From sequence record PP129558: a stretch of DNA of 64,000 nucleotides; one strand, written 5' to 3'. The notes under the pieces were generated by a model. That model did not search any database. It was not told the origin of the DNA and saw only the letters and a program-made list of their open reading frames with translations. Shown one piece after another: positions 1-64,000 of the stretch (the first letter of the stretch is position 1; the number at the start of each line of letters is the position of its first letter). The position numbers and the translations under genes are program-made. This stretch comes from Escherichia phage vB_EcoM_01.

Positions 1-35
1 NNNNNNNNNNNNNNNNNNNNNNNNNNNNNNNNNNN
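1..35. other. N-run at window start (unresolved sequence)
   Basis: 35 consecutive n. Confidence 0.99.
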
Positions 36-36
36 G

Positions 37-207
37 GTTATCTATGATAAGGAGACGCAAAGGGCGTATTCCCTACCTGCTGATATTGCCCCAGGTACTA
101 CTGCCATTAGTCTTAGTGCTGCTGTACTTGTGCATTCGGCGGGTTCTGTAGACCTTGGGGAATTAGCTGTATCTTGTGATTTAAAAAGTAATGAGAACAC
201 ACTATGA
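37..207 (+). CDS. 3' end of an upstream structural gene (5' truncated by window edge)
   Basis: Frame open from 37 to TGA at 205-207; stop overlaps ATG of next gene (ATGA). Confidence 0.4.
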   Translation, partial: VIYDKETQRAYSLPADIAPGTTAISLSAAVLVHSAGSVDLGELAVSCDLKSNENTL

Positions 208-446
208 GAAAATTTTTAATAGGTATGTTCTGTACATATCCTGATAATAAAGTCAGTTCTACGAAAGTCTGGAACGCTGTAGGCATGTCGGTTATGACAG
301 GCATGTTTATCTTTTTAGGAATAGAAAAAGAAATTCCTGAATGGATGGGTTGGGCTTTTGTTTTCATGATAACTCCTTCTCGCCTCATGAAAAATCTTAT
401 TGATTTACGCTGGGGCAGATCACAATCTACCAAAGAGGATGACTAA
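204..446 (+). CDS. small hydrophobic protein
   Basis: 80 aa ORF, hydrophobic core, stop/start junction with flanking plus-strand genes; competing antisense ORF 113-433 judged less likely. Confidence 0.45.
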   Translation: MRKFLIGMFCTYPDNKVSSTKVWNAVGMSVMTGMFIFLGIEKEIPEWMGWAFVFMITPSRLMKNLIDLRWGRSQSTKEDD

Positions 447-1933
447 TGGACGAATATGGTTTGACAGATGCGGGATTTGTAATCCCGACTTTTGACGATG
501 TTTTAAACAACTACATGACAGCAGTAAAAAACACATTTGGTGCAGATGCAGCCACTTCGGAAGATACTGTGATCGGACAACTGTTTAGAATAATTGCATA
601 CACAGATTACACATTGTGGGAAGGTATGCAAGGTGTTTATAATACTCAAACACTGGATGGTGCAGAAGGTATTTATCTTGATGAAATCTTTTCTAAACGC
701 GGTTTCTATCGAGCAGGTGCAGCAGCAAGTACAGGTTATGCATATGTTAAGAGTAATAACAAAGCAGCTTGGACTTATGAGCTAGGCACGGATATTTACT
801 TCAACTCTGATAGTGATATGAACTACTATGTTAGCACACCAACTATGTTGAATGCTAAGATTGCAGCTTATCAAATCTCTCGTGCTAATGCAACTGCTAC
901 AGGTGTTCCAAATATTACTTTTTATGCACAAAGTGCGGTCGATGGAGGACTAAACAGTAAAACACTTGCACCTGGTTCTTCTACATTTATAACCGATCTT
1001 GAAACTTTTATCAAGGCAAATTTAACAGAAGCTGATCGTAGTCTTGTATTTTCTGATTCAGGTAACTTATCAATTGGTTTTACTTCTTTAACCAGTGATA
1101 CTCCAGTGGGTCTGGTAACTCCTATTAAATTTTATGCTAGTGTTCCGGTTGGAACCAAATGGAGTGAGATTCCGGTAGTTGCAGCAGAGAAAGGATACAA
1201 TCCTGTTGGTGTGGAGTCTATTACAGGGATATCTTCTACCTTTACAGGTTATCTTGACAGTGGTAACTTCTATTCATTTTCTCCTGGTCGAGATGTTGAG
1301 ACAGACGCAGAATTCCGCTCTCGTTTCAATGACAACGTTGATGAAGCTAACGCAGGGACACGAGCAGCTATTGTGAAAGCTCTGTTGCTTACAGATGGTG
1401 TTACTAAGGTGAAGATTTATGATAACCCTACGTTACATGATCAAGAACACGCTCCAGCTATGACTTTCCAGACTATAGTTTATGGTGGCAGTGCAGAAGA
1501 AATTGCAAATGTTATCTATAAAACCAAACCAATTAACACTTTGACACACGGAACAACTAACATAACAGTTACAACAGAAGATGGAGGACAAGAAATTATT
1601 CGCTTCTCCCCTGGTGCTTCTGCTATGTATTCTGTAAAACTTGTTTATCAAACTGTCAACGGAACAACTTTAAGTGGAACAGAAAAACAAAACATCGTAG
1701 AAGCTTTACAAAACCTGCAAGCTTACTTTGAGTTAGGTTCTTCAGTAACAAACGATCAAATCAAAGGTGTTATTTATGCAGCACTTGCTTTTGGACGCTT
1801 GACTTCTCTTCGTGTTTATGTTAAACTTAATACTGAGGATGACAGTAAATATACAGAGAATAATATAGTTCCTGCTTATAATGTTGTCCCTTCTTTTGAC
1901 CTTGATAACATTTCTTACGAGTATGGAGTGTAA
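446..1933 (+). CDS. virion structural protein (tail/baseplate module), function unresolved
   Basis: 495 aa ORF, AAGAGG RBS upstream, first of a co-oriented tightly packed structural block. Confidence 0.7.
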   Translation: MDEYGLTDAGFVIPTFDDVLNNYMTAVKNTFGADAATSEDTVIGQLFRIIAYTDYTLWEGMQGVYNTQTLDGAEGIYLDEIFSKRGFYRAGAAASTGYAYVKSNNKAAWTYELGTDIYFNSDSDMNYYVSTPTMLNAKIAAYQISRANATATGVPNITFYAQSAVDGGLNSKTLAPGSSTFITDLETFIKANLTEADRSLVFSDSGNLSIGFTSLTSDTPVGLVTPIKFYASVPVGTKWSEIPVVAAEKGYNPVGVESITGISSTFTGYLDSGNFYSFSPGRDVETDAEFRSRFNDNVDEANAGTRAAIVKALLLTDGVTKVKIYDNPTLHDQEHAPAMTFQTIVYGGSAEEIANVIYKTKPINTLTHGTTNITVTTEDGGQEIIRFSPGASAMYSVKLVYQTVNGTTLSGTEKQNIVEALQNLQAYFELGSSVTNDQIKGVIYAALAFGRLTSLRVYVKLNTEDDSKYTENNIVPAYNVVPSFDLDNISYEYGV

Positions 1934-1935
1934 AA

Positions 1936-2565
1936 ATGGCAGTGAGTGTTGACCATGTAACAACTTGGGCCAGTATCAATGAAGACGTTAAAAACCTTCT
2001 GATTGAAGATTTTAAATCTTCTCCTAACATTGTCAAGCTCCTCTACATCGTATCCAGTGAAAAGCAAAAGATAGATCAGGCAATGATCTATCTTGCTAAA
2101 CACCGCTTGATCTCCACAGCCACAGGCAAATACCTAGATATCTTAGGAGAAGAAATGGGGATCGAACGTAATGGCTCTGATGATGAAGAGTATAGAACAA
2201 TATTAAAAATCAGGGCTTACCGCGTAGCCTCATCGGGGACTCGTGGTGACATAATTGATATCTTCGCCCGTTTCACAGGAACAGAGCGTGAAACGCTTAA
2301 TACTTACGTAGGTTTGAATAAAACCTTTGATGTGTTTTTCTACAACCTGTGTCTTCAATCTGATCAAGCTTTAGAGCAGTTGCTAAGTGTTTTCCCTATT
2401 ATTAGTAGCTACCGTCTTGGAGCAAAAGCAGGATCAGCTTTTGGTTTTAGTTCTTATTATGCTACCAAACCACCTCATGGTATTGGTGGTTTAGGTTCCC
2501 TGTACATGGAATCTACTGGGGATGAAACAGGACGCATGTGTACGCTTCTCAAGCAAATAGATTAA
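1936..2565 (+). CDS. structural module protein
   Basis: 209 aa ORF, 2-nt spacing from upstream gene, GGAG RBS. Confidence 0.65.
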   Translation: MAVSVDHVTTWASINEDVKNLLIEDFKSSPNIVKLLYIVSSEKQKIDQAMIYLAKHRLISTATGKYLDILGEEMGIERNGSDDEEYRTILKIRAYRVASSGTRGDIIDIFARFTGTERETLNTYVGLNKTFDVFFYNLCLQSDQALEQLLSVFPIISSYRLGAKAGSAFGFSSYYATKPPHGIGGLGSLYMESTGDETGRMCTLLKQID

Positions 2566-2574
2566 GGAGTTTAA

Positions 2575-3636
2575 ATGGCGAAGCCAATATATTATCCTGA
2601 CTGGGCTACACAAACTGTAACGCTCCCAGGAACTTTAAACACAAACAAAATTAGACCTAAAGAAACCATCCGCACAGTTGGTATGGATTATGGTCAAATC
2701 ATGACTTGCGAAGAAATGAACTGGATTCTTAATAATATCGGTTTATGGATTCGTTATTTGGTGGATGACTTTATTCCAACTTTACCTAATACTTACTTGC
2801 CTTTAGTTGGAACTAAGATTACAATGGCAGGTGATGCTACTGGTGAGGCTACTTGGAACGGTGATAAAGAAGTTATTTTATCTGTCCAAGTTCAAGATAA
2901 CAGTCATAATCACTTATCGGCAAACATTACAGATGCTACTAGTTCAATAGTAACACCAAATGTGTTGGTAAAACGTGATGCAGGTGGTGCTATTTATGGT
3001 GGTGATGTTTATGTTAATGGTACTTCCACAACAGATCCTGCAACCCTGTTTTTCAAGAACTTTGCAGGACAGACTAATGGTGAGATTTCTGCCGAATACC
3101 AAAGTGGAGGTCAGCTTTATATTTATCGTAGAAATCCTAGTACAGGTAGTGTAGCCGCAGGTGTTCGTTTATATGATGCAGGTTATGTTCTAATAGACAA
3201 TCCAAGATCAAACAATGGACAAGACACTTCTAACGGAAATGCCTTGGTTCGCTTAGATTATCTGAATTCTCGTTTGACTTCTCTTCAGAACACATTGCAA
3301 ACGAATATTAATACTGTTCAAAACAACCTGAATAGTGTTAACAACAACCTCTCTTCCCGTATAAACAATGTAGAAAGTAATCATCAAAGTCAGATTACAA
3401 ATAACTACAACTATGCTAATGGAACCTTTGTAAGAGATATTCGTTACACTAGCCAAGGTGTGTATTATCCGCCAGGGAACGAAGTTTCTTGGACTTATAT
3501 CTGTTCTTCTGGTTATGTTCTTTCTGGTATTATTGTTCAGGAAACAGGTCGTAGTTCTGCGGATAACATTGGTGGGGTTTACTTCAAACGCCTCCAGCGC
3601 AACGTTAACGGAAACTGGTACGATATTGGAGGCTAA
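2575..3636 (+). CDS. tail fibre-like protein
   Basis: 353 aa; Asn/Thr/Gly-rich with a coiled repeat segment (NTLQTNINTVQNNLNSVNNNLSSRINNVESN); AAGGAG RBS. Confidence 0.6.
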   Translation: MAKPIYYPDWATQTVTLPGTLNTNKIRPKETIRTVGMDYGQIMTCEEMNWILNNIGLWIRYLVDDFIPTLPNTYLPLVGTKITMAGDATGEATWNGDKEVILSVQVQDNSHNHLSANITDATSSIVTPNVLVKRDAGGAIYGGDVYVNGTSTTDPATLFFKNFAGQTNGEISAEYQSGGQLYIYRRNPSTGSVAAGVRLYDAGYVLIDNPRSNNGQDTSNGNALVRLDYLNSRLTSLQNTLQTNINTVQNNLNSVNNNLSSRINNVESNHQSQITNNYNYANGTFVRDIRYTSQGVYYPPGNEVSWTYICSSGYVLSGIIVQETGRSSADNIGGVYFKRLQRNVNGNWYDIGG

Positions 3637-4182
3637 ATGATATTTACAAATTTTAAAAAGTATATTCCTGAAGATCCTGAACTAAAAGAATTGGTAGAAG
3701 CAGAGAACATTCTTTTCCTTCGTTGTGATCAAGGTTACGATTGGTATGATTTACGTAGCACAGAATTCAATAACGATAAAATGAAAGTCGTTTTTGATGA
3801 TCAAAATCGTATTGTGTTTTGGAATACTGATCCTACACTACTTTGCCCTGAAGATCTTTCTATAGCACAAGTAGACTTTAATATAGATACTTTTGAGGAT
3901 ATTAGGAACAAGGTTTTGGATTTAGAAACCTTAACTCTTAAGGATAAAGAGTATTCCCGTGAAGAGTTGATGACGCAAGCTAGTGCAAAGATTCGCTCTT
4001 TACAAGAGACAGCGGTAGCACTTATAACACCTTTACAATATGCTAAAGATTTAGAAATGGCTACTGAAGATGAATTAGCTTATCTTAAAAATCTTCAAGT
4101 TTATGTGGTTAAACTAAACCGTGTTCCGCTTCAAAAAAACTATCCTTACACTATAGATTGGCCTACATTACCGACGGAATAA
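3637..4182 (+). CDS. hypothetical protein (possible fibre assembly/chaperone)
   Basis: 181 aa ORF directly following the fibre gene. Confidence 0.5.
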   Translation: MIFTNFKKYIPEDPELKELVEAENILFLRCDQGYDWYDLRSTEFNNDKMKVVFDDQNRIVFWNTDPTLLCPEDLSIAQVDFNIDTFEDIRNKVLDLETLTLKDKEYSREELMTQASAKIRSLQETAVALITPLQYAKDLEMATEDELAYLKNLQVYVVKLNRVPLQKNYPYTIDWPTLPTE

Positions 4183-4191
4183 GGGATCACT

Positions 4192-4527
4192 ATGGAATTT
4201 CAAGAAGCATGGGGACTTGCAAAGGATGCAATCATCCCTTTAATCGGAGTCATCTGGTTCTTTTTCAAACAAAAAATGGATAAATTCGGCTCTGATCTTG
4301 AGGAAATGGAGGAGAAAAGTCGAGAGCTAGAGAAGAAGTTGGTCTTTGTTGAATCAACTTATGCAACTAAAGCCGAACTTACCCAGATGCTAAATCAAAT
4401 TAACTCTACATTAATGGCAAATAATAACACTCTTGAGCAAAAGATTGAAAAGATTATGGACCTCAAGAATGCTACTATTCAAATGATGCTAGATGACATA
4501 GTTAAACGTACACAGAATAAGGGGTAA
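4192..4527 (+). CDS. small protein with N-terminal TM helix and coiled coil
   Basis: 111 aa, hydrophobic IIPLIGVIWFFF then charged coiled-coil-like region. Confidence 0.5.
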   Translation: MEFQEAWGLAKDAIIPLIGVIWFFFKQKMDKFGSDLEEMEEKSRELEKKLVFVESTYATKAELTQMLNQINSTLMANNNTLEQKIEKIMDLKNATIQMMLDDIVKRTQNKG

Positions 4528-4530
4528 TTA

Positions 4531-7500
4531 ATGGCAACATTCCCAACATATCCAGCAACGTCTCTTGAACAGGGCGTAGATCTGGTTATTTTCTCGTCTA
4601 ACCAACTCCATGATGTTATTAATGGAAGTGCTACAGAGAGTATTGAAACAGAATCAGGGTTGATACCAACCCTGAGAAAAGCCCTTGTTGACAACTTTTT
4701 CTTTAAAAGTCCATTAGATTGGGCGCAAGGCACAAACGAAACAGTTTTTAACCAACTTCGTTATTTCCAGAACGGAGTGTTGAGTGGTTATTACTATGCG
4801 CCTAATGCTACGCTGGTAAACCCAATTCCTATGCAAGGGACTCCAGTAGGAGATAACAACTGGGTATTGTGGGGACTGAAGACAGAACAACTAGCAACAG
4901 AAGTCACCCCTTGGGTATATTCTGGTGCAACTGGTTATGAAACAGTAATCAGTCCTCCCTACATCTTTGATAGTGCTATTGTTACAATCAATGGTGTTAT
5001 TCAGGTTCTGGGAGAAGCTTTCCGCATAGAAGATAGTAAAATCATTTTATCTGAACCTTTGGGACATGATCCTGCAACAGGACTGCCAAACAAGCTTTTT
5101 GCCTATATTGGTAAAATCGTAGCTTCCGCAGATACAGATCCTAACTTAGAAAACCGTCTTGTCAGTTTAGAAACAAAAACTGAAGAACTGACAGAAAGCA
5201 TGGATAAAGTACCTTTACAAACTATTGCTCGTAAATACGGTTTGTTGGATGATGAAGTAGCTTACGCAACAGCGGGTCAATCATTAACAGGGATTAAAGC
5301 TCTGTATGATCCGGTAGCACAATCTTCCTACACATTGCCTCCTAACATCACAGGGACTTTAACATCTTTGTCTGTTTCTGGAGTAATGACTTATTCTGGC
5401 GGATCTGTAGACCTTTCTGCATTAGCTGTTGAACGTGGACAGTTTGTTCATTTGCCTACAAGCTTTGGTAATAACGTAACTCTGACAGCTAAAAATCAGA
5501 CGATTGGGCGTGGCGCTGGTCGCTATCGTTGGGCGGGGAGTTTACCAAAAAGTATTTTAGCTTCTGATACATTGGAAACAAGTGGTGGATTAGGTCCAAA
5601 TGCATGGGTTCTAACTAATACAGAAGGACTGTTAACCCCTCGTGGTGGAACATACAACGATTTATTCGATGTTGTCTACTTGTCAGAATTTGCTAACAAT
5701 ACAACTACCTATGCCACACCAGAAGCAGCTTTCCAGGCGGCACTGTTAGCAGCAAAAGCTTCGAAAAGTAAGATTCTCGACGCTTACGGTTGTGATATGA
5801 CTTTCACGACAAGCTCTTTTGATATTCAAGATATCACTTTGCGTGGGGGTGTGTTCCGTGGTCAACGCGACTATCGTGTGCAAAATGCTACAGTAGAAGG
5901 CACAACTTTCCGTAACTCTCGTGTTATGTATTGGGGTGGTGCTGTGCGCATGTTCGATTGTTTGTGGGACGGTGCTCCTCGCGCAGGTCAAGTTGGTAGC
6001 TTGGTATTCCAAGGCAACCCAATATCAGGTACTTTTGAAATTGATAATTGTACTTTTAAAAATGGGTTATATGGCATCCTTCAACAAGGAACAGGGGAAC
6101 CAGTAACACGTGGTGTCTTCCGTAACCTTACCTTCATGGACATGCAAGGTGATGCAATAGAACTGAACGTCATCAATAAACATTATGACGATGGTTGTGT
6201 GATTGAGAATATTTACCTGTCTAATATCGATGGGACTAACGCTCCTATTCCTCTGTCCAACTGGGGTATCGGTATCGGTGTAGCTGGTAAAGGACCATAT
6301 GGTTACGGAATCCCTGATGATCAATATTGCAAGAATATTACAATTCGTAACGTTTTTGCAAAACGTTGTCGTCAGATTGTCCACGTAGAAGTTGGTCGTA
6401 ATATCTCTATCGAAAACATTCATGGCGATCCAGATCAAACCGTATCTGTTGGGACAGGTTTGGCAACAGGCGCAGTTGTAATGTATGGAAGTAAAGATTT
6501 TACGATTGACGGTGTTTACGGAGAGCCTAAAACAGACGGTAGCACACTTGCAAGTAATATCCGTATGATTTATTTGGAGTGGGGAACTAACGCAGTTCTG
6601 GACGAAGAGGGTAATCCGGTAGTTCCGGCACAGGGTAGACCTTCAAACCCATGCTTTAACTATTCTGTTCGTAACATTCACACCAAAACTGGGCGTGTTT
6701 TTGCGGGAGTTTCCGCTGGGCCAGGTTATGAAAACAGAGTTAGCTTTGAAAATATTCGTTGCGCTGCATTGCAGTTGTTCGGTATAGCTTCTTGGCTTTC
6801 AATGTCTAACATCACCTGTAATATCTTCGATTGTGTTGGTCAACCTGAATCTGGTCCAGGGACATTTTATGATGGATTCTTCCGTAGAGAAAAATCTGTT
6901 CTTGAAATGGTTAACGTAAACTGTTACCCAGATGGCAAGACGATGGTTACTGGTCGTCCACAGTGGAGCCGTTGCCGTTACTCGGATATTCATCGTGTCA
7001 ACTGTAATGTTGAAGCTAATATGTATACCAATATCGCAGGTGGTATTGGAGCTATTGTAGGGACAACGGGCAAAGTTTATTACTTAGAGCCTAATCCTAG
7101 TCGAAACATTGATGGAATGCATTTCCCAACAGGGAAAGAGTTTGACAAAGGTGATATGATAGTCAAGGCGGATAATACGTTCTTCCTTGTAACAACAAGT
7201 GGGGCATATATTCCAGATATCCCAGCTTTCGGTATTCGAGCTACACAAGCAGGAGATACCTTCCTGACACAGAACTTGACTCCTAACGGGACAGCAACAA
7301 ATGCTTCTTGGTTGTATCATTACCCTCTGTCAGCAGGGACACGTATCCGTATTCCTGGTGCTGGCGTAGGTGGAGCAGATTTGGACACAGTTATTACTCG
7401 TGCACCTTATCAAGATAATGATACGTGGACTAACCCAGTTAAAATAGACATTGCAGATCCAATTGTAACGCCTACAAGTGCTGGAGTTAGAATTAAAACC

Positions 7501-7584
7501 ATACCTAATGATTCCAGTAATGTTTCTGTAGGTAATACTGCGGTTATTCGCCCAACGCCAGTAGTAGATGTGCCAACAACCTAA
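4531..7584 (+). CDS. tailspike/tail fibre with parallel beta-helix-like repeats (possible polysaccharide depolymerase)
   Basis: 1017 aa; recurring short motifs (FRNLTFMDMQG, FRNSRVMYWGG, ITIRNVFAKRC, VRNIHTKTG) typical of right-handed beta-helix; followed by a hairpin. Confidence 0.6.
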   Translation: MATFPTYPATSLEQGVDLVIFSSNQLHDVINGSATESIETESGLIPTLRKALVDNFFFKSPLDWAQGTNETVFNQLRYFQNGVLSGYYYAPNATLVNPIPMQGTPVGDNNWVLWGLKTEQLATEVTPWVYSGATGYETVISPPYIFDSAIVTINGVIQVLGEAFRIEDSKIILSEPLGHDPATGLPNKLFAYIGKIVASADTDPNLENRLVSLETKTEELTESMDKVPLQTIARKYGLLDDEVAYATAGQSLTGIKALYDPVAQSSYTLPPNITGTLTSLSVSGVMTYSGGSVDLSALAVERGQFVHLPTSFGNNVTLTAKNQTIGRGAGRYRWAGSLPKSILASDTLETSGGLGPNAWVLTNTEGLLTPRGGTYNDLFDVVYLSEFANNTTTYATPEAAFQAALLAAKASKSKILDAYGCDMTFTTSSFDIQDITLRGGVFRGQRDYRVQNATVEGTTFRNSRVMYWGGAVRMFDCLWDGAPRAGQVGSLVFQGNPISGTFEIDNCTFKNGLYGILQQGTGEPVTRGVFRNLTFMDMQGDAIELNVINKHYDDGCVIENIYLSNIDGTNAPIPLSNWGIGIGVAGKGPYGYGIPDDQYCKNITIRNVFAKRCRQIVHVEVGRNISIENIHGDPDQTVSVGTGLATGAVVMYGSKDFTIDGVYGEPKTDGSTLASNIRMIYLEWGTNAVLDEEGNPVVPAQGRPSNPCFNYSVRNIHTKTGRVFAGVSAGPGYENRVSFENIRCAALQLFGIASWLSMSNITCNIFDCVGQPESGPGTFYDGFFRREKSVLEMVNVNCYPDGKTMVTGRPQWSRCRYSDIHRVNCNVEANMYTNIAGGIGAIVGTTGKVYYLEPNPSRNIDGMHFPTGKEFDKGDMIVKADNTFFLVTTSGAYIPDIPAFGIRATQAGDTFLTQNLTPNGTATNASWLYHYPLSAGTRIRIPGAGVGGADLDTVITRAPYQDNDTWTNPVKIDIADPIVTPTSAGVRIKTIPNDSSNVSVGNTAVIRPTPVVDVPTT

Positions 7585-7590
7585 TGGAAT

Positions 7591-7612
7591 AGAGGGGGAA
7601 TCCCCCCTCTTC
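7591..7612 (+). terminator. stem-loop downstream of tailspike gene
   Basis: agaggggg-aat-cccccctct inverted repeat, weak T tract. Confidence 0.4.
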
Positions 7613-7646
7613 TTCCAATAGAATGGTCTAATGATAGGAGAGATAA

Positions 7647-9671
7647 ATGAATTTAACAAGACCTAATAGTGCGATAGCCGATCTGGTAGAAGCTACTTAT
7701 CGAAAACGTCGCAGCTTTGAGGCAGGTTTTACATTACGTAATTCCCGTGAAGTTTTGCTGTTAGCAGCAGAAGGGAATTATTACCAATGGAAAGGAACTT
7801 TTCCTAAAGTAGTTCCAGCAAACTCTACGCCAGCCACCACAGGTGGTATTTCTTCCCTTGCATGGCAAAGTGTTGGGACCGCTGATGATATAGCAATTAT
7901 CAATGCCAAGTTTACGGCAGTGCAACAACAGATCGATGATTTGTCAGAAGCAATACCTGAAGCTGGTAAATCGGCTTATCAGATCGCACTTGATAATGGT
8001 TTTGTTGGAACAGAAGCACAATGGCTTGCTTCTTTGAAAGGGGATACTGGTGCTCAACTTAATATTAAAGGATCATTAGCAAGCACTAGTGAACTACCAT
8101 CTACAGGTAACGTTGCAGGGGATGGTTATATCGTAGGTGATGTTATTTACGCTTGGGACGGTTCTGTTTGGAAACTTATTTCTTCTCTTGGACCAGAAGG
8201 GAAATCAGCTTACGAGGTATGGTTGGCAGATGGTAATACAGGATCTGTTTATGACTTTCTTGCCTCTATAAAAGGTGATAAAGGAGACGTTGGTCCTACA
8301 GGTCCACAGGGTGCACCTGGTGTCAACGCTAATGGTTTTGATTATCGTGGGGATTTGCCTTCTACAAGTAACTTACCACAACCTAACTCTGAAAACGTAA
8401 GCCAAGCTTATTCTATCAGTGGTAATCTTTATGTCTCCAATGGGACAGCTTGGGTCAACATGGGTAATATTGTTGGTCCTCAAGGTCCACAAGGTGAGGC
8501 AGGTAAAGACGGTCTAGATGGAACAGATGGAGATGAAGGGAAATCTGCATATCAAAGTTGGCTGGATGCTGGTAATGAAGGGACAGAAGTAGATTTTATT
8601 GCCTCGCTTAAAGGTCCAAAAGGAGACAAGGGAGAGCAAGGAGAACGAGGACCACAAGGCGAATTAGGTCCACAAGGACCAGTGGGTGCAACAGGATCAG
8701 GTTTAGAGATTATCGGGGTTCTGAACAGCGAAGCTGAACTTCCTCCGACTGGAGAAGTAGGTGACGCATATAAAATTAATAATGATTTGTATGTTTGGGT
8801 TCAAGATGCTACGGAATGGATGAATGTTGGTAGTCTTGGAGGAACATCAATTACAGCTAAAGGTCATGTTCCGAACAGTGAAGCTCTACCTGTTTACAAT
8901 AACTATGGTGATGCTTACTTAACTGAAGACACTAGTAATCTTTACATCTATACCTACGATCAAGACACCAATTCCGCATCTTTTGTTGACATGGGAAGTA
9001 TTAAAGGCGACAAAGGTGAAAAAGGGGATAAAGGAGATAAGGGTGATCCTGGAACAAACGGAACCAACGGTACTGATGGGACCAACGGTAAGGACGGCGC
9101 ACAGTGGTTTGTAGCAACAACTAATCCAGTCACAGGAGACGGTGTTATCAATGATTACGCCTTCAATACTACTACTGGAGCAGTATTTAAGAAAACAGAT
9201 TCTTCTACGTGGACACTTATAGGAACTCTTCCTAGTATACCAGAAGCCCCTCAAGACGGCTTGACGTATGGTCGTTCTGATGGAAACTGGATCGAAATAT
9301 CAGGATCAGATCCTACGGAAGCTATAACACCAACTAAAGTTACAGCAGGTTTCATGGAACTTGAAACAACTACTGCCAACTCTGGAGCATCTTGGACTCC
9401 TTCTGGAACTTCCAATATGTATGTTGTTACAGTAACTGACGCTCTGACAGTTGGAGCATGGCCTGGTGTCACTGGCTCTACAAAACCTAAAGCGTTTTCA
9501 GCAATGATTTATTTGATTCAAGATACAACGGGACACACGGTTACACTAGATGCGTCTTATGGAGCACTAAATGATACAGAAATAGCAACTACTGCTAACG
9601 CAGTAACAATTTTGCAATTAACGTATCCTGGTGTGGGTGATATCGTGGACATGGTTGTTGTAACACGATAA
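7647..9671 (+). CDS. collagen-like repeat tail fibre protein
   Basis: 674 aa; several Gly-X-Y runs (GPQGPQGEAGKDGLDGTDGDEG; GPKGDKGEQGERGPQGELGPQGPVGATG; GDKGEKGDKGDKGDPGTNGTNGTDGTNGKDG) and three copies of GKSAY(Q/E)..L(D/A)..G..F(L/I)AS(L/I)KG. Confidence 0.8.
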   Translation: MNLTRPNSAIADLVEATYRKRRSFEAGFTLRNSREVLLLAAEGNYYQWKGTFPKVVPANSTPATTGGISSLAWQSVGTADDIAIINAKFTAVQQQIDDLSEAIPEAGKSAYQIALDNGFVGTEAQWLASLKGDTGAQLNIKGSLASTSELPSTGNVAGDGYIVGDVIYAWDGSVWKLISSLGPEGKSAYEVWLADGNTGSVYDFLASIKGDKGDVGPTGPQGAPGVNANGFDYRGDLPSTSNLPQPNSENVSQAYSISGNLYVSNGTAWVNMGNIVGPQGPQGEAGKDGLDGTDGDEGKSAYQSWLDAGNEGTEVDFIASLKGPKGDKGEQGERGPQGELGPQGPVGATGSGLEIIGVLNSEAELPPTGEVGDAYKINNDLYVWVQDATEWMNVGSLGGTSITAKGHVPNSEALPVYNNYGDAYLTEDTSNLYIYTYDQDTNSASFVDMGSIKGDKGEKGDKGDKGDPGTNGTNGTDGTNGKDGAQWFVATTNPVTGDGVINDYAFNTTTGAVFKKTDSSTWTLIGTLPSIPEAPQDGLTYGRSDGNWIEISGSDPTEAITPTKVTAGFMELETTTANSGASWTPSGTSNMYVVTVTDALTVGAWPGVTGSTKPKAFSAMIYLIQDTTGHTVTLDASYGALNDTEIATTANAVTILQLTYPGVGDIVDMVVVTR

Positions 9672-9673
9672 CA

Positions 9674-9700
9674 GAAGCCCCGAAAGGGGCTTTCTTTTTA
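9674..9700 (+). terminator. rho-independent terminator
   Basis: gaagcccc-gaaa-ggggcttt hairpin followed by ctttttat. Confidence 0.65.
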
Positions 9701-9712
9701 TGGAGGGTTTAA

Positions 9713-12385
9713 ATGTTTCCAATTCCAATATTTACTATTATGACCAGCACTGGTGTCGTTCCTCTGCCAGCAGGTATTGTTAAAAAAGTAATCACTTTAG
9801 ATTACCCAGATAATGCTGGCAATTCTAATAGCAGTTTAGCAATTTTGCTTAATGATGGTAGATTGTTTACTCAAGGCGCAAACCTTTTTGGTGAGATTGC
9901 AGATGGAACTCGTAGTGCACGATTCAATAATTTCCACTTAGCTTCTACTGTAGTAGCGGATGTGTTTACCGCAGATCGTTGTTTTGTTATTAAAACTAAC
10001 AGTGGAGGATGGCAATATTCAGGATTGACAGCAGGATTGGTAGGATCTATAGCAGCAGGTGGTACGGACGCATGTGTAACTACTTGGACCAGCTTTCCAT
10101 CTGTAATAACAGGGACTATCTCTTTAGCTAATCTTAAAGAGGTTAAGGGAGGATATAACAATACTCTCTGGTTAATGAATAGTGGTGTTCTTTATGGATC
10201 AGGTCAAAACACAGTAGGTAGTTTAGGTGCAAGTACTACTAACGAAGTTTCTACTCCTCGTCAGATAACAAGTGCAGCAGTTGCTTTTGATGCAGGTTAC
10301 AACCAATGTTCTTATGTCAACAATGTGGGAACCTTGCGTGTTTGTGGAGCCAGTAAAGGTTTAGCAGGTAATAATAACACAACAACAGCTTTTGTCAATG
10401 CCAAGATATCCGCTACTGAAACAGTGTATGTCAAAGATTACATCAATACAGTTTCCCAGACAATAGTTGTAGGAGATACCTCCGGTGGCACGGGTACAGT
10501 AAACTACTTATATGTTAGATCTAATACAGAAACAACCTACACTAAACTGGATACCTTTGCAGCAGGTTTCTCAACATGGAAGTTTCCACCAAGCCGCCAC
10601 TCTTTTTTCGTTGGGATCAATAATTCCTTGTGGGCTATTGGTAAGAACTACACTGCAAACTTAGGTTTGGGGTATGATTCTGCGAGCGGAGATCCACTCC
10701 AAGTGGGAAAACCAGTTAAACCTGAAGGAGTGGGTTCTTGGGATATAAACAAGCTCACAAGCGTTCATACGCTGAATATGGATGTTACTAACCAATTAGG
10801 TTATCAAGGAACCTTTTTCGTTTATAATGGAGATATGTATTATTCCGGTATTTGGAAAGATGGGAAAGCCTCGTATCTGTTCAATAGTGGTCTAAACTAT
10901 AATAAATTCACACCAATAGCAAGCTCCGTGATTACGGGCGATATTCTGGCAACTGGCTTAACTACAGATTCTTTAGGAATTTGTATTGTAGGTGGAACTA
11001 AACAGTTGACACATTCTGTTAGCCCAGAAGGAGGTAAACTTTTCAATATTAAATACACTTCTTCTGCCCCTGCAAACATGACAATATCATCTACTGGTTT
11101 AATGACTTTCCATGCAGAAGGTGGTTTTGATGCAGGTATGACAGCCTTAAACGCTGAAGGAACAACTTTATCAGATACCTCTGGAGGATATGCTTCAACA
11201 TTGAGCGTTTACACTCCTAGCTTATCTGCGATGGATGTAGGAACAACACAAACAATGGTAGCAGAAATAACGCCAACAGGAGCAGCAAGCTTACCTGGTA
11301 TGGTTGTTGAGTATACAACTACAGATCCTAATGTTGCTACAGTAGATCCTACAACTGGTGTAATAACTGGTGTTGGTGATGGTGGTTGTAGAATTGGTTG
11401 CACAGCTACGTATCAAGGTGTTGTTACCGCTTCTGATAGTTCTTATTTAACGGTGAATGCTGTTGCGGGAAAGGAGTTAGCTCCATCTCCGAGTAGTAGC
11501 TTAACGGTTCTAAACGGATATTTCAACCACTCGGCAGATGGGGCAATTACGTTCCCAATTTTATCGGGTACTGTCACACCAGCTAACTTTGTAGTTAAGG
11601 TGGATGACGTTGTAATACCTTCAAATAAAGTAATATTTAGAAATAAAGCTTTCTCTACAGTGGATAGCTATCCAGCAGGAGAATATAGACTGGCTATTGA
11701 ATTTGCAAGTGCTTCAGTAGTTAATAGTGTGGAAGTGTCTATGGAAGCAAACCCAAGTCTTTTAGAACTTTGGGGCGGTAATAGAATCAGTTATTCTACA
11801 AGCCCAGCCTCACAATTCTTAAAAGGTTGTGCTAACTTAAGACGAATAACTTCTGATTGTTTTAGTAACACATCTTACACCGGAACATCTATAAGTGGTA
11901 TCTTCTCTGGCTGTACAAGTTTGACAGCTATCCCTGAAGGTTTATTCAGTGATACTTTATTTCCTTCAATGACAACAATGTCAAGCACGTTTGAAGGTTG
12001 TACATCTTTAACATCTATTCCTTCAGATTTATTTAAGAATCTATCAAAAGTTACAAGATATTCTTACACCTTTAAAGATTGCACGTCTCTTGCAGAAGTT
12101 CCAGCAGGAATGTTTGATAATATTCCAACGAAAGTGACCTCTTTAACAGCTACATTCCAAGGTTGTTTAGCACTTACAGATTTTAATAAAATCTTTAATG
12201 ACAACCCAGGGTTAACTGTTTGTGGTAAACGTGGAGCATTATCTTCTTTCTTTAGTGGATGCACAAATCTTACAGGAACAGGAACAACATTAACAAATAC
12301 ATTAGGCGGAGTAGCTAATAGTTACCTATTCAGGTATTGCACAAAACTTTCTGATTATAACAACATTCCTTCCGGTTATAAATAA
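9713..12385 (+). CDS. large tail fibre/adhesin-like protein with C-terminal leucine-rich repeats
   Basis: 890 aa; repeated F(S/E/K/Q)GCTSLT.IP..LF units in the C-terminal third (BspA-type LRR-like); Ser/Thr/Gly-rich N-terminal two thirds. Confidence 0.7.
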   Translation: MFPIPIFTIMTSTGVVPLPAGIVKKVITLDYPDNAGNSNSSLAILLNDGRLFTQGANLFGEIADGTRSARFNNFHLASTVVADVFTADRCFVIKTNSGGWQYSGLTAGLVGSIAAGGTDACVTTWTSFPSVITGTISLANLKEVKGGYNNTLWLMNSGVLYGSGQNTVGSLGASTTNEVSTPRQITSAAVAFDAGYNQCSYVNNVGTLRVCGASKGLAGNNNTTTAFVNAKISATETVYVKDYINTVSQTIVVGDTSGGTGTVNYLYVRSNTETTYTKLDTFAAGFSTWKFPPSRHSFFVGINNSLWAIGKNYTANLGLGYDSASGDPLQVGKPVKPEGVGSWDINKLTSVHTLNMDVTNQLGYQGTFFVYNGDMYYSGIWKDGKASYLFNSGLNYNKFTPIASSVITGDILATGLTTDSLGICIVGGTKQLTHSVSPEGGKLFNIKYTSSAPANMTISSTGLMTFHAEGGFDAGMTALNAEGTTLSDTSGGYASTLSVYTPSLSAMDVGTTQTMVAEITPTGAASLPGMVVEYTTTDPNVATVDPTTGVITGVGDGGCRIGCTATYQGVVTASDSSYLTVNAVAGKELAPSPSSSLTVLNGYFNHSADGAITFPILSGTVTPANFVVKVDDVVIPSNKVIFRNKAFSTVDSYPAGEYRLAIEFASASVVNSVEVSMEANPSLLELWGGNRISYSTSPASQFLKGCANLRRITSDCFSNTSYTGTSISGIFSGCTSLTAIPEGLFSDTLFPSMTTMSSTFEGCTSLTSIPSDLFKNLSKVTRYSYTFKDCTSLAEVPAGMFDNIPTKVTSLTATFQGCLALTDFNKIFNDNPGLTVCGKRGALSSFFSGCTNLTGTGTTLTNTLGGVANSYLFRYCTKLSDYNNIPSGYK

Positions 12386-12390
12386 GAAAA

Positions 12391-12417
12391 GGAGCCATTT
12401 GGCTCCTTTCTTTTATA
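12391..12417. terminator. bidirectional terminator between convergent genes
   Basis: ggagcc-attt-ggctcc hairpin flanked by A-run upstream and T-run downstream. Confidence 0.6.
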
Positions 12418-12441
12418 AAAACTCTTTATAAATCAATAAGA

Positions 12442-13329
12442 TCAGAACGGAATATCATCATCGAAGTCCATTGGAGGTTCTTCTTGATTGCTTGGAGTTG
12501 GTTCTGGTTGTGGTTCAGGCTTTTTAACTTCTTTCTTCTCTTCTTTCTTAGGTTGTTCTGCGGAACCACGAATGGCAGCAGCAACTTTATCAGACAAAGC
12601 TAGAACTTTACGAGCAGAGTCAATCAGATCTTCTACAGATACAGTCTTAATGGTATGGTCTTTACAAGCATTGAGAATAGCGTGACCAACAGATGCCCCA
12701 AGATCATAATCATTAATATCAACGCCACGAGATTCAGCAATTTCAGATTTCAGCGTGACAGTTGCAGATTGAACAACCCCAGCGATATCGAAAGCATCGC
12801 CTTTAACACCATTACGAATCAGTTCCAGTGCACCATTTACTGCGTGACCAGTTTCCAGACCTACAGTATCACGTTTTTTATAGGACTGCTTAGGAGCAGC
12901 ATCGTTGGAACCTTTATTGCCAGAAGATTTGTTAGACTTCTGAACACCATCGGTAGACAATACTGTAATACGAGATTTTTTAGTATTGTAGTAAGTTTTA
13001 CCGCCTTTATTATCAACGCGATCAATATCAATACTTACTTCTACACCTTTTTCAATAGTGATCCAATTATCACCTTCTTTGACTTGCAGGTTTTCATAAC
13101 CTTCTTTCAGTTCAATGTCACCAAGAGAAATCCAAACACCTTTCTCATCTGGTTTAGCACCTTTCTCTTTCAGAACAAGAGAGGCTCGGTGAGTTGAAAC
13201 AATCGTTTTTCCTTCCCAATGAAAAGTTTTAGGTTCAGCGAATTTATCCAGTTTAACGTAGTCTACGATACCAGTTGCATAAGTTACGGTTTTGCCTTTA
13301 CGATCAGTTTCAGTATTAATTACGGACAT
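12442..13329 (-). CDS. single-stranded DNA-binding protein-like
   Basis: 295 aa; Gly/Ser/Lys-rich linker, acidic C terminus ending MDFDDDIPF (E. coli SSB-type tail). Confidence 0.6.
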   Translation of the reverse strand: MSVINTETDRKGKTVTYATGIVDYVKLDKFAEPKTFHWEGKTIVSTHRASLVLKEKGAKPDEKGVWISLGDIELKEGYENLQVKEGDNWITIEKGVEVSIDIDRVDNKGGKTYYNTKKSRITVLSTDGVQKSNKSSGNKGSNDAAPKQSYKKRDTVGLETGHAVNGALELIRNGVKGDAFDIAGVVQSATVTLKSEIAESRGVDINDYDLGASVGHAILNACKDHTIKTVSVEDLIDSARKVLALSDKVAAAIRGSAEQPKKEEKKEVKKPEPQPEPTPSNQEEPPMDFDDDIPF

Positions 13330-13345
13330 TATTATCTCCTCTACA

Positions 13346-13738
13346 TTACATTAATTTTGCACAGAAAGAGCGGAGTCTTTCCATATCATCTTGCTCTAAC
13401 AGGTATTTACCTTTACCTATTCCAACTCCAATTTCACCATTAGGAAAATGAACTATTTGCACTGGGAAACCTCCGAGTTTAATTGTGGCAGCTTTGCCTT
13501 CTTCGTCTATAACGTTTCGGATTGTATCTTGCAGTGAAATGAATTCTTTGTTTGTAACAGTGGTTTCAATTATTTCAGATGTTTCGACACGAGCAGTTAG
13601 CTTCTTGTTTCCACCTTGAATAACCAAAATTTGAAAATAAAAAGAGTTGTCAAGACCTACAACATTTTTCTCAACTAGTGTCAAACTGGTGTAGTTTCCA
13701 TAAACAGTTTCAACAGCTATCTTAGAACGTTCAGTCAT
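13346..13738 (-). CDS. hypothetical protein
   Basis: 130 aa ORF, co-oriented. Confidence 0.5.
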   Translation of the reverse strand: MTERSKIAVETVYGNYTSLTLVEKNVVGLDNSFYFQILVIQGGNKKLTARVETSEIIETTVTNKEFISLQDTIRNVIDEEGKAATIKLGGFPVQIVHFPNGEIGVGIGKGKYLLEQDDMERLRSFCAKLM

Positions 13739-13747
13739 TGAATGCTA

Positions 13748-13776
13748 TCCTATCATAAAATGTTTAATATTGTCAA
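13748..13776 (-). promoter_or_regulatory. candidate sigma70-like promoter
   Basis: TTGACA (rc of 13771-13776), about 18 nt spacer, TAGGAT, upstream of 13738 start. Confidence 0.3.
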
Positions 13777-13783
13777 GCTTTAA

Positions 13784-14377
13784 TTACCAAGGAATATCAT
13801 CTTCTTCCAATCTGGTATCTACTTGAGGTGGACGTGGAACCTTAACCTCTTTCACAAAACGAAGATATGGGAAACGTGTAGCAATTTTAATAACATGTTT
13901 GGCATCTTCTCTAACATCTTTGTGCAAGAAGCAGATCCCTGTTTCCAAGGTTGTTTCAAAATCTTTAGAATAATAACAGTCCTTCCCATCAAATGCAGCC
14001 TGGCAGATGGACAGATCGAACTCATTTAGAAAGGTTGTCATTACATTTGGGTCCATAATCATAAGGTTGCAAAGCTGACCATCACGTTCAAACTCAAAAA
14101 CGTGTTTAAGACCAGTAACACCTTCATAATTGTCAGAAGCCTCTTTGTTTCCTAGTTTACGAATATTGGTTCCCATTAAAGCAGATGCAATTAATCCTTG
14201 TACTTGTTCTTCAGTCCGATGTGCAGGAAGGGATGTATAGAAATCCAGATCACGTCCAGCAATATCAAGAATACGCCAATCACGAACAGCACCGCCAGCC
14301 AAGACAGAATTAGGATCAGCGATCTTTAATACGGTAAGAATTTCTTTGGCAATATTGATTTGTTTTGATTTAGTCAT
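13784..14377 (-). CDS. minimal nucleotidyltransferase-fold protein with SSB-like C-terminal tail
   Basis: 197 aa; LAGGAVRDWRILDIAGRDLDFYT matches the GG(A/S)xRD...DxD motif of CCA-adding/poly(A) polymerase type nucleotidyltransferases; C terminus LEEDDIPW. Confidence 0.5.
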   Translation of the reverse strand: MTKSKQINIAKEILTVLKIADPNSVLAGGAVRDWRILDIAGRDLDFYTSLPAHRTEEQVQGLIASALMGTNIRKLGNKEASDNYEGVTGLKHVFEFERDGQLCNLMIMDPNVMTTFLNEFDLSICQAAFDGKDCYYSKDFETTLETGICFLHKDVREDAKHVIKIATRFPYLRFVKEVKVPRPPQVDTRLEEDDIPW

Positions 14378-14588
14378 TGATACGCTCCACAGTTACTTTT
14401 ACAACATCGTCCATATTAATCTCATCCCCCAAGACCTCAATAACACCTTCCTCATAAAGTCGAGCACATTCTTCCCACACTTCAGCTTCCGTCATTCCAC
14501 CTGCAATCTTATTTGCAAGACCTTTAATAACATCTTCATTTTGTTCATCAACAAGAATTGAAACATTAAAGCTCACTAATTTACGCAT
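14370..14588 (-). CDS. hypothetical small acidic protein
   Basis: 72 aa ORF. Confidence 0.45.
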   Translation of the reverse strand: MRKLVSFNVSILVDEQNEDVIKGLANKIAGGMTEAEVWEECARLYEEGVIEVLGDEINMDDVVKVTVERIND

Positions 14589-14597
14589 TGTTTTCTC

Positions 14598-14759
14598 CTT
14601 ATACTTCTAAACGGAAAGTTTCTTTAGATACAAAATCGTATCCACCTTTTTCAAGCCAGTCATTGTAAACCTCATCGGCTTGAGATTCTATCATAAAATA
14701 CCGAGTGGTAACTTCGTCTCCGACAATACGCACAATTTTATAGCAAATCATGATACCAT
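14598..14759 (-). CDS. hypothetical small protein
   Basis: 53 aa ORF not in the supplied track; GGAGGA RBS 6 nt upstream of ATG at 14759. Confidence 0.4.
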
Positions 14760-14765
14760 TTCCCA

Positions 14766-14957
14766 TTAATCTTCCTCCAGATCAATTTCATTATAACAAT
14801 GTATGCAGAAACCATCATTGTGCATATGTTGTTCATAGGACATATCTTTACCACAAGACCAACAACGGATATCCCCATCGTCCCATTCACGTTCTTCTTC
14901 ACCTTCAAATTCATCTGGTAGGTAAGGCATACCAAAATAATCTAAATCGTAACTCAT
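14766..14957 (-). CDS. small zinc-ribbon-like protein
   Basis: Start taken at internal ATG (MSYDLDY) with AGGAGA RBS; CWSC...CIHC cysteine pairs. Confidence 0.5.
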   Translation of the reverse strand: MSYDLDYFGMPYLPDEFEGEEEREWDDGDIRCWSCGKDMSYEQHMHNDGFCIHCYNEIDLEED

Positions 14958-14970
14958 ATCTTCTCCTATA

Positions 14971-14989
14971 AAGGGGCAGAAGCCCCTTA
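14971..14989 (-). terminator. stem-loop downstream of DNA polymerase gene
   Basis: aaggggc-agaa-gcccctt inverted repeat. Confidence 0.4.
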
Positions 14990-15006
14990 TAAAACAACAT
15001 GTTAGA

Positions 15007-18000
15007 TCAATGACAGGATGCCCAGGAATTACCCACGTCATATCCGGCAGTAAGCTGAACGTTAAGATTGTAAAATTCTCCAGCCTTAGTAACAGCTAAA
15101 GCAGCAAGCTCACCTGCCCGACTATAAGCTGTAAACCATCCACCTTTAGGAGATTCATGAATGTTAGCCCAAATTTGCCCTGTCTCTTTTTCCTTATTAT
15201 GCTTCCATTCTTCAACTTTAGCAAGGCATTCTTTATCAATTTTCTTTTGTTCTTCAGGATCGTCTACTTTCTTCCAACCTAATGATTCAGGTGAAAACCA
15301 TTTAAATTCTACAAGGTTACGAGAAACTTCAAGCTGGGCTTCATCGTGATATGCAATCATTTGTTGCACGAAGTCTTTATTCTTCCAGTCATCTTTAAAG
15401 AAGTCAACACTTAGCCCTTCTTCTTCTATCATGTCGTCATAAATAACCATTGCACGTTTAGCGCAGATAACCCCACCACTTTGGAACAGAGAGTTAAGAA
15501 TCGCGTGAGCAGAACGAGTAGGAACCTTACGACCGTCAATACCCAAAACATACTGTTTACCAGTCTTAACCCAGAAATCGTTTAAACGTTCTTTAAGACG
15601 TGCCAGTGGGAATGCAGCTTCCCAGAAAGCATCAAACACCAATTGACCTGTAAACTTATCGCTACCAATTGTTTTAGCAACCTTGTCGGCTTGTGCACCA
15701 TAGGTAATACCATACTTAACAGATTTAGCAGGACTACGTTCAAATTTACGTCCAATAGTTTCAGTGATACGTTTTGCCATCATTGTGTGAACATCGTTAG
15801 GTTTCTCTAACAACAGAGCGTTACAATATTCATGTGGCTCCGGCTCGTACCGCCAACAGTAGTGTGATTCAATTTTTGCTTCCAAAGAGTCGAAGTCGTA
15901 GCCGATCTGGAAGTATTTAGGCNNGTCTCTTATACACATCTGACGCTGCCGACGACAGACGTGGTGTGTAGATCTCGGTGGTCGCCGTATCATTAAAAAN
16001 NNNNNNNNNNNNNNNNNNNNNNNNNNNNNNNNNNNNNNNNNNNNNNNNNNNNNNNNNNNNNNNNNNNNNNNNNNNNNNNNNNNNNNNNNNNNNNNNNNNN
16101 NNNNNNNNNNNNNNNNNNNNNNNNNNNNNNNNNNNNNNNNNNNNNNNNNNNNNNNNNNNNNNNNNNNNNNNNNNNNNNNNNNNNNNNNNNNNNNNNNNNN
16201 NNNNNNNNNNNNNNNNNNNNNNNNNNNNNNNNNNNNNNNNNNNNNNNNNNNNNNNNNNNNNNNNNNNNNNNNNNNNNNNNNNNNNNNNNNNNNNNNNNNN
16301 NNNNNNNNNNNNNNNNNNNNNNNNNNNNNNNNNNNNNNNNNNNNNNNNNNNNNNNNNNNNNNNNNNNNNNNNNNNNNNNNNNNNNNNNNNNNNNNNNNNN
16401 NNNNNNNNNNNNNNNNNNNNNNNNNNNNNNNNNNNNNNNNNNNNNNNNNNNNNNNNNNNNNNNNNNNNNNNNNNNNNNNNNNNNNNNNNNNNNNNNNNNN
16501 NNNNNNNNNNNATCATTGTGTGAACATCGTTAGGTTTCTCTAACAACAGAGCGTTACAATATTCATGTGGCTCCGGCTCGTACCGCCAACAGTAGTGTGA
16601 TTCAATTTTTGCTTCCAAAGAGTCGAAGTCGTAGCCGATCTGGAAGTATTTAGGAACCTCTACACCAAACAAGTTACGCATCTCCCATCCAAACAAAGAT
16701 GTGACACGAGGAATGTTAGCTACAGACCTATGCTTCATACGAGAGGTTGCAGCATCACATGTAGCTGCTGGGGTAGGAATACGACCATCCGCCCTTACTG
16801 CGGCTAAGAAACCTTTATCGTATTCTTGATCTTCTTCATCTTCTTCCCAATCAGCACCGCCACCTAAAATAGAGTTCCTACGATGCTTATACGTTAAGTA
16901 TTCTACAATCTGTGTAGCATAAGGGAATTTCTCACCCAAAGCTTGCAGGTTAGGACAGATTTCTTTTTCCTGACCTTTGGTAAAACATGGGTTAGTCAAT
17001 ACTTTAAGACCGCGACCTTTACCTTTTGCTATACGCTCTTGAATCTTCCTTTCCAAGGTTTCCGGTGTGCACTCCAGATGATCACAACGGTCCTGACAAA
17101 AATTAGAAGATAAAGTTTGCTCAACGTAAGCTCGAATACCTTTCTGAAGTTCTTCCTCGCTCTTTTTAATCTTGGTGCCAGATTTAAGAGTCAAGTCTTT
17201 ATCTTTATATTCAGACGGTACCCAACCTAATCCTACAAGCCAGTTTTTAATATGGGTTGTATCGTTCAATGTTGCAGGGATGTGAGGATCACATAAAGGC
17301 TCATCTGCTGCAACTGGCAGTTTCCACTCTTTCCCCAACATAACTAACCACCAATCTCCATCCCTCTCTTCCAAATGACCATCATGTTTCTTAGCAAAAT
17401 TGATCATATGGTTAGTTGGCTCTAAGTTCTTTTTAATTTGCAACTTAGGTGGAATAAAAGCCTTAAGATAGCCTTTTGTTGCTGGTTTAGGTGGCAAAAT
17501 AGGCTCAACGAGTAAACGAAGACGCTCCATTTCTGCATCCAAAAAAGCAAGGTTCTCTTCTGCTTGCTTCATGTTAAAAGCAAATCCACGGTGTTCCTGG
17601 CGTGTAATAATGTCTGCTACACGTTGTTCAAGTTCAAATGGACCTTCCCATTTATCATAATCACCCCACTCTTCCATAAGGTAATTATATACGCTTGTAT
17701 TAGCTTTGTTGTCATAGATACAGTAATAAAGCATATCCGCAGCAAAAGTCTTAAATCGATCTTCTTCTGGAATCTCTTTACGGAAATCTATTTTTACATC
17801 ACCACCTGCTTTTCGAGAAAGTGCTGCCAAGCTATGTCCTGATTTGCCCTCAATCTTTCGATCTGGGTTTAACACTTTACTCAAAATCAAGGAGTCAATA
17901 AGTTTTACCTTATTTTTGCCCCACGTATTATATTTAACACTGTAATCTAATCCATAAAACAGTTTTGTAGCCAACCAGTCGTAGTTGATACCGTTGTGAG

Positions 18001-18337
18001 CCACAGCCATTTCAACCAGATATTCAGGCTTGTCTTCAAAATAACCTTCATGATTAATAAAGTCTGGGAAATCTTTTAGTTGAAAATGTGTGTAATCTTG
18101 CGCCACATACTCTTTAAGAACATATGTGTATTTACCATCTGACTCTTCATAAGGACGCCCATCAAAGATGTATTTAGGGCCATCGTGGAAAGCTACTATT
18201 TCTCCTGTTTCATGGTTCTCTAAGACAATACAGTGCATTTGAAATGTGTCTTTGAGACGATAAGGACTAGCTAAATAATCAATAGTGTCATTATTCAACA
18301 ATCCGTTTGCTTCAATATCCCATGTAAACTTACTCAC
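15007..18337 (-). CDS. family A (Pol I-like) DNA polymerase with 3'-5' exonuclease domain; gene interrupted by assembly artifact
   Basis: N terminus FTWDIEANGL (exo motif); C-terminal part RSPAKSVKYGITYGAQADKVAKTIG resembles family A motif B; the ORF is split by adapter plus N gap at 15922-16511 with 144 bp duplicated on both sides. Confidence 0.8.
15922..15999. other. sequencing adapter contamination (Tn5 mosaic end + index + flow-cell sequence), not biological
   Basis: tctcttatacacatctgacgctgccgacga...gtgtagatctcggtggtcgccgtatcatt is a Nextera-type adapter read-through. Confidence 0.9.
16000..16511. other. scaffold gap (N-run) with duplicated flanks
   Basis: 512 n; 15779-15922 is repeated at 16511-16654. 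Confidence 0.95.
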
Positions 18338-19131
18338 TATTCCTCCTTTCTAATGTTCTCCAGAACCCACTGAAGTTCTTTTAAACTTAAACTTCTTACT
18401 CCCGCAGTTTTACTAGCTTCAGCTTTAAGTAACGGGTAAGCCTCAATGATACGCGTTTTAAGATCAGAAGTCAAGGCTTTTAAAAAATAGGTAGATGCTT
18501 CAGATAAAGAATCTTCTTCTGATAACACTTTACCTGCACTTGCTCCCGCTCTCCTAACGGCTATATCGTAGTCTTTACTGTTACCTAATACGAACAGTCG
18601 ATTCTCTCCTAAAACAACGGGAGAACGCTTCTCGTTGCGTTTAATCCATATCTGGAATACACAAGGAACATCCCAAGGTTCTCCATGAAGAATAAAAGAT
18701 CCTTTTGGACATTCTTCTTCGTAAAGAAGATGCATGTGGGGATTTAGTTTGTGTGCAAAAAAGATTTTTTGAAATGTGCGAGGCAAGATAAAACAAATAC
18801 CACCTTCGTTATCCAACATTTCAGCACAATGGTTAAAGAACTTAATGGCAAGACTGGCATTTTTTCCAAACGGAGGATTACCGACAAAAGCAGTTACACT
18901 GCCAACAGACTCAACAGATTGAGCTAAAAAATCTGCCTCAATACAATCTTCAAACTTAGGGTCAATATCAAAAGAAGTTATGTTTTTAAAACAAGAAGAG
19001 AAAGCTCCTTCTCCCGCAGATGGTTCTACGTAGTTAGCTTCCTCTCCAAAAATTTCTTTGATCTTATCACATAAGAACCCCGCATAAGCGGGGTTAGTGT
19101 AATATTGATCAAGTGTATTCAACTTGCTCAA
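18337..19131 (-). CDS. DNA N6-adenine methyltransferase (orphan)
   Basis: 264 aa; EPSAGEGAF (AdoMet motif I-like) and VGNPPFG ((D/N)PP(F/Y) catalytic motif). Confidence 0.65.
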   Translation of the reverse strand: MSKLNTLDQYYTNPAYAGFLCDKIKEIFGEEANYVEPSAGEGAFSSCFKNITSFDIDPKFEDCIEADFLAQSVESVGSVTAFVGNPPFGKNASLAIKFFNHCAEMLDNEGGICFILPRTFQKIFFAHKLNPHMHLLYEEECPKGSFILHGEPWDVPCVFQIWIKRNEKRSPVVLGENRLFVLGNSKDYDIAVRRAGASAGKVLSEEDSLSEASTYFLKALTSDLKTRIIEAYPLLKAEASKTAGVRSLSLKELQWVLENIRKEE

Positions 19132-19140
19132 TAGTCCTCC

Positions 19141-19572
19141 TTAGTTGTTAGCGAACTCAATAGTGAGGTCAACTTTACCATCGTCAGAAATAACCATGTT
19201 TTTGGTATTTTTAAAGATGATATCTACTTTACCTTCACTTACACGACAGAATGCGACACCATCTGCAACTTTATCGATATAATATTTGTAAGAAAGAATA
19301 CCCACTTTACTACGACCAGCACCTTTTGTGAAAGAAGGGCTTACATCGAAACGGAAACCTTTAGAAGAAACAACACGGTAAGAACGTCCAGTTGGAAGAT
19401 GTTCAATAACAGAGACATTGTTCTCAACAACTTTTACAGCAAACTCTTCAGGATGATCCTCAACAATCATATGTGGGATGGCAAATGCCAACGCTTGTTT
19501 GTGTTTAATAACACCAGCACCCAGAGCACCAGCAGCTTTAACTTTTGCATTCAGATCGATTGTCATACGCAT
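19141..19572 (-). CDS. hypothetical protein
   Basis: 143 aa ORF with AAGAGGAGAAG RBS and upstream promoter. Confidence 0.55.
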   Translation of the reverse strand: MRMTIDLNAKVKAAGALGAGVIKHKQALAFAIPHMIVEDHPEEFAVKVVENNVSVIEHLPTGRSYRVVSSKGFRFDVSPSFTKGAGRSKVGILSYKYYIDKVADGVAFCRVSEGKVDIIFKNTKNMVISDDGKVDLTIEFANN

Positions 19573-19605
19573 TTTTACTTCTCCTCTTGTTTGGTTGATG
19601 AGACA

Positions 19606-19634
19606 AGTATAAGTCCCTTCCGTAAAGTTGTCAA
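19606..19634 (-). promoter_or_regulatory. near-consensus sigma70 promoter
   Basis: minus-strand TTGACA-17 nt-TATACT upstream of 19572 start. Confidence 0.5.
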
Positions 19635-19640
19635 CAGGTA

Positions 19641-19666
19641 TTTTTAATAAAAGGGCCGAAGCCCTT
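19641..19666 (-). terminator. rho-independent terminator after primase-helicase gene
   Basis: agggc-ttcg-gccct hairpin then TTTTATTAAAAA on minus strand. Confidence 0.55.
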
Positions 19667-21443
19667 AATAGTTGCTATCCGTAGGCAAATTAGCAGGATT
19701 GTTGAAATACTGCTCTTTGTCATGCAGAGTTGCAGTTCTAATGTCATAGTAAAACTGCCCTGCCGGACCAGTTTCCGAGAACTCACGGTTTTTTAGGATA
19801 AAGCAATGAGTCGTATTGCGTTCTACAGGGTCTTCAGCGGCTTTATCTCGTTCCAAAGCCAAGGTAATACCAGCACCTTTAGCCAAGAAACTACTACCCA
19901 TTGCATCGTCCTCTGTTAAGTGTTCATTGCCACCATTAGCCGACTTCTTAACGTGTGAGATGACGATAATGGTTATAGCATACTCTTTCATGATGCGCTT
20001 CAACCATGTTGCTAACTCTTCCTGGGCTTGAACATCCATACCAGAAAGCAAATCAGAATAAGGGTCGATAACAAGAATTGTTACTCCAAAATAGATGATC
20101 ATCTCCAAAACTTTTTCTTTGATAGACTCCACATCTGCTCCACGATCATCACACACATAAAAACGTGGTGATCCATCTTCTCTTTCGTAAAAATCTAGGA
20201 TTTTTTCTTTATTCTCTTCCAAGATTTGAAATTTCTCTTCCGGTGTTTTCCTGTGTAGAGGAATATGCAGGAACGAGGACAACAGGTTACGAGAATATTT
20301 CTTATAAGTTGCTTCCAAGGACAGAATACCTAGGGTATGTTCTGGGTGCGCAACAATAATATGTTTGGTGATCTCGTTCACCATCAAAGTTTTACCGATA
20401 CTGGTCTTTGCCAGGATAACTGTAATCTCTTCCTCTACTAAACCACCACCCAGCATATTTGCAGCAACACGCATAAAAGGAGGCAAGGTAATCATCTTGG
20501 ATTCCAAGCATTCTAATGCAGCTTCATACAAGACATTAGAAGCATAAACACCTGCTGGGGTGTATAGACGAGCACTCCAAAAAGCTTTTACGAAATCTTT
20601 TGCACGACCTTCTTCCAGATACTGATTGGCATCCTTAAGATCCATCTGCATACGGTAGACTTTGTTACGAGGCAGCACCTTAACAATATTTTCAAATGCC
20701 TCATTACCTGCTTTGTCATTATCCATGCAAACAATAATCTTCTTAAATTTTTCAAAGAAAGGATATTGTGCCTGAACTTGTTTATACATACTGGTTTCAC
20801 CAGTTGTGCCACTAACTACTGCTGGAAGTTCATATTTGTTGTCCAAGTTTTCAGACAGCATTTGATAAGCTGCCAGAGCATCGTGTTCACCACCTGTAAT
20901 TACCACAGTATGAGAACGGTCTGCAAAACGAATTTGTCCAAAAAGATCTACATCTTTACCTACTTGACCAATAGGTTTGCTGAAATCTTTAGGATGAATA
21001 CGACGCTTAAAACCAACCAACTCTTTACCGATAGTAGTTGGATATAAACAACTTTCTACTACCATCTGATCCCCTTCCTGACGGTATTCATAACGAACAC
21101 CATAGAAAGATGAAACTTTTTCTTTAATGCCTCGATAACCACGTGGGTTGGTTGATGTTTCTTGAACAATTTTACGATGAATCTGTTTATTAAATTCCGA
21201 ACCCACAATCTCCTCCTCTTCTTCTAAAACTTCACCATTTTCTCGTAACCATTCTACGCTAGGAATAGTGTATTCACACGCAAAGCACTTAGCACCTTTA
21301 TGCTCTCCATTAGAATCTAATCCATAAACCATCAGGTTATTACGAGAGCGATCCTTGCCATTTTTCATGCAGCGCGGACAACCTGTATGCCCTTCCTTGC
21401 TAAGATCAACATCAAATCCATATTTAGTTATAATGTGCGACAC
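19665..21443 (-). CDS. primase-helicase (zinc-finger primase N-term, DnaB-like helicase C-term)
   Basis: 592 aa; CPRC...CFAC zinc motif; SIGKT Walker A-like and ILVIDPYSDL Walker B-like. Confidence 0.65.
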   Translation of the reverse strand: MSHIITKYGFDVDLSKEGHTGCPRCMKNGKDRSRNNLMVYGLDSNGEHKGAKCFACEYTIPSVEWLRENGEVLEEEEEIVGSEFNKQIHRKIVQETSTNPRGYRGIKEKVSSFYGVRYEYRQEGDQMVVESCLYPTTIGKELVGFKRRIHPKDFSKPIGQVGKDVDLFGQIRFADRSHTVVITGGEHDALAAYQMLSENLDNKYELPAVVSGTTGETSMYKQVQAQYPFFEKFKKIIVCMDNDKAGNEAFENIVKVLPRNKVYRMQMDLKDANQYLEEGRAKDFVKAFWSARLYTPAGVYASNVLYEAALECLESKMITLPPFMRVAANMLGGGLVEEEITVILAKTSIGKTLMVNEITKHIIVAHPEHTLGILSLEATYKKYSRNLLSSFLHIPLHRKTPEEKFQILEENKEKILDFYEREDGSPRFYVCDDRGADVESIKEKVLEMIIYFGVTILVIDPYSDLLSGMDVQAQEELATWLKRIMKEYAITIIVISHVKKSANGGNEHLTEDDAMGSSFLAKGAGITLALERDKAAEDPVERNTTHCFILKNREFSETGPAGQFYYDIRTATLHDKEQYFNNPANLPTDSNY

Positions 21444-21455
21444 TTTGTTCTCCTG

Positions 21456-21734
21456 TTAAAATGGTTCGTTAGTCTCCATCATATATTCTGCTTCTAGTTC
21501 TTCCATGTGCTTTCTAAATTGGAAAGCAATTTCTGCTACAGTTACATTTAAATCTTTTTCAAAAACTTCTGTAGAGCCTTCATAAAAACGAATACCGTCG
21601 ATTAAAAGCCCTCCGTGGTAATCCCAATCACTTTCACGAGAAAGCGGGTTAGGCTCTTCATAATAGTAATCCACCTCCACGACTAAGGCTTTCCCGTTAC
21701 GAGTGGTGTATTCAAAATCAAAAGTGTTAATCAT
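21456..21734 (-). CDS. hypothetical protein
   Basis: 92 aa ORF. Confidence 0.45.
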   Translation of the reverse strand: MINTFDFEYTTRNGKALVVEVDYYYEEPNPLSRESDWDYHGGLLIDGIRFYEGSTEVFEKDLNVTVAEIAFQFRKHMEELEAEYMMETNEPF

Positions 21735-22678
21735 TATAGCTCCTCAAATAAAAGTCTACGACGCTCATTCAACACATCAATGTGATAATGAGTCCTGACA
21801 TACTTAGCTAATGCTAATCCTTTCTCCATGCAAACATCGGGAGCACTTAATAAGTATTCCGTAATATCTTTCCACTCGGAAGGTGTTTCAGCAAAGAATA
21901 ACAAATCTTTAAACTCTTGTGTATGATAATTCTCACGAGGAGAACAGATCAAAGGTAAACCCTTAGCACCTGCCTCAAGAATTTTAAGATTGCTTTTTGC
22001 ATTATTAAACACGTTATCAAGCAATGGCGCAAGACTGATTTGATGACCATCGTAAGATTCCATGTAGTTGGCATATGGTCTTACACCTTCATAAACACAA
22101 GTTGGTGCTACATTTTCTCTGATCACAGACCATTCACGACTACTTAAAACTTCAGAATCCCTACGAAAACCACATATTGTAAGATCTTTACCAAAATCGG
22201 GCAAGATAGCCAAATCTTGTTTATGTGTTTCACTTCCAGCCCAGACTAATGGAGTTTTGGAGTAGCGATCACGGGTCAACACAAATTGACCTTCATCGTA
22301 AGGAAGACCATTAGGGATTATGTGCACATTATCATTGTATTGTGAAAGTTCAACTTGCAAAGCAGGTGTCGTAGTTGTAACAAGATCGCTGTGCTCTAAA
22401 AACCATTTTAAATGTTCACGAATACCTGATTCAAAAATACCTTCTAACATGTGTCCTTTTGGAATAACTAAAGAGTCATCCAAATCCATAACCATTTTAA
22501 AGCCTAGGTTTTTAAGGGCTAAAAAGCCCTCTTTACCTTTTGTTGGCACTCCGTTAAAAACGAAAACGTTGTGTTTAGGTTGTGAAGAGAACTGCCTTGA
22601 GTAAGGCAGCACTACCCTATGGAAATCGCAGACACTATAATTGATTCCGTTACGATTGTCAAGAATTATTTGTCCCAT
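21734..22678 (-). CDS. glycosyltransferase-like protein (GT-B-like), paralogue 1
   Basis: 314 aa; C-terminal NLKILEAGAKGLPLICS resembles the E-x7-G..P sugar-donor motif of GT1/GT4 enzymes; paralogous to next gene. Confidence 0.5.
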   Translation of the reverse strand: MGQIILDNRNGINYSVCDFHRVVLPYSRQFSSQPKHNVFVFNGVPTKGKEGFLALKNLGFKMVMDLDDSLVIPKGHMLEGIFESGIREHLKWFLEHSDLVTTTTPALQVELSQYNDNVHIIPNGLPYDEGQFVLTRDRYSKTPLVWAGSETHKQDLAILPDFGKDLTICGFRRDSEVLSSREWSVIRENVAPTCVYEGVRPYANYMESYDGHQISLAPLLDNVFNNAKSNLKILEAGAKGLPLICSPRENYHTQEFKDLLFFAETPSEWKDITEYLLSAPDVCMEKGLALAKYVRTHYHIDVLNERRRLLFEEL

Positions 22679-22685
22679 ACTTCAC

Positions 22686-23633
22686 CTACAAACTTTCAAT
22701 AACCTGGCGTCGCAACTCATTTGCATCTGCCAGATTATAATGTGTTCGAACATGTTCAGCCAAGAACAAGCCACGATCTTCCCGATAATTTGGATTGCGA
22801 AGAAGCTTAACAATTTCGTAATGCCATTCTGCTTTATTCTCTGCGTAAGTAACAGCACGAGCATCTACAGGGTTAAAATAAGGTAATACCTTAGAACAAA
22901 CAATCGGAATACCTTTTGCCCCAGCTTCAAGGATTTTGAGATTACTTTTACAATTATTAAAATCATTGTCTACCAAAGGAGCTATAGCAATAGCATGACT
23001 TTCGTAAACACTCATGTAATTATCTAAATCTTTTACAGCAGCTTTATATTTGGCGTTTGGTAAATTTCTACGGATCTTAATCCACTCTTGCCCTGTGATA
23101 CTCTGCGATGCTTCATATCCTGCAATAGTAAGAAGTTCATCATCGAAAGTATTAGAGACTAGTCGTAAATCGGGTTCGTGACTAGCACCGCCAGCCCATA
23201 CAACAGGGGTACCGGATGAACGATCATTTGACAAAGTGAATTGTCCGCTATCAAAAGGAAGTGCATTTCGGATCACAACAACATTCCTATTTAAGTGACG
23301 GATCTTATATGCCAAATATTCCGTAGTCACAATGACCACATCGGCAAGCTTAACCATAGCTACAATAGCATGAGTGTTTGACTCATATAAACTTGCTAAA
23401 TAATGTTCTGGATTAAGTTGGTAGAAATCATCTAAATCTACAACAATCTTAACACCTTGACGTTTCAGGGACAGAACATATTCTGCCCCTTTAGAATGAA
23501 TACGGTTAAACACGACAACATCTTTCTTAGGCTGAAAATTATTGTTGTTAAATGGTATAACAATACGATGATAATCACAACCACTGTGAGGTTTTGCATC
23601 AATTTTCAGTTTAGTCCATTTTTTATTTGACAT
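22686..23633 (-). CDS. glycosyltransferase-like protein (GT-B-like), paralogue 2
   Basis: Shares NLKILEAGAKGIPIVCS and TPVVWAGG motifs with 21734-22678; start set at ATG 23633 with GAGGAGG RBS (track ORF extends to 23672). Confidence 0.5.
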   Translation of the reverse strand: MSNKKWTKLKIDAKPHSGCDYHRIVIPFNNNNFQPKKDVVVFNRIHSKGAEYVLSLKRQGVKIVVDLDDFYQLNPEHYLASLYESNTHAIVAMVKLADVVIVTTEYLAYKIRHLNRNVVVIRNALPFDSGQFTLSNDRSSGTPVVWAGGASHEPDLRLVSNTFDDELLTIAGYEASQSITGQEWIKIRRNLPNAKYKAAVKDLDNYMSVYESHAIAIAPLVDNDFNNCKSNLKILEAGAKGIPIVCSKVLPYFNPVDARAVTYAENKAEWHYEIVKLLRNPNYREDRGLFLAEHVRTHYNLADANELRRQVIESL

Positions 23634-24306
23634 GTGCCAGTGCCTCCTCATAAGAAATTCGGATTTTCCCATTTTTAATATCTTCTAAAGACGCTTTATA
23701 TTCTTCCCAGTTAATGCCAATAGCAACTTCTTTCTCTTCTTTTGTCAGATTAGCAAAAGGCATAGGATTGTTTCCAAAAACATCGTCTGGGTGGATATAA
23801 GCCATGATACGAAGTGGACAAGGTATTGCCTGAATGCCCTGATTCAAACCAGCAGCTTTCAAACGGTGTACCCATTCAGCATCTTCAAAACCATAGCCGT
23901 GAGTGTAAGGGCGGAAATAACCCATCTTCTCAACAACGGCACGAGAATACATTGCAAATTGACACATTGCAAGTTCCCAGAGAATAACTTCTCCTTTACT
24001 CCCAACAACTTTATCTTTGAAATACTCCGGCATACCAAAGAAATCCCATCCTCCAGAGACAGCTTGATCTACAAAATATGTTTCCCATCCCTCCATGATT
24101 GGGTAGCAATCGTCGTCAAAAATAAACCAATAATCATAACCTTCTTCATAAAACTGGTGCATAAGTTCATTCCTGGCGTAAGCTACACCTTTACGATCTG
24201 GATCGTTGAATACTCGAAAATCTGCATGTGGATCTGTTACAAGGTAGTCTTTAAGTGGACGGACACCTACAGTGATAACACCCACTCCGATTTTAATATT
24301 TTCCAT
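23623..24306 (-). CDS. glycosyltransferase-like protein (GT-A fold, DxD)
   Basis: 227 aa; GVGVITVG near N terminus, FIFDDDCYP (DxD-like), GFEDAEW. Confidence 0.45.
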   Translation of the reverse strand: MENIKIGVGVITVGVRPLKDYLVTDPHADFRVFNDPDRKGVAYARNELMHQFYEEGYDYWFIFDDDCYPIMEGWETYFVDQAVSGGWDFFGMPEYFKDKVVGSKGEVILWELAMCQFAMYSRAVVEKMGYFRPYTHGYGFEDAEWVHRLKAAGLNQGIQAIPCPLRIMAYIHPDDVFGNNPMPFANLTKEEKEVAIGINWEEYKASLEDIKNGKIRISYEEALAHVK

Positions 24307-24314
24307 TTTCTCTC

Positions 24315-24878
24315 CTAAATAGTTTTACTGTGATCGTGACAGTGTAATAAATGATGTATAGACCGTTGAGGATTTGTTTGACCTAATCTGTAAATGTGAA
24401 ACAGATACATTCCCCGCATCAATCCTAACCTCTTTCCTTTTTCATGTAAAGTGCGAGAGAAAATTAAGTCGAATTGGATAGATTTTTCTTCGAAAGGAAT
24501 TTCATTCCACAATGATTTTCTAAAAAGCAAAAAGAAACCTGCCAGAGGTGTTCCGAAAGGAACTTCTTCAACACTCACTTTATGATATTCTCTTGCAATC
24601 TTAGCATATTCTATATGGTTTAGAATATCTGGATCATCGTTAATTTGGTTAGAGAAAAGCTGATAACCACTACCTAACCTGTTACAAGTTGCACCTATTA
24701 CATCAAAAGGCGGGTTTGACATAACAAGCTCTTCAAGCATAGATGGTTGATCAGGCAGGAGGAACATTGTATCGGTATCTCTTAAGCACACCCAACTATC
24801 ATCTGGAAGAACGGCAATAGCTTCATTGATAGCCTTGCCGATATTTCCTGTCAGATAGGGAGTAATATAATAAATCAT
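24315..24878 (-). CDS. possible glycosyltransferase (GT-A-like) / hypothetical
   Basis: 187 aa; YITPY...RDTD motifs; same block as three GT-like genes. Confidence 0.35.
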   Translation of the reverse strand: MIYYITPYLTGNIGKAINEAIAVLPDDSWVCLRDTDTMFLLPDQPSMLEELVMSNPPFDVIGATCNRLGSGYQLFSNQINDDPDILNHIEYAKIAREYHKVSVEEVPFGTPLAGFFLLFRKSLWNEIPFEEKSIQFDLIFSRTLHEKGKRLGLMRGMYLFHIYRLGQTNPQRSIHHLLHCHDHSKTI

Positions 24879-24894
24879 TCTCCCCTCCGTTATA

Positions 24895-25086
24895 TTAACT
24901 GTCAGCTACAATCCCACGTTTAATCATTTCTTGTTGGATTTGGATGACACGATCTCGTGCTTCCATATATTCTTTAAAAGATTCTTGGAGATGGTCACGA
25001 GCTACATCCCGTAGTTTAATCAGCTTGTCGTTTGTCACTTCTTGAAGAGAGATCTCGCCAGTTTCATTGGTCCCAAGCGTTTTCAT
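24895..25086 (-). CDS. hypothetical small protein
   Basis: 63 aa ORF. Confidence 0.4.
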   Translation of the reverse strand: MKTLGTNETGEISLQEVTNDKLIKLRDVARDHLQESFKEYMEARDRVIQIQQEMIKRGIVADS

Positions 25087-25342
25087 TTACAACCTCCTTA
25101 ATAGCTACTGCACAGTTCTTACAAATACATTGACCTTTGTTCTTAGAAATTTCAATGTAAGGTTCATTTTCGTTTTCTCCGCGTCGTGAATCGTATATTA
25201 CTGTATTGAAGCAGACAACGCAAATGTTTTTAATAACGACATATTTTTGCACTTTCTGTTTAGTGCGAAAATTGACTTCAATGACTTCTCCCATCAATGA
25301 ATCTCCCCTAAAATGTTGTTTTGAGACATTACTGCGGAGCAT
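25064..25342 (-). CDS. small Cys-rich (zinc-ribbon-like) protein
   Basis: 92 aa; CVVC...CICKNC. Confidence 0.4.
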   Translation of the reverse strand: MLRSNVSKQHFRGDSLMGEVIEVNFRTKQKVQKYVVIKNICVVCFNTVIYDSRRGENENEPYIEISKNKGQCICKNCAVAIKEVVNENAWDQ

Positions 25343-25578
25343 TCTACAGCATCATGAGTCCTTGCAAAACGCTCCCACAACACAGCATCTACTTTAAGAA
25401 CCATACAAGGATAAATACTGTCGTTGATCATATCAATGCTATATTTATCTACATCCTTTTCATCTTCCATAAACAAAGTAGCGTATGCTTCTAAATGCTT
25501 ACGGGTGTAGTATACATCCTCTTCGGTAAGACCGACAACCAGGTAACTTGCTACAACAACAGTATTATCTTCTTGCAT
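25294..25578 (-). CDS. hypothetical protein
   Basis: Start placed at internal ATG (MQEDNT) to avoid overlap with upstream gene. Confidence 0.4.
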   Translation of the reverse strand: MQEDNTVVVASYLVVGLTEEDVYYTRKHLEAYATLFMEDEKDVDKYSIDMINDSIYPCMVLKVDAVLWERFARTHDAVECSAVMSQNNILGEIH

Positions 25579-25579
25579 T

Positions 25580-26101
25580 TTAACTCCCCTTTGGTAGATA
25601 GAAACCATGCACTTTATCTCGATAAACAAGACGCATATCACGTTCCCAGTGTGTCCTTATATTCCGTTTCTTGAAGTATAGAGCACCTTTAGTAACATCT
25701 AAAACAGACCGCAATTCAGGAAAATGTTTCTCTAAATAAAGTAAACGCTCCGCTATTGCTTTTGCTTCCTGCCACTTATCTTTCTCTGTTACGTTAAAAG
25801 TTTTCGCATATGAGAATTGTCCTTTCTGGAACAAGACTCCTCTGACTGTGTTAGGGAAGTAGGTATCATTTCTTCTGTTGATTACCACATTCCCAACGGC
25901 ATTCATTCCTTTTTTACCCAGACCTCGACCTTCTGCGTAAATTGCACAAGCTAATAGAATTTTATCATTATATTGCTTTGTACATTTGTGAACTACTTTA
26001 GCAGTTTTTACGTTTGCAGCTTCGGCTTTCGCCACAACAGGTGTAAATGTAAAAGCAGTTAAGGATAGTAACGCAACTGTTACAAAGTTTTTTATCAGCA
26101 A
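25580..26101 (-). CDS. secreted cell-wall hydrolase (SleB/CwlJ-like)
   Basis: 173 aa; N-terminal signal-like segment; CAIYAEGRG...GMNAVGNVVINR...VLFQKGQFS resembles spore-cortex-lytic hydrolase family. Confidence 0.6.
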   Translation of the reverse strand: MLIKNFVTVALLSLTAFTFTPVVAKAEAANVKTAKVVHKCTKQYNDKILLACAIYAEGRGLGKKGMNAVGNVVINRRNDTYFPNTVRGVLFQKGQFSYAKTFNVTEKDKWQEAKAIAERLLYLEKHFPELRSVLDVTKGALYFKKRNIRTHWERDMRLVYRDKVHGFYLPKGS

Positions 26102-26200
26102 ATTTTGCCTCCTTTTTAAGTTAACGAATTTCTAGTATAACACGATAGAGGCTTTATTGCAAGAGGGGGATTTCTCCCCCTCAAAATCATTTGTTAATTA

Positions 26201-26803
26201 TTACGGACATTCATACCATTCTTTTTTACCACCAAAGGCCATCACCACATCACAAATATCCAGACCAGCTTTACCTACACCATATGCTTTCAGCTTCCAT
26301 TCCCCATCTTCACGAACCAAGGAAGCCACGTGGCAGATTGTGTTGCCAGCTACTTCAGGAGCCAGGAAGTCAAAATCCAGAATTTCCACATTGCGCTCGG
26401 AGTCGAAGATTTTAAGCATACCTTCAGAAGCATGACCAAAACGTTTCAGACCTGTATCATCATCAATGGTCAGAACAAAGGCAATCTCTTGTGCGTCAGG
26501 AGAGATTTTAGCCAGAGTAATATCAATCTGCTCCATGCTGCCAGTTCCATCACGAACATCGTCACCAGCGAAGGTAGAACGTTCAGGATCAAACTTGTTA
26601 GCATAGCAAACCAGATGACGTGCAGACAGCATTTCAGGATTGCCAGCGGCATTGTGACGACAAACCAGTGCACTTACATCCAGATCTAGTTTAGAATCAG
26701 ATTTCCAAGAGAATTCCAGGCGCAGTTCTTTCAGAGCCGGAGCAACTTTCTTCAGGGAAATTTTTTCGCTAGAGCCTTTTTTCAGGGAAATTTTATCAGT
26801 CAT
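26201..26803 (-). CDS. terD: TerD-domain protein
   Basis: 200 aa; N-terminal ISLKK repeats, LDLDVSALV, GDDVRDGTGSMEQIDITL, IAFVLTIDD, DGEWKLKAYGVG match conserved TerD blocks. Confidence 0.8.
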   Translation of the reverse strand: MTDKISLKKGSSEKISLKKVAPALKELRLEFSWKSDSKLDLDVSALVCRHNAAGNPEMLSARHLVCYANKFDPERSTFAGDDVRDGTGSMEQIDITLAKISPDAQEIAFVLTIDDDTGLKRFGHASEGMLKIFDSERNVEILDFDFLAPEVAGNTICHVASLVREDGEWKLKAYGVGKAGLDICDVVMAFGGKKEWYECP

Positions 26804-26818
26804 CTTTTGTCTCCTCTA

Positions 26819-27088
26819 TTATTTAAGTGTAATACCAGTTACAGTCAATTCTACTTCCAAAAGCTTAGATGTGTTTTGGATTGATACTAATTGTGCATGA
26901 TGGTTTAGTTCTACAGCAGAATAATCATTTTCCCCATCATCTACTTTTAAATAAACAATGATTTCACTAAGGTCTAAACCATTTTCGTCAAATGCATTTT
27001 CATAAACGAAAGTATCTCCTACATCCAAATCTTTAATGGTAAGGCATCGTTTATTTACTTTTTGCTCATCAATTTCGAAGTTTAACAC
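26819..27088 (-). CDS. small protein, paralogue of 28110-28388
   Basis: 89 aa; shares DLDVG.TF.Y..A.DE.GLD and VEL.VT.ITLK with the other copy. Confidence 0.5.
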   Translation of the reverse strand: MLNFEIDEQKVNKRCLTIKDLDVGDTFVYENAFDENGLDLSEIIVYLKVDDGENDYSAVELNHHAQLVSIQNTSKLLEVELTVTGITLK

Positions 27089-27317
27089 TTCTTCCTCCTA
27101 ATGTTATCTCCGGTTTGTATATACGAAGAATTATAGCATTTTCATTTTCTTTGTCAACCCATTCTTCATAATCAGGCCATACATGAATCTCTACTCTACT
27201 TACAATATCTTCCATTCGCACAGTCCCAATGAAATACTCTTTGAGACTGCGCATAATGAAAGCTTCTCTCTCGCGCCAATAATTTTCTATGACTTGAGAG
27301 GCAAGCTCGTCGATCAT
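27069..27317 (-). CDS. hypothetical protein
   Basis: 82 aa ORF. Confidence 0.45.
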   Translation of the reverse strand: MIDELASQVIENYWREREAFIMRSLKEYFIGTVRMEDIVSRVEIHVWPDYEEWVDKENENAIILRIYKPEITLGGRSVKLRN

Positions 27318-28108
27318 TTTTTAGCACCTACTTTAACAACCCACTCTCCGAACTCTTCAGATAAGAGTTTGTCATAAAGCTCTGAATCTGTCAAGTCTAA
27401 ATCTTTAATGCCAATAAAACCAACATTATCATAAGCATTTGCCAGTTCTTTCAGGAAGCCAAACTTCTCATTACCAACGCCAACCATGAACCAATAAATA
27501 GGTTTATTCTTATTCTCTTCGATAAGACGACGAACAGCACTAGGATCACCATTCTCACCATCAGTCTGGAAGAATACAACACCAGGGGTAACGTCAGCAC
27601 CTGGTTCAGATACAGCTACAACTTTTTCACGCTCTACAGACACTGTTTCAGTTTTACCAAGCAGACGATTAAAGAAGCCTTTCTTTGGAGCCTCCTCTTG
27701 TACCACTTGTTTAGTGGTAATATATTTAGTAACAGTGCCAAAATACTCATCGTAGATATCCGCCATTACAGGGGCGTAATTTGTTCCACCTCCGATACGA
27801 ACATTACGCATACATTTACCAACATAATCGTCGTAAACATCTGCTGTTGCTGGAGTAAGCTCTTGGGAACTCGTATTGAAGGCCCACATATCAATTTGTT
27901 GATTATCGTCGAACAGCATACCAAAAGGAAGCAGTTTACCTACAAAATCACTCACTACCCCACTAGAATATAGACCATGCATACTACCAGAAATATCTAG
28001 AGCACATGCTACACGAAGAACAATCTTACCTTCGTTCAGGTTCTTATTCTTTTTCAGAGAGAAAGCAAGGTTTTCTTGACGTTTTTTCAGGCTGATTTTC
28101 TCGGACAT
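27314..28108 (-). CDS. von Willebrand factor A domain protein (TerY/TerF-like)
   Basis: 264 aa; MIDAS-type motif VACALDISGSM; N terminus carries ISLKK/FSLKK segments like the TerD gene. Confidence 0.65.
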   Translation of the reverse strand: MSEKISLKKRQENLAFSLKKNKNLNEGKIVLRVACALDISGSMHGLYSSGVVSDFVGKLLPFGMLFDDNQQIDMWAFNTSSQELTPATADVYDDYVGKCMRNVRIGGGTNYAPVMADIYDEYFGTVTKYITTKQVVQEEAPKKGFFNRLLGKTETVSVEREKVVAVSEPGADVTPGVVFFQTDGENGDPSAVRRLIEENKNKPIYWFMVGVGNEKFGFLKELANAYDNVGFIGIKDLDLTDSELYDKLLSEEFGEWVVKVGAKK

Positions 28109-28109
28109 A

Positions 28110-28388
28110 TTATTTCTCCTTTTTAAGTGTAATATTGGTAACTTCTAAATCTACTTCCACCATATTTGTATCTGGTGGGATGCAATGAGTATAGCCTCGT
28201 TGTGCTAGTGATCCATTAATACAGATCGCACTGTTTGTGGAATTTTTAATGAACACCAAGTTACGGTAGGTATCCAACCCTGCGTCTTCATAGGCATCAT
28301 AATACATGAATGTGGCCCCTACGTCAAGATCTTCGAAAGCAATAGGTAAATCCTGACTTTTTTCTTCTTGAATATTGAATCTAAACAC
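28110..28388 (-). CDS. small protein, paralogue of 26819-27088
   Basis: Start proposed at GTG 28388 with GAGGAGG RBS (track ORF starts 28454). Confidence 0.45.
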   Translation of the reverse strand: MFRFNIQEEKSQDLPIAFEDLDVGATFMYYDAYEDAGLDTYRNLVFIKNSTNSAICINGSLAQRGYTHCIPPDTNMVEVDLEVTNITLKKEK

Positions 28389-28944
28389 GCATACCTCCTC
28401 TACCAATTTTGAAGCCCAAATCGTAAGCTTCCTTAGTGATCTTTTGTAACTCACTTATAGGAAGTGTTACAAGAGGATCATCTTCTTCAATTTCCATCTT
28501 GTCATCTTCTGTTTCAATGAGAGTATTATGCACTTTGTGATAAGGGTTGTCAACACGTTTAAACTTATTCTTTTCTGTGCTGAAAAAACAATCTGGATCT
28601 TCTTCACCATCACCCCAACCTTGGTTAGGATCTCCGTCAGATTGTTCTGTAGGGATTTCACCTGTAAAGTACTCTTCCAGCACCATAGCAATACCGTCTC
28701 TTGGATTTGAGGAATGCATTAAATCACAAACCTTACCCCAATCCGTAGCCCATTCGAACCGTTCACGAACGCCATTTTCACCCTCTTTTCCAGAGAAAAC
28801 ACAACCATAACTATCATAGTTGCCATACATCTCTTCAATAACAACACCGTCCTTCAAAAGAAAGAGGTAGCAAGGTGATCCGTCGAAAGAAGTAGAAAGG
28901 GCAGCTTTGCCCGATTCTTTGCACAAAAAGCTAAAACAACCCAT
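28381..28944 (-). CDS. hypothetical protein
   Basis: 187 aa ORF, acidic. Confidence 0.5.
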   Translation of the reverse strand: MGCFSFLCKESGKAALSTSFDGSPCYLFLLKDGVVIEEMYGNYDSYGCVFSGKEGENGVRERFEWATDWGKVCDLMHSSNPRDGIAMVLEEYFTGEIPTEQSDGDPNQGWGDGEEDPDCFFSTEKNKFKRVDNPYHKVHNTLIETEDDKMEIEEDDPLVTLPISELQKITKEAYDLGFKIGRGGMRV

Positions 28945-29147
28945 TACAAACCCTCCTTCAGATTATCAAGAGCTACAGTGGTTTCACAAGAGTCTCCATA
29001 AGTTTTATGATGTTCCAGAAAAGCTTCGGGTCCACCCCAGTCATTATCTTGTGTATTCCAGCCATCAATAAAAGCATCTTCAATGATTGTGATCAGTTCT
29101 TGTCGGGTTAACTGGATAATATTAGGATCGTTATCGTAGTTAAACAT
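28944..29147 (-). CDS. hypothetical protein
   Basis: 67 aa ORF. Confidence 0.4.
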   Translation of the reverse strand: MFNYDNDPNIIQLTRQELITIIEDAFIDGWNTQDNDWGGPEAFLEHHKTYGDSCETTVALDNLKEGL

Positions 29148-29312
29148 CTTCTTCCTCCTCTAAAATATGGAACCCGTAATTACAATAATCCTGAAAGGTT
29201 TCGTGCGCAAGATCTTCTATATCCTCTTGAGACATATCATCTTCAATTTCGATATCCACAACCTCATTGCATCCACACCAAGCAGTTTCAATATTCACTC
29301 GTAATATTTTCA

Positions 29313-29513
29313 TTACTCCTCCTCCTCCTCATTGAAGTCAATATCTGCAAGGAGTTCGAATTTACGGAAGTTACGACAACCTTCATAAATATAACAATCA
29401 CGACAAACTGCTAGAACACTTGGGGGATATATACCTCCCATCGGTGCGAATCGTTTTTCGTCATCATAACGGACACCAATGTCTTCATCAATTATATAGA
29501 TACGGATTCTCAT
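29313..29513 (-). CDS. small Cys-rich protein
   Basis: 66 aa; CRDCYIYEGC. Confidence 0.4.
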   Translation of the reverse strand: MRIRIYIIDEDIGVRYDDEKRFAPMGGIYPPSVLAVCRDCYIYEGCRNFRKFELLADIDFNEEEEE

Positions 29514-30622
29514 TTACCAAGCCCTCGTTTCACAGCAGCTACCATCCCGTCTTCCAGAGATTGAACTTCATTAATATAATCAACACGAGCAGCACGGGCT
29601 TCCGTATTGATGCGGTTAGTTTCTTCCAACATCTTAACCAAGTTTTCCTGATCGTGACGCAGAGTTTCAATATCCAACACTTGACGGTTAGCCAGTGCTG
29701 CTGCTTCGATCTGATTTTGTGTGGCAAGATCGCTACCCAGTTTAATTGCCAGGTTAAATTCATCAAGAACGTTATTCTGTGTCTCTGCGGCTTTCATTTG
29801 ACGTAAGCTCTCAATATACATTGAGAAGTTAGCAGAGTAAGCAGGAATAACATTATTCACTATGTTACGCGCAGATCGCATTAAGCTTGCAGAAACTTTT
29901 TGCATACCTTGCACACGTGGTCCCATTTGGACACACAGTAGGCGCAATGCTTTTAAATCCGCAATACGAATCTCCAGAAGATCCAAAGTATCTCGGATCG
30001 CTTGTCGCTGTTCTACCGCATCTTCTGGAAGAGCAGCCAAAGCTTGTTCTTCTTTTTCGTAGGTTGCTGTTAGAAGCTGCATATCTCGGTTCAAACTTGC
30101 AGCATATTGTCCAATAGCTTGATGTAGCTTTTCAAGATATACCAAGGAATCTTCTTCTTTGCGAATATCCATTTGAAGGTTCTTTACCAACTCTTCAATA
30201 CGGTTATTAACATTATCAAACTCCCCAAACAGGTCTTCTTTCATACCCATAACTTTTTTAATGAGTTTAGTAATACCTTTGCTTTGTTTAATAGAGTTTG
30301 GATCAAGTTGTTTTGCCTGTTTAATCAAAGCTGTGAGTCGTTCACTCATCTGATCGCCTTGATTACTACGTTGATGTTTTAATACCTCGGCATTCAAGGA
30401 ACGCAAGGTTGTTCCTGCCTCTGCCCCGATCTCTTCGATCTCTTGTCGTGTCATAGAAGGCAAAACTGGGACTTCTTGCGGTGCGGCTGGTGCATAAACA
30501 GGACTGGCATCTAACACGCTTGGAGCAAATACAGATTTACTTGCATCTGTTGTTGCAGTGAATACACTGATTTCAGACTTCTTCTGACCACCAGTAGCTG
30601 CTTTTAAAAACGGACTTGTCAT
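29510..30622 (-). CDS. telA: TelA/KlaA-like (toxic anion resistance family) protein
   Basis: 370 aa, largely helical/coiled, overall resemblance to TelA family; lies with TerD, vWA and TerC genes. Confidence 0.55.
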   Translation of the reverse strand: MTSPFLKAATGGQKKSEISVFTATTDASKSVFAPSVLDASPVYAPAAPQEVPVLPSMTRQEIEEIGAEAGTTLRSLNAEVLKHQRSNQGDQMSERLTALIKQAKQLDPNSIKQSKGITKLIKKVMGMKEDLFGEFDNVNNRIEELVKNLQMDIRKEEDSLVYLEKLHQAIGQYAASLNRDMQLLTATYEKEEQALAALPEDAVEQRQAIRDTLDLLEIRIADLKALRLLCVQMGPRVQGMQKVSASLMRSARNIVNNVIPAYSANFSMYIESLRQMKAAETQNNVLDEFNLAIKLGSDLATQNQIEAAALANRQVLDIETLRHDQENLVKMLEETNRINTEARAARVDYINEVQSLEDGMVAAVKRGLGK

Positions 30623-31209
30623 TCTTCATTCTCCTCTTCTGCATCTCTTATGTATGGTGAAACACCGTATTCTTTAGCTACTTTAATCCAATCGTCCCAT
30701 TTATACAACCATAATTTTCCTTCTGTTCCTTCTTTATCTGATTTTAACCACATATTAGGTTGCTTACCTGGATACATGCGATTAGGTTTACGATTATACC
30801 CTCTAACACATCTTGTCGCAAACCTATCCACCAAAACAAGAACATATTTATATTCATGGTTCAACGGCTCTTTGGAAGTAGCTTTAGGGTTTGCCCCTAA
30901 TTCTGCTGCCAGTTTTTGCCAATGAGCACCGTGCCGACTAAACTTACCCATACAACCATCAATAGCATGAGCAATTTCGTGCTTCATTGTATCCACGATC
31001 ATATCTCTTGTAGAGTTCTTATGCAAGTGCCAATTTACAACAACAATTTTATCTCGGTAGTTGCACCAACCGAAAGAGTTATTCACTTTGTTTCTAACGC
31101 AAGCTTTATATCCTGCTTCACGTAACATGTTGTAGTAAACAGGAAAATCTTCTTTTATTTCCTGCATCACTTCCCACCACAAGAGTTGCAAGTCTCTCTC
31201 GGTATACAT
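30619..31209 (-). CDS. SprT-like zinc metallopeptidase-fold protein
   Basis: 196 aa; HEIAHAIDG (HExxH) followed by Cys/His cluster. Confidence 0.45.
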   Translation of the reverse strand: MYTERDLQLLWWEVMQEIKEDFPVYYNMLREAGYKACVRNKVNNSFGWCNYRDKIVVVNWHLHKNSTRDMIVDTMKHEIAHAIDGCMGKFSRHGAHWQKLAAELGANPKATSKEPLNHEYKYVLVLVDRFATRCVRGYNRKPNRMYPGKQPNMWLKSDKEGTEGKLWLYKWDDWIKVAKEYGVSPYIRDAEEENEE

Positions 31210-31212
31210 AAC

Positions 31213-31806
31213 TTACACCTTAAAAGTGAAATGCGTGGTCGTGGCTTCAAAATCAGGGCCAGATAAACGTGCACTGAAATCTGAAATATTTGTAATTAAA
31301 AAGCTTTTATGCATACCCAACACAGCCACGCTTTCAATATCTTCTACTAACATTTCAATCATGTTAGAAACATGGCTGAACGTAGTGTTTTGTTTTTTGA
31401 TGGTGTAGAAAGAAAGATTCCCACCTGCTGTATAAGATACTTCTTCAAAATCTTTAATCGTATACTGTGTCCCATCAGTAAAGAAAATGGTAGCTTTATT
31501 AGTAGCACGTTTCTTGTTTTTTGGTCCTTTTTTACGTTTACTGCGAGTAGGAAAACCATTTGGGAATACCGTAGCTACAAATTCTTCAGGAGAAACCTCC
31601 TTACCGAAATCATAACCATAAGAAACAGCATCTATAAACTCATCGTCCTCATTTTTAAAATAATGAAAATAGGGCCAATTTGACAGGTTATCAAGCATCT
31701 TGTGCTCATCCACAGCAGAGAACGTATCCCTCAAAGCACGTGTGATTTGCAAAGCATTAGGCAACCTTTTAACACCTACGATGGAAGTACGAATAGAAAT
31801 TGTCAT
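31213..31806 (-). CDS. hypothetical protein
   Basis: 197 aa ORF. Confidence 0.5.
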   Translation of the reverse strand: MTISIRTSIVGVKRLPNALQITRALRDTFSAVDEHKMLDNLSNWPYFHYFKNEDDEFIDAVSYGYDFGKEVSPEEFVATVFPNGFPTRSKRKKGPKNKKRATNKATIFFTDGTQYTIKDFEEVSYTAGGNLSFYTIKKQNTTFSHVSNMIEMLVEDIESVAVLGMHKSFLITNISDFSARLSGPDFEATTTHFTFKV

Positions 31807-31820
31807 TATTTTTCTCCTTA

Positions 31821-32258
31821 TTAACGTCGCTTGCTACGAGATGAACTCTTTTTACTTAAAGGACTATTGTAAGATTTACGAGTTGTATAGCTGCTATTTG
31901 TTTTAAAAGTTTGTCTCGGCTTTTCATAAGTTTTTATCTCTTGTTTAGGCTTACCATAAAAATTAGTTTTCGGTTTAGGTGTGTTATAATGTTTATTAAT
32001 AATCGTTCTGTTATCGTTATAATCCCCGCCGCTACGATTACTACCACCGCTCATCATATGTCCTAACAACATACCTGTAGCAAACTCACCAACACCGCTA
32101 CTACTAGAACCGCCACCATTGTTGATAATAGTTGTATCTCCGTCAGATCCTTGTTGAGTGTATTGTTGAGGAGGTTGTTGATATTGTGTAGGATTTGTTT
32201 CATCCTCGCAAGCTGTTAAAAAGATACAACCAATTAAAATCAGGGCTAGTTTTTTCAT
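31821..32258 (-). CDS. Gly/Ser-rich lipoprotein
   Basis: Start at ATG 32258 (MKKLALILIGCIFLTAC: signal peptide plus lipobox) with GAGGAAAG RBS. Confidence 0.5.
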   Translation of the reverse strand: MKKLALILIGCIFLTACEDETNPTQYQQPPQQYTQQGSDGDTTIINNGGGSSSSGVGEFATGMLLGHMMSGGSNRSGGDYNDNRTIINKHYNTPKPKTNFYGKPKQEIKTYEKPRQTFKTNSSYTTRKSYNSPLSKKSSSRSKRR

Positions 32259-32441
32259 ATTTGCTTTCCTCGTTTTGACTATTAATACATCTGTGTTTGA
32301 AATCTCCAGAGAAGCAATAAAGCTGCTCTCCATCTCGGTATAAACTCACTTTACTGCCGTTGATTACGCTTGTCAATACAAAAATTACAACAAACAACCC
32401 TATTGCAAAACAAATATTTTCAAACACAACCAACAAGTATT

Positions 32442-32792
32442 TCATTTTAAAAATACCTCATCATCAGTTTCATTATCCCAGAAGAACAAATCCCAACCAT
32501 TAGGATCATTCCACTTGGCGGCTGGAGAAGTCCAGATTTGTTCGATATCAATATTCAAAACTTCGCCGTTTCGTTTTGAAACAGCCTTGGTTAATTCCCA
32601 ACGAGATACAGGTTCTACCTCTCCTGAACCACTTCCACAACAAGCTACTACGTTAGGAGGAAGGTTAATTGGATCTTTGGTCACAATCATAACGCTTACC
32701 CCAGGGTAAACTTTTGAAAGATAATCTGAAACGTAATCAACATCACCAGGTAAATCCCAAACAAGTTTTTGAATTTCATCAAAATTACTCAT
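32442..32792 (-). CDS. hypothetical protein
   Basis: 116 aa ORF. Confidence 0.5.
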   Translation of the reverse strand: MSNFDEIQKLVWDLPGDVDYVSDYLSKVYPGVSVMIVTKDPINLPPNVVACCGSGSGEVEPVSRWELTKAVSKRNGEVLNIDIEQIWTSPAAKWNDPNGWDLFFWDNETDDEVFLK

Positions 32793-32800
32793 AAGTCTCT

Positions 32801-32828
32801 CCTATAAAATAGCCTCCCGAAGGAGGCT
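32801..32828 (-). terminator. rho-independent terminator after terC
   Basis: gcctcc-ttcg-ggaggc hairpin followed by TATTTTAT on minus strand. Confidence 0.5.
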
Positions 32829-32834
32829 CATCTA

Positions 32835-33809
32835 TTAAACAGTAGCTTCTTCTTTTTCAGGGAAGATAAAGCTTGCAATAACACCAAGAGCTAATGTGCC
32901 TAGAACAATCATCAGACTTACGTTAGGGGAAATATCATGCGGGAGGAATGACCACTTGGCATGAAGTGTTTCACCGAACGGGTGATACATAAGTTTAGCA
33001 CCAACAAACACCAGAACCACAGCAACAGCTTTCTCTAAGTGAACCAAATATTTCACAGCTACACTTAACACAAAGAAAAGTGCACGTAAACCAAGAACAG
33101 CCATCAGCATTGCAGAATAAACTAGCAGAGGTTCTTGTGTCACACCGATCACAGCCGGAACTGAATCAAAAGAGAAGACAATATCTGTAAGCTCAATAAC
33201 AAACACACAAAGAAGAGCAGGAGTTGCATATTTAATACCATTCTTAATGGTAATGAACTTTTCACCATCCAGTGCATTGTGCACAGGCAGAACTTTACCT
33301 ACTAAACGAACAGCCCAATGCTTAGAGTAATCAATATCCTCTTCTTCGTCACCACCTTTGATGATAGCCACGGCAGACCAAGCTACAATCAAACCGAACA
33401 ACACTTGGACCGACCAATGAAGGTTAAACAAAGCGGTCCCTGCTGCAACAAAAATACCTCGGAAGACAATGGCTCCTGCAATCCCCCAAAGTAAAATCTT
33501 ATGTTGGAGATGTGTGCTCTTAATTCCAAAGCTTGCAAAAATTGCCATGAACACCATCAGGTTATCTACAGAAAGACTCTTTTCCAACACATAGCCACTT
33601 AGGAAAAGCGCGGCAAACTCTTTACCATGTTCTACCCAAATGAATGCGTAATATCCTAAAGCTAAAGCAATCCAAAAAACAGACCAAAGCAAAGCAGATT
33701 TAATTCCAATTTCTTTATTCTCTTTATGACCAAAGAAATCGATACCAATAGACAATGCTAAAATACCAACTAAAACAACTACATCAATAATTGGGAAACC
33801 AAGTTGCAT
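32835..33809 (-). CDS. terC: TerC-family integral membrane protein
   Basis: 324 aa, multiple TM helices; hallmark SGYVLEKSLSVDNLMVF motif. Confidence 0.8.
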   Translation of the reverse strand: MQLGFPIIDVVVLVGILALSIGIDFFGHKENKEIGIKSALLWSVFWIALALGYYAFIWVEHGKEFAALFLSGYVLEKSLSVDNLMVFMAIFASFGIKSTHLQHKILLWGIAGAIVFRGIFVAAGTALFNLHWSVQVLFGLIVAWSAVAIIKGGDEEEDIDYSKHWAVRLVGKVLPVHNALDGEKFITIKNGIKYATPALLCVFVIELTDIVFSFDSVPAVIGVTQEPLLVYSAMLMAVLGLRALFFVLSVAVKYLVHLEKAVAVVLVFVGAKLMYHPFGETLHAKWSFLPHDISPNVSLMIVLGTLALGVIASFIFPEKEEATV

Positions 33810-33826
33810 TCTTTTCTCCTCTCTTT

Positions 33827-33885
33827 GCGGGGAACTATTCCCCGCTTCATGTGATATATCTTACTCTTTTTAAGAACTATGTCAA
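33827..33885 (-). promoter_or_regulatory. promoter plus 5' hairpin module upstream of terC (same architecture as the 55.7-59.9 kb array)
   Basis: minus strand: TTGACA-16 nt-TAAGAT-atatcacatga-GCGGGGAA tagt TTCCCCGC-RBS-ATG. Confidence 0.55.
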
Positions 33886-33888
33886 CAC

Positions 33889-34110
33889 TTATTTTGTTGA
33901 ATGAGAGGAAAAGATTCCTCGTAATACAGCCAGAATAAACGAAACACAAACCACGGTCCAGAAGGTTACTGGAACAGTGATATCTGCATGACCCATAACT
34001 TCAGCAACATAGTTGTAAGCCAGCAACAGTAACCAAGCTGGAATCAAACTAAGCATAAAAGCAATAACAAAAAAGCTTACCACTGCAACAATACCTGCAA
34101 AAACACCCAT
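33889..34110 (-). CDS. small membrane protein (two TM helices)
   Basis: 73 aa, two hydrophobic helices. Confidence 0.5.
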   Translation of the reverse strand: MGVFAGIVAVVSFFVIAFMLSLIPAWLLLLAYNYVAEVMGHADITVPVTFWTVVCVSFILAVLRGIFSSHSTK

Positions 34111-34122
34111 ACTAATCTCCTC

Positions 34123-34608
34123 TTAAAGTTTATAAATAGTCACATCGTGACCAGCTTTTACTAAAGTTTCTTTGATCATGACTTCAATGATAGCCCAATT
34201 ACCTCCAGCATGACCTGCACCTATCATAGGTAGACCAATCTTATGTGCTGGTTGATCTCCTTTATCGTAATTGTGTAAGTCCATTGCCATAGCTGCAAGA
34301 GCATCATATAGCGCATCATAATCTAGTTGACGACCTTTACTATTGTATCCATAACGATACTGTCCATAAAGGTTGTATACCATAGGGTTAGGATAATCTT
34401 CTGGTTCCCCTAAACTAAAAGAACCAAGCTTTTTCTGGTTTCCTGCTCCTGTAGCTAAATCTGCTTCGTATGCATATGGAAACGCATATTTTATTTGTGG
34501 GGCAATACCTGCCCCCATATTACACATACAGTTGCAACAATGAGCAATAACAGTTACTTCACCTGCTTTAGCGGCATCAATAAGATTACCTGTTTTCATT
34601 TTAAGCAT
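34123..34608 (-). CDS. macro-domain protein (ADP-ribose binding/processing)
   Basis: VIAHCCNCMCNMGAGIA and LPMIGAGHAGGNW resemble macro-domain Gly-rich loops; start at ATG 34608 with AAGGAG RBS (track ORF extends to 34713). Confidence 0.55.
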   Translation of the reverse strand: MLKMKTGNLIDAAKAGEVTVIAHCCNCMCNMGAGIAPQIKYAFPYAYEADLATGAGNQKKLGSFSLGEPEDYPNPMVYNLYGQYRYGYNSKGRQLDYDALYDALAAMAMDLHNYDKGDQPAHKIGLPMIGAGHAGGNWAIIEVMIKETLVKAGHDVTIYKL

Positions 34609-34621
34609 TTTTAGCTCCTTA

Positions 34622-35284
34622 TTACAGAACATGTTGTTTTGTGTAACGATCCAAGAATTCAAAGTTTTCAGCATACTTTGAAATTCGGTTGTAACCTTCT
34701 CCCAAACATCCAAAGAAAAGTTGCTCTACATAGTAGTGTGGCAATTGGCTAAGAATGATTTTGAAGTCTTCGTGATTTTGGCCCATAAGATACTTAATAG
34801 GACGAACAAGGCACTGTGCATCACGTTCTTCATTAATCATTTTAACAAACGCTTCTGGTGTATTAATATAATTAAAATTCAGTTTAGCTTCGGTATCTGC
34901 TTGATTACCTTCATATTTTGCAAAATACAAGAAGTAAACATCATTTTTAACTTGATTTTCATCAAGGATCTCAATCAGTTTGTCTTCATGAGTTCCAGTG
35001 ATATTTACATCATCAATAAACACAAGCTTCTTATCACCCCAGAATTCTTTGTTGCAGTAGAATGTATCCCCATCAATAAGTTTCTTACGACTAGCTTTAT
35101 CCAAGAAACCATAATCGTTGATATAGCTAACTTTACGATGAATAATATCCAGTTCTGCTGAACGACCTTGGTCATATTGTGATTGCAACATATTAAAGTA
35201 ATTAATAAAATGATCTGTCATCATTGTTGCAGCATTATGCACATGGTTGTAAGGAGAAGGAATGATAACAAATTGTTCCCCCAA
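34622..35284 (-). CDS. phosphoribosyltransferase (type I PRTase fold); N terminus uncertain
   Basis: KKLVFIDDVNITGTHEDK is a PRPP-binding motif; track start is TTG; upstream ORF 35235-35450 could be the true N terminus via a shift at a G5 run. Confidence 0.65.
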   Translation of the reverse strand: MGEQFVIIPSPYNHVHNAATMMTDHFINYFNMLQSQYDQGRSAELDIIHRKVSYINDYGFLDKASRKKLIDGDTFYCNKEFWGDKKLVFIDDVNITGTHEDKLIEILDENQVKNDVYFLYFAKYEGNQADTEAKLNFNYINTPEAFVKMINEERDAQCLVRPIKYLMGQNHEDFKIILSQLPHYYVEQLFFGCLGEGYNRISKYAENFEFLDRYTKQHVL

Positions 35285-35442
35285 TATGTTTCATTGCTAC
35301 TTGAGCAAAAAACTGAAGTGCCAATTCTTTACCCATACGACGCGCAGCTTGGTTACTACCAAATTTCAATTTTGAATAATCTTGGATATCAAAAGTAGCA
35401 GTTTCCAGATCATCAAATTTATTTGCAAAAATTTGAGTTTGA

Positions 35443-36099
35443 TTACGCATTTACAATTTCTCCTCTTTTAAGTTTCTCTAGTAAGTCGTTAGGGTTCTTA
35501 ATATGACAGAAGTTAAATCCTAAGTCAACACATTTTCCATCATATTCTTCACTATCGCCTACGTGCAATACTTCGTGCCCTAACAGAGGGATCGGAGAAT
35601 ACGTGAGCGTGCGAGCAAAGAATCGCGGATCTGGTTTACAAAGTAAAGCTTCATCTGAGAAATGGGTGAACTCAAAACAATTCCAACTATCAAACTTACA
35701 AGCACGACGCAGGATATCCCCTGATATGAAGTTGGTATTGCTCTTAATACTCAAATCATAACGCCCCGAAAGATACAGCAAGTACATCGGCAGATCCACG
35801 GCTACGTGTGGTGGAAACTTAAGGAACCACTGTTCACACTCGAAACGAAGCTTTGCAGACTTCCAAGGCGTTATCCCAAGTTCAGAACCAAGTCTTTCCC
35901 AAGCGTATGCTGCACACTCGGCTTTGCCTTGAAGTGCTGCATTATCCAGTTCCTTTTTGATCTTTTTATAAGCTGCTCTTGCTTCCACTTCCGTAATATC
36001 TCCATATTTTGCGATAGTCCAGGCTCGCATGTCTGCGTAATTGGAGTTTGCTGTGATCAGTGTGTTCCATACATCAAAAGAGATATGTTTAATAGTCAT
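35443..36099 (-). CDS. HAD-superfamily hydrolase
   Basis: 218 aa; motif I ISFDVWNTLI, motif III KPDPRFF, motif IV HVGDSEEYD. Confidence 0.7.
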   Translation of the reverse strand: MTIKHISFDVWNTLITANSNYADMRAWTIAKYGDITEVEARAAYKKIKKELDNAALQGKAECAAYAWERLGSELGITPWKSAKLRFECEQWFLKFPPHVAVDLPMYLLYLSGRYDLSIKSNTNFISGDILRRACKFDSWNCFEFTHFSDEALLCKPDPRFFARTLTYSPIPLLGHEVLHVGDSEEYDGKCVDLGFNFCHIKNPNDLLEKLKRGEIVNA

Positions 36100-36100
36100 A

Positions 36101-36706
36101 TTAAGCCCACCATGCGTCTAAGTTAAGATTACTGTCCACTACCACTTGTTCTATGTGGTAGCCTTTTATCTGTATCCCACTGTTCAAGAGCATATCATAC
36201 GCTTCATTGAAACGCAACTTATCTTCTGCGGAATATAAGCGAGCATTATAAAATCGGTAATCAATTTCTTCAGCATTAGAAGAAATACGGAAGAAGTTTG
36301 TTTCTACTTCGGGATCACTTGCTGAAGTCTTAATGTGAACTTCTCCGTAATTTTCTTTACTTAGATCCATGAAAAGAACACAGGCAACATGTTTAAACAT
36401 TCGTTCCAGTTTGTAACGAACAACATTGAAACCTGCATTCTCAAGTTTTTCTACACACTGCAACATTAAAGTAGTGTCGAGATCGCTTTGATACTTTGTT
36501 AACATACGATCACGTTGAGACTTTGTATCCCGATGTAAATCAATTGTTGTGCATTTGGCACCAATAATCTTAGCTGCTTTCATCAACTCTTCAGAACTAA
36601 CGTTAGATAAAGTAAGATGAAAATGGGCTTTCCACACTTTTTTAGCAGGGACACCAAAAGATTTATCCCCACTATTCGGCATGTTGACTACTACACTATG
36701 TTGCAT
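36101..36706 (-). CDS. hypothetical protein (weak 2H phosphoesterase-like signature)
   Basis: 201 aa; HFHLTL and VHIKTS as possible H-x-T/S-x pairs; weak. Confidence 0.4.
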   Translation of the reverse strand: MQHSVVVNMPNSGDKSFGVPAKKVWKAHFHLTLSNVSSEELMKAAKIIGAKCTTIDLHRDTKSQRDRMLTKYQSDLDTTLMLQCVEKLENAGFNVVRYKLERMFKHVACVLFMDLSKENYGEVHIKTSASDPEVETNFFRISSNAEEIDYRFYNARLYSAEDKLRFNEAYDMLLNSGIQIKGYHIEQVVVDSNLNLDAWWA

Positions 36707-36721
36707 TACTTATCTCCTCAC

Positions 36722-36946
36722 TTAAAATGGAAGTCTTTGAAGTTCATCTCCTCCGATATCAAGTAATTTAGCAACATCTCGATCAGAAAGCAACTCTTTT
36801 CTTTGTAAAATATCCACAAGGGTTGCAAGAATGTCCTTAACGTCCCGATCACTGTTCTTCAAAAGTTCTCCTGCCGTCCCTACTCTATCTCCTACAGCAA
36901 AATATGTAACCATGAAACCTCCTAAGTTAATCTGATTGCCAACCAC
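36722..36946 (-). CDS. hypothetical small protein
   Basis: 74 aa ORF. Confidence 0.35.
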   Translation of the reverse strand: MVGNQINLGGFMVTYFAVGDRVGTAGELLKNSDRDVKDILATLVDILQRKELLSDRDVAKLLDIGGDELQRLPF

Positions 36947-37397
36947 TTGCCGTTTTGGTCCATAATCTTTGATTATCTGACCCTCTGAAAGGTTTTGTAG
37001 TTGGATTGTTTATTTCATACTTTCCGTCTACAATAATGTCAACAAGATTTTTAATATACAAAGGCACTTCCTCAAAAGTATATCCTGTATACACCATTAT
37101 ATCTTTGCTTGACCCATAAACGTCTCTAACCTTTTCTATAAGGTTTTTAACATTGTAAATATTCTGCGGATCTAATGGCTCTCCTCCTAAAATTGTTAAA
37201 CCTTTTACAAACGGTCTTGACAAATCTTTTAAAACTTGCTCTACATTTTCGTGAGTAAACGGTTTCCCGTAAGAATAAGACCAGGCTTTTTGGTTAAAAC
37301 AGCCACGACAACCGTGGCTACAACCACTAACCCAGAGGGAGCACCTAACTCCCTCGCCATTAATAAGATCTACAGGTTCATATCCTGCAAAATTCAA
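36927..37397 (-). CDS. nrdG: anaerobic ribonucleotide reductase activating protein (radical SAM)
   Basis: 156 aa; CSHGCRGC cluster; immediately downstream of nrdD-like gene. Confidence 0.8.
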   Translation of the reverse strand: MNFAGYEPVDLINGEGVRCSLWVSGCSHGCRGCFNQKAWSYSYGKPFTHENVEQVLKDLSRPFVKGLTILGGEPLDPQNIYNVKNLIEKVRDVYGSSKDIMVYTGYTFEEVPLYIKNLVDIIVDGKYEINNPTTKPFRGSDNQRLWTKTASGWQSD

Positions 37398-39208
37398 AGA
37401 TGTTTCTCCCTTTGCAAAACTTCCTGCATTTTACCTTTGTTGTAAGGGCGTGAATTAGGGGCAGAAAGATACCCTGACACACGTCTAACTACAGAAATAG
37501 TTTCTTCTTCATGGTTGCCACAATCAGGACACTCAAACCCTTTAGCCGTTGCCTTAAATTCTCCATGAAAACCACACTTAAAGCATTGATCCACGGGCTG
37601 ATTAATACCAAAATAGTGAATATGTTCATAAGCGTAGTCTACTAAAGTCTCCAAAGCTTCTAAGTTATTCTTTAAGTTTGGTGTTTCGACATAACTTATG
37701 TTACCACCATTGCTAATCTGTGCAAAACCTGCTTCATAATCCCATTTTTCAAAAGGATTTGTTACCAACCATACAGGTTGATGAAAAGAATTAGTAAGAT
37801 AATCTCTTTCTACCAGACCTGGATATTTTTCATTTAAAGCTGTTGCAAATTTATAGCACAAGGATTCTGCTGGAGTTCCATAAAGACTAAATGCCAACTT
37901 AGATCGTTCTTTAAACACAGCACACACATCTTTCATATGTTGCAGAATGTTTTTACCTAGTTCCTTTTTATCTTTTTCCTCTGGATAAAGGATTTCCAAA
38001 GCTTCGGCAAGACCTACATAACCAATACTAATAGAAGCATAACCACCTTCAAACAAAGCACCAATTTCATCGTTGGCATTTAAACGCGCTAAAGCCCCTT
38101 CCATGAAAAGAATAGGGTTTTCAGATGCTTTGGTATGTCTGATACGGTTTACACGTAGCATGTGAGCATCGTAGGCTATCTCCATATGTTTATTAAGAAG
38201 ATCGGTGAAAGATTCTCCTTTACTTCTCGCTTCCGCAGCAATCAGAGGCAAGTTGATAGAAACTACTCCAAGGTTGAATCGTCCATCATATTTTTCTCCT
38301 TGTTCGGTGGCATAGTACGACAAAAAGGAACGACAACCCATGCTCGTAACAGTACCATCTGCTGATCCCGTAACTTCTTTGTTCAAAGGAACAGAAATAA
38401 AGTCTGGATAAATACGATCAGCACAACATGCCAAAGCTTGTTGCTTAAGGTCATAGTTAGGATCACTAGGTTTCATGTTAACGCCTTCTTGTAAAAAGAA
38501 AATAACTTTAGGGAATACAGGCGTTACATGATCTTTGCCTAGACCATTACTATGCACTTTAAGATAGTTAGCTGTGATCATTCTGCCAAAAACAGAGGTA
38601 TCCAGACCCATACTGATTGTAATAAAAGGAGATTGTCCATTTACACTCATTAAAGTATTAACCTGATACAAGAGAGTTTGCATAGCATCATATACATCTT
38701 GTTCGGTCATTTCCAGGGCTTCTTTCCTTGCATAACAGCCGTAGCGACGTTTGGTTATCTCCATGTTTTTAAGGAAACTAGCTTCAACATAAGGACTAAG
38801 ACCTTTATCAATGTGCGCACACGTTTGACCTCCATACTGACTGGAGGCAACAGCTTGAATGATTTGAGTTAGCACTGTAGTAGCTACCCCAATAGATTTT
38901 GGTTTTTCTATCTGTGCGGCTCCGATCTTAAAACCATTCTCTAACATATCTTGATAATTAACAAGACAACAGTTTGTAAGAGGAGAGAGCAGATAATCCA
39001 AGTCGTGAATATGCCCAAAACCTTCTGTATGCCATTCTGACAAGTTTTTTGGCAGTATCTGTGTCATTGCCATATGTTTGCTTAAAATCCCCGCCAAGAG
39101 ATCCCTATGTGTGTTAACGAGGTGGGAAGGTTTGTTTGCATTCTCTCTAGTGTATGTTTCTGAAGTGCGATCTAAAAAAGAAAAAACATCTTGGTACAAA
39201 TCTTTCAT
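37394..39208 (-). CDS. nrdD: anaerobic ribonucleoside-triphosphate reductase
   Basis: 604 aa; C-terminal CFKCG...CPDCG zinc site and RRVSGYL glycyl-radical-like motif. Confidence 0.8.
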   Translation of the reverse strand: MKDLYQDVFSFLDRTSETYTRENANKPSHLVNTHRDLLAGILSKHMAMTQILPKNLSEWHTEGFGHIHDLDYLLSPLTNCCLVNYQDMLENGFKIGAAQIEKPKSIGVATTVLTQIIQAVASSQYGGQTCAHIDKGLSPYVEASFLKNMEITKRRYGCYARKEALEMTEQDVYDAMQTLLYQVNTLMSVNGQSPFITISMGLDTSVFGRMITANYLKVHSNGLGKDHVTPVFPKVIFFLQEGVNMKPSDPNYDLKQQALACCADRIYPDFISVPLNKEVTGSADGTVTSMGCRSFLSYYATEQGEKYDGRFNLGVVSINLPLIAAEARSKGESFTDLLNKHMEIAYDAHMLRVNRIRHTKASENPILFMEGALARLNANDEIGALFEGGYASISIGYVGLAEALEILYPEEKDKKELGKNILQHMKDVCAVFKERSKLAFSLYGTPAESLCYKFATALNEKYPGLVERDYLTNSFHQPVWLVTNPFEKWDYEAGFAQISNGGNISYVETPNLKNNLEALETLVDYAYEHIHYFGINQPVDQCFKCGFHGEFKATAKGFECPDCGNHEEETISVVRRVSGYLSAPNSRPYNKGKMQEVLQREKHL

Positions 39209-39308
39209 TATTAATCCTTATTTTGTGAGTAGAACTATTATTCTACCTCTTCCAACCGAAAAAAGCTTTGAGGAAAATCAAAAAAGGCGCAAAGTGCGCC
39301 TTTAAGTT

Positions 39309-40727
39309 TTATCGTTTGGAGAGGAATTGTCTTCCCATGATCTTACCGTTCTTTACAGCGGTCCCATCGTGTCCATTATAATCCCAAGTTCCATCAATGT
39401 TACGCAAGAAGCTATCACGAACAGTGTAGGCTTTACCGTTCTCTACTTTACTTTCTTCAACAATGATTGCCATAACAAGCTTATTTTCAATTTCGGTAGT
39501 AACCGATTCTTTAATACCCTCTGTAACTTCACGATCATATTGGATATAAACTCGCTCCTCGGTCACTTGCACGTCTACCACATTTTTAAATGTGTATGTC
39601 TGCTGTGTAGTGTAAAGGACACGAACAACACTCTTCTTACCTACTGGCGGCTTCTTACGAGGCTTACGGTAACGTGGTTTAGGGTTGTTAGTTGGAAGCC
39701 AACCAACAATATCCCGATCATATCCAACATGACCCCAAGTGAAATGCGTAGCCGATCCACTATCCGTAGTTCCGTCACGAAAGAGAACTTCTACGTGACC
39801 ACCACAAGGGCGGTGTCCACCATTATTATAGTTGTATTTTGCCGTGCGCGGGAGAATGAAGTATTCTTTAATTGCCCACTCTTCCAGATTGTCGATATTC
39901 CAAGTGAATACTGTTCCCTTAGCAACATCTGTTTGACCATTGTTGAAGCGAACCTGCACGAAATCTTCTGAAGGCATAACACCTGTGTTCGGCAGATATT
40001 CAAATGCAGTATCTTCCGCTACAAACTGTTCTTCCTCTTGCTCCTCAATACTTGGCACAGGCGCAGCTTCATCGTATTTCGCAGCAAACATATTTTTAAA
40101 TTCTTGAGCCGTGACTTCTACAAGGCCGCGATCACCAGTAGCAACAGAGTGTGGGCGTGGTAAATCCCCAACTTCAATATGCATTGCATCTAAGCCTGCT
40201 TGACGATCAAAGAAGATAACCTTGCGGAATTGTTTATCTTTATATTGTGGCAGTTCATACATACTTGGATCGATTGTCTTCAAACGTTCAGCATCTTCTG
40301 GCTTCCAGAAGCTTTTACCTGTTGCAAATCTAAAGTCTACCAGTAGTTTAACAACATCTCCTAATGATAAACTATCTGCATCTACGAAAACGTCTTCGAT
40401 TCCCAATAACCCTGATTTCTTAAGAATCAGATCTAACATGTAACCTCCTGTGGTTTGTTCTGCGTCTGGATAACGATCAACACTGGTGCTGGTTACACCG
40501 TTTATTTCACCAGTGGAGGCATTGTAGGAAATATATGGGAAGGTCATATCGTTCATTGCAAAATCACCTGAACAGGTTGGATCATCTTCTCCCTCCCAGC
40601 CATACACCTTCACAATACCTTCACATAATTTGTCATACACACCAGCGCGACGTGCTGCTTCAGCAACTTCCTGTTTACGGGCAAATTTATTAATCATGAT
40701 TCCTCCTGTTAATTGCCATAGATGCAC
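39309..40727 (-). CDS. hypothetical protein
   Basis: 472 aa ORF, no motif recognised. Confidence 0.55.
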   Translation of the reverse strand: MHLWQLTGGIMINKFARKQEVAEAARRAGVYDKLCEGIVKVYGWEGEDDPTCSGDFAMNDMTFPYISYNASTGEINGVTSTSVDRYPDAEQTTGGYMLDLILKKSGLLGIEDVFVDADSLSLGDVVKLLVDFRFATGKSFWKPEDAERLKTIDPSMYELPQYKDKQFRKVIFFDRQAGLDAMHIEVGDLPRPHSVATGDRGLVEVTAQEFKNMFAAKYDEAAPVPSIEEQEEEQFVAEDTAFEYLPNTGVMPSEDFVQVRFNNGQTDVAKGTVFTWNIDNLEEWAIKEYFILPRTAKYNYNNGGHRPCGGHVEVLFRDGTTDSGSATHFTWGHVGYDRDIVGWLPTNNPKPRYRKPRKKPPVGKKSVVRVLYTTQQTYTFKNVVDVQVTEERVYIQYDREVTEGIKESVTTEIENKLVMAIIVEESKVENGKAYTVRDSFLRNIDGTWDYNGHDGTAVKNGKIMGRQFLSKR

Positions 40728-41247
40728 GAGGTTCGGCTATGGCTGTTGCATAAATATATGGATGACCTTGTGGGGACAATCTTGTTCCGAATGACCCTAA
40801 TTCTAAACCATTCATGTCTTCCACGTCAAGCCCTATTTCTGTTTCTACAATTCTTGTTTGGACTTTGTAGTAGGTCCAGAAGAAGTATCGCATTTCTTCG
40901 GCATACTCTTTCACTTCACCAAAGCTGGGATAGAACTCAATCAACTCCAGCTTCAAGAAGATGTTGAAGTGAGAATCATCCAACACTTCCTCTGTGCGGT
41001 AACATGGTGTCAGGGCCATGTAGGGATGACCAGCGATAAACTCGTAGCCATCCTTTTCCATTTGCAAGAATGATTGCTCGGCACTGGCAACATAAAACTT
41101 CCCATTAGGATGCCCCAAAGGAGCATCTTCTTTGCCAGGTGGCAGTGTGAATGCCAAAATATCTGCATCCACTAAATAAGGAACATCTAACATTTCAGCA
41201 AAGCGTCCATAACTCTGGATGGCTTCGGCAATCACACCTGTGTTCAT
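40690..41247 (-). CDS. hypothetical protein
   Basis: 185 aa ORF. Confidence 0.5.
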   Translation of the reverse strand: MNTGVIAEAIQSYGRFAEMLDVPYLVDADILAFTLPPGKEDAPLGHPNGKFYVASAEQSFLQMEKDGYEFIAGHPYMALTPCYRTEEVLDDSHFNIFLKLELIEFYPSFGEVKEYAEEMRYFFWTYYKVQTRIVETEIGLDVEDMNGLELGSFGTRLSPQGHPYIYATAIAEPRASMAINRRNHD

Positions 41248-41495
41248 GACCTTCCTCCTGTGCGAAACGCACGTTTAGTAATGTTTGACATAATGATCAA
41301 ATCTTGTAAAGTCGTACCTGGGAACTGTTGTTCTAACACTCCCTCGACAGCACCTATAATATCAGATAGTTCAACAAGTTGCATTATTTTGCAATCCTGT
41401 TCAACAGCATCGAAAAGTTCTTCCACTTCCTCTTTAATCTTTTCTATGCTTCCGTAAGATTGTTTCTTAATGTCTGTTATGTGATACCCTGCCAT
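41244..41495 (-). CDS. hypothetical protein
   Basis: 83 aa ORF. Confidence 0.45.
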   Translation of the reverse strand: MAGYHITDIKKQSYGSIEKIKEEVEELFDAVEQDCKIMQLVELSDIIGAVEGVLEQQFPGTTLQDLIIMSNITKRAFRTGGRS

Positions 41496-43088
41496 TTAAC
41501 GATCCTCTCTGATTTGATTAATCTTACGAGCAAGGGCAGCTATAAGTTTATCTTCTTCAGATACAGGAGCCGTGCTCTTACCTAAACGATGCATGTCTAA
41601 AATCTCTTGAACAGTTCGGTTCCATTGCAGGCATTTAATACAACGTGTATGTGCAACATACAGAAGATTTCGTTCTGATTCTTCAAGACCTACCCACTCA
41701 CCCTTCTTATCATAATTGGAAGGAAAGTCATTTGCAACAATAACCTGATCCCACTCCAAGCCTTTTGATTTATGGGCTGTAGTTAAAGTAACTTTAGCCG
41801 TTGGGGAGTTACGGTGCATACGCAGAGTGTATGCAATATTACTAGCTTTACCAGAGACAACAATATTTAAAAGTCGTTTTGCATCAGGATCTGATTCTGC
41901 ACACTCTACGAACTCTTCCCAAGAAGTGTAAGGGAGAACTGTCTCATGTTTAACTTTGTCCAAATCTCCTCTACGTAAAGCATTAACGCTGTCAACCATA
42001 GAAATGAAATCTTTGGTATCTACGTTAATAATAATCTCTTCTCCGTTAGCGATTCGATCCATAGCTTCGAGCAACAGGGTCAAATTCTTACGGAAAATAA
42101 TGGTGTAAGGTTTACTATAATCTACCACATCAGAATGAAAACTTCCAGTGACAGTATCATAACCTTTGCCTACCAGCGGATGCTTCAGAGGTGAGCGATC
42201 AGAAAGGATCGCATTAGCAATGTCCGCAACTTTAGGACCAAAGCGAAAACAAGCTGTCAGAGGCAACTCAACCCCATATGTAGCCGTTTGCTTCATCATG
42301 TTCTGGCTTCCACGGAACTGATAAATACTCTGAAATTCATCACCCACAACAACAATACGTTTAGCCGATTTAGCATTGCGAAGGATAGACAGGAATGCAG
42401 GGTTAACATCCTGGAATTCATCTCCAAAAATAATATCATATCCTAAATCTTCTTTACTCAATTCGAAGAGTTTCACATAGGTGTCATGAGTCATAATGGT
42501 TTCTGATTTAGGATCAATACGCTCACGCCAAAGTTGCTTCGCATATTTAACAACTTCGTTAATAAGTTTTTGTTCGTTGATATTCTTACGTTTAAGATCT
42601 GACATATGCACTTTAGGAAAATGTTTATGTCCAATATGTTCATCGTCAGAAAACTCATATTTAGCTAAAGTTTGTTTTACCATTAACCCGATCATTGCAC
42701 GAGTCAGTAGCACTTTACCATTCTTATCAATCAAGTTCTGAATCTTGAATTTTTTGGCAATCTCACTACCAGTTCCAGCTACGTTAACATATTGACCTTC
42801 TGGACGAGACAATTTGTGTCGAAGGTTTTGTGGAAGACGCTGGTAACAGATTGAATGTAGCGTTCGGCACATAACATTAGGCGGCATTTTACGTCGAGCT
42901 TCCTCTGCCATACTTTTGTTAAACGCCAAGTATAGAATACTGTCATTTGTGCCATTAGCCAACATATACAGTGTTGACGTTTTACCTGATCCAGATTTAG
43001 CTTGAATTGTAACGAAACGATTTTCTTGATACCCACTTTCAATAGCATATTGTTCATCGGTAGGTGTAAAACTCAATTGTGTAGACAC
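41496..43088 (-). CDS. superfamily 1 DNA helicase (UvrD/RecD/Dda-like)
   Basis: 530 aa; Walker A QAKSGSGKTS, Walker B IIFGDEFQDV, C-terminal TTAHKSKGLEWDQVIV. Confidence 0.7.
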   Translation of the reverse strand: MSTQLSFTPTDEQYAIESGYQENRFVTIQAKSGSGKTSTLYMLANGTNDSILYLAFNKSMAEEARRKMPPNVMCRTLHSICYQRLPQNLRHKLSRPEGQYVNVAGTGSEIAKKFKIQNLIDKNGKVLLTRAMIGLMVKQTLAKYEFSDDEHIGHKHFPKVHMSDLKRKNINEQKLINEVVKYAKQLWRERIDPKSETIMTHDTYVKLFELSKEDLGYDIIFGDEFQDVNPAFLSILRNAKSAKRIVVVGDEFQSIYQFRGSQNMMKQTATYGVELPLTACFRFGPKVADIANAILSDRSPLKHPLVGKGYDTVTGSFHSDVVDYSKPYTIIFRKNLTLLLEAMDRIANGEEIIINVDTKDFISMVDSVNALRRGDLDKVKHETVLPYTSWEEFVECAESDPDAKRLLNIVVSGKASNIAYTLRMHRNSPTAKVTLTTAHKSKGLEWDQVIVANDFPSNYDKKGEWVGLEESERNLLYVAHTRCIKCLQWNRTVQEILDMHRLGKSTAPVSEEDKLIAALARKINQIREDR

Positions 43089-43102
43089 GTATTTCTCCTC
43101 TC

Positions 43103-43618
43103 TTAATAAAAACTCTTGACAATCCTCATCATTTCCTTAGCTCTGCTGGCGTAAGGTTCTTTTAGATTAGGTGGCAAATGTGCATTAATGTATCCCATTT
43201 GTTTTTCCCATGTCCACTTATCTTTAAATCTTGGCATGGTGTCTCCTGCTAAACTGTTTTCTTTTCGTGTTTGAATAATCCAATTGCATGGAAAATGCAC
43301 ACCACCTTTACGGAAGGGAATATAATGTCCCAATGTGAATGCCTTATTGTTCTTTAAACGTCCAGCTAAATTAAGATTAACAATAAGACTACGAAACACG
43401 TAGTATTGATAAAGATTGTCAACAGTATATACAGAGTAGTATGCTCTAAGTGCATTATCTCTACTAAGATTACCAACATCCAAACTGCACCAGTTTAAAT
43501 TACTTGGATCGTAGTTGTGATTATCAATCCATTCTTCTCTTTCCTCAAATTCTGCATTAACAGCAGACTGCCCTGCTGTAGATACAAAAAGAGAATTTGC
43601 ATCAAAGAACATACTCAC
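43103..43618 (-). CDS. hypothetical protein
   Basis: 171 aa ORF. Confidence 0.5.
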   Translation of the reverse strand: MSMFFDANSLFVSTAGQSAVNAEFEEREEWIDNHNYDPSNLNWCSLDVGNLSRDNALRAYYSVYTVDNLYQYYVFRSLIVNLNLAGRLKNNKAFTLGHYIPFRKGGVHFPCNWIIQTRKENSLAGDTMPRFKDKWTWEKQMGYINAHLPPNLKEPYASRAKEMMRIVKSFY

Positions 43619-43625
43619 TCCCCCT

Positions 43626-44036
43626 TTAGTTTACATCGTTTAGAGCATTACCAATCTTTAAGATAATAACATCATTAAGAGCTTCTTCTCCATTAAGGCC
43701 AGAGAAAGCAGGAGTAACGAAAGTTACCATATAATAATGGTCTTCTTGTAGGATTGCGATAACGCCATCTAGTTTAACATCTCCTGTGAAACGAAAAACT
43801 TTCAACTTTTGTTCTAAAGGAAGATCTCCTTCAACATTTAAAACCATATCTCCGACACCAAACTTTTCTGCCCCGATGTAGATGTAAGCTTGGTCCTCTT
43901 TTTTATGATAATACAATGTTGCTTGTTTGTCTTGTAGTGTTGTGATACCAAACACATCTACATCAATAATATTTTTCAAAAATTCTCCTCCCAAATCCAA
44001 TAATTGTCTACATAAGTAGGATGCCTTTTGTCCCAC
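43626..44036 (-). CDS. hypothetical protein
   Basis: 136 aa ORF; overlaps upstream ORF, start uncertain. Confidence 0.4.
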   Translation of the reverse strand: MGQKASYLCRQLLDLGGEFLKNIIDVDVFGITTLQDKQATLYYHKKEDQAYIYIGAEKFGVGDMVLNVEGDLPLEQKLKVFRFTGDVKLDGVIAILQEDHYYMVTFVTPAFSGLNGEEALNDVIILKIGNALNDVN

Positions 44037-44344
44037 TCTTTTCTAGCCCAAGCTACGGCTGCTACCAATACATCTCCATGACAAGGTTGAGGTGAGCAGT
44101 AGCAAACTAAATCTTTCCCTTCTAACTCTAATAAATCTTCAAGAGTGATCTTACCACAACGAATTTGCTCCCACAACCACTCTTTATACCTTTGTATGGT
44201 TGATCCTCGTGGTTCATCATCTTTTAACTTAAAAGGATTTGCAAACTTAGAGGCTTTTAGTCCCATATGTGGCATTGCTCTACCAATATAAACAGCACCT
44301 TCTGGGATTGTTTTGCCTAAATGGTAAAAGTTTAATACCTTCAT
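43976..44344 (-). CDS. conserved Cys/His-motif protein (DUF4326-like)
   Basis: 122 aa; DLVCYCSPQPCHGDVL. Confidence 0.45.
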   Translation of the reverse strand: MKVLNFYHLGKTIPEGAVYIGRAMPHMGLKASKFANPFKLKDDEPRGSTIQRYKEWLWEQIRCGKITLEDLLELEGKDLVCYCSPQPCHGDVLVAAVAWARKEWDKRHPTYVDNYWIWEENF

Positions 44345-44345
44345 A

Positions 44346-44708
44346 TTAACCTAAACACATACGTGCGATCAGACCCTGGATGAGTTTATCTGCTTCTTCA
44401 CGATCATAGTCGGTATCTTCTATACCACCATCTTCGTCACGATAAACTTTACCTTCCAGGTACCCAGCATCGATCAAACCAATAATCAAATCGAACTGCC
44501 AGCAAGAGTTACCGAAAGGGCGTTTTCCACTGAAACTGTCTTCTTCTTCCCAAAGTGTAGAGAGCAGTCGTCTGAAATATTCACGCACAGTAACAGTTCC
44601 AAGATCATCGTCTTCAAAAACAACATCTAAAGCGTCTGGTTCAGCTTTCTCTACAACAGGCACATAACGTTGACCATTAATAACAACATCTACAATCGTT
44701 TCTCTCAT
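44346..44708 (-). CDS. hypothetical protein
   Basis: 120 aa ORF. Confidence 0.5.
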   Translation of the reverse strand: MRETIVDVVINGQRYVPVVEKAEPDALDVVFEDDDLGTVTVREYFRRLLSTLWEEEDSFSGKRPFGNSCWQFDLIIGLIDAGYLEGKVYRDEDGGIEDTDYDREEADKLIQGLIARMCLG

Positions 44709-45067
44709 TTTTCCTCCTTCTTGTATTCTAAGAACATGTCAACTTCATAAGCTGTCCGTTCATCAAATTTGCTAGGATCTACTAAAATAAAAAGTTGTTT
44801 ATTTATATCTTGAAACTCTTTTACTACAATGTAAAGGTGTTTCTTACAAGAGAAGCCTGTTGCTTGATAAGCATCACCCCAATCATCCACACCTTTTAAT
44901 GTTTCTACATACTTACATTTTATTTTATCTTTACCATCTTGGTAAAGTGCTTCACCTCCGAACCATGTGAAGAATTTAGTGCGATCTGCCCCAACCTTGA
45001 AGCCGTCACGAGCAAAAACACCAGCAGAGGCTAATAACAGCAAGGCAAACAGCACTTTTCTCATCAC
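44705..45067 (-). CDS. secreted/periplasmic protein
   Basis: 120 aa; signal peptide MMRKVLFALLLLASAGVFA. Confidence 0.5.
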   Translation of the reverse strand: MMRKVLFALLLLASAGVFARDGFKVGADRTKFFTWFGGEALYQDGKDKIKCKYVETLKGVDDWGDAYQATGFSCKKHLYIVVKEFQDINKQLFILVDPSKFDERTAYEVDMFLEYKKEEK

Positions 45068-45372
45068 ATCTCCTCGTCGGACTTCAAGGCTTTAGAGAAT
45101 ACTACATTAAACATTTCACCGCAACCATTATTAACATAATACATGATGTAATTATCATCTTCGTCTACAGGCGCACGATACTCCAATTCATAACTATACA
45201 GATTAGAATTACTTGTGCAACCTTGTGGATACCAAAAGTAAAGTTCACCACAAGATTCTACCCATTTAAGACCAGTCCGATCTTCAAACACCAATGTAGA
45301 AGGGTTTTCTGAATCTTTCACAGCTTCTTCATACTGTTGATGTACCATAACTGCTAATGATAATGTACTCAT
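45064..45372 (-). CDS. hypothetical protein
   Basis: about 102 aa; start taken at ATG 45372. Confidence 0.45.
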   Translation of the reverse strand: MSTLSLAVMVHQQYEEAVKDSENPSTLVFEDRTGLKWVESCGELYFWYPQGCTSNSNLYSYELEYRAPVDEDDNYIMYYVNNGCGEMFNVVFSKALKSDEEM

Positions 45373-45588
45373 CACGCCTCCAAATAGTGTTTACAAATGA
45401 CAAAACGCCATGTTTGTTTGTAATAGTCTCTTTTTTCAAGAGCCTCTTTGTAAGAGGGTATACGTTGCGACAGAAGCATCCATTCACAATCTGCACCCAT
45501 TCTTCCATAAAGCGCGTAACGGATGTTACTTTGTTTATCTCCCATAAATGCCTCCTTAATCTTGTTTACAAGTATACCCTCTAATTAG

Positions 45589-45786
45589 TTACACTTTTTC
45601 CCAAGTACCAAAAGCACAGGAAGGGTAGATTCCAACTTGAGGGTTTCCGTTATCATCTTTGAAAGTAAAACTGTTGTTGTCTTTATCAAGAACTGTAGAA
45701 TAAATCTTACCAACAGTAACGCAGTTGGAAGCTTGACCCAGTTCAGTGAGAGTAAGACATTTCATTTTCTGTTTCTTTGTAGCCAT
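45589..45786 (-). CDS. hypothetical small protein
   Basis: 65 aa ORF. Confidence 0.4.
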   Translation of the reverse strand: MATKKQKMKCLTLTELGQASNCVTVGKIYSTVLDKDNNSFTFKDDNGNPQVGIYPSCAFGTWEKV

Positions 45787-45868
45787 TTATAAAATCTCCT
45801 TAGTAAGTGAATCTTTATTCTACACAAAGAGCTTTGCACATGTCAAGTAACTCTTTGTCAGATTAGTC

Positions 45869-46138
45869 TTAATGATTAGTGATGTTGATGACAATCTTAG
45901 TTTCAACCTTAGCCCAACAGTAGTCTGCTTCATTAAAACGACTAGTCACAATGTATTCTCCTGCACGAGAACCTGTTAAGCACACTGCACCTGTATCTGT
46001 AGCTAAGTAGTAGTCCCGTTCTTGTTCACTTACTTCTGAATCGTAGTAGTAGAAAACAGACATAGGTTCAATTTCATCTAAACGATATAATTTTGGAACA
46101 GGGGATTTCTCGATAAACTCGATAGAAGTCTTACTCAT
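45869..46138 (-). CDS. hypothetical protein
   Basis: 89 aa ORF. Confidence 0.45.
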   Translation of the reverse strand: MSKTSIEFIEKSPVPKLYRLDEIEPMSVFYYYDSEVSEQERDYYLATDTGAVCLTGSRAGEYIVTSRFNEADYCWAKVETKIVINITNH

Positions 46139-46371
46139 TTGTTTTCTCCTAGATCTAAACTAATTAAGAAGTCACGAAGGATGATCATTTGTTCTGTAGA
46201 TAATGATAATACACCTTCTCCATAAATATCACCAGACCATTCAGCAGTTAGATCTAGTGTACCAGTACCAGGAAACCAATCAACAGTGATCTGATTACCA
46301 TTAGAGTCAGGTAGTATTTCACTAACTAACATAACACACTCTCCTATTATTGTTCTTGATCTTACGATCAT
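46135..46371 (-). CDS. hypothetical protein
   Basis: 78 aa ORF, stop/start overlap with upstream gene. Confidence 0.45.
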   Translation of the reverse strand: MIVRSRTIIGECVMLVSEILPDSNGNQITVDWFPGTGTLDLTAEWSGDIYGEGVLSLSTEQMIILRDFLISLDLGENK

Positions 46372-46501
46372 CTACCGATAAGAACAAGTACTTAAATCTC
46401 TGTTCTTCGAACATCTAACGATAGAGATTAATCTATTACATAATCTATACTCGCTATCGCTCGACCCTTCGGGGTTAGGGTAGCATATTTTTTGAAAAAA
46501 G

Positions 46502-46825
46502 TCAACACTTATTTTTGGTAAGTAGAGAAATCAATTGTTCACCTGCTTCTGGTGCATATAGTGCTTTAGTATCGAAGTCAAAGAAGTGAGTGACCCCTGT
46601 TACTTTGGATGCCTGAATAGATAATCGTGCAAGCTTAAGCAGATTATCCATTTCCGCAATCTTTGCACGAAATACTGCACGTGTAGCGTCAAAAGCTGCA
46701 TGTGGCATGTATTTACGATTTAGACTACTACGTTTAAATTTACGATAATCTGCAATGATCTTGTTACGTTCTTTGTTCAAGTGCTTTACCAGTGCAGTGT
46801 ATACATGTGGTTCTTTGTTAGCCAT
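46502..46825 (-). CDS. hypothetical basic protein
   Basis: Start at ATG 46825 with GAGGAG RBS (track ORF extends to 46858). Confidence 0.45.
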   Translation of the reverse strand: MANKEPHVYTALVKHLNKERNKIIADYRKFKRSSLNRKYMPHAAFDATRAVFRAKIAEMDNLLKLARLSIQASKVTGVTHFFDFDTKALYAPEAGEQLISLLTKNKC

Positions 46826-47030
46826 TGTTAATCTCCTCTTCATATGTTGGTAGTGCATGGTATGCGATCACAGGTGCCAAGTCAAAATAAAAATGACCAT
46901 TGATAACAGCTATCGTGCCATTGCGTATTTTGTTAACTTCACAGAATCCCTTCTTGCCGTTTGCCATGATTACAAGCCACTCTCCGATAGGAACATCCTC
47001 GGTACCAGATACTTTAATCCATCCACTCAC
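46818..47030 (-). CDS. hypothetical protein
   Basis: 70 aa ORF. Confidence 0.4.
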   Translation of the reverse strand: MSGWIKVSGTEDVPIGEWLVIMANGKKGFCEVNKIRNGTIAVINGHFYFDLAPVIAYHALPTYEEEINNG

Positions 47031-47284
47031 TTTACTTCCCCTTTGTAATCGGACACTATACCAGGTCTTACTTTTGCCTTAAGATGTTTCAACTCTACCA
47101 TAGGAGTTGCCACTTGTATAGGGCTAACTTCAACCTTGTAGATAGTATATTCATAAGTCGCATATTTACCGATGGAATGCAAATACTTAATTGCGTGTTC
47201 AGGGGAATCTGCTTCAACATACCCTAAATCTTTCGTAGTACGACCTTCGGTATCGCCTTCAGTGGTTACGTGATAAAGTGTCAT
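47027..47284 (-). CDS. hypothetical protein
   Basis: 85 aa ORF. Confidence 0.45.
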   Translation of the reverse strand: MTLYHVTTEGDTEGRTTKDLGYVEADSPEHAIKYLHSIGKYATYEYTIYKVEVSPIQVATPMVELKHLKAKVRPGIVSDYKGEVK

Positions 47285-47604
47285 AAAACCTCCTTCTGGT
47301 TGGCTGCTTCAATCATAACGTTAAGAGTCTCCATACCGCTTTCAACTGCTTGAGCAATCTCTTGGAACACTGTTTTCTTAAAGATGTATAAAGATCCTGC
47401 CTGTAAGCGTTGCACACAGCATAAGAGGGTTTGGTGATCCATAACAAAGTCTCCATAAGCACAATCAATTTTCCCTGTGATTGGGTTGTCTCGTGAGCGA
47501 GGATCGTATTCTAATGTGATATGCGTTACACCAGGTAAAGTAACAAACTGACAACGGATGTTGACACGTGGTGCAATTGACACGCTAAACAAACTGTTTG
47601 ACAT
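47281..47604 (-). CDS. hypothetical protein
   Basis: 107 aa ORF. Confidence 0.45.
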   Translation of the reverse strand: MSNSLFSVSIAPRVNIRCQFVTLPGVTHITLEYDPRSRDNPITGKIDCAYGDFVMDHQTLLCCVQRLQAGSLYIFKKTVFQEIAQAVESGMETLNVMIEAANQKEVL

Positions 47605-47747
47605 TTAAACCTCCTCGTAGTAAGGCAAAGCTTTGATCAGCTGTTCTGAAGTGCCATTCTCTGTCCATGTAACCCCGTTGTCAAGAGAAACATACCCTTT
47701 CTTATCGATGAATTTACGGAGACAACCAGTGAACTTGTTTTTGTAGA

Positions 47748-48191
47748 TCATTTCTTCTTTCCTTTCTTTAATTTGTTGTGACCTTTACCCTTATAAAGCT
47801 TGTGATTACGAGCAGATGGGTTATTTTGGTTCTCCAGTCGGCTAACAGGTGTATTCCAAAGATTTCCTGCTACAAAAGATGCTGCCACAAGTTCTTCCAG
47901 GTATACAAAATCCAAAGCAGGTATCTTTGTTTCCCTCATCTTGCGTTCTACATTAGACAACACGCCTTCTTCCTTACTGTCTTCTTTTTCAATTACAGAC
48001 CAACCCTCTTCCTGCCAAGCTTCCCCTCTGAACCAAGTTTCCATGTTATAACCTTGTTCGTCGAGAATAACACCATCTCGCATCTCAAACCATTCGCCAC
48101 CACAAAAATGGCGGTGCTCAACACGTCTACCTTCCTTCATTGCTTCTTTAGCTTCGGGCCAAGTCAGTTTGATGTTTTGGATGTTTTGCAT
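47748..48191 (-). CDS. hypothetical protein with basic C-terminal tail
   Basis: 147 aa; first gene of the minus-strand block. Confidence 0.5.
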   Translation of the reverse strand: MQNIQNIKLTWPEAKEAMKEGRRVEHRHFCGGEWFEMRDGVILDEQGYNMETWFRGEAWQEEGWSVIEKEDSKEEGVLSNVERKMRETKIPALDFVYLEELVAASFVAGNLWNTPVSRLENQNNPSARNHKLYKGKGHNKLKKGKKK

Positions 48192-48305
48192 TTGTTTTCT
48201 CCTTTTGTTTGGTAGGAGTTGATCTTAACAAGATTAAAAAGTATGTCAATACTTGATCTGAAATTATTTTCAGGTATCATGTATGAACATTAACAAGAGA
48301 GGTAG
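48192..48305. promoter_or_regulatory. strand-switch intergenic region with probable divergent promoters
   Basis: Divergent gene starts at 48191 (-) and 48306 (+); AT-rich, repeated TTGATCT, short dyad gatcttaacaagat. Confidence 0.4.
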
Positions 48306-48599
48306 ATGATAAACATTACTTTAGCAACTAAGAATATTTCTGAAACAATTAACGGTTTTGGTGTGATTGTAGCCTTGCACGGTAACAATGAGAAATGGTT
48401 GGCTTCTTTTGAAGAGGATCGTCAACACAACATTATTTTAGATGCCCCTATAAAAGTTATGCATATCGTTGGTGAAAGCAAAGTGCTCACTTCCTCCCGT
48501 TCAAAAGAACAAATTACAAATGAATTAGTAAAACTGCTTGACAATGTTCTTAACATGTTTGATAATGCACCCATCGATACAAAACGTGTCTTAATGTGA
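48306..48599 (+). CDS. hypothetical protein
   Basis: 97 aa ORF. Confidence 0.5.
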   Translation: MINITLATKNISETINGFGVIVALHGNNEKWLASFEEDRQHNIILDAPIKVMHIVGESKVLTSSRSKEQITNELVKLLDNVLNMFDNAPIDTKRVLM

Positions 48600-48611
48600 G
48601 AGGAGAACAAA

Positions 48612-48899
48612 ATGTACTATTCACAAGACGAAGTAGCAAACATTAAACTGGCAGTGGGAGATCTTATTGTGTCACCTAACTACTATTGGGATAACACAGA
48701 TTTGGTTGAAGTAGTAACCCATGTTGGAGTTGAAGGTATTGTGCTCTACACACTAGGTGGAGGTGTTGTTGGGGAAATGGAACGTTATACGACAACGAAG
48801 AAACTGGTAAGCTCTTATCACATGTTTTTACACCAAGGTTCGGAAGAGTATACAGCTTTCTTGTTGAAATTAGATGCAGATCGGGAGAAGGCACGATGA
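48612..48899 (+). CDS. hypothetical protein
   Basis: 95 aa ORF, GAGGAGAA RBS. Confidence 0.5.
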   Translation: MYYSQDEVANIKLAVGDLIVSPNYYWDNTDLVEVVTHVGVEGIVLYTLGGGVVGEMERYTTTKKLVSSYHMFLHQGSEEYTAFLLKLDADREKAR

Positions 48900-49252
48900 A
48901 AATTGTACACGATGAAATTCAAATAGAAGAAAGTGACCTGATGGATTTGGATGCAGCTTTGGGGAAGGTAATCTATGCAGGAATTAAAGCCTTCCGTGAG
49001 AAGGCAAACAATAGCACGTTTGTCATGATCCCCACTAAACTGATGCGTGTTTTGTATCCAAATAGAAGTGCGCCGTATACAAATGAAGAAGAGGAGACAG
49101 GTAGAAGAGAGTGGTTAAATATTTTAGAAAAGATGGAGAATGCTTTTATTGATAGTGGTAATCCAGAAATCGTGTATGCTGAAGATCAAAGGAAGGCACG
49201 GTTAGAGGGCCGTCTTTTATTCGCTAGTTATTTTGATAATCTTTGGAGCTAA
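48896..49252 (+). CDS. hypothetical protein
   Basis: 118 aa ORF, overlapping stop/start. Confidence 0.5.
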   Translation: MKIVHDEIQIEESDLMDLDAALGKVIYAGIKAFREKANNSTFVMIPTKLMRVLYPNRSAPYTNEEEETGRREWLNILEKMENAFIDSGNPEIVYAEDQRKARLEGRLLFASYFDNLWS

Positions 49253-49431
49253 ATATGTCTGAATTCTTCACAATGGCTTTCTTAGGGATCTATCTGATTA
49301 TTAGTGCTGTTGGCTTAATCATGTCTCTAATAGAGGAAATGGGAATTAAGTGGAATTGTGCATTCGGTATAGCTCTTATGCTCACTCCGGTTTGGATCTA
49401 CATCTGCAAAGCAGTTGAACTAATTGGTTAA
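49243..49431 (+). CDS. small membrane protein
   Basis: 62 aa, two hydrophobic helices. Confidence 0.45.
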   Translation: MELNMSEFFTMAFLGIYLIISAVGLIMSLIEEMGIKWNCAFGIALMLTPVWIYICKAVELIG

Positions 49432-49458
49432 TAGGGGNTAATATGNTTNAGTNNNGAG

Positions 49459-49782
49459 ATGAGAGACGTAATTGCCACTCTGGTAGTTGATCATGGTGTT
49501 GAAGTTGAGCGTCACGTTTGGAAAGATGAGCCTCCTTTCTTTGATTTGGCATCACGGGCTAAAAGTCACATGTATCTCCTTGAAGATGATAAGGATTTTA
49601 TTCTGCGTATGCGTTATGATCGAGAGTTTAGAATTCCTCTTGACACAGATCCTGATGATGTAGTATTGTGGTTGGCAGAGCATTTCGCATTTAACGCTCT
49701 ACATGGAAGAAGTTTTGGTAATGAACGTTGGGATACCATTTGTCGTAAACATAATATTGAACCAGAATACGGGAGTATGTAA
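49459..49782 (+). CDS. hypothetical protein
   Basis: 107 aa ORF; ambiguous bases just upstream (49438-49456). Confidence 0.45.
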   Translation: MRDVIATLVVDHGVEVERHVWKDEPPFFDLASRAKSHMYLLEDDKDFILRMRYDREFRIPLDTDPDDVVLWLAEHFAFNALHGRSFGNERWDTICRKHNIEPEYGSM

Positions 49783-50033
49783 TGTTAAGCATCAAACCTA
49801 AAATGATTACTGAAGATCAAAAAGATTACATTTATAAATGTGGTCGGGTGTGGAAAGAATACACTAAAGGTAATGAAGTTATTGTAGTTACGGAACATGC
49901 TATTTCTTTATCAGATCTTTTTGGTGATTATTTGCAAGTCATTAAAATTGGTATTGACAGAGGTTTGGTGCAGGTGTTAACATTATCCCAAGTTGAAGCA
50001 GAACACTTAGACAAAATCATTGTCGAGTTCTAA
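49782..50033 (+). CDS. hypothetical protein
   Basis: 83 aa ORF. Confidence 0.45.
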   Translation: MLSIKPKMITEDQKDYIYKCGRVWKEYTKGNEVIVVTEHAISLSDLFGDYLQVIKIGIDRGLVQVLTLSQVEAEHLDKIIVEF

Positions 50034-50211
50034 GAGGAGAAAGAATATGATCTCTTTAGAATCAATAGCTTTTAAGAAAGGGTATACCGCAGGGTTCAAG
50101 TTTGGTATGTTTAATAAAGTAAATCCATACTGTCCAATGACACACAAAAAGGAATTCGAAGAATGGGAAGATGGATTTTCTAAAGGCTACCAGGCAAAGG
50201 GTTGGTTGTAA
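50020..50211 (+). CDS. hypothetical protein
   Basis: 63 aa ORF. Confidence 0.4.
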   Translation: MSSSKRRKNMISLESIAFKKGYTAGFKFGMFNKVNPYCPMTHKKEFEEWEDGFSKGYQAKGWL

Positions 50212-50220
50212 GGAGAGAAT

Positions 50221-50385
50221 ATGATTTTAAACTTCATCATCAACTTGTGTTTGACATTGGGACTACTCTGTGCAATAGTATCCCCTCTGATTGGTGAATA
50301 TTTTTCTGAACTGGCGATGTTTATAGTTCTTGGTGCGGCTGTTGCTAATATGTTTGTCGCTGCGATTTGTATGTTGTGGGAATAG
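50221..50385 (+). CDS. small membrane protein
   Basis: 54 aa ORF not in track; AAGGAGAGAAT RBS; two hydrophobic helices. Confidence 0.4.
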   Translation: MILNFIINLCLTLGLLCAIVSPLIGEYFSELAMFIVLGAAVANMFVAAICMLWE

Positions 50386-50397
50386 GAGGGGAAGTTT

Positions 50398-50754
50398 ATG
50401 AAAAAATTAATCTTAGCCACATTGCTGGCTACCGTAAGCTTCACCACTTACGCTCAAAAATTTGTAGCAGTTAAAACAGATATTGGTAAAGATGTTGTGA
50501 TCACAGGCAACAAGTTTTACTATACACCTGGAAATGGTGTTCTAGAAGAGTGTAAAGATGTTGAGGCATATACAGGAAAAGAAGATAACACGGAACGTCC
50601 TTTTTATTCGATTATAGCCACTTGCAAAAATGAAATAGTAGCTATTAAACAATATAAAGATGCCCCTGGAGGAGAATACTTATTAGTCAAGAATATTAAG
50701 AGTGAAAAAACTGCAAAGTTTACAGTAATTATTTTAAAAGGAGAAACGTTCTAA
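50398..50754 (+). CDS. secreted protein
   Basis: 118 aa; signal peptide MKKLILATLLATVSFTTYA; GGAGGGGAAG RBS. Confidence 0.5.
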   Translation: MKKLILATLLATVSFTTYAQKFVAVKTDIGKDVVITGNKFYYTPGNGVLEECKDVEAYTGKEDNTERPFYSIIATCKNEIVAIKQYKDAPGGEYLLVKNIKSEKTAKFTVIILKGETF

Positions 50755-51893
50755 TGAAATACACTATTTTTGGAGATGTGGCTGTTGTAAATAAGGAATA
50801 TGGTGTTGAAGCTAATAAACTTCCTGCTGGAGTTTGGGTTGTCAACTGCGATCCGCACGGTAACTACTCTTTAGTGCGTGGCGAAAGTTTCTCTCTTCCG
50901 AACACTCTTTATGGGGAAACTAAAGACCGCGCCGCACATGTTATTAAAACATTTGCTCGTCGTAGTAAAGAAGGTAAAAATACTGGGGTGTTACTGACAG
51001 GGACAAAGGGCAGTGGTAAGACGATGTTAGCTAAACTGATTAGCATGTCCCTAATGTCCACAGAAGGTTTAGGTATTCCAACCATTTTGGTGACACAGCC
51101 TTACACAGACGCTGGATTCTTAGAATTTATGAGTAAAATTACAGATCGTGCTGTTGTTTTATTTGACGAGTTTGATAAAGTGTACGCTAAGAAAGAAGAT
51201 CAGGAAGCACTGTTGACCTTGTTGGATGGAACAGGAAGTGGAAATAAACTTTACATCCTCACTAAAAATAGTGGCTATATCTCGGAATATTTTGTAAACC
51301 GTCCTAGTCGTATCTATTACAGTTTCAATTACGATAAACTGTCTAGTGAAACTATGTTAGATTACTTGGATAAGAACTTGGTAAATAAAAAGCACGTAGA
51401 TAACTTCCAACGTTTATGGGATGTTAGTACAGAGTTGTCTTTCGATGTTATTCAAGGCATTGTAGAAGAATTGAATTTCTATCCAAAAATGACTTTTAAA
51501 GAATGTCTTGAAATGATGGGTATTTCTTTAGGGAACGATGCTAAATGGAATGTGGCTTCTATCGTAGCTAATGGCAAAACCTTGAAGGTGAATTGGATCA
51601 ATAACTGGCACGACTTCACCCCTACTAAGTTTTTGTCGGGTGCTTGTTCCCTGAACATCTATCTACAAAGTTTGAAAGATGATGAAGTGGAAGCAATGGA
51701 AACCAACAGTTATGTTATCCTGGATGAAGATGGTGATCCACATATTGATCTATGTGCAACGGCTGATGGTCTAACTTGTGATCTGATTGAAGGTGGTAAG
51801 ATTCTTGTGATGAGCACTACACCAGGAAACACTTTGCGAGTGGTGCTGGAGCCTGTAACACAACGTTCCACTACACTGGGTAGCGTGTTCTGA
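50754..51893 (+). CDS. AAA+ family ATPase
   Basis: 379 aa; Walker A LLTGTKGSGKTMLAK, Walker B VVLFDEFDKV. Confidence 0.65.
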   Translation: MKYTIFGDVAVVNKEYGVEANKLPAGVWVVNCDPHGNYSLVRGESFSLPNTLYGETKDRAAHVIKTFARRSKEGKNTGVLLTGTKGSGKTMLAKLISMSLMSTEGLGIPTILVTQPYTDAGFLEFMSKITDRAVVLFDEFDKVYAKKEDQEALLTLLDGTGSGNKLYILTKNSGYISEYFVNRPSRIYYSFNYDKLSSETMLDYLDKNLVNKKHVDNFQRLWDVSTELSFDVIQGIVEELNFYPKMTFKECLEMMGISLGNDAKWNVASIVANGKTLKVNWINNWHDFTPTKFLSGACSLNIYLQSLKDDEVEAMETNSYVILDEDGDPHIDLCATADGLTCDLIEGGKILVMSTTPGNTLRVVLEPVTQRSTTLGSVF

Positions 51894-51910
51894 TACAGCA
51901 CAAATAGCTA

Positions 51911-51935
51911 AACCCGCTTCGGCGGGTTTTGTTAT
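51911..51935 (+). terminator. rho-independent terminator
   Basis: aacccgc-ttcg-gcgggtt hairpin followed by TTTGTT. Confidence 0.6.
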
Positions 51936-51973
51936 ATTGATTTCAGACTTATAGGGAGAGAGGATAGACAAAG

Positions 51974-53146
51974 ATGGCGAAGACGTTAGAACAGTATATA
52001 GGAGAATGTAAACCAATAGCGGAAGCTAAAGGATATGAGATTATAGGGATTGTAGAGCCATTTAAAGNAGGTGTGCACACGAAGATGATCAACTTCTGCC
52101 CTAATCNNNNNNNNNNNNNNNNNNNNNNNNNNNNNNNNNNNNNNNNNNNNNNNNNNNNNNNNNNNNNNNNNNNNNNNNNNNNNNNNNNNNNNNNNNNNNN
52201 NNNNNNNNNNNNNNNNNNNNNNNNNNNNNNNNNNNNNNNNNNNNNNNNNNNNNNNNNNNNNNNNNNNNNNNNNNNNNNNNNNNNNNNNNNNNNNNNNNNN
52301 NNNNNNNNNNNNNNNNNNNNNNNNNNNNNNNNNNNNNNNNNNNNNNNNNNNNNNNNNNNNNNNNNNNNNNNNNNNNNNNNNNNNNNNNNNNNNNNNNNNN
52401 NNNNNNNNNNNNNNNNNNNNNNNNNNNNNNNNNNNNNNNNNNNNNNNNNNNNNNNNNNNNNNNNNNNNNNNNNNNNNNNNNNNNNNNNNNNNNNNNNNNN
52501 NNCTGCCTGCTCTCACGATGAGTATGTGCAAGCTGGGGTGTGTGATGGTAAGTTTTATGTCGCAGGGAATGACCTTAAACAAGGGAAGATTCCTTGCCGT
52601 TGTGCAACTAACTGTCATTACACAGAAGCACAGATTACCTATAGGGTAAAAAAGGCAGTAGAAAGGAAAGGGTATATCTGGGTAGGTTGGATCGGGAAAC
52701 CGTCTGTAAGATTAGGTAAGTTTAAATATGGATGTAAGAAACATGGGGTACAAATAGGACGTGCCAGTGGTTTGTTAAATCATGGTACTGGTTGTCCGCA
52801 ATGTGCTAACCAGACACAACAACAATGTTACATTAACCACATCCATGATGAACAAGGTATTCTCTGTGCTTTGAAATTTGGAATTGCCAATAATAGTGAT
52901 CGCCGTATCAAAAAACAAAATAGTCATAATGTGTTTACTATGAAACAGGTCCAAGTGTGGCACTTCCCTACTGTGAAGCAATGCAAAGATGCAGAGAAGC
53001 GTTGTAAGCGTGTCCTTCACACGGAAGCAGTGAGCAAATATGCTATGCCAGATGGCTACACAGAGACAGTGGAGTTATCTTGCATGGCATCAATACAAAA
53101 CATTTATAAACTTTATGGTGGAACATTACAGGAGGAAACATGTTAG
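51974..53146 (+). CDS. Cys-rich protein (zinc-ribbon motifs), interrupted by gap
   Basis: C-terminal 214 aa after gap has CRCATNC and CPQC; N-terminal 44 aa before gap; internal sequence unknown (52107-52502 N). Confidence 0.4.
   Translation: MAKTLEQYIGECKPIAEAKGYEIIGIVEPFKXGVHTKMINFCPNXXXXXXXXXXXXXXXXXXXXXXXXXXXXXXXXXXXXXXXXXXXXXXXXXXXXXXXXXXXXXXXXXXXXXXXXXXXXXXXXXXXXXXXXXXXXXXXXXXXXXXXXXXXXXXXXXXXXXXXXXXXXXXXXXXXXXACSHDEYVQAGVCDGKFYVAGNDLKQGKIPCRCATNCHYTEAQITYRVKKAVERKGYIWVGWIGKPSVRLGKFKYGCKKHGVQIGRASGLLNHGTGCPQCANQTQQQCYINHIHDEQGILCALKFGIANNSDRRIKKQNSHNVFTMKQVQVWHFPTVKQCKDAEKRCKRVLHTEAVSKYAMPDGYTETVELSCMASIQNIYKLYGGTLQEETC
52107..52502. other. scaffold gap (N-run)
   Basis: 396 n. Confidence 0.95.
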
Positions 53147-53505
53147 TTGACGTTCAAATTATGCGCAACGAAAGAATGGACTTCTTTGAAGCAGTAGAGA
53201 AACATCTGATCAGATGGGACTATGAATTTGTTCCTGCTGGATGTGGACCAGTAGAGCATTTAGCGGAAGACGATGATGTATACATGATCATTCGTCAAGT
53301 GTACCAGACAGACCAGTGTGAAGAAACTCCCGAACTGATTTTGTTTGAGTGTAAAGATCTTGCAAAATATTTTGACTATGGCGGAAAAGAGGGTCATAAT
53401 CTCTCCAGATACAATAAACGTCTACTTATCTTAGACTACATGCGGAACAACAAACACAAACTCATCGACGCAGACGCAGTTTATGGCTACTGGTGGATGG
53501 ACTAA
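53140..53505 (+). CDS. hypothetical protein
   Basis: 121 aa ORF. Confidence 0.5.
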   Translation: MLVDVQIMRNERMDFFEAVEKHLIRWDYEFVPAGCGPVEHLAEDDDVYMIIRQVYQTDQCEETPELILFECKDLAKYFDYGGKEGHNLSRYNKRLLILDYMRNNKHKLIDADAVYGYWWMD

Positions 53506-53518
53506 CAAAGGAGAAACT

Positions 53519-53698
53519 ATGGCACGTTTAGCAGACCATGAAATCTTTAAACCTATTCTGAACCACTATGATGAACTTAAAGCAGTGTTGGATTGTTATA
53601 GAGAGGATGAAGAACGTTTGGAAGTCAATCTTAAGATAGTTCTGATGAAAGCTTTTCAAGACGGGCAAGCTAAAGTTTTAGAAGGCATGAAAAAATGA
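53519..53698 (+). CDS. hypothetical small protein
   Basis: Start at ATG 53519 with AAGGAGAAA RBS (track ORF begins 53483). Confidence 0.45.
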   Translation: MARLADHEIFKPILNHYDELKAVLDCYREDEERLEVNLKIVLMKAFQDGQAKVLEGMKK

Positions 53699-54237
53699 GA
53701 ATAACTGACGAATATGTATTCTTCTTTTCACATAAAGATGTGTTTAGTAATTGGTATATTGCACCCTTTACAGAAACTGAACCAGGTTACAATGAGACTT
53801 TCTGTTGTGTTGAGCAATATATGATGTGGCGTAAGGCTTTGCTGTTCAAGGATCATGCGATTGCAGCAGCTATCCTTGATCACTCGACTATACGTGACAA
53901 CGAGAGAAAACAAGCATACTACAAACGTATGGGTCGAGCGGTATCTGGTTTTAATAATGATATGTGGGAAGAGAACCGTGAGCGTATTGTTATGCGAGGT
54001 TTATGCTTGAAATATGTACAGAATCCAGATTTGTATGCAGACTTACACCTTTACCAATACAAAACGTTTGTTGAAGCAAGTCCTTACGATAAGGTTTACG
54101 GTATTGGAATGGGAATGTATGAACCAGGGGTGCTAAACCCTGCCACCTGGAAAGGGCAAAATCTTTTAGGTAAATATCATAACAAACTGATCGAAATACT
54201 TTTCCCAGACAAAATACCGCAAAGACGATATTTGTGA
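53695..54237 (+). CDS. NADAR-domain protein (YbiA-like)
   Basis: 180 aa; FFFSHKDVFSNW, EQYMMWRKA, RMGRAVSGF...MWEENRERIVMRGL..KYVQNPDL, EASPYDKVYGIG align block-for-block with E. coli YbiA. Confidence 0.75.
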   Translation: MRITDEYVFFFSHKDVFSNWYIAPFTETEPGYNETFCCVEQYMMWRKALLFKDHAIAAAILDHSTIRDNERKQAYYKRMGRAVSGFNNDMWEENRERIVMRGLCLKYVQNPDLYADLHLYQYKTFVEASPYDKVYGIGMGMYEPGVLNPATWKGQNLLGKYHNKLIEILFPDKIPQRRYL

Positions 54238-54478
54238 TATTTTAACTTTTTTCATTTTTAGAACAAAGGCGTCACTTTGTAGCACAGAAATAAGGCTCCT
54301 ACAGCACCGTAGAGAGCCTGTTATTTTGTCCTATACAAACCCTTGTCTTTTTCAGTTTGCATCACTAGGACTCGATCTGAGTGGGTTCCTGAAGGTCTGC
54401 CAATAAGATTAAAGGTTATCTCAAATTCCCATTACCTATTATCTCAAAAATCCCTCAAATTATTTAAACTTTTTAAGA

Positions 54479-54666
54479 ATTTACAAAAGTGAAAGTTGAA
54501 AACCAAAATTTAAAGTTTAGGAAAATTATCTTAAAATGTCAGATACAAAACAAAACTCAAAAGTCAAGGAAAATTTTAAAAATTTTGCGCGCCCACAGTA
54601 TTTAAAGTTTTTTTGCTTTTACAAAAATGAAAGTACAAAAGCAAAATTTAAAGTTTACAAAAATTT
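54479..54666. repeat. pair of ~45 bp direct repeats (about 88 percent identical) plus recurring tttaaagttt
   Basis: copy 1 at 54479-54526, copy 2 at 54617-54666. Confidence 0.6.
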
Positions 54667-54705
54667 ATGCAGATGGGAATGAGAAGAGTTCTCATATGGA
54701 AATGC

Positions 54706-54784
54706 AAATGATAATGATTCGCATTTAGGTTTATAAATGAGATTGATTCTTATTTGATAAGGTAAATGATAATCATTCTCATTT
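54706..54784. promoter_or_regulatory. two Fur-box-like motifs
   Basis: aaaTGATAATGATTCGCATTt (54706-54726) and aaaTGATAATCATTCTCATTt (54764-54784); resemble Fur box GATAATGATAATCATTATC. Confidence 0.4.
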
Positions 54785-55010
54785 AGAGAATGACGCGCAG
54801 GGGCGGTGTTTGTCTCGCGCTCCCGTGTCCCCTCGCCATGTAATAAGAATAACAGATCCAGCCAGGAAAGCAAGCGATTATTTTATCTTTACATTTCTTT
54901 ACAAATATATAGCGCCCAGCCTACCGGCGATCAACCTTCCAACCAGCGCCCTGGTATGTTAGCCCCGCCTTTACGCCGTGGGGTGGCGCTTCCTCTCCTG
55001 TATGTAAAAC

Positions 55011-55039
55011 AGTATAAGCCCGATCCCTGGGCTTGTCAA
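55011..55039 (-). promoter_or_regulatory. near-consensus sigma70 promoter on minus strand within GC-rich island
   Basis: TTGACA (rc 55034-55039), 17 nt, TATACT (rc 55011-55016). Confidence 0.45.
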
Positions 55040-55041
55040 GA

Positions 55042-55308
55042 TTATTTTTTGTTTTCTTGCCAGGATAGGACACCTAACCAAAAATGCATATCGCCCCGCG
55101 CCCCTGGCGGGATCTTGCTTTCCCCGCCGCCACTGCAAGCCCATAAATAACCATCAGCGAACGGATCAAAATGTTCTATCTCTTCCACTTTATGATCGCC
55201 CAGGTTGAGAACTGTTTCAACCTTTAAGCCCGTTGCGCTTGCTACCTGGTGCACCGTGCCGCCTTGCCAGCCCAATGAGTGCATAAGGTGTAATGTAGTA
55301 TTTGTCAT
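55042..55308 (-). CDS. hypothetical protein (GC-rich island)
   Basis: 88 aa ORF with non-repetitive composition; weak RBS. Confidence 0.3.
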   Translation of the reverse strand: MTNTTLHLMHSLGWQGGTVHQVASATGLKVETVLNLGDHKVEEIEHFDPFADGYLWACSGGGESKIPPGARGDMHFWLGVLSWQENKK

Positions 55309-55495
55309 GGTATCGCCCTTTCTTTGTTGTGCGCCCAGGTTGGCGCGGTAGAAAGATGATAGCCGTTTCCTTCATATATAGCAAGCAAAAAGAAAATAAA
55401 AAAGATTGAAAAAGTGGTTGACGTTCCTCACCTGGTAGCNNNNTANTCNACCGTCCACCAACAAAAAACATCATTCATCACCTGGAGTTAAAATC

Positions 55496-55693
55496 ATGGC
55501 AACATTGCACATTGTGGCGAAAGCAGGACAAATCAGCGTCGTGGTAAACGGTTTTACTGAGTTCAGTCATCCCCAGGATGATCATGAAACGGTTTTATCT
55601 TTCATTGATTCCCTGTTAGAAATGGGAGTCATTACAGAAGACCAGCACGCTACAAAATGCAAGCGCGTTAATCAAATTGCAGGAATAGAATAA
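55496..55693 (+). CDS. hypothetical small protein
   Basis: 65 aa; GGAG RBS. Confidence 0.5.
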   Translation: MATLHIVAKAGQISVVVNGFTEFSHPQDDHETVLSFIDSLLEMGVITEDQHATKCKRVNQIAGIE

Positions 55694-55699
55694 AAAGTA

Positions 55700-55758
55700 T
55701 TGACAACAAACAACAACCTGATAAGATGTATCACATAGGGCGGGAAGTGGTTTCCCGC
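55700..55758 (+). promoter_or_regulatory. promoter plus 5' hairpin module
   Basis: TTGACA-16-TG-a-TAAGAT-gtatcacatag-GGCGGGAA gtggt TTCCCGC. Confidence 0.6.
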
Positions 55759-55783
55759 TCGTAACAGAAGAGAGATTATCATC

Positions 55784-56056
55784 ATGGCATCATATAGCGC
55801 AACAATGATCGTAGCTGGCACCACTGGTAAACCTATGTGCGGTGGCGGATCTTTCGCTAATATCAATATTGACGGGCGTTTATCCCTGGACGCAGCGATC
55901 ACCGTGGCGCGGGAAACATTTAAGAAAGAATGTAAATTCAATAAACAAGATTATCTCGGTTTCGCTATTGAAAAAACCGCGCGCTTTGTTGATTATAAAA
56001 GCCCGAAAATGGTTGATACTACACTAAAAGCGCAAGATGTAGCGTTTTTGCTTTAA
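55784..56056 (+). CDS. hypothetical small protein (array gene)
   Basis: 90 aa; AGAGAGATTATC RBS; preceded by module. Confidence 0.6.
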   Translation: MASYSATMIVAGTTGKPMCGGGSFANINIDGRLSLDAAITVARETFKKECKFNKQDYLGFAIEKTARFVDYKSPKMVDTTLKAQDVAFLL

Positions 56057-56059
56057 GGC

Positions 56060-56114
56060 TTGACATTAACGAATAATTTGTTTATATGTTACATAAAGCG
56101 GGAATAGTTCCCGC
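56060..56114 (+). promoter_or_regulatory. promoter plus 5' hairpin module
   Basis: TTGACA-17-TATATG...GCGGGAA tag TTCCCGC. Confidence 0.55.
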
Positions 56115-56132
56115 TATTTGTAAGGTGGTAGA

Positions 56133-56390
56133 ATGTTTTACATCAAATTAAAAGGTCACGTGATCGCGTTCAAAGATAACGCTTTTTACAGATTAGCAAA
56201 ATATGCGTTAATACATCCCCACTATGTTTATATAAGGGGGCGTGATGAAATAAATATCTTTGATCAAACAACATGCGAGAACATCGAGATCCGCAAGGTT
56301 GGCGTACGTGATTATCGTACATCTTTCTACCCTTGCAAGGATTCAGCAAGTCTTTTTAAAGTATGCCGATTGTTGAAAAAAGGTGGTTAA
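56133..56390 (+). CDS. hypothetical small protein (array gene)
   Basis: 85 aa; AAGGTGG RBS. Confidence 0.55.
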   Translation: MFYIKLKGHVIAFKDNAFYRLAKYALIHPHYVYIRGRDEINIFDQTTCENIEIRKVGVRDYRTSFYPCKDSASLFKVCRLLKKGG

Positions 56391-56949
56391 TATGGGCCGC
56401 GAATATGTGATCCAGTCTTGGGTAAAACATGAAGCAGATGATCCGCGCATCATTCCTGATTATCTTGTCGATGAATCCACGGGCTATAGCGGGGAGCAAA
56501 TAGGTAACAGATCAGCACGTAGTAACGGCAACGTAAAAGCGCGTTATGTGCGCCCTGGCTGGCTGGCAAATGGTAACGCTGATTTATCCAGTGCGGAAGA
56601 TGCGAGCGACGGCGCGAAAGATAATCCTTTGTACAAAATTGATCCGGCTTTTCGTGTCCTGGATGAATACCCCAGCAAGATAGCGGCGCTCGATCAAGCC
56701 CTGGAAAGTAAGCGCATCACCTGGACCGCTTACAACATGGCAAAAAACGTACTTGATGGTAAATTGATTCAAGCTGAAAGAAAATTAGCCAAAATTGCAG
56801 CCATAGCCCAGGAGGAAGACGAGGAGACAACGGAAGAGGAAGAGTACGAAGAGATCCCGCCGTTGTTGTGTGTTGATGCTTTTCCTGATTATCAGCCGAC
56901 AGAGGAAGAAAAAAGGATCGCGCTAGAAAACTTTGAAAATAGTCTTTGA
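56383..56949 (+). CDS. hypothetical protein with highly acidic C-terminal region
   Basis: 188 aa; EEDEETTEEEEYEE tract. Confidence 0.55.
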   Translation: MVNMGREYVIQSWVKHEADDPRIIPDYLVDESTGYSGEQIGNRSARSNGNVKARYVRPGWLANGNADLSSAEDASDGAKDNPLYKIDPAFRVLDEYPSKIAALDQALESKRITWTAYNMAKNVLDGKLIQAERKLAKIAAIAQEEDEETTEEEEYEEIPPLLCVDAFPDYQPTEEEKRIALENFENSL

Positions 56950-57003
56950 CATATCGCCGCCACTGGCATAATATTTACCACGTAGGGCGGCAATGGTGCC
57001 GCT
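56946..57003 (+). promoter_or_regulatory. promoter plus 5' hairpin module
   Basis: TTGACA (overlapping upstream stop)-17-TAATAT-ttaccacgtag-GGCGGCA atgg TGCCGCC. Confidence 0.55.
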
Positions 57004-57031
57004 CATAGTGAAATTATGCAAGAGGTTTACA

Positions 57032-57127
57032 ATGATTAATAAAGAAAATAGCTTGACGGTTGGAACGATTAACGCTATCATTTTCGCCGTTCCATTTTGG
57101 GTTGTAGTAGCGGCTATTATTTTCTAA
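57032..57127 (+). CDS. small hydrophobic peptide (31 aa)
   Basis: AAGAGG RBS 7 nt upstream; MINKENSLTVGTINAIIFAVPFWVVVAAIIF; not in track. Confidence 0.45.
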   Translation: MINKENSLTVGTINAIIFAVPFWVVVAAIIF

Positions 57128-57136
57128 AAAATATTC

Positions 57137-57196
57137 TTGACAACGTTTTTTAATCTGATAAGATGTATCACATAGGGCGGCGGAATACTTCCCCGC
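57137..57196 (+). promoter_or_regulatory. promoter plus 5' hairpin module
   Basis: TTGACA-16-TG-a-TAAGAT-gtatcacatag-GGCGGCGGAA tac TTCCCCGCC. Confidence 0.6.
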
Positions 57197-57218
57197 CAAA
57201 ACAAAAAAGGGTAACACA

Positions 57219-57581
57219 ATGAGCAAGCAAATCAATACTATCATGTTTAATCTGGTATCTTTCCGCGATGATATGAAAAATTTACCACGTGAAACGGTTG
57301 ATATTCATGTTTCAGCTTATCGCGCCCTTATTGATATGTTACCGCTAAAACGTGATCAACATGCCGCTAATATGATGCTTAATGCTATGCTTAAAAAGAT
57401 GATTCAAACGGATCTTACTCTGGCGTATGAGTATCAAGGGCGCTTATATGCGACTTACAACAAGGCGGTACCTGGTCTAGGAAGTACCGAAGAGTTGCAC
57501 GGCTTAAACCTGGATCAAAACACTTGGGATAGTATGCGCCGCGTTATGGTATGGGCCGAAAGCGGTAAAATTTACGAATAA
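57219..57581 (+). CDS. hypothetical protein (array gene)
   Basis: 120 aa; AAAAGGG RBS. Confidence 0.6.
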   Translation: MSKQINTIMFNLVSFRDDMKNLPRETVDIHVSAYRALIDMLPLKRDQHAANMMLNAMLKKMIQTDLTLAYEYQGRLYATYNKAVPGLGSTEELHGLNLDQNTWDSMRRVMVWAESGKIYE

Positions 57582-57587
57582 AAACGG

Positions 57588-57647
57588 TTGACACTGTTTA
57601 AAATTCTAGTATAGTTTACCACATAGGGCGGGAAGTGGTTTCCCGCC
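57588..57647 (+). promoter_or_regulatory. promoter plus 5' hairpin module
   Basis: TTGACA-16-TATAGT-ttaccacatag-GGCGGGAA gtggt TTCCCGCC. Confidence 0.6.
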
Positions 57648-57669
57648 AACAATGAAAAAGGTTAACATC

Positions 57670-58035
57670 ATGGCTANNANTNNNAANNNTNNTGNTTATG
57701 CTACCCTGGCTAACACTGCTAAAATTGAACTATCCAGCATTGAAGCGGTACATATTAGCGCCCGTCGCTGGTTTCAAAAGTCTTATGGTAATACTTATTT
57801 CTCTTTGATGGTTGACGTTGAGATCGGCGGTAAACTGATCGAAGTGGTTAACGTTCCGTTTCAATATGGCTATGGGGATCATTTTGATACCGTTGCCCTA
57901 GAAGAGTTTAGCAAGGTTATCAACCTGGAAGGTAAAGAATTTTCAAATTATGCCTACCTTTCCCGTTTTTGCCGTGATAATGGGATCGCTGTATACAGTC
58001 ATGCAAGCGATGTTAAACGTAAAAAAGATTTATAA
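57670..58035 (+). CDS. hypothetical protein (array gene); contains ambiguous bases
   Basis: Start placed at ATG 57670 with AAAAAGG RBS (track begins 57652 inside hairpin); n bases at 57677-57694. Confidence 0.5.
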   Translation: MAXXXXXXXYATLANTAKIELSSIEAVHISARRWFQKSYGNTYFSLMVDVEIGGKLIEVVNVPFQYGYGDHFDTVALEEFSKVINLEGKEFSNYAYLSRFCRDNGIAVYSHASDVKRKKDL

Positions 58036-58041
58036 AAAGCA

Positions 58042-58100
58042 TTGACAGCACGAATAAAAAGAGTAAACTGTATTACATAGAGAGCGGGAATAGTTCTCGC
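58042..58100 (+). promoter_or_regulatory. promoter plus 5' hairpin module
   Basis: TTGACA-16-TAAACT-gtattacatagag-GCGGGAA tag TTCTCGC (G-U wobble). Confidence 0.55.
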
Positions 58101-58124
58101 CTCACTGAAAAAGAGAGAAAAATC

Positions 58125-58364
58125 ATGGCTAAATCTAAAATGTACAACGGTCACAAAAACAAAACTCATTGGAATGTAAGCCTGTGGATTAATAACGATG
58201 AGGGATTGTATCGGTTTGCATTGGGATTGATCAATGAGTGCGGTAATAAAGATCAGGCGGCTGATTTAATGTGCTACCGTTTGAAACAGGATGGAATCAC
58301 TACAACGCCAGACGGCTTTAAGTATAGTAAAACTGCAATCCGCGCCGCTATGGTTGGAATGTAA
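58125..58364 (+). CDS. hypothetical small protein (array gene)
   Basis: 79 aa; AGAGAGAAAAATC RBS. Confidence 0.55.
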   Translation: MAKSKMYNGHKNKTHWNVSLWINNDEGLYRFALGLINECGNKDQAADLMCYRLKQDGITTTPDGFKYSKTAIRAAMVGM

Positions 58365-58373
58365 TAAAAACAG

Positions 58374-58432
58374 TTGACAACGTTTAAAATTAGTGTAAGA
58401 TGTATCACATAGGGCGGGAAGTGGTTTCCCGC
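58374..58432 (+). promoter_or_regulatory. promoter plus 5' hairpin module
   Basis: TTGACA-16-TAAGAT-gtatcacatag-GGCGGGAA gtggt TTCCCGCC. Confidence 0.6.
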
Positions 58433-58455
58433 CAACAACAGAGAGATTAAAGATT

Positions 58456-58683
58456 ATGGCTATCAATATTGTTCGTGTATCCGGCACCGTTGGCAGTTCC
58501 CAGGTTGTAGCAGTTGTAACAAACAAAAAGATTAATGATGTATGTGAGATCTTGAATAAGTGGGCTATTGCTAATTTTGGGGAATATGCAAGCGTTGAGT
58601 ACATCGAATCCTACCAGGTGCCGACCATCAGCCTAACCGATCTCAACGTTGATCGCCTGTTATGCCTGGATGAATTAATCTGA
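58456..58683 (+). CDS. hypothetical small protein (array gene)
   Basis: 75 aa; AGAGAGATTAAAG RBS. Confidence 0.55.
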   Translation: MAINIVRVSGTVGSSQVVAVVTNKKINDVCEILNKWAIANFGEYASVEYIESYQVPTISLTDLNVDRLLCLDELI

Positions 58684-58692
58684 AAAAGATTG

Positions 58693-58748
58693 TTGACACG
58701 GGAAAGAAAAAGAGTAAACTGTATTACGTAGGGCGGCAATAGTGCCGC
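58693..58748 (+). promoter_or_regulatory. promoter plus 5' hairpin module
   Basis: TTGACA-16-TAAACT-gtattacgtag-GGCGGCA atag TGCCGC. Confidence 0.55.
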
Positions 58749-58773
58749 TCACAACAGAAGAGAGATTATCACG

Positions 58774-58910
58774 ATGGCTAATATCCGTACACTGTTAAAA
58801 AATGCAAGTCAAGTTTTATTTTCAGATGACGAGTATTTCAACAAAGACATTACAGGCGTGAAAAATTTAAAANGNCNTNNANNANTNTAACGGCGACGAT
58901 GAAGAGTAAT
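58774..58910 (+). CDS. hypothetical small protein (array gene), ambiguous bases near 3' end
   Basis: AGAGAGATTATC RBS; ORF about 45 aa; n bases 58874-58890 make the end uncertain. Confidence 0.35.
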
Positions 58911-58975
58911 TAATAAGGCGGGGAATACTTCCCGCCACGCAGTGAATTTTCCGTTTGGGAAGTAAAAAATAAATC

Positions 58976-59037
58976 TTGACGATAATTTGTTATCTGATAG
59001 AATGTATTTCGTAGGGCGGGGCAATAAGGCAACGCCC
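58976..59037 (+). promoter_or_regulatory. promoter plus 5' hairpin module (variant)
   Basis: TTGACG-16-TG-a-TAGAAT-gtatttcgtag-GGCG...CGCCC. Confidence 0.5.
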
Positions 59038-59055
59038 ATTAATGAGGGTAGAATC

Positions 59056-59163
59056 ATGTTAGAGAAAATTTTCACGGTTGTAATAGTGGGCCTGGCGTTA
59101 TTGGTTGGAGTGGTTGCAACTATGGCTAACATGATCCTATCTTCCCACGGTATCGGCTAAAAG
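59056..59163 (+). CDS. small hydrophobic peptide (35 aa)
   Basis: GAGGGTAGAATC RBS; MLEKIFTVVIVGLALLVGVVATMANMILSSHGIG; not in track. Confidence 0.45.
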
Positions 59164-59248
59164 AGAGACACAACATGAAAACAGAAATCATTATTGAAAT
59201 CATCAACGGCTATAAAGAAGCCTTTATTTTTGCTGAATCACACATCTG

Positions 59249-59303
59249 NNNNNNNNNNNNNNNNNNNNNNNNNNNNNNNNNNNNNNNNNNNNNNNNNNNN
59301 NNN
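59249..59303. other. scaffold gap (N-run) with duplicated flanks
   Basis: 59094-59240 is repeated at 59304-59450. Confidence 0.9.
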
Positions 59304-59384
59304 GGCGTTATTGGTTGGAGTGGTTGCAACTATGGCTAACATGATCCTATCTTCCCACGGTATCGGCTAAAAGAGAGACACAAC

Positions 59385-59771
59385 ATGAAAACAGAAATCA
59401 TTATTGAAATCATCAACGGCTATAAAGAAGCCTTTATTTTTGCTGAATCAGCAAGGGATCATGAAGGTAATTTTATCGATAACTTAGACGATTATGATTT
59501 TTCTCCTAGCGCGGACGAACGGATCGCCCAGGATGTAACAGCCTTTATTAATGCTAATCTTGCCGCTATCTCTGAGGCAATGAGCGACGGCGCAACAGCC
59601 AACCAGATCGGGAATGATTTACATTTTACCCGTAACGGTCACGGCGTAGGATTTTGGGATCGCCCTGAAATATACACCACTAACACGGCGAACCGCCTAA
59701 CAAATGCAGCTAAGTTTATGCCGAACGTGTCGGCTTACATTGGTGAAGATAATTTGATTTATATTGAATAA
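59385..59771 (+). CDS. hypothetical protein (array gene)
   Basis: 128 aa; AAGAGAGACACAAC RBS; truncated duplicate of 5' end at 59175-59240. Confidence 0.55.
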   Translation: MKTEIIIEIINGYKEAFIFAESARDHEGNFIDNLDDYDFSPSADERIAQDVTAFINANLAAISEAMSDGATANQIGNDLHFTRNGHGVGFWDRPEIYTTNTANRLTNAAKFMPNVSAYIGEDNLIYIE

Positions 59772-59777
59772 AAAGTA

Positions 59778-59889
59778 TTGACACAGATCGCCAGTGTGCT
59801 AATATTTACCACGTAGGGCGGCAATGGNNNNNNNGANACNGATCGCCAGTGTGCTAATATTTACCACGTAGGGCGGCAATGGTGCCGCC
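59778..59889 (+). promoter_or_regulatory. promoter plus 5' hairpin module (duplicated by assembly artifact)
   Basis: TTGACA-16-TAATAT-ttaccacgtag-GGCGGCA atgg TGCCGCC; repeated after n block 59828-59840. Confidence 0.55.
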
Positions 59890-59907
59890 GATAATGAGGA
59901 AAGTAAA

Positions 59908-60207
59908 ATGGAAACTATCGCTATTGTTACCGTAGAAAAACTGGTTGTTGGTGATGTATTCGCGTTAATGGTGCCTAACAGCAGCAAGCTGGGCGCTTAT
60001 GAAGTAATGGATCATAAAAATGAATCATTTGGCGACGGTTGCACAATGGCGGTAAAATCTTTAAGGGATGGAATCATCCGCCAGGCTAACTGGCACAAAG
60101 GGAATCAAGTCGGTTTAATATCAGCTAATTTCTTGCCAGAAGAGCAAACATTAGATCAACTGTCAGGCGGTAAGACGTTAGCCGAACTACTGGAAACAGC
60201 GATCTAA
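59908..60207 (+). CDS. hypothetical protein (array gene)
   Basis: 99 aa; GAGGAAAG RBS. Confidence 0.55.
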   Translation: METIAIVTVEKLVVGDVFALMVPNSSKLGAYEVMDHKNESFGDGCTMAVKSLRDGIIRQANWHKGNQVGLISANFLPEEQTLDQLSGGKTLAELLETAI

Positions 60208-60212
60208 TCGAC

Positions 60213-60228
60213 AAGGGGCGGCAACGCC
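60213..60228 (+). other. intergenic RNA stem-loop with GNRA-type loop
   Basis: GGGGCG-GCAA-CGCCCC, no T tract; repeated at 60493-60508 by assembly duplication. Confidence 0.4.
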
Positions 60229-60298
60229 CCCATTAAACGCAATAGGAAGAGGATAGACACATGAAAAAGATGATCGCAGTAGTTGCCCTGGTTGTTGG

Positions 60299-60429
60299 NN
60301 NNNNNNNNNNNNNNNNNNNNNNNNNNNNNNNNNNNNNNNNNNNNNNNNNNNNNNNNNNNNNNNNNNNNNNNNNNNNNNNNNNNNNNNNNNNNNNNNNNNN
60401 NNNNNNNNNNNNNNNNNNNNNNNNNNNNN
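60299..60429. other. scaffold gap (N-run) with duplicated flanks
   Basis: about 150 bp before the gap is repeated after it (60430 onward). Confidence 0.9.
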
Positions 60430-60541
60430 CATTAGATCAACTGTCAGGCGGTAAGACGTTAGCCGAACTACTGGAAACAGCGATCTAATCGACAAGGGGC
60501 GGCAACGCCCCCATTAAACGCAATAGGAAGAGGATAGACAC

Positions 60542-60832
60542 ATGAAAAAGATGATCGCAGTAGTTGCCCTGGTTGTTGGTATTAACGCGCCTGTACTGGC
60601 TAATGAGTTGCCAGAATCCATCACGCTAACCGATATCAACGCAGTGAACCGGATCGGTGTTAATTATCGCCTATGCCTTGCCGCTAAAACTTTCCAGGAC
60701 GGCACGACAGAATACCACGGATTCGAGGGTATACGCTGCGGTGAGCTTGCACGCGACCTTAAGGAAGATCCAGACCTTGAGGCCATACCGATGACCGTAA
60801 ACGGTAAAGCTTACGTAAACCGCCAACAATGA
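60542..60832 (+). CDS. secreted small protein
   Basis: 96 aa; signal peptide MKKMIAVVALVVGINAPVLA; GGAAGAGGA RBS. Confidence 0.55.
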   Translation: MKKMIAVVALVVGINAPVLANELPESITLTDINAVNRIGVNYRLCLAAKTFQDGTTEYHGFEGIRCGELARDLKEDPDLEAIPMTVNGKAYVNRQQ

Positions 60833-60963
60833 GAAAGGTAATCATCACAATGGGGATCGTAGTAGCAACGCTGGCGCTTATTCCCTTCCTGGTTGAATAT
60901 GTGCTGATTAATGTTGTCCTGGTAGTCAGTGACATATTGGAAACGGTTGGCACCTGGTTTTAA
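60829..60963 (+). CDS. small membrane peptide (44 aa)
   Basis: ATGA stop/start overlap with upstream gene; MRKVIITMGIVVATLALIPFLVEYVLINVVLVVSDILETVGTWF; not in track. Confidence 0.45.
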   Translation: MRKVIITMGIVVATLALIPFLVEYVLINVVLVVSDILETVGTWF

Positions 60964-60972
60964 AAATAAATA

Positions 60973-61002
60973 AACAGGACTTGTTTTTGTCCTGTTTTTT
61001 GT
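60973..61002 (+). terminator. rho-independent terminator at end of array
   Basis: aacaggac-ttgttttt-gtcctgtt hairpin followed by TTTTTTGTT. Confidence 0.7.
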
Positions 61003-61139
61003 TATACTTATTGAACGGGCGGCACCTGGGAGCAGGCGAAGATAATCACCGGAAGATCCCGCTATATATCGATAGCTAATACCTATCAAACAACAAAACA
61101 TCAAAGAGATAAACTATCAAATCTTTACAATCCTACCTA

Positions 61140-61168
61140 TTGACCGATAAATCACAACAGTTTAATAT
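61140..61168 (+). promoter_or_regulatory. sigma70-like promoter (no hairpin)
   Basis: TTGACC-17-TAATAT upstream of 61217 start. Confidence 0.4.
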
Positions 61169-61216
61169 TGTTTTTAGAGGTTAGAATATTCCCCAAACGA
61201 AAACAGGAAAAAGAAA

Positions 61217-62456
61217 ATGAAAGAAGTTATGATCCTCAAAAAATCACCTATTTTACGTGGTGGCTTTATCGCTTACTCTGATGATCTGTTAATTGCAACA
61301 GTTGCAAAAATACTAAAATCAGAAGATGACAGTAAANNNNNNNNNNNNNNNNNNNNNNNNNNNNNNNNNNNNNNNNNNNNNNNNNNNNNNNNNNNNNNNN
61401 NNNNNNNNNNNNNNNNNNNNNNNNNNNNNNNNNNNNNNNNNNNNNNNNNNNNNNNNNNNNNNNNNNNNNNNNNNNNNNNNNNNNNNNNNNNNNNNNNNNN
61501 NNNNNNNNNNNNNNNNNNNNNNNNNNNNNNNNNNNNNNNNNNNNNNNNNNNNNNNNNNNNNNNNNNNNNNNNNNNNNNNNNNNNNNNNNNNNNNNNNNNN
61601 NNNNNNNNNNNNNNNNNNNNNNNNNNNNNNNNNNNNNNNNNNNNNNNNNNNNNNNNNNNNNNNNNNNNNNNNNNNNNNNNNNNNNNNNNNNNNNNNNNNN
61701 NNNNNNNNNNNNNNNNNNNNNNNNNNNNNNNNNNNNNNNNNNNNNNNNNNNNNNNNNNNNNNNNNNNNNNNNNNNNNNNNNNNNNNNNNNNNNNNNNNNN
61801 NNNNNNNNNNNNNNNNNNNNNNNNNNNNNNNNNNNNNNNNNNNNNNNNNNNNNNNNNNNNNNNNNNNNNNNNNNNNNNNNNNNNNNNNNNNNNNNNNNNN
61901 NNNNNNNNNNNNNNNNNNNNNNNNNNNNNNNNNNNNNNNNNNNNNNNNNNNNNNNNNNNNNNNNNNNNNNNNNNNNNNNNNNNNNNNNNNNNNNNNNNNN
62001 NNNNNNNNNNNNNNNNNNNNNNNNNNNNNNNNNNNNNNNNNNNNNNNNNNNNNNNNNNNNNNNNNNNNNNNNNNNNNNNNNNNNNNNNNNNNNNNNNNNN
62101 NNNNNNNNNNNNNNNNNNNNNNNNNNNNNNNNNNNNNNNNNNNNNNNNNNNNNNNNNNNNNNNNNNNNNNNNNNNNNNNNNNNNNNNNNNNNNNNNNNNN
62201 NNNNNNNNNNNNNNNNNNNNNNNNNNNNNNNNNNNNNNNNNNNNNNNNNNNNNNNNNNNNNNNNNNNNNNNNNNNNNNNNNNNGGAAAATTGAATATCGC
62301 GAGATGATCGACGATGAAACGGGGCAGGATTTTAGCGAGTACGTTTATATTCGTTCCGAGACATTAGCCGAACGTTTGATCGAGAAAATGAAAGCAAAAA
62401 ATAAAATTAATTTATCTCATTGGATTGATATAACAAACGATCCAGCTTATCAGTAA
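61217..62456 (+). CDS. coding region interrupted by large gap (one or more genes)
   Basis: N-terminal 40 aa with RBS before gap; C-terminal 57 aa after gap ending at 62456 followed by terminator; 61337-62283 is N. Confidence 0.35.
61337..62283. other. scaffold gap (N-run)
   Basis: 947 n. Confidence 0.95.
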
Positions 62457-62471
62457 ATAACATTTCATACC

Positions 62472-62499
62472 AGGGCGCACAAAGCGCCCTTTCTTTTTG
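62472..62499 (+). terminator. rho-independent terminator
   Basis: agggcgc-acaaa-gcgccct hairpin followed by TTCTTTTTG. Confidence 0.65.
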
Positions 62500-62559
62500 C
62501 CCGAACAATGTTGATAGCTTTCGCCTATGAAAAACCGACACAGAACAAAACTGAATAAA

Positions 62560-63000
62560 TCGCGGTATCGAGCTAATCAACCATTAAACGAATAACCATA
62601 CCTCCCAGGGCAACAGGCTGTTAGAGAGCCATTTATAGCGGTTAAAATCGATCAACAACCAACAACAAACCATCAAAAACACCCTTTTACCTCCTTTCTA
62701 GTGCAATGATAACCATTATCATCTACCCATGATTATCTATGCAATATAAGCGCATAACTATAATGTTGATAATAGTTCGCAACAACTAACTAACCAACAA
62801 CCTAAAACAACAAGCAAACTAATCATAATCAAAGGAATAATAGCAAGATGATTGATAACGACAAACAATAAAACCATGATGAATACTAAGCAAGATAACG
62901 ATAACACGACAAAACAACCAACTAACGAACAATAACAAACGAAACCATTAAAATAATAACTATTAGCAAAATAGTGCCTGAATGAAATCATTACAAAACG
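62560..63000. repeat. strand-asymmetric A+C-rich low-complexity non-coding tract
   Basis: Plus strand dominated by caacaa/aacaa/ataac units, depleted in G and T; no credible ORF. Confidence 0.6.
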
Positions 63001-63023
63001 AATCATTCACAGAGTCATCATTA

Positions 63024-63240
63024 GCACGCTATGCCGGACACATAGCGAGCTAATAATAAGCCAACTACACCCCAACAATCATAACCATCGGTGATGGTTA
63101 TTTCTTGTTACTGCGTAGCTTGCAATAATTGCAAGCGTAATGACGCTTACACTTATTGCGCTGGCTTATTATTAGCATTATATGTAATTACCAAGATCAT
63201 AACATTAGCGCAATAACAATAATCATTGTGGTAATTACAT
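63024..63240. repeat. dense cluster of palindromes and inverted repeats
   Basis: cgctatg/catagcg (63026-63047); 14 bp arms 63049-63062 and 63163-63176; ataaccatcGgtgatggttat (63081-63101); gcttgcaatAattgcaagc (63118-63136); aagcgtaatgacgctt (63133-63148); atgtaattacc/ggtaattacat (63182-63192, 63230-63240). Confidence 0.7.
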
Positions 63241-63448
63241 AAGGAAATAATTAGCAAGATGAATAATTGCACGTAGCAACATGAGCGAATAGCGACAGNN
63301 NNCATAGTGTNNAAACATACAGGAAAATAAAGGCTAATCTTTTGGGGCGAATACTATCGCGTAGCGATATGTTGAGCAAGTTCTCTTAAACGTAAATAAA
63401 ATCAGAAAATTCTTGATTTGTTTTGGTTTTTATGTTAATAAACGTTTA

Positions 63449-63647
63449 AATAATAATCATTCTCATATAAATAATAGTCGGCTTGTCATGAGCGGGATTA
63501 GTTGACAATGTTCCGTCATATGATGAAGTTGCCAAGCCATTGATAAATAAGTGTTTGTGTGATTTATAATCAGGTGGCCCACCTTGTCGCTATGTTGGCA
63601 TGAGCCTTGCATAAGTCATTGAATACGAATGATAATTATTCTCATTC
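63449..63647. promoter_or_regulatory. two further Fur-box-like motifs
   Basis: aATAATAATCATTCTCATa (63449-63469) and aATGATAATTATTCTCATT (63627-63647); same core as 54706-54784. Confidence 0.35.
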
Positions 63648-63714
63648 GCATGATATTTGGGAATTGTCGCTGCGTGGACCTGACGGCCCGAAAATTCGCG
63701 TTAAGCACTTCTTA

Positions 63715-64000
<286 letters not shown>

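Follow-up and report, generated by a model that had tools for sequence, protein, structure and literature searches.

Fur boxes are textbook elements, and Fur control of cargo genes carried by temperate phages is also known, stx1 on the Shiga-toxin phages being an example. The sitABCD genes on lambdoid coliphages are likewise Fur-controlled cargo (PMC6969025). In such cases a host Fur box on phage DNA puts a phage-borne function into the Fur regulon, and the locus described here would resemble them in this respect; but temperate cargo has single boxes before lysogenic-conversion genes with an iron link, whereas the phages considered here are virulent and have their boxes in the terminal repeat and in non-coding parts of the core genome. 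The Fur boxes of E. coli itself (ryhB, fhuA, fecI, and fepB-entC) have the same 19-bp register and the same 7-1-7/9-1-9 palindrome as the phage boxes, which score equally high or higher; however, 6-bp overlapping clusters are typical of E. coli operators, whereas the phage boxes form arrays in a 29-bp register, in a virulent phage and with no iron gene adjoining. Among virulent phages, cyanophages have co-opted host nutrient regulators in the form of PhoB pho boxes and NtcA sites. The logic would be the same, a lytic phage placing sites for a host nutrient sensor in its own promoters, but the cyanophage sites serve another regulator and another nutrient and precede recognizable auxiliary metabolic genes, which is not so for the Fur-type boxes. 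Lastly, Repeat Region 3 of T5, the injection-stop region (iss), has the same box sequence, clustered and non-coding within a terminal repeat as here; T5 has a 10-kb repeat, paired DnaA boxes, and the 7.9% nick, whereas here the repeat is 329 bp, and DnaA boxes and the nick are absent. Searches of the literature for Fur together with T5, rV5, phAPEC8, or virulent phage gave no earlier description of operator-grade Fur-box arrays in core non-coding regions or terminal repeats of strictly lytic phages, and turned up no transcriptome of such phages from iron-limited or delta-fur cells.

The window, i.e., the whole 64,000-nucleotide stretch analyzed (PP129558), comes from a phAPEC8-like Escherichia myovirus in the genus Phapecoctavirus of the subfamily Stephanstirmvirinae; it was assembled by scaffolding, contains N gaps, and is 95–97% identical to ESCO13, DE16, and ukendt. 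It contains six 21-bp palindromes of the form AAATGAnAATnATTnTCATTT, three in each of two non-coding regions. Region 1 holds box A (54706–54726, AAATGATAATGATTCGCATTT, 20.47 bits against the Fur matrix described below), the weak box B (54735–54755, AAATGAGATTGATTCTTATTT, 16.2 bits), and the promoter-proximal box C (54764–54784, AAATGATAATCATTCTCATTT), which at 24.55 bits is the top site of the window and keeps its place in all relatives; together with a degenerate first unit, box 0 (54678–54695, AATGAGAAGAGTTCTCAT, 13.9 bits), these stand in a strict 29-bp register. Region 2 holds box 2a (62704–62724, GCAATGATAACCATTATCATC, 20.19 bits), ~670 bp left of the terminal repeat, and two boxes within that repeat, 2b (63448–63468, AAATAATAATCATTCTCATAT, 21.15 bits) and 2c (63627–63647, GAATGATAATTATTCTCATTC, 20.19 bits). 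Over the window, 15 strand-matches to the motif with three or fewer mismatches were observed, where 1.85 were expected. The initial annotation had reported four copies, and all four are present as described (boxes A, C, 2b, and 2c), but this was an under-count: box B, the degenerate unit at 54678–54695, and the strong box at 62704–62724 were missed. It was correct in placing GATAATCATTCTC one base away from positions 7–19 of GATAATGATAATCATTATC.

A 19-bp log-odds Fur matrix was derived from 11 E. coli K-12 Fur-controlled promoter regions (fepA-fes, fepD-entS, fepB-entC, fhuA, ryhB, fecI, tonB, cirA, fiu, exbB, and fhuE). With a matrix that rests on these 11 sites only and was seeded with the textbook consensus, the training sites themselves scored 15.1–21.9 bits (about 8–18.6 bits in leave-one-out), and five of the window boxes scored 20.19–24.55 bits, equal to or above the 11 K-12 training sites. 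The matrix scan suggested in the initial annotation was thus strongly passed, at or above the level of validated E. coli Fur boxes. Within 60 kb of K-12 DNA that were fetched, every match of at least 15 bits was intergenic and nearly all fell in the fetched Fur-regulated regions; they included sites outside the training set, upstream of fepB and fecA, and one 16.1-bit match in the folE-yeiG region. Eight strand-hits in the window reached 18 bits or more, as against 0.17 expected in Markov-1 windows and only 0.011 in sequence modeled on the two non-coding regions alone. In the genome of ESCO13, which is complete and gap-free at 149,813 bp, all hits at this threshold lay within the homologs of the two regions.

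Each box has inverted-repeat symmetry (7-1-7/9-1-9), seen as plus- and minus-strand hits offset by 6 bp. When 47 boxes taken from 13 phage loci were combined into a symmetrized logo, the result, AAATGA(G/T)AAT(C/G)ATT(C/A)TCATTT, was symmetric out to ±9. Over the 13-bp core, its correlation with the E. coli training sites is r = 0.98; the ±7–9 arms are not a selection artifact because on one side they fall outside the positions that were scored. The phage consensus, AATGAGAATCATTCTCATT, is letter for letter the 9-1-9 Fur motif from Xanthomonas Fur-regulated genes (PMC1790865), and single Fur boxes of Acinetobacter match it as well (PMC3055841). At −4/+4 the phage boxes prefer G/C (GAGAAT...ATTCTC) over the T/A of the E. 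coli consensus; the ATTCTC variant is present in the K-12 ryhB, fhuA, and fecI operators. Zur was considered and rejected: the Zur box GAAATGTTATAnTATAACATTTC, compared as a consensus only, has the AAATG/CATTT arms in common with the phage boxes but not the core, at ~12/20 matches, whereas the 9-1-9 motif of Fur is matched at 17–19/19. As far as binding is concerned, the palindromes are probably Fur-type operators.

In region 1, the hexamer GAGAAT at 54786–54791 (plus strand) is a putative −10 of a rightward promoter that has box C as its spacer. In PVP-SE1, nomo, and CR8, which represent three Vequintavirinae genera, the proximal box likewise occupies the 18 bp between the hexamers of a sigma70-like TTGAAT-18-CAGAAT. 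Fur operators classically lie in the promoter spacer, in the −35/−10 region. At the position of GAGAAT, CAGAAT is found in nine of ten other lineages, with GAGAAT in Phapecoctavirus, where the proposed −35 is also degenerate (GTAAAT); the GAGAAT/CAGAAT hexamer could be an extra Fur half-site instead of a −10. The 19-mer of box C starts exactly 43 bp before the start of an anchor, GGTGTTTGTCTC (54805–54816), with which a conserved GC-rich non-coding element begins (54792–55010, plus strand), and in seven of nine lineages the last box starts exactly 43 bp upstream of the conserved anchor GGTGnTTGTCTC.

A distant search with region 1 found box C and ~220 bp to its right to be conserved as DNA well outside the genus. 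The comparison took in W22 and FKP3 (Justusliebigvirus), PVP-SE1 and SalP219 (Seunavirus), CR8 and F5M1E (Certrevirus), nomo (Vequintavirus), A73, and IMG/VR contigs. These relatives carry one to five boxes each, at 17–24 bits, and the ~220-bp element is 70–90% identical in DNA sequence across the Stephanstirmvirinae and Vequintavirinae. Because a scan of IMG/VR for the combined box, promoter, and anchor pattern gave only four loci, the diversity of lineages was taken from GenBank phage records. In rV5-like phages the element takes the form of two shorter tandem units, with one Fur box per unit.

The GC-rich element is annotated as a CDS in phAPEC8 (phAPEC8_00257 in JX561091; 3568–3909 of locus L032; the window ORF 54806–55150), but a coding reading was rejected, since the lineages differ by indels of 1 nt and 10 nt that disrupt the frame. 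Rfam gave no family, whether the whole window was scanned at the gathering threshold or 54200–55500 at E ≤ 1, and no counterpart of the element was found on the host chromosome in 5,426 E. coli genomes. Single-sequence shuffle z-scores for RNA structure ran from about −1.6 to +1.2 over both strands, none of them significant; the alignment gave an RNAalifold covariation term close to zero (+0.34), with double changes in 3 of 25 pairs, and several G-U pairs favor the plus strand. The element might give rise to a pair of sense and antisense RNAs, or might act as DNA in a way that depends on transcription.

The element is followed by a convergent sigma70-like promoter on the minus strand (55011–55039; TTGACA-17-TATACT, 11/12 matches), which is conserved in the relatives. 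A GC hairpin at 55016–55034 exactly fills the 17-bp spacer between the TTGACA and TATAnT hexamers of this promoter-like site; its sequence is wholly different between lineages, but the pairing is kept (the window, A73, CR8, F5M1E, SalP219, and FKP3), and no T-run adjoins it on either strand. A hairpin in a promoter spacer is unusual. The 88-amino acid ORF at 55042–55308 (minus strand, phrog_19316) is the sole minus-strand gene in a rightward block, and it adjoins the element in the relatives too.

Directly left of the Fur-box array is a pair of AT-rich 72-nt direct repeats (54456–54527 and 54594–54665, plus strand), 82% identical and 138 bp apart, with sub-repeats TTTAAAGTTTA and TTTACAAAA and with sigma70-like hexamer pairs TTTACA-18-CAAAAT; these could be promoters reading through the array or sites for another factor. 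A −10 followed by a GC-rich segment, as in region 1, is also the layout of the ordinary early promoters of the phage, which consist of TTGACA-17-TAnnAT and then a hairpin element, GGGCGGCAATGGTGCCGC. A 20-bp "PHIRE" element, TAGGGCGGCAATGGTGCCGC, occurs on the plus strand at 56983–57002, 58729–58748, and 59869–59888 (three copies where none is expected). The PHIRE hairpin lies ~10 nt after the −10 of sigma70-type early promoters and is therefore probably a 5′ stem-loop on early transcripts.

The phAPEC8-like phage Schickermooser has a 328-bp terminal repeat according to Korf et al. (PMC6563267); in its sequence record the first 329 bp are exactly the last 329 bp. The corresponding direct terminal repeat, 97% identical to the 329-bp prefix and suffix of Schickermooser, is at 63375–63703 in region 2 of the window. 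Boxes 2b and 2c are inside it, with centers 84 bp from the left and ~66 bp from the right boundary, respectively. It is because the terminal repeat is located there that the window contig stops 13 bp after the repeat, and that several GenBank records begin or end in region 2. Justusliebigvirus alia has a homologous 1.8-kb non-coding region with four boxes of 19.6–25.9 bits, and its distal pair is spaced ~180–195 bp apart, as in the window. When ukendt and alia were aligned, identity was 74% inside the two boxes and 45% outside (Fisher P = 5e-4), a figure obtained with one box mis-registered by the aligner; the boxes have thus been kept where their flanks diverged. Promoter matches in region 2 are weak; the best, ATGATA-17-GATATT over box 2c, is 8/12. 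The left part of the region is strongly A/C-rich on the plus strand, with units of the CAACAAAC type at a 128-bp period (ukendt locus L002 3363–3637, window ~62660–62940). Its sole ORF, at 62758–63006 on the minus strand, is low-complexity and hydrophobic, and is probably spurious.

We favor the reading that the palindromes are genuine operators for host Fur, the phage having no Fur of its own, and would put its chances as even. Each genome would then have six sites occupied by iron-loaded Fur dimers. In region 1, the last and very strong box of the 29-bp array lies over the core of the rightward promoter-like element, which would transcribe into the ~220-bp non-coding element and face the convergent promoter; with the box so placed, Fur-Fe would shut off the rightward transcript in an iron-replete cell and release it in an iron-starved one. 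In region 2, Fur would gate or organize the first events at the genome ends. This mechanism, in which Fur-Fe represses both the conserved rightward promoter of region 1 and early events in the terminal repeat, could as easily be right as wrong; the sequence shows identity with Fur sites, their confinement to these regions, their conservation, and their geometry, and from these we infer that Fur binds, which way it would regulate, and what would follow for the phage. The initial annotation had suggested iron-responsive regulation by host Fur, or by a phage regulator with similar specificity, acting on adjacent promoters. The Fur part agrees with the matrix scores and the 9-1-9 logo, whereas the phage regulator is disfavored, as discussed below. 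Action on adjacent promoters would fit the conserved promoter-like geometry of the proximal box in region 1; the boxes of the terminal repeat have weak promoter matches.

Several observations count against the operator reading. In Phapecoctavirus the degenerate −35 of region 1 and the possible half-site at GAGAAT/CAGAAT detract from the promoter, and the boxes in region 2 overlap only 8/12 promoter matches. No iron-related gene was found near either region, only NADAR and gp30.8-like domains, the other neighbors being PHROGs of unknown function; the absence of an Rfam match for the downstream element also weighs here. Repression by holo-Fur in healthy, iron-replete hosts would be odd for a virulent phage. 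Finally, box arrays without the anchor exist elsewhere, and the array itself may therefore be the functional unit. If Fur does bind, widely used therapeutic and model coliphages would be sensing or manipulating the iron status of the host, or doing both. In an infected animal, bacteria are normally iron-limited.

The anchor-less arrays came from a scan of IMG/VR for perfect boxes, AAATGANAATNATTNTCATTT, which gave at least 120 loci; among the matches listed, at least 46 loci had two or more boxes of at least 17 bits within 400 bp, and some had arrays of five or six boxes in non-coding DNA without an anchor. Arrays of four to six near-perfect palindromes of this kind are present at L060 5780–5910, L141 11420–11670, L151 5020–5230, and L106 1975–2115, the first having five boxes at 23–29-bp spacing. 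Such arrays could act as a sponge: at least six high-affinity sites per genome, multiplied by hundreds of copies, would titrate Fur and not control a phage promoter, so that the host iron-uptake regulon and RyhB would be derepressed and would supply iron for the phage ribonucleotide reductases. Multicopy Fur boxes do derepress the Fur regulon, which is the principle of the Fur titration assay, and the phage encodes both class Ia and class III ribonucleotide reductases by annotation. The recurrence of four to six near-perfect boxes in unrelated viral contigs with no common downstream element points the same way, as does the variation in box number from one to five across the relatives while box quality is kept. 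A sponge, however, would call neither for a strict distance of 43 bp from the proximal box to a promoter-like element nor for a place in the terminal repeat, and induced uptake may not help within one short lytic cycle. We consider it unlikely that titration is the purpose of the boxes.

T5-like phages were also among the matches of the distant search with region 1. EC122 and phiR2-01 have three to six boxes of 18–23 bits beside paired DnaA boxes in the inner part of the long terminal repeat, two DnaA boxes being next to the Fur-type boxes in EC122. The boxes of T5 itself, placed on its annotated reference, fall on copies 1–4 of "direct repeat C" and on palindromes E, G, and I (9468–9637), of which G (AAATGAGAATCATTATCATTT) scores 23.3 bits, I 19.3 bits, and E 17.6 bits. 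They are just left of the 7.9% nick, and the calculated first-step-transfer shear point is at T5 9618 (Davison). Davison described this region as repeats, palindromes, and DnaA boxes, and neither that analysis nor two later T5/BF23 papers link Fur to the injection-stop repeats. A cluster of palindromes of the direct repeat C (DRC) type inside the terminal repeat is common to T5 and the window (boxes 2b and 2c). An isolated Fur-type box of 20.7 bits, GGAACTGATAATCATTATC, is found at 228–246 of T5 AY587007 (locus L030), ~240 bp from the left physical end and inside the dmp coding sequence; its placement is reminiscent of the terminal repeat of the phAPEC8 type, with boxes close to the repeat ends. 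Since the same sites are injection-stop palindromes in T5, and two of those in the window are in the terminal repeat, an early step of infection is probably tied to host iron status in these phages. A Fur link would give a concrete handle on the role of the T5 injection-stop palindromes, a question that has been open for more than 50 years.

The location at genome ends also bears on an architectural role, in which Fur or the palindromes themselves would build a nucleoprotein structure serving DNA entry, end protection, terminal-repeat cutting or packaging, or replication initiation, with the T5 injection-stop region as counterpart. IHF at lambda cos provides a parallel. The placement of two boxes in the 329-bp terminal repeat, 66–84 bp from its boundaries, would suit such a structure, as would the regular 29-bp register and the T5 boxes at 9468–9637, which are in the terminal repeat at the first-step-transfer boundary and adjoin the 7.9% nick. 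Among the 33 full-length contigs in the IMG/VR matches listed, 10 perfect boxes were within 400 bp of a contig end versus 3.6 expected (~3-fold, P = 0.0016), which could reflect a terminal location but could also be an assembly effect induced by repeats. Region 1, on the other hand, is ~8.6 kb from the terminus and resembles a promoter unit. The paired DnaA boxes of the T5 type are absent from the window: neither region has a consensus DnaA box, and the sole nearby match is an adapter artifact. Two-step DNA transfer depends in T5 on A1/A2, and homologs of these were not found in the window or in ESCO13. An architectural role seems to us quite unlikely. Both titration and an architectural role are compatible with operator function, and either would keep Fur binding and change its purpose.

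These ideas might be combined: in large virulent phages of enterobacteria generally, Fur-box arrays would be docking platforms for host Fur, located at the genome ends or close to them, the T5 palindromes would be Fur sites, and iron status would enter into the pause and resumption of DNA entry, end protection, or the earliest transcription, the arrays also stripping Fur from the host chromosome. We offer this as speculation that is rather improbable as a whole. The boxes do occur in three lineages (phAPEC8/phi92-like, rV5/PVP-SE1-like, and T5-like phages) as well as in other contigs, and the recorded hosts are all Enterobacterales.

A phage-encoded protein other than Fur might recognize the palindromes, their resemblance to Fur boxes being convergent or coincidental. 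Most genes around both regions have no known function and could hide an unrecognized regulator, and the phage consensus departs from that of E. coli in its G/C at −4/+4; but the G/C form is a documented Fur-box variant, given the ATTCTC of ryhB, fhuA, and fecI and the Xanthomonas consensus. A tblastn search of the window and of ESCO13 gave no Fur homolog (E > 5). A regulator common to T5 and this phage was also considered and rejected, because the T5 pre-early proteins, A1 and A2 included, lack homologs in both the window and ESCO13, even though the boxes are present in these unrelated lineages. We therefore hold a dedicated phage protein to be very unlikely. Chance matches without function, in AT-rich regions where Fur-like words such as GATAAT are common, have next to no probability in view of the eight hits against 0.011 expected in region-modeled sequence and the conservation of box positions across subfamilies.

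Returning to the assembly, positions 63717–64000 of the window are not phage DNA: Ns lead into a Nextera transposase adapter (CTGTCTCTTATACACATCT) that carries index/flow-cell sequence, and the rest is a long poly-G of the kind produced by a two-color sequencer, and the tail from ~63717 is an artifact. Runs of N occupy 52060–52560 and 61340–62280 of the scaffold. Duplicated sequence flanks N gaps (59175–59339 versus 59385–59771, and 60261–60488 versus 60542–60832), identical ORF starts (MKTEIIIEIINGYKEAFIFAES... and MKKMIAVVALVV...) are on both sides of a gap, and ORF ends are repeated across gaps (ALLVGVVATMANMILSSHGIG at 59194–59370 versus 58987–59160; LDQLSGGKTLAELLETAI at 60261–60488 versus 59908–60207). 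These duplications look like gap-filling or scaffolding artifacts and not real duplications. Records named "Campylobacter phage" (B15, A150, D#), "Acinetobacter phage vB_AbaM_ABPW7", "Pseudomonas", and "Serratia" are 91–96% identical to these coliphages, which suggests host mislabeling in GenBank or contaminating coliphages in those isolations.

Follow-up and report, generated by a model that had tools for sequence, protein, structure and literature searches.

What does a GC-rich island at the left edge of an early-gene array encode, and where does it come from? The rV5 and phAPEC8 groups supply phages in wide use as therapy and biocontrol candidates, and the early region of these phages is mostly unannotated; the locus considered here is the most conserved DNA of that region, and public records leave it blank or fill it with spurious ORFs. 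The window, which is the whole 64-kb stretch of DNA that was analyzed, comes from a phAPEC8-like Phapecoctavirus. The original prediction described the island as lacking a convincing ORF and as possibly encoding a small RNA or representing a horizontally acquired segment. In our reading, it may well comprise two adjacent features on the minus strand, namely a protein-coding gene, termed p88, followed by a non-coding unit. This putative phage RNA locus was previously undescribed.

Composition and phylogenetic spread

The compositional contrast was borne out. GC content across the window averages 0.392 (SD 0.029, 500-nt windows), and the three most GC-rich 500-nt windows start at 54801-54901, with values of 0.498-0.506; the stretch 54800-55300, the richest 500 nt (0.51 versus 0.39), lies about 4 SD above the mean. 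By part, GC amounts to 0.52 at 54790-55041 and 0.49 at 55042-55308, next to 0.25 in the neighboring 54400-54789. The plus strand of the island is C-rich (GC skew -0.16 to -0.22), so that a minus-strand transcript would be G-rich. A scan of the whole window for tRNA and tmRNA genes found none. The window also contains many N positions, such as nnnntantcn at 55440-55449.

Compositional contrast alone would favor a GC-rich segment of bacterial origin, horizontally acquired and without a function of its own, yet we consider this explanation highly improbable. Two phage subfamilies carry the island in syntenic position, and a blastn search against all complete E. coli genomes (n=5,426) returned zero matches. 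Scanning 185,579 species genomes for a motif gave a single "bacterial" match, a 4-kb MAG contig, which also bears the p88 gene and is therefore phage DNA. The similarity search of bacterial genomes proposed with the original prediction thus led back to phages, and the GC-rich patch is not a recently acquired foreign segment. With a 1.2-kb query, 54736-55008 was the sole part to yield BLAST alignments to Mydovirus, Certrevirus, Seunavirus and Serratia phages (70-76% identity), and its counterparts in these relatives mostly carry no annotation. The roughly 250 nt downstream of the promoter P1, described below, are the best-conserved DNA of the neighborhood across Stephanstirmvirinae and Vequintavirinae.

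The p88 gene and the P1 promoter

The island's right half is protein-coding. The p88 gene (55042-55308, minus strand) encodes 88 aa, carries an RBS-like GAAAGGG 6 nt upstream of its ATG, and matches phrog_19316 (E 6e-59). Its 21 homologues are 86-93 aa long, share identities down to 45% and conserve an N-terminal LHLMHSLGWQGGTVHQVASATGL, and dN/dS values of 0.09-0.30 indicate purifying selection. The AF2 model (pLDDT 94, pTM 0.87) is all-alpha with five helices; a fold search with this predicted structure gave no significant match, and neither a Pfam HTH domain nor an HTH fold match was found that would mark p88 as a helix-turn-helix DNA-binding protein. With homologues of conserved length, purifying selection and a foldable product, p88 is a real protein gene. 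The minus-strand ORF had been judged plausible but unsupported: it exists as described, but homologues, dN/dS and the AF2 model now support it, and the statement that the island holds no convincing ORF fails for 55042-55308, where a conserved protein, the very finding named beforehand as counter-evidence, is encoded. A putative p88 promoter, TTGCTA-17-TATCAT (55356-55384, minus strand; 9/12 in a consensus scan), placed by its sequence, would share a back-to-back arrangement with a plus-strand promoter serving the gene at 55496.

The plus-strand ORF at 54806-55150 is spurious, as had been suspected. It is annotated in the phAPEC8 record only, has neither a Pfam nor a PHROG match, and its frame is broken by alignment indels of 1, 5, 6 and 10 nt; these rule out coding downstream of P1, and the indels in T1 are not multiples of 3. 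Annotation pipelines should drop this ORF and retain p88.

P1 is a near-consensus sigma-70 promoter, TTGACA-17-TATACT, found exactly where it had been predicted (55011-55039, minus strand; 11/12 matches), and is the best promoter-like site within 54000-56500 in a consensus scan. In 34 of 34 distinct homologous loci it is kept, matching at 9-12 of 12 positions, and no fewer than 12 different spacers occur. Given that the hexamers are conserved in every locus while the spacers vary, P1 is real in the comparative sense. In the window, its spacer (55016-55034) forms a hairpin, AAGCCC-AGGGATC-GGGCTT, directly after the p88 stop codon. Because the hairpin abuts this stop, an overlap of terminator and promoter is probable, and the hairpin probably doubles as the p88 terminator; the corresponding terminator-like scan match (55034-55016) has a 6-bp stem and the tail ATACTGTTTT, with an interrupted or weak U tract. 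No ORF follows on the minus strand downstream of P1: the only two there, 54921-55073 and 54971-55144, both begin upstream of it, in agreement with the earlier statement that no RBS-linked ORF lies downstream of the promoter.

The non-coding unit and the palindrome array

The predicted transcript region immediately downstream of P1, termed T1 (54874-55004, minus strand; about 130 nt), is non-coding and 70-100% conserved across genera. Its homologues were collected for a covariation test with an independent anchor. An H-type pseudoknot is predicted at 54963-54988 on the minus strand, in which CGCC pairs with GGCG (S1) and the loop CCCC pairs with GGGG (S2). S1 is 97.6% paired; the S2 pair 23/38 is CG16:AU5 with none unpaired, pair 24/37 reads AU3/CG1/GC1, and pair 21/40 includes one U.G. 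A long hairpin whose tip varies (54939-54962, minus strand) covaries at alignment pair 46/68 (AU13:GC8, none unpaired), and only in the minus sense do its tip loops read GAAA or UUCG. Overall, 87% of the T1 alignment cells are paired versus 14-46% in slid-partner controls, and the covariation score is 0.184 versus at most 0.063 in slid controls. Since independent covariation events are few, the compensatory changes lend the pseudoknot moderate support. Covariation nonetheless backs the earlier claim of stem potential in GC-rich sequence downstream of P1, and the small-RNA proposal stands to the extent that non-coding sequence with covarying structure follows the promoter.

Predicted fold stability was less informative. 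In the window, the minus sense scored z -2.55 versus -0.53 for the plus sense, but the z-score of the 240-nt region was near 0 on the minus strand in 5 of 10 lineages tested (L004, L009, L011, L023, L040), and the plus strand scored better than the minus strand in L005 and L016. Owing to this inconsistency across lineages, thermodynamic evidence was not relied on. RNAalifold on the first alignment gave just -16 kcal/mol (covariation term -0.39), and its helix GGCGG/UCGCC was rejected as missing in variant cores. A 50-aa ORF over T1, with start codon and frame unconserved, was likewise discarded, as was an anti-Shine-Dalgarno pairing of GGAAGGUGGAUC, because two central positions vary. An RcsB box reading of the locus was also considered; its spacing is off by one. 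No CRISPR-DR Rfam match was found for a CRISPR-repeat mimic, and a search for antisense targets within the window found none, with one 13-mer in a terminator at 62466 that is probably a chance match. An Rfam search, one of the checks proposed with the original prediction, would not find the locus: Rfam 15 gave no match at E<=10 inside 54787-55480 (scan of 53500-57000) and none at E<=1 in four relatives.

T1 leads into a second promoter and leader. P2, TTGCTT-16-TATTCT (54846-54873, minus strand), is weaker, matching 7/12 and falling under the consensus-scan threshold; its counterpart in other genera, TTGCAA-17-TATATT, reaches 9/12, and across loci P2 matches 6-9 of 12, with GCTTG and TA...T invariant and the spacer variable. 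Just upstream of its -35 lies the direct repeat GTAAA-N5-GTAAA (54888-54902, minus strand), whose columns are nearly invariant and which has no other exact match in the window; its sequence suggests an UP-like or activator-site-like putative binding site. The conserved leader T2 (54787-54839, minus strand; about 55 nt) has a closing helix 5' AUGGCG / CGUCAU 3', kept as AAUAAC/GUUAUU in the rV5-like unit, and an inner hairpin with the conserved loop GAGACAAACACC. Helix pair 188/234 is GC9/AU6/GU2, and pair 189/233 is G.U in 17/24, which is compatible with a minus-sense RNA only. Few pairs covary, and the sequences compared are phylogenetically related. An 18-codon ATG ORF in T2 was rejected, as neither its start codon nor its frame is conserved. 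No canonical Rho-independent terminator was found after T1 or T2; a terminator scan match at 54794-54772 has a 9-bp AU-rich stem and the tail TATCATTTAC, with an interrupted or weak U tract.

The P2-T2 unit recurs, inverted, across the early-gene array from the first copy (60972-61075, plus strand; nhmmer E 0.006). There, a terminator hairpin (60972-60997) overlaps the -35 TTGTTT (60981-60986), the -10 is TATACT (61003-61008), and the leader reads ..CACCUGGGAGCAGGCGAAGAUAAUCACCGG..CCCGCUAU; P2 and the promoter of this second unit are homologous by alignment. In five other lineages the second unit was recovered at nhmmer E 1e-7 to 2e-4, in each case in inverted orientation at a distance of 6-10 kb from the first copy, and every lineage that offers enough sequence has an inverted duplicate of the unit of P2, T2 and palindromes.

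Beyond T2 lie four palindromes of 19-21 bp, AATGAGAATnATTCTCATT, at an exact 29-bp period (54678-54785). The window contains six such palindromes versus 0.14 expected, and six 7-1-7 Fur-type sites with at most two mismatches versus 0.71 expected. The last palindrome (54765-54785) is nearly invariant across genera and matches the Fur operator at 16/19, or 14/15 in the 7-1-7 form; 54767-54781 is TGATAATCATTCTCA, one mismatch from the 7-1-7 Fur inverted repeat, and some relatives have the perfect TGATAATGATTATCA. The palindromes are accordingly described here, by consensus match, as candidate Fur operators. An AT-rich region of 0.25 GC follows (54456-54665); it holds sub-repeats and a pair of 72-nt direct repeats lying 138 bp apart, and is conserved in close relatives only. 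A RyhB-like plus-strand RNA from a Fur-box promoter was rejected because the -10 is unconserved (CAGAAT / CTGAAT / CGGAAT), the fold scores z -0.53 in the plus sense, and the helices would hold A.C mismatches.

Interpretation and known counterparts

The explanation that we prefer, with a probability of roughly 0.5, is an early structured non-coding RNA made by the host polymerase, together with a protein-bound operator array. Host sigma-70 RNA polymerase would read the non-coding unit directly after the p88 stop, with P1 starting a G-rich RNA at about 55004 whose first 130 nt or so would form the T1 pseudoknot and long hairpin. P2 would then add the T2 leader of about 55 nt, closed by its long-range helix, and the RNA would run on into the four regularly spaced Fur-operator-like palindromes. 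Through its almost invariant pseudoknot, the RNA might act on a conserved partner, a host protein or RNA being likelier than a phage one, and the palindromes could be occupied by a dimeric DNA-binding protein, for which host Fur is the best candidate, that sets the 3' end or the read-through. Conservation, promoter hexamers, non-coding character, covariation and strand are observed directly in the alignments; transcription of the region, the ends of the RNA, action in trans and binding of Fur are what we infer.

Part of the same evidence could be read at the DNA level. At the left border of the early array, P1, P2 and the palindromes could together act purely in cis as a regulated promoter/operator and an insulator, with a functionless RNA and conservation reflecting protein-binding DNA, and would then halt read-through from the upstream plus-strand operon by convergent transcription and a bound protein. 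The unit lies exactly at the border of two plus-strand gene blocks and faces incoming transcription, an inverted second copy sits at the other side of the array, the promoters contain terminator hairpins, and the palindromes and GTAAA repeats resemble operator or activator sites. Nevertheless, we regard this account as unlikely: DNA-binding sites would not lead one to expect covariation across distances of 15-25 nt, G.U pairs in the minus sense only, or hairpin tips of variable length with GNRA/UNCG loops, and a nearly invariant core of about 30 nt is long for one operator. A processive antitermination leader, whose RNA would bind polymerase and let it pass terminators and roadblocks, seems more improbable still. 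In HK022, putL and putR are cis-acting structured antitermination RNAs immediately downstream of early promoters, and T1 and T2 likewise begin a few nt from conserved early promoters. The T2-like leaders of the two divergent promoters on either side of the early region recall the related elements with which HK022 put and lambda nutL/nutR bracket a control or early region, and the downstream hairpins and palindromes would serve as obstacles. However, the left unit has nothing to express downstream, as the genes leftward are all on the other strand; it lacks sequence or Rfam similarity to described antitermination RNAs; and T1 differs in fold, being a pseudoknot plus hairpin rather than two simple stem-loops.

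The array also invites comparison with replication origins. Lambda ori consists of four iterons and an AT-rich tract and requires transcription, and T7 and T4 have promoter-dependent origins; the locus resembles these in its four palindromic repeats at regular spacing, the AT-rich tract beside them and the predicted inward transcription. As an origin or transcription-activated DNA site, it would send a G-rich transcript, as R-loop or primer, into iteron-like palindromes and an AT-rich unwinding element, which would suit the 0.25-GC repeat block, the four palindromes with their 29-bp period, the two to three tandem promoters aimed inward, the G-richness of the transcript (plus-strand skew -0.16 to -0.22) and the lack of a downstream ORF. 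This possibility is nonetheless doubtful. The repeats and AT-rich element expected of an iteron-type origin are present, but no DnaA box (TTWTNCACA) occurs within 8 kb, no IHF or DnaA site was found at the locus, no initiator gene was identified, and the AT-rich block is unconserved outside close relatives. Such origins need no RNA-level covariation and leave the compensatory changes, G.U pairs and stable tetraloops of the transcribed part unexplained. Moreover, the same palindromes occur in the terminal-repeat region of T5, whose origins map near the genome center (10.1101/866236), and skew analysis of rV5 gave no origin signal apart from changes in transcription direction (PMC3606486).

Should the preferred reading of a structured early RNA hold, a widely distributed structured RNA would join the very few non-coding RNAs known from virulent phages, and its defined pseudoknot would be open to mutation and pull-down. 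Fur binding to the palindromes would tie the early transcription of a lytic phage to host iron status. A bolder proposal, that T1 and T2 are a new phage small-RNA family of the first minutes of infection which, joined with the adjacent Fur-operator array whose sites T5-like phages share, makes up an early switch that senses iron or titrates Fur, is a long shot; if true, decoy operators and a pseudoknotted RNA acting on a conserved host factor would let the phage read or rewire host iron status.

Among phage RNAs, the closest counterpart is pseudo-ToxI, a non-coding RNA from the rV5-like Pectobacterium phage phiTE (PMC3475682). Both come from the same phage group and are short pseudoknotted non-coding RNAs, in the case of T1 a predicted one, that a promoter of host type drives from an intergenic gap. 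However, phiTE carries its own T1 locus at 39.5 kb, 67 kb from its pseudo-ToxI at 106.7 kb, and T1 is single-copy, far more widely conserved and without the 36-nt tandem repeat. No ToxI similarity was found at <=9 substitutions in the window or any locus, phiTE included, and identity with pseudo-ToxI or a type III antitoxin was rejected because ToxI-like repeats of about 36 nt are missing and the phiTE escape locus lies elsewhere.

The palindromes resemble Fur operators in their 7-1-7 geometry, the best copy matching 16/19 of the 19-bp consensus string GATAATGATAATCATTATC (PMC4506495), and the boxes adjoin a putative non-coding RNA gene, as in ryhB-type Fur-controlled sRNA genes. They differ in position, beginning some 55 nt past the start site instead of lying over the promoter, which is not usual for Fur, and the T1/T2 RNA lacks RyhB similarity, an Hfq-type terminator and an Rfam match. 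Untranslated Repeat Region 3 in the left terminal repeat of T5, a candidate injection-stop region (10.1101/866236), has DnaA boxes in pairs together with a LexA-like box and GTGCAAATCCGACA repeats and lacks P1, T1, P2 and T2, whereas the present locus has no DnaA boxes. It is likewise a long untranslated region beside small early genes and contains several copies of the same palindrome, AAATGAGAATCATTCTCATTT; if the palindromes bind Fur, the unexplained T5 terminal-repeat palindromes would gain a testable hypothesis.

A GC-rich island shared among phages

The locus belongs to a phAPEC8-like myovirus (Phapecoctavirus, Stephanstirmvirinae) and lies between a NADAR gene on its left (53695-54237; Pfam E 3e-35) and an array of small early genes on its right, each with a host-type promoter. 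In annotated relatives, the flanking genes on both sides are small, plus-strand and labeled hypothetical. The GC-rich island of the original prediction (54800-55480) is real: the three richest 500-nt windows of the 64 kb start at 54801-54901, with a GC content of 0.50-0.51 against a mean of 0.392 (SD 0.029), and the island adjoins a stretch of 0.25 GC. The accompanying view that it holds no convincing ORF and that its 88-aa minus-strand ORF lacks support must be revised, as the right half is a protein gene. This ORF, p88 (55042-55308), aligns over its full length with PHROG 19316 (E 6e-59). A weaker match, to a 143-aa family, proves to be the phiTE homologue with its start assigned to an upstream GTG. 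Among 5.8 billion proteins searched, 21 homologues were identified, 86-93 aa long and with identities as low as 45%; their N-terminal LHLMHSLGWQGGTVHQVASATGL is nearly invariant and their C-terminal half is variable. Pairwise dN/dS is 0.09-0.30, and AlphaFold2 confidently models five helices (pLDDT 94, pTM 0.87). In Phapecoctavirus, Serratia phage Kashira, phiTE and several metagenomic lineages, homologues are conserved in position and orientation, and their 3' ends adjoin the minus-strand promoter P1; Mydovirus, CR3 and PVP-SE1 lack the gene. The plus-strand ORF 54806-55150, annotated in the phAPEC8 record only, was rightly dismissed: it has no family match, and its frame is disrupted by indels in relatives.

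The left half of the island is, judged from alignments, conserved non-coding DNA. Megablast with 54700-55500 matched 143 phage records, most at 90-99% identity, and sensitive blastn with 54300-55500 matched 350. Beyond close relatives, 54736-55008 is the sole part of the latter query that aligns (70-76% identity), in Mydovirus, Certrevirus, Seunavirus, and Serratia, Pantoea, Enterobacter and Pectobacterium phages, where it is usually unannotated and always lies within a large intergenic gap. Alignment is limited to 54765-54883 in rV5-like Vequintavirus phages and to 54700-54790 in T5-like phages. A further 33 loci came from scanning IMG/VR, JGI metagenomes and GTDB genomes for sequence patterns. 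Because the island is shared across phage genera, has no match in E. coli genomes, and finds its sole "bacterial" match on a 4-kb MAG contig that also carries p88, it is old and phage-specific rather than recently acquired, contrary to the horizontal transfer once suggested.

Several local observations accompany these comparisons. Records named as Campylobacter, Acinetobacter, Pseudomonas or Klebsiella phages in the megablast and blastn lists (B15, C3, ABPW7, PsgM04F and ZCKP1, for example) are 92-98% identical over the locus; these host labels are doubtful, unless the phages represent carry-over from E. coli. The segment separating the divergent promoters of p88 and the early genes is variable at 55440-55449, which read nnnntantcn. 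The closest relatives, DE16 and ZCKP1 among them, are longer at this point by about 86 bases (L001 3729-3857), on which a 42-aa minus-strand ORF is annotated; phAPEC8 is collinear with the window yet dissimilar over the last 60 nt.

Promoters and predicted RNA structure

The predicted near-consensus promoter stands where it was placed, on the minus strand at 55039-55011 (TTGACA-17-TATACT; 11/12), and is the top promoter-like site within 2.5 kb. No minus-strand ORF with a start codon lies downstream of it. P1 is present in all 34 distinct sequences, matching 9-12 of 12 positions, with -35 forms TTGACA, TTGCAA and TTGACG and -10 forms TATACT, TATATT, CATAAT and TATAAT. Its spacer of 17-18 nt takes at least 12 unrelated GC-rich forms, mostly hairpins. 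As the hairpin in vB_EcoM_01 starts 7 nt past the p88 stop codon and is flagged by a terminator scan, the spacer looks like a terminator/promoter overlap. P1 is followed on the minus strand by the non-coding region T1 (approximately 55004-54874) and then by GTAAAGAAATGTAAA (54888-54902), nearly invariant across genera and just upstream of the -35 of a second promoter, P2. This conserved repeat fits the CpxR-type direct repeat, GTAAA-N5-GTAAA, whose lone match in the window is not significant by itself (1 vs 0.3 expected). In the reverse direction, the motif ATCTTTACAAT is found again ahead of early promoters on the plus strand, as at 61127-61137. P2 (-35 GCTTG..., -10 TAT..T) scores 9/12 in most genera and 7/12 in vB_EcoM_01, under the scan threshold; after it come the leader T2 (approximately 54839-54787) and, last, a near-invariant palindrome.

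Initial structure tests on T1/T2 were equivocal. RNAalifold on an alignment of 24 sequences returned -16 kcal/mol, to which covariation contributed almost nothing. In the window, minus-sense RNA is more stable than its shuffles (z -2.55) and plus-sense RNA is not (z -0.53), but z-scores were inconsistent over ten lineages. A hand-built structure was 89% paired, against 27-50% in slid controls, with one clean covarying pair (GC14/AU10), and 17 of 24 sequences have G.U in the T2 closing helix, a pairing compatible with minus-sense RNA alone. Since this sequence set had been gathered with a motif inside T1, the invariance of the T1 core was partly circular; IMG/VR was therefore rescanned with a different anchor, CTNCCGGCGATNNACCTT, true homologues being retained by an nhmmer profile. 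Nine new loci with variant T1 cores resulted. The RNAalifold helix GGCGG/UCGCC is lost in these cores and was discarded, and they keep a hairpin CGCC-loop-GGCG. The loop CCCC and the downstream GGGG with which it can pair become CCAA with UUGG or CCAG with CUGG (pair 23/38, CG16:AU5, none unpaired; pair 24/37, AU3/CG1/GC1), and a single loop C-to-U change gives U.G. At the base of the next hairpin, A-U and G-C alternate (13:8, none unpaired), while the tip varies wholly in sequence and length (CCAG/CUGG, CCC/GGG, GC/GC, GCC/GGC). Some lineages carry GAAA or UUCG tip loops, stable tetraloops in the minus sense only. The T1 covariation score is 0.184; slid partners reach no more than 0.063, and shuffles give 0.080+/-0.015. 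T1 is thus most likely an H-type pseudoknot (54963-54988) followed by a long hairpin (54939-54962), with the strand transcribed from P1 most likely the functional one; as independent substitutions are few, the support is moderate and falls short of proof. No Rfam family matches the locus, in the window or in four relatives.

The hairpin tip CATACCAGGGCGC (minus sense, 54946-54958), the sole 13-mer common to the locus and the rest of the window, recurs exactly on the plus strand at 62466-62478, within the terminator hairpin there, probably by chance. One IMG/VR Mydovirus-like contig bears two T1 copies about 750 bp apart (L019 6269-6372 and 7030-7125); in the second, unrelated sequence takes the place of the left flank, which indicates local duplication or recombination at the locus.

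A repeated unit and its palindromes

In nhmmer profiles built from the alignment, T1 is unique and the T2 unit is duplicated: P2, T2 and the palindrome form a repeated module. An inverted second copy occurs 6-10 kb from the first in every lineage with enough sequence, including the window (60991-61065, plus strand, E 0.006; E 1e-7 to 2e-4 in five other lineages). Its terminator hairpin spans the GCTTGyTT -35, and in the window the unit (60972-61008) repeats the overlap design of P1; the -10 is TATTCT or TATACT, the leader reads AGCGG...CCGG-loop-CCGG...CCCGCUAU, and most lineages have the palindrome AATGAGAATTACTCTCAA. The two copies bracket the small early-gene array. The left copy points away from it, with nothing there to express, and in the window another promoter (61140-61168) stands between the right copy and the next gene. 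The rV5-like phages lack T1; their T2-like units form a tandem pair, a separate palindrome accompanying each one, and compensatory change (AAUAAC/GUUAUU) maintains the closing helix of these units. Because four contigs of 116-139 kb, probably rV5-like (L044, L061, L076 and L085), keep the 3' third of T1 (GATCGAAGGTTGATCGCCGGTAGCACG...), this group may hold a remnant T1 or a divergent form missed by the profile.

Four copies of AATGAGAATnATTCTCATT start at 54678, 54707, 54736 and 54765, with a period of exactly 29 bp; another long non-coding region, at 62.5-63.7 kb, holds two more and one TGATAACCATTATCA, for a window total of 6 sites vs 0.14 expected. Set against the Fur consensus GATAATGATAATCATTATC (printed in PMC4506495), the best palindrome agrees at 16/19 positions, and with the 7-1-7 form at 14/15; some relatives have a perfect TGATAATGATTATCA. 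The T5-type terminal repeat also has several copies, in its untranslated Repeat Region 3, where paired DnaA boxes and a LexA-like box lie alongside; a comparative study of that region makes no mention of Fur (10.1101/866236). In T5-like phages (Escherichia phage HASG4, L022 2040-2560), AAATGAGAATCATTCTCATTT and longer variants in the untranslated region that ends the left terminal repeat adjoin two TGTGGATAA DnaA boxes and a perfect LexA-type CTGTATATTTATACAG. Since these two unrelated coliphage groups share the palindrome and, as far as could be seen, no protein that would bind it, a host protein would be the economical explanation, with Fur, by its consensus match, the best candidate. The locus offers a testable link to Fur.

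The second non-coding region (62460-63717, about 1.2 kb), past a terminator at 62466-62495, is full of short repeats (ATTAGCA, AACAAC runs) and has promoter-like sites as well as further Fur-like palindromes (62707, 63449, 63628); the ETEC-TG annotation places only tiny minus-strand ORFs there. To its left, ORFs of 358 and 376 aa (61217-62456) are artefacts created by 947 consecutive N (61337-62283), where relatives carry three or four small genes (L043 3888-5142). Positions 63770-64000 are not phage: they consist of read-through into a Nextera adapter (CTGTCTCTTATACACATCTGACGCTGCCGACGA...GTGTAGATCTCGGTGGTCGCCGTATCATT), then poly-A and about 150 G, an assembly artefact marking a contig end.

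Proposed role and relation to known systems

We have filed the locus, from comparative evidence, as a putative phage-encoded structured non-coding RNA or leader with host-type promoters. In the favored reading, host polymerase would, early in infection, start at P1 and, less strongly, at P2, producing a G-rich non-coding RNA whose working part would be the T1 pseudoknot. About 30 nt of this pseudoknot barely change across genera whose neighboring genes no longer align as DNA, and it probably contacts a conserved host macromolecule. A protein bound to the palindrome array, from about 55 nt downstream of the P2 start, would set the RNA end or read-through.

Three other readings remain. The architecture suits a replication origin or a transcription-activated DNA site, but DnaA boxes are absent, conservation does not extend to the AT-rich block, and RNA-level covariation would be left unexplained. 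The same covariation is unaccounted for by a purely cis-acting promoter, operator or insulator at the edge of the early region, although position and the duplicated inverted unit agree with one. A put-like antitermination leader fits the promoter-proximal position, yet has nothing downstream to express.

Our literature search found no paper describing the T1/T2 element; in the rV5 genome paper, a "non-coding" box is shown but not discussed, and skew revealed no origin (PMC3606486). The nearest documented case to the proposed RNA is pseudo-ToxI of Pectobacterium phage phiTE (PMC3475682). This rV5-like phage carries the T1 locus too, but pseudo-ToxI is encoded 67 kb from it and is unrelated in sequence and design. 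In layout, the early-gene array lies enclosed by the left and second non-coding regions, an arrangement much like that of the repeat regions around the T5 pre-early genes.

Follow-up and report, generated by a model that had tools for sequence, protein, structure and literature searches.

Composite intergenic cassettes that combine an AT-rich tract, a sigma70-like early promoter, a GC stem-loop, an SD and a start codon are known from the T4-like phages as promoter-early stem-loop (PeSL) cassettes (Arbiol et al. 2010, PMC2839356; Comeau et al. 2014, PMC4122927). They form arrays in plastic parts of the genome, ahead of small ORFan genes, and close relatives differ by insertions, deletions and replacements at the cassettes. 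[quoted passage not shown]

5'-terminal stem-loops that stabilise the mRNA, as in ompA and papA, were reportedly described by Emory, Bouvet and Belasco in 1992. Intercistronic hairpins of the REP type and those of malE-malF and papB-papA are protective and, once an endonuclease has cut the RNA, could hold up 3' exonucleases. Other hairpins to be compared are the intrinsic (rho-independent) terminators and the lambda nut boxB and HK022 put RNAs.

The window analyzed here, 64,000 nucleotides of record PP129558, belongs to the draft Phapecoctavirus (phAPEC8-like) genome of a coliphage of the phAPEC8/rV5 group, in which a cassette of about 90 bases precedes nearly all small accessory genes. The window holds ten such cassettes on the plus strand (55700-59907) and one more on the minus strand (at 33885). 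Our literature search yielded no paper describing cassettes of this kind in the phAPEC8/rV5 group and no transcriptome for these phages; GenBank records already label pieces of the cassettes as PHIRE "promoters" or WebGeSTer "terminators".

We regard the cassettes as a relative of the PeSL cassettes in which the hairpin has shifted into the mRNA leader. They share the composition, the arrays and the turnover between close relatives described above. The differences are that the phages belong to the Stephanstirmvirinae and Vequintavirinae and are not T4-like, that the stem-loop follows the -10 at a constant 8-11 nt and falls within the predicted transcript, and that the sequences of these cassettes give no sign of terminator activity or mini-circles. 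With the ompA/papA stabilisers they have in common a GC hairpin only a few nucleotides away from the predicted 5' end, a varying sequence with the pairing kept, and an accessible ribosome site after it; base-paired 5' ends impede RppH and RNase E. In contrast to those, the predicted 2-4 unpaired nucleotides are borderline for protection, and the element is used serially on some 10-20 adjacent phage genes instead of on one long-lived cellular mRNA. Like the REP-type, malE-malF and papB-papA hairpins, ours are stable and located between cistrons, including promoter-less gaps of the array, whereas as a rule they accompany a promoter at a constant distance and are unrelated in sequence to REP. The nut and put elements are likewise promoter-proximal RNA hairpins in early phage transcripts (for our phage, presumed early), but here there is no boxA, no two-hairpin put architecture and no Rfam match, the loops vary, and there is one hairpin per gene and not one per operon.

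Layout of the cassettes

Each cassette starts with an A-rich upstream promoter tract that extends into the preceding gene's stop codon, followed by TTGACA, a spacer of 16-17 nt, a -10 hexamer, the GC hairpin, an A-rich spacer, the SD and the ATG. The hairpin lies 8-11 nt past the -10, in the window's cassettes 9-11 nt, a distance that is constant even where the sequence has diverged, and about 20 nt ahead of the ATG, which is kept in promoter-less gaps as well. The GC stems in the window have 7-10 bp, except for module 9 with its 5-bp GGGCG/CGCCC stem and 14-nt loop.

All ten modules that a preliminary description had listed as sharing one architecture are indeed present at their positions. 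Its set of -10 hexamers (TAAGAT, TATAGT, TAATAT, TAAACT, TAGAAT) is correct and is extended by the TTATAT of module 2; the TG said often to precede the hexamer is found in 4/10 modules, the conserved segment ahead of the hairpin reads (G/T)TAyCACRTAG, and the hairpin variants had been quoted correctly. The proposed recognition by host sigma70 RNA polymerase agrees with promoters that, judged by their motifs, are of the near-consensus sigma70 type, with TTGACA in 9/10, the A-rich upstream tract and 9-11 of 12 consensus positions. The early timing and the 'host-takeover' role of the cassette genes we only infer.

A chance origin of the modules is excluded by pattern enrichment, a covariance-model search and the rate of hairpins at random positions. 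More specifically, the degenerate pattern TTGAC..AYRTAGRG has 8 matches where 0.17 are expected (0/100 shuffles reach 8), a covariance model based on six modules from related phages retrieved from the 64-kb window exactly the ten modules and the minus-strand one (33820-33863) and no others, and a comparable GC hairpin at the cassette offset is found at 2.6% of random positions.

Table 1. Cassettes and related elements in the window; for modules 1 to 10 the first coordinate is the start of the -35 hexamer
Feature	Position	Strand	Promoter	Hairpin	Start codon and remarks
First array promoter	55416..55495	+	TTGACG, 17 nt, -10 partly N-masked	none in window	drives ORF 55496-55693
Module 1	55700..55783	+	55700-55727 (TTGACA-16-TAAGAT, TG-extended)	55738-55760 (GGGCGGGAAG/TTTCCCGCTC)	SD; ATG 55784
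Module 2	56060..56132	+	56060-56087 (TTGACA-16-TTATAT)	56097-56115 (AGCGGGAA-TAG-TTCCCGCT)	ATG 56133
Module 3	56946..57032	+	56946-56974 (TTGACA-17-TAATAT)	56985-57004 (GGGCGGCA-ATGG-TGCCGCTC)	probable ATG 57033
Module 4	57137..57218	+	57137-57164	57176-57197 (GGCGGCGGAA-TAC-TTCCCCGCC, one bulged C)	ATG 57219
Module 5	57588..57669	+	57588-57615 (TTGACA-16-TATAGT)	57627-57647 (GGCGGGAA-GTGGT-TTCCCGCC)	probable ATG 57670
Module 6	58042..58124	+	58042-58069 (TTGACA-16-TAAACT)	58080-58103 (core GCGGGAA-TAG-TTCTCGC, internal G.U)	ATG 58125 (DUF7249 protein)
Module 7	58374..58455	+	58374-58401	58413-58433 (GGCGGGAA-GTGGT-TTCCCGCC)	ATG 58456
Module 8	58693..58773	+	58693-58720	58731-58750 (GGGCGGCA-ATAG-TGCCGCTC)	ATG 58774
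Module 9	58976..59055	+	58976-59003 (TTGACG-16-TAGAAT)	59014-59037 (atypical)	ATG 59056 (small membrane ORF)
Module 10	59778..59907	+	59778-59805	59872-59889 (intact; GGCGGCA-ATGG-TGCCGCC)	ATG 59908
Isolated module, same family	33810..33885	-	TTGACA-16-TAAGAT	33827-33845 (GCGGGGAA-TAG-TTCCCCGC)	ATG 33809
Hairpin-only element	58917..58936	+	none	GGCGGGG-AATACT-TCCCGCC	follows truncated ORF at N-containing junction
Hairpin-only element	60215..60230	+	none	GGGGCG-GCAA-CGCCCC, GNRA loop	between ORFs 59908-60207 and 60261-/60542-
Intrinsic terminator, bidirectional	60972..60997	.		9-bp stem + T-run	closes array; contrast to module hairpins

In phAPEC8 and Schickermooser, the site orthologous to the promoter at 55416 carries a hairpin (GGGCGGCAATGGTGCCGCTC). 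Module 2 is the sole module with a partial U-tract 3' of the stem, and its Schickermooser ortholog is called a terminator by ARNold. In module 10 an assembly artefact at 59828-59862, made up of Ns and a 35-nt duplication, separates the promoter from the hairpin; the unsplit counterpart is found in the relative KKP 3954 (L003 27872-27946). The hairpin-only element at 60215-60230 has an artefactual duplicate at 60496-60511. The minus-strand module precedes ORF 32835-33809, which encodes a 324-aa membrane protein that looked TerC-like by eye. None of the ten ORF products tested has a known function.

Pairing, strand and turnover of the hairpins

In cross-phage alignments of the stems 94-94.6% of the cells are paired, against at most 67% in slid controls. 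The covariation check across aligned modules that the preliminary description had suggested gave double-sided changes at 5-6 of the 9 stem pairs and 37-49 cells with such changes versus 10-19 in shuffles (0/500 reach the observed number), in alignments that were fitted to the model structure and consist of paralogues, subject to duplication and gene conversion, so that the counts are not independent events. Among the interior non-Watson-Crick stem pairs there are 13 G.U and one A.C/C.A, and the sense fold is more stable than the antisense fold in 51/63 hairpins (mean -1.36 kcal/mol). Taken together, the covariation, the excess of G.U over A.C and the difference in stability support a hairpin that is selected for pairing and that acts as sense-strand RNA; single-stranded plus-strand DNA would be an alternative source of the same strand asymmetry.

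Selection on pairing, as the preliminary description had argued from compensatory changes, is thus upheld by these data. Within the window, however, much of the 'compensatory change' comes down to two or three hairpin alleles switched among paralogous cassettes, and the stronger covariation evidence comes from other genera. The copy said to carry a G-U wobble exists (58084-58100, GCGGGAA/TTCTCGC) but is not the only one, as those at 55738, 56985 and 58731 carry a G.U near the stem base (GGGCGG...CCGCTC). Since the orthologs of module 6 in relatives have TTCCCGC, its TTCTCGC is a one-sided, pair-keeping change. Overall, the earlier reading is partly supported.

About 45 distinct stems were found in five genera of two subfamilies, every one of them 8-11 nt past the -10, with stem lengths of 6-10 bp and loops of 3-8 nt. 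The architecture is shared by Justusliebigvirus, Citrobacter phage Tr1, Vequintavirus FV3 and Seunavirus PVP-SE1, and in the last three the stem sequences have been wholly replaced while the pairing and the -10 offset were kept. Transcription is predicted to start at a conserved pyrimidine-purine step 7-8 nt after the -10 (71 modules), with most often 3 unpaired nucleotides before the hairpin (2-4 nt in 51/71), and the hairpin would lie inside the mRNA leader, some 2-4 nt past this start. In the centroid fold, all ten leaders in the window form the hairpin and leave most of the SD/ATG region unpaired.

The indels between Schickermooser and KKP 3954 have their junctions in or at cassettes, and two of them show overlaps of 36 and 65 bp, the mark of direct repeats on either side. 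One KKP 3954 cassette (L003 23770-23843) has its stem around the -10, as in RB49; its own transcript would therefore be without the hairpin, and a role in read-through RNA fits better. Moreover, GC hairpins are found about 20 nt 5' of start codons in promoter-less gaps (the hairpin-only elements of Table 1), and the role of the hairpin is therefore not strictly bound to a primary 5' end. The PeSL precedent, the signature of cassette shuffling and the promoter-less hairpins were absent from the preliminary description.

Possible functions of the hairpin

The reading that we favour, with a probability of about 0.5, is that the elements are self-contained early expression cassettes in which a transcribed hairpin protects mRNA ends and which double as recombination homology. 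Each intergenic unit of about 90 nt would express one small accessory gene of this rV5/phAPEC8-type myovirus. Host sigma70 RNA polymerase would initiate from the near-consensus promoter 7-8 nt past the -10, at a conserved C-A/G step. The transcript would begin with 2-4 unpaired nucleotides and a GC hairpin of 7-10 bp, from which about 10 nt of A-rich, unstructured spacer would lead to the SD and the ATG. The most likely task of the hairpin, acting in the sense RNA, would be protection of the mRNA end. On the cassette's own transcript the near-terminal 5' stem-loop may limit the entry of RppH and RNase E, whereas on read-through or processed RNA it may mark and shield the cistron boundary, giving the upstream segment a barrier at its 3' end and the downstream segment a cap-like structure at its 5' end. 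It may also keep the ribosome site free from the upstream context. RppH is blocked by 5'-terminal stem-loops and RNase E is slowed by base-paired 5' ends (PMC8833179; PMC3997798), and both need at least 2 unpaired nucleotides and prefer 3 or more (PMC8833179). With 3-4 unpaired nucleotides the 5' end would thus remain a usable substrate, and protection by the hairpin could be weak. Because the cassettes are repeated some 10-20 times head to tail, they could also, as has been suggested for PeSLs, supply homology through which gene cassettes are gained, lost or replaced.

The hairpins could instead be PeSL-type attenuators that mainly stop or damp the transcription coming in from the cassette upstream and leave each gene to its own promoter, their place in the own leader being a side effect of compact packing. 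In fact, a PeSL stem-loop of a T4-like phage cut downstream lacZ as strongly as rrnB T1 (PMC2839356), and both the promoter-less hairpins and the stem around the -10 would fit. The hairpins resemble intrinsic terminators in their GC-rich stem of 7-10 bp and short loop, and several are called terminators by WebGeSTer and ARNold in GenBank records. Unlike terminators, however, they lack a U-tract (0-2 T in the 8 nt past the stem in 58/71 modules, with a tail of 48% A) and are located between a promoter and a start codon, 20 nt ahead of the latter. A scan for a stem plus T-run called none of the ten modules in the window, whereas it did call the genuine terminator at the array end. Given the missing U-tract, the module hairpins are, by their sequences, not terminators. 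Moreover, a true terminator 3' of the predicted start would kill the own transcript too and has no need for a fixed distance to the -10, and the array's first promoter has no same-strand gene upstream, yet carries the hairpin in relatives. Altogether we consider attenuation unlikely.

Slightly less probable still is a site for a phage regulator, either an RNA hairpin or a DNA operator over +1, bound by a phage protein that switches off or times the early genes or that recruits an antitermination factor in a nut/put-like manner. The lower stem (GGCGG/CCGCC) and the loops (ATGG, TGG, TAG and ATAG in 43/71 modules) are conserved beyond what pairing requires, operators typically sit next to +1 as the hairpin does, and the element is common to a whole set of presumed early genes, as in a regulon. 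Nevertheless, the variation in stem sequence, stem length and loop, with outright replacement of the stem in Tr1, FV3 and PVP-SE1, would hardly be expected if a single dimeric protein bound the DNA sequence-specifically. The tolerance of G.U and the strand asymmetry also speak against an operator in double-stranded DNA, a boxA-like partner and an Rfam match are lacking, and no candidate binding protein was identified.

We deem it improbable that the cassette is a purely selfish or recombinational repeat, kept by spread and homogenisation, with a hairpin that has no function as RNA. Such a repeat would account for the leader stretches outside the stem that are near-identical among paralogous cassettes (e.g. 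CACAACAGAAGAGAGATTATCA) and for the indel junctions within cassettes, but not for a pairing that outlives full replacement of the stem in distant genera with the -10 offset kept, or for one-sided changes that are G.U-compatible. Finally, it is very improbable that the repeated 20-mer (RTAGGGCGGCAATGGTGCCG), picked by PHIRE and listed as a 'putative promoter' in the phAPEC8 record, serves a phage-modified or phage-encoded polymerase, possibly as a DNA-hairpin promoter of the N4 kind, since PHIRE detects repeated 20-mers only, the motif always follows a near-consensus sigma70 promoter by 10 nt and precedes an ATG by about 20 nt, which leaves almost no space for a second start plus SD, and across genera it is the pairing and not the sequence that is conserved.

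Architecture and occurrence of the cassettes

The preliminary description had reported intergenic modules that share a promoter, hairpin, ribosome site and ATG, and this is accurate for ten modules between window positions 55700 and 59907 (see table). A degenerate pattern matched eight modules where 0.17 were expected, and a covariance model seeded with six real modules from other phages retrieved exactly the ten in the 64 kb, together with one match on the minus strand (33820-33863). A comparable GC hairpin at the same offset is found at only 2.6% of random positions. Two details needed adjustment: an assembly duplication interrupts the tenth module, and the hairpin of the ninth is of another kind.

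A module starts with the stop codon of the upstream gene inside an A-rich tract, and an ATAAAAA(G) tract that includes this stop codon precedes most -35 boxes. The -35 box is TTGACA (once TTGACG), the spacer is 16-17 nt long in all ten modules, and the -10 hexamer reads TAnnnT in nine and TTATAT in the second. With matches at 9-11 of the 12 consensus positions, the promoters are indeed of the sigma70 type that had been proposed. Between the -10 and the hairpin lie 9-11 nt, usually (G/T)TAyCACRTAG. The hairpin is GC-rich, with 7-10 bp and a loop of 3-5 nt, and is followed by an A-rich, T-poor spacer, a purine-rich SD (AGAGAG/AAGG/GAGG) and the ATG; 17-28 nt separate the hairpin end from the likely start codon. 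The minus-strand module precedes a 324-aa membrane-protein ORF (32835-33809; TerC-like by eye), and the element is thus not confined to tiny ORFan genes.

Positions of the cassettes and of hairpins that lack a promoter
Feature	Sequence	Position	Strand	Remark
Module 1	window	55700	+	start of -35 box
Module 2	window	56060	+	start of -35 box
Module 3	window	56946	+	start of -35 box
Module 4	window	57137	+	start of -35 box
Module 5	window	57588	+	start of -35 box
Module 6	window	58042	+	start of -35 box
Module 7	window	58374	+	start of -35 box
Module 8	window	58693	+	start of -35 box
Module 9	window	58976	+	start of -35 box
Module 10	window	59778	+	start of -35 box
Isolated module	window	33810-33885	-	same family; far from array
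Promoter-less hairpin	window	58917-58936
Promoter-less hairpin	window	60215-60230		GGGGCG-GCAA-CGCCCC; GNRA tetraloop
Promoter-less hairpin	KKP 3954	26753-26798
Promoter-less hairpin	KKP 3954	28247-28290		GNRA tetraloop
Promoter-less hairpin	KKP 3954	28528-28582		GNRA tetraloop

The genus Phapecoctavirus comprises the phAPEC8-like E. coli myoviruses of ~150 kb, in the subfamily Stephanstirmvirinae. Complete genomes of this genus (nieznany, Schickermooser, KKP 3954, AV126) match the flagged stretch at 94-97% identity. The best near-identity match spans only 71-75% of the region and is split into 3-6 pieces, so that gene content here differs between close relatives. The same cassette architecture was present in every phage whose early region was compared, viz. 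Schickermooser, phAPEC8, KKP 3954 and ASO2A (Phapecoctavirus), KMB37 (Justusliebigvirus), Citrobacter phage Tr1 (unclassified Stephanstirmvirinae), and the Vequintavirinae FV3 (Vequintavirus) and PVP-SE1 (Seunavirus). In the last phage the modules lie at 119-126 kb of the genome, and positions 1-50000 held no convincing ones. A simple finder yielded 71 distinct modules (a handful of which are probably false) with ~45 different stems of 6-10 bp and loops of 3-8 nt. Examples are GGGCGGCA/TGCCGCTC, GGCGGGAA/TTCCCGCC, AGGCGGTGG/CCACCGCCT, CGGGGGAA/TTCCCCCG, GGCGCA/TGCGCC, GGGGCAA/TTGCCCC and GCCGGGG/CCCCGGC. All stems begin 8-11 nt past the -10, also in modules with unrelated sequence in between.

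Composite elements with a similar content, the promoter-early stem-loop cassettes or PeSLs, were described in 2010 and 2014 for T4-like phages (PMC2839356; PMC4122927). These consist of an AT-rich tract, a sigma70-like early promoter, a stem-loop, an SD and an ATG, and cluster beside ORFans in hyperplastic regions. Their stem-loop was shown to terminate transcription and is located 5' of the promoter, in the spacer between its -35 and -10 hexamers, or across the -10; moreover, the cassettes recombine into mini-circles (same sources). The likeness is considerable: in all ten modules a sigma70-like promoter (-35, ~17 nt, -10) is part of the repeated motif, an A-rich tract precedes most of them, the motif ends on its 3' side with the SD and start codon of the next gene, and the region is plastic, with products of unknown function and indels between relatives at the cassettes. 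The differences are the carrier, a Phapecoctavirus instead of a T4-like myovirus, and the position of the stem-loop, which in ~60 modules of this family lies 8-11 nt downstream of the -10. We regard the window cassettes as real and well delimited. They are most aptly classed as PeSL-like composite regulatory cassettes from another phage lineage, and their distinct, conserved geometry places the hairpin in the predicted 5' leader of each transcript. This extends the PeSL idea, in which regulatory cassettes double as recombination sites for the shuffling of accessory genes, past the T4-like phages, and the changed geometry alters the functions that the hairpin may have.

A literature search on Phapecoctavirus, Justusliebigvirus, Vequintavirus and PVP-SE1 returned no transcriptome and no description of these elements, nor was a paper found that describes the cassettes in rV5/phAPEC8-like phages; the rV5 paper merely lists predicted promoters and terminators. 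The GenBank annotations are mutually inconsistent and probably wrong. More specifically, in the phAPEC8 record the elements figure as 'phage promoter', with 'host dependent promoter (MEME)' given for the -35/-10 part and 'putative promoter determined with PHIRE' for the hairpin 20-mer, the ASO2A record has a promoter and then a 'rho-independent terminator (WebGeSTer)' ahead of each gene, and in the Schickermooser record one hairpin is annotated as an ARNold terminator.

Conservation of pairing

Base pairs were counted in covariance-model alignments of 62 and 74 distinct sequences. These replaced whole-module MAFFT alignments, in which the varying lengths of stem and loop had misaligned the 3' arms. 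Standard pairs occupied 94.6% and 94.0% of the cells, respectively, and both-sided changes occurred at six and five of the nine pairs. Covariation exceeded that of shuffled columns: both-sided changes were counted in 37 and 49 cells, column shuffles gave 10 and 19, and none of 500 shuffles reached the observed number, where it should be considered that the counts are not independent events, as paralogues and orthologues are tied by duplication and gene conversion, and that the alignments had been fitted to structure. When the 3' partner was slid, pairing fell to 34-67%. One pair was found as GC (33), GU (23) and AU (11), another switches between GC (42) and CG (26), and interior non-Watson-Crick positions were G.U 13 times versus A.C or C.A once. 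Taken over the ~45 stems, it is structure that is maintained over sequence. The claim that the hairpin varies while pairing is kept therefore stands for the family; for the window taken by itself, the 'compensatory change' amounts in essence to switching among two or three hairpin alleles, and the convincing stem diversity lies in other genera.

Of 63 hairpins, 51 were more stable as sense than as antisense RNA (mean -1.36 kcal/mol, with symmetric region definitions), an asymmetry that would look the same for plus-strand single-stranded DNA. The stems also have a strong orientation bias: G is concentrated in the 5' arm, C in the 3' arm (257 GC versus 79 CG pairs over all modules). As a result the first ~16 nucleotides of the predicted transcript are purine-rich, a property that might relate to promoter escape and not to the hairpin itself.

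Predicted position in the transcript and candidate roles of the hairpin

The sigma70 holoenzyme normally starts transcription ~7 nt (6-9) after the -10, favouring a purine that follows a pyrimidine. A C-A/G step occurs at 7-8 nt after the -10 in the conserved segment; the R of CACRTAG is always a purine, as expected if it were the +1, and divergent modules retain a CA step at this place. On basis of the -10 spacing and the Y-R step, 2-4 unpaired nucleotides are predicted to precede the stem in 51 of the 71 modules, with a mode of 3. For each of the ten window leaders the centroid fold consists of the hairpin alone and leaves the SD/ATG region mostly open. The stem-loop of ompA reportedly had to be within 2-4 nt of the 5' end (Emory and colleagues, 1992). 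A stem-loop at the 5' terminus blocks RppH, and pairing of the 5' end slows RNase E; for either enzyme two unpaired nucleotides suffice, and three or more are preferred (PMC8833179; PMC3997798). Considering these needs, the predicted geometry is compatible with a 5' stabiliser, yet at the edge of the protective range.

The hairpin is not restricted to promoters. The promoter-less gaps of the array still hold a GC hairpin ~20-30 nt before the next start codon. What stays constant is thus a hairpin a short way 5' of the ribosome site at every cistron boundary, and in most gaps a promoter lies at a fixed distance ahead of it. The two kinds of hairpin differ in their loops: GNRA tetraloops (GCAA, GUAA) on GGGGCG/CGCCCC stems occur in three of the promoter-less ones, whereas the loops of the promoter-linked hairpins are AUGG, UAG or UGG.

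We favour, with a probability of about 0.5, RNA end protection or insulation as the main role of the hairpin, recombination being a second role of the cassette. The hairpin would then protect ends or mark boundaries on primary and on read-through or processed RNAs alike, and its presence at boundaries with and without a promoter fits such a general function. The same distribution keeps alive a rather unlikely alternative, in which the hairpin damps transcription that arrives from upstream. The attenuator also accords with the single cassette in KKP 3954 (23770-23843) in which the stem arms, TATAGCGCC and GGCGCTATA, flank the -10 (TATAAT), so that the promoter's own RNA would lack the hairpin; it is the arrangement of the RB49 PeSLs, here sharing an array with the downstream-hairpin type. 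What speaks against attenuation is the sequence after the stem, which has no U-tract: in 58 of the 71 modules the next 8 nt contain 0-2 T, and the tail is 48% A. For the same reason the hairpins were rejected as canonical intrinsic terminators. Indeed, a plus-strand scan for a stem plus T-run called none of the ten module hairpins, whereas it did call the genuine bidirectional terminator that closes the array (60972-60997). A transcription start within the hairpin, by which a promoter-embedded terminator would spare its own transcript, fits the KKP 3954 variant and was rejected for the standard cassette because the stem begins outside the usual sigma70 start range.

Even less probable is that the hairpin serves as the binding site of a regulator. 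A double-stranded DNA operator for a dimeric protein was judged unlikely, since the half-site spacing varies with loop and stem length, and is also disfavoured by the G.U/A.C counts and the strand asymmetry. Rfam covariance models gave no relevant match at E <= 1 in window 54000-63700.

A speculative extension, to which we assign a similarly low likelihood, is that the position-locked hairpin is a family-wide 'self' mark on rV5-like early transcripts. It might shield them from 5'-end-dependent decay while the phage speeds host mRNA turnover, or provide a handle for a phage RNA-binding protein that times the early-to-middle switch. T4 Srd stimulates RNase E. A probable homologue of this protein was noted in the rV5 paper. 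If the mark exists, one short RNA structure would coordinate the fate of ~20 separately transcribed genes. More generally, if the hairpin sits at the 5' ends of early mRNAs, the cassettes would constitute a natural, repeated and sequence-diverse set of 5' stabilisers or insulators, with ~45 stem variants on strong sigma70 promoters. Such a set would be a test bed for how mRNA lifetimes in the infected cell depend on 5' structure, RppH and RNase E, and a source of compact standardised expression cassettes.

Cassette junctions, genes served and state of the window

Schickermooser and KKP 3954 are 87-96% identical across the array; six insertions, deletions or replacements, 88-525 bp in size, distinguish them. 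All junctions lie inside or within ~15 nt of an intergenic cassette, the pattern that underlies the PeSL shuffling model (PMC2839356; PMC4122927). Two of the six show overlapping alignment blocks on the shorter genome (36 and 65 bp), the signature of an indel between direct cassette repeats. The same kind of difference separates the window from Schickermooser at 57640-57676 and 58364-58366. All ten ORF products tested were assigned to PHROGs of unknown function, one of them with a match to Pfam DUF7249. The proposed early timing and 'host-takeover' role are plausible by analogy with the early regions of T4 and T5.

The window is a draft, with 2193 Ns, short duplications beside N runs, and adapter and poly-G at its end, and the observations were therefore cross-checked on finished genomes. 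The contig terminus (63769-64000) is a sequencing artefact, a Nextera transposase adapter (CTGTCTCTTATACACATCTGACGCTGCCGACGA...) followed by ~140 nt of poly-G. The N runs at 59249-59380, 59828-59862 and 60299-60511 are bordered by exact copies of the preceding 35-130 nt (e.g. 59304-59384 repeats 59095-59175); these are scaffold-joining artefacts, which give rise to false additional ORFs and to a false, partial eleventh module. At 58872-58962 the window lacks ~3.7-4 kb (~12 gene cassettes) of Schickermooser and KKP 3954; this may reflect a genuine deletion or replacement, or else repeated cassettes that collapsed during assembly. We have set this junction aside as evidence of recombination, as it coincides with interspersed Ns and the next 75 nt are absent from the relatives compared.

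Several records named as phages of Campylobacter, Acinetobacter and Klebsiella are 94-98% identical to this coliphage region, and a 39.7-kb record, 'Enterococcus phage heks', matches it at 87% across its first ~1 kb; these records are probably mislabelled as to host, or contaminated or chimeric. Finally, ~1.2 kb of the window (62460-63700) is without a convincing ORF, A/C-rich ('caacaa' and 'aaccat' motifs) and holds scattered direct and inverted repeats of 16-24 nt. The rV5 paper likewise shows a 'non-coding' block, and the segment could be an origin or terminus region.
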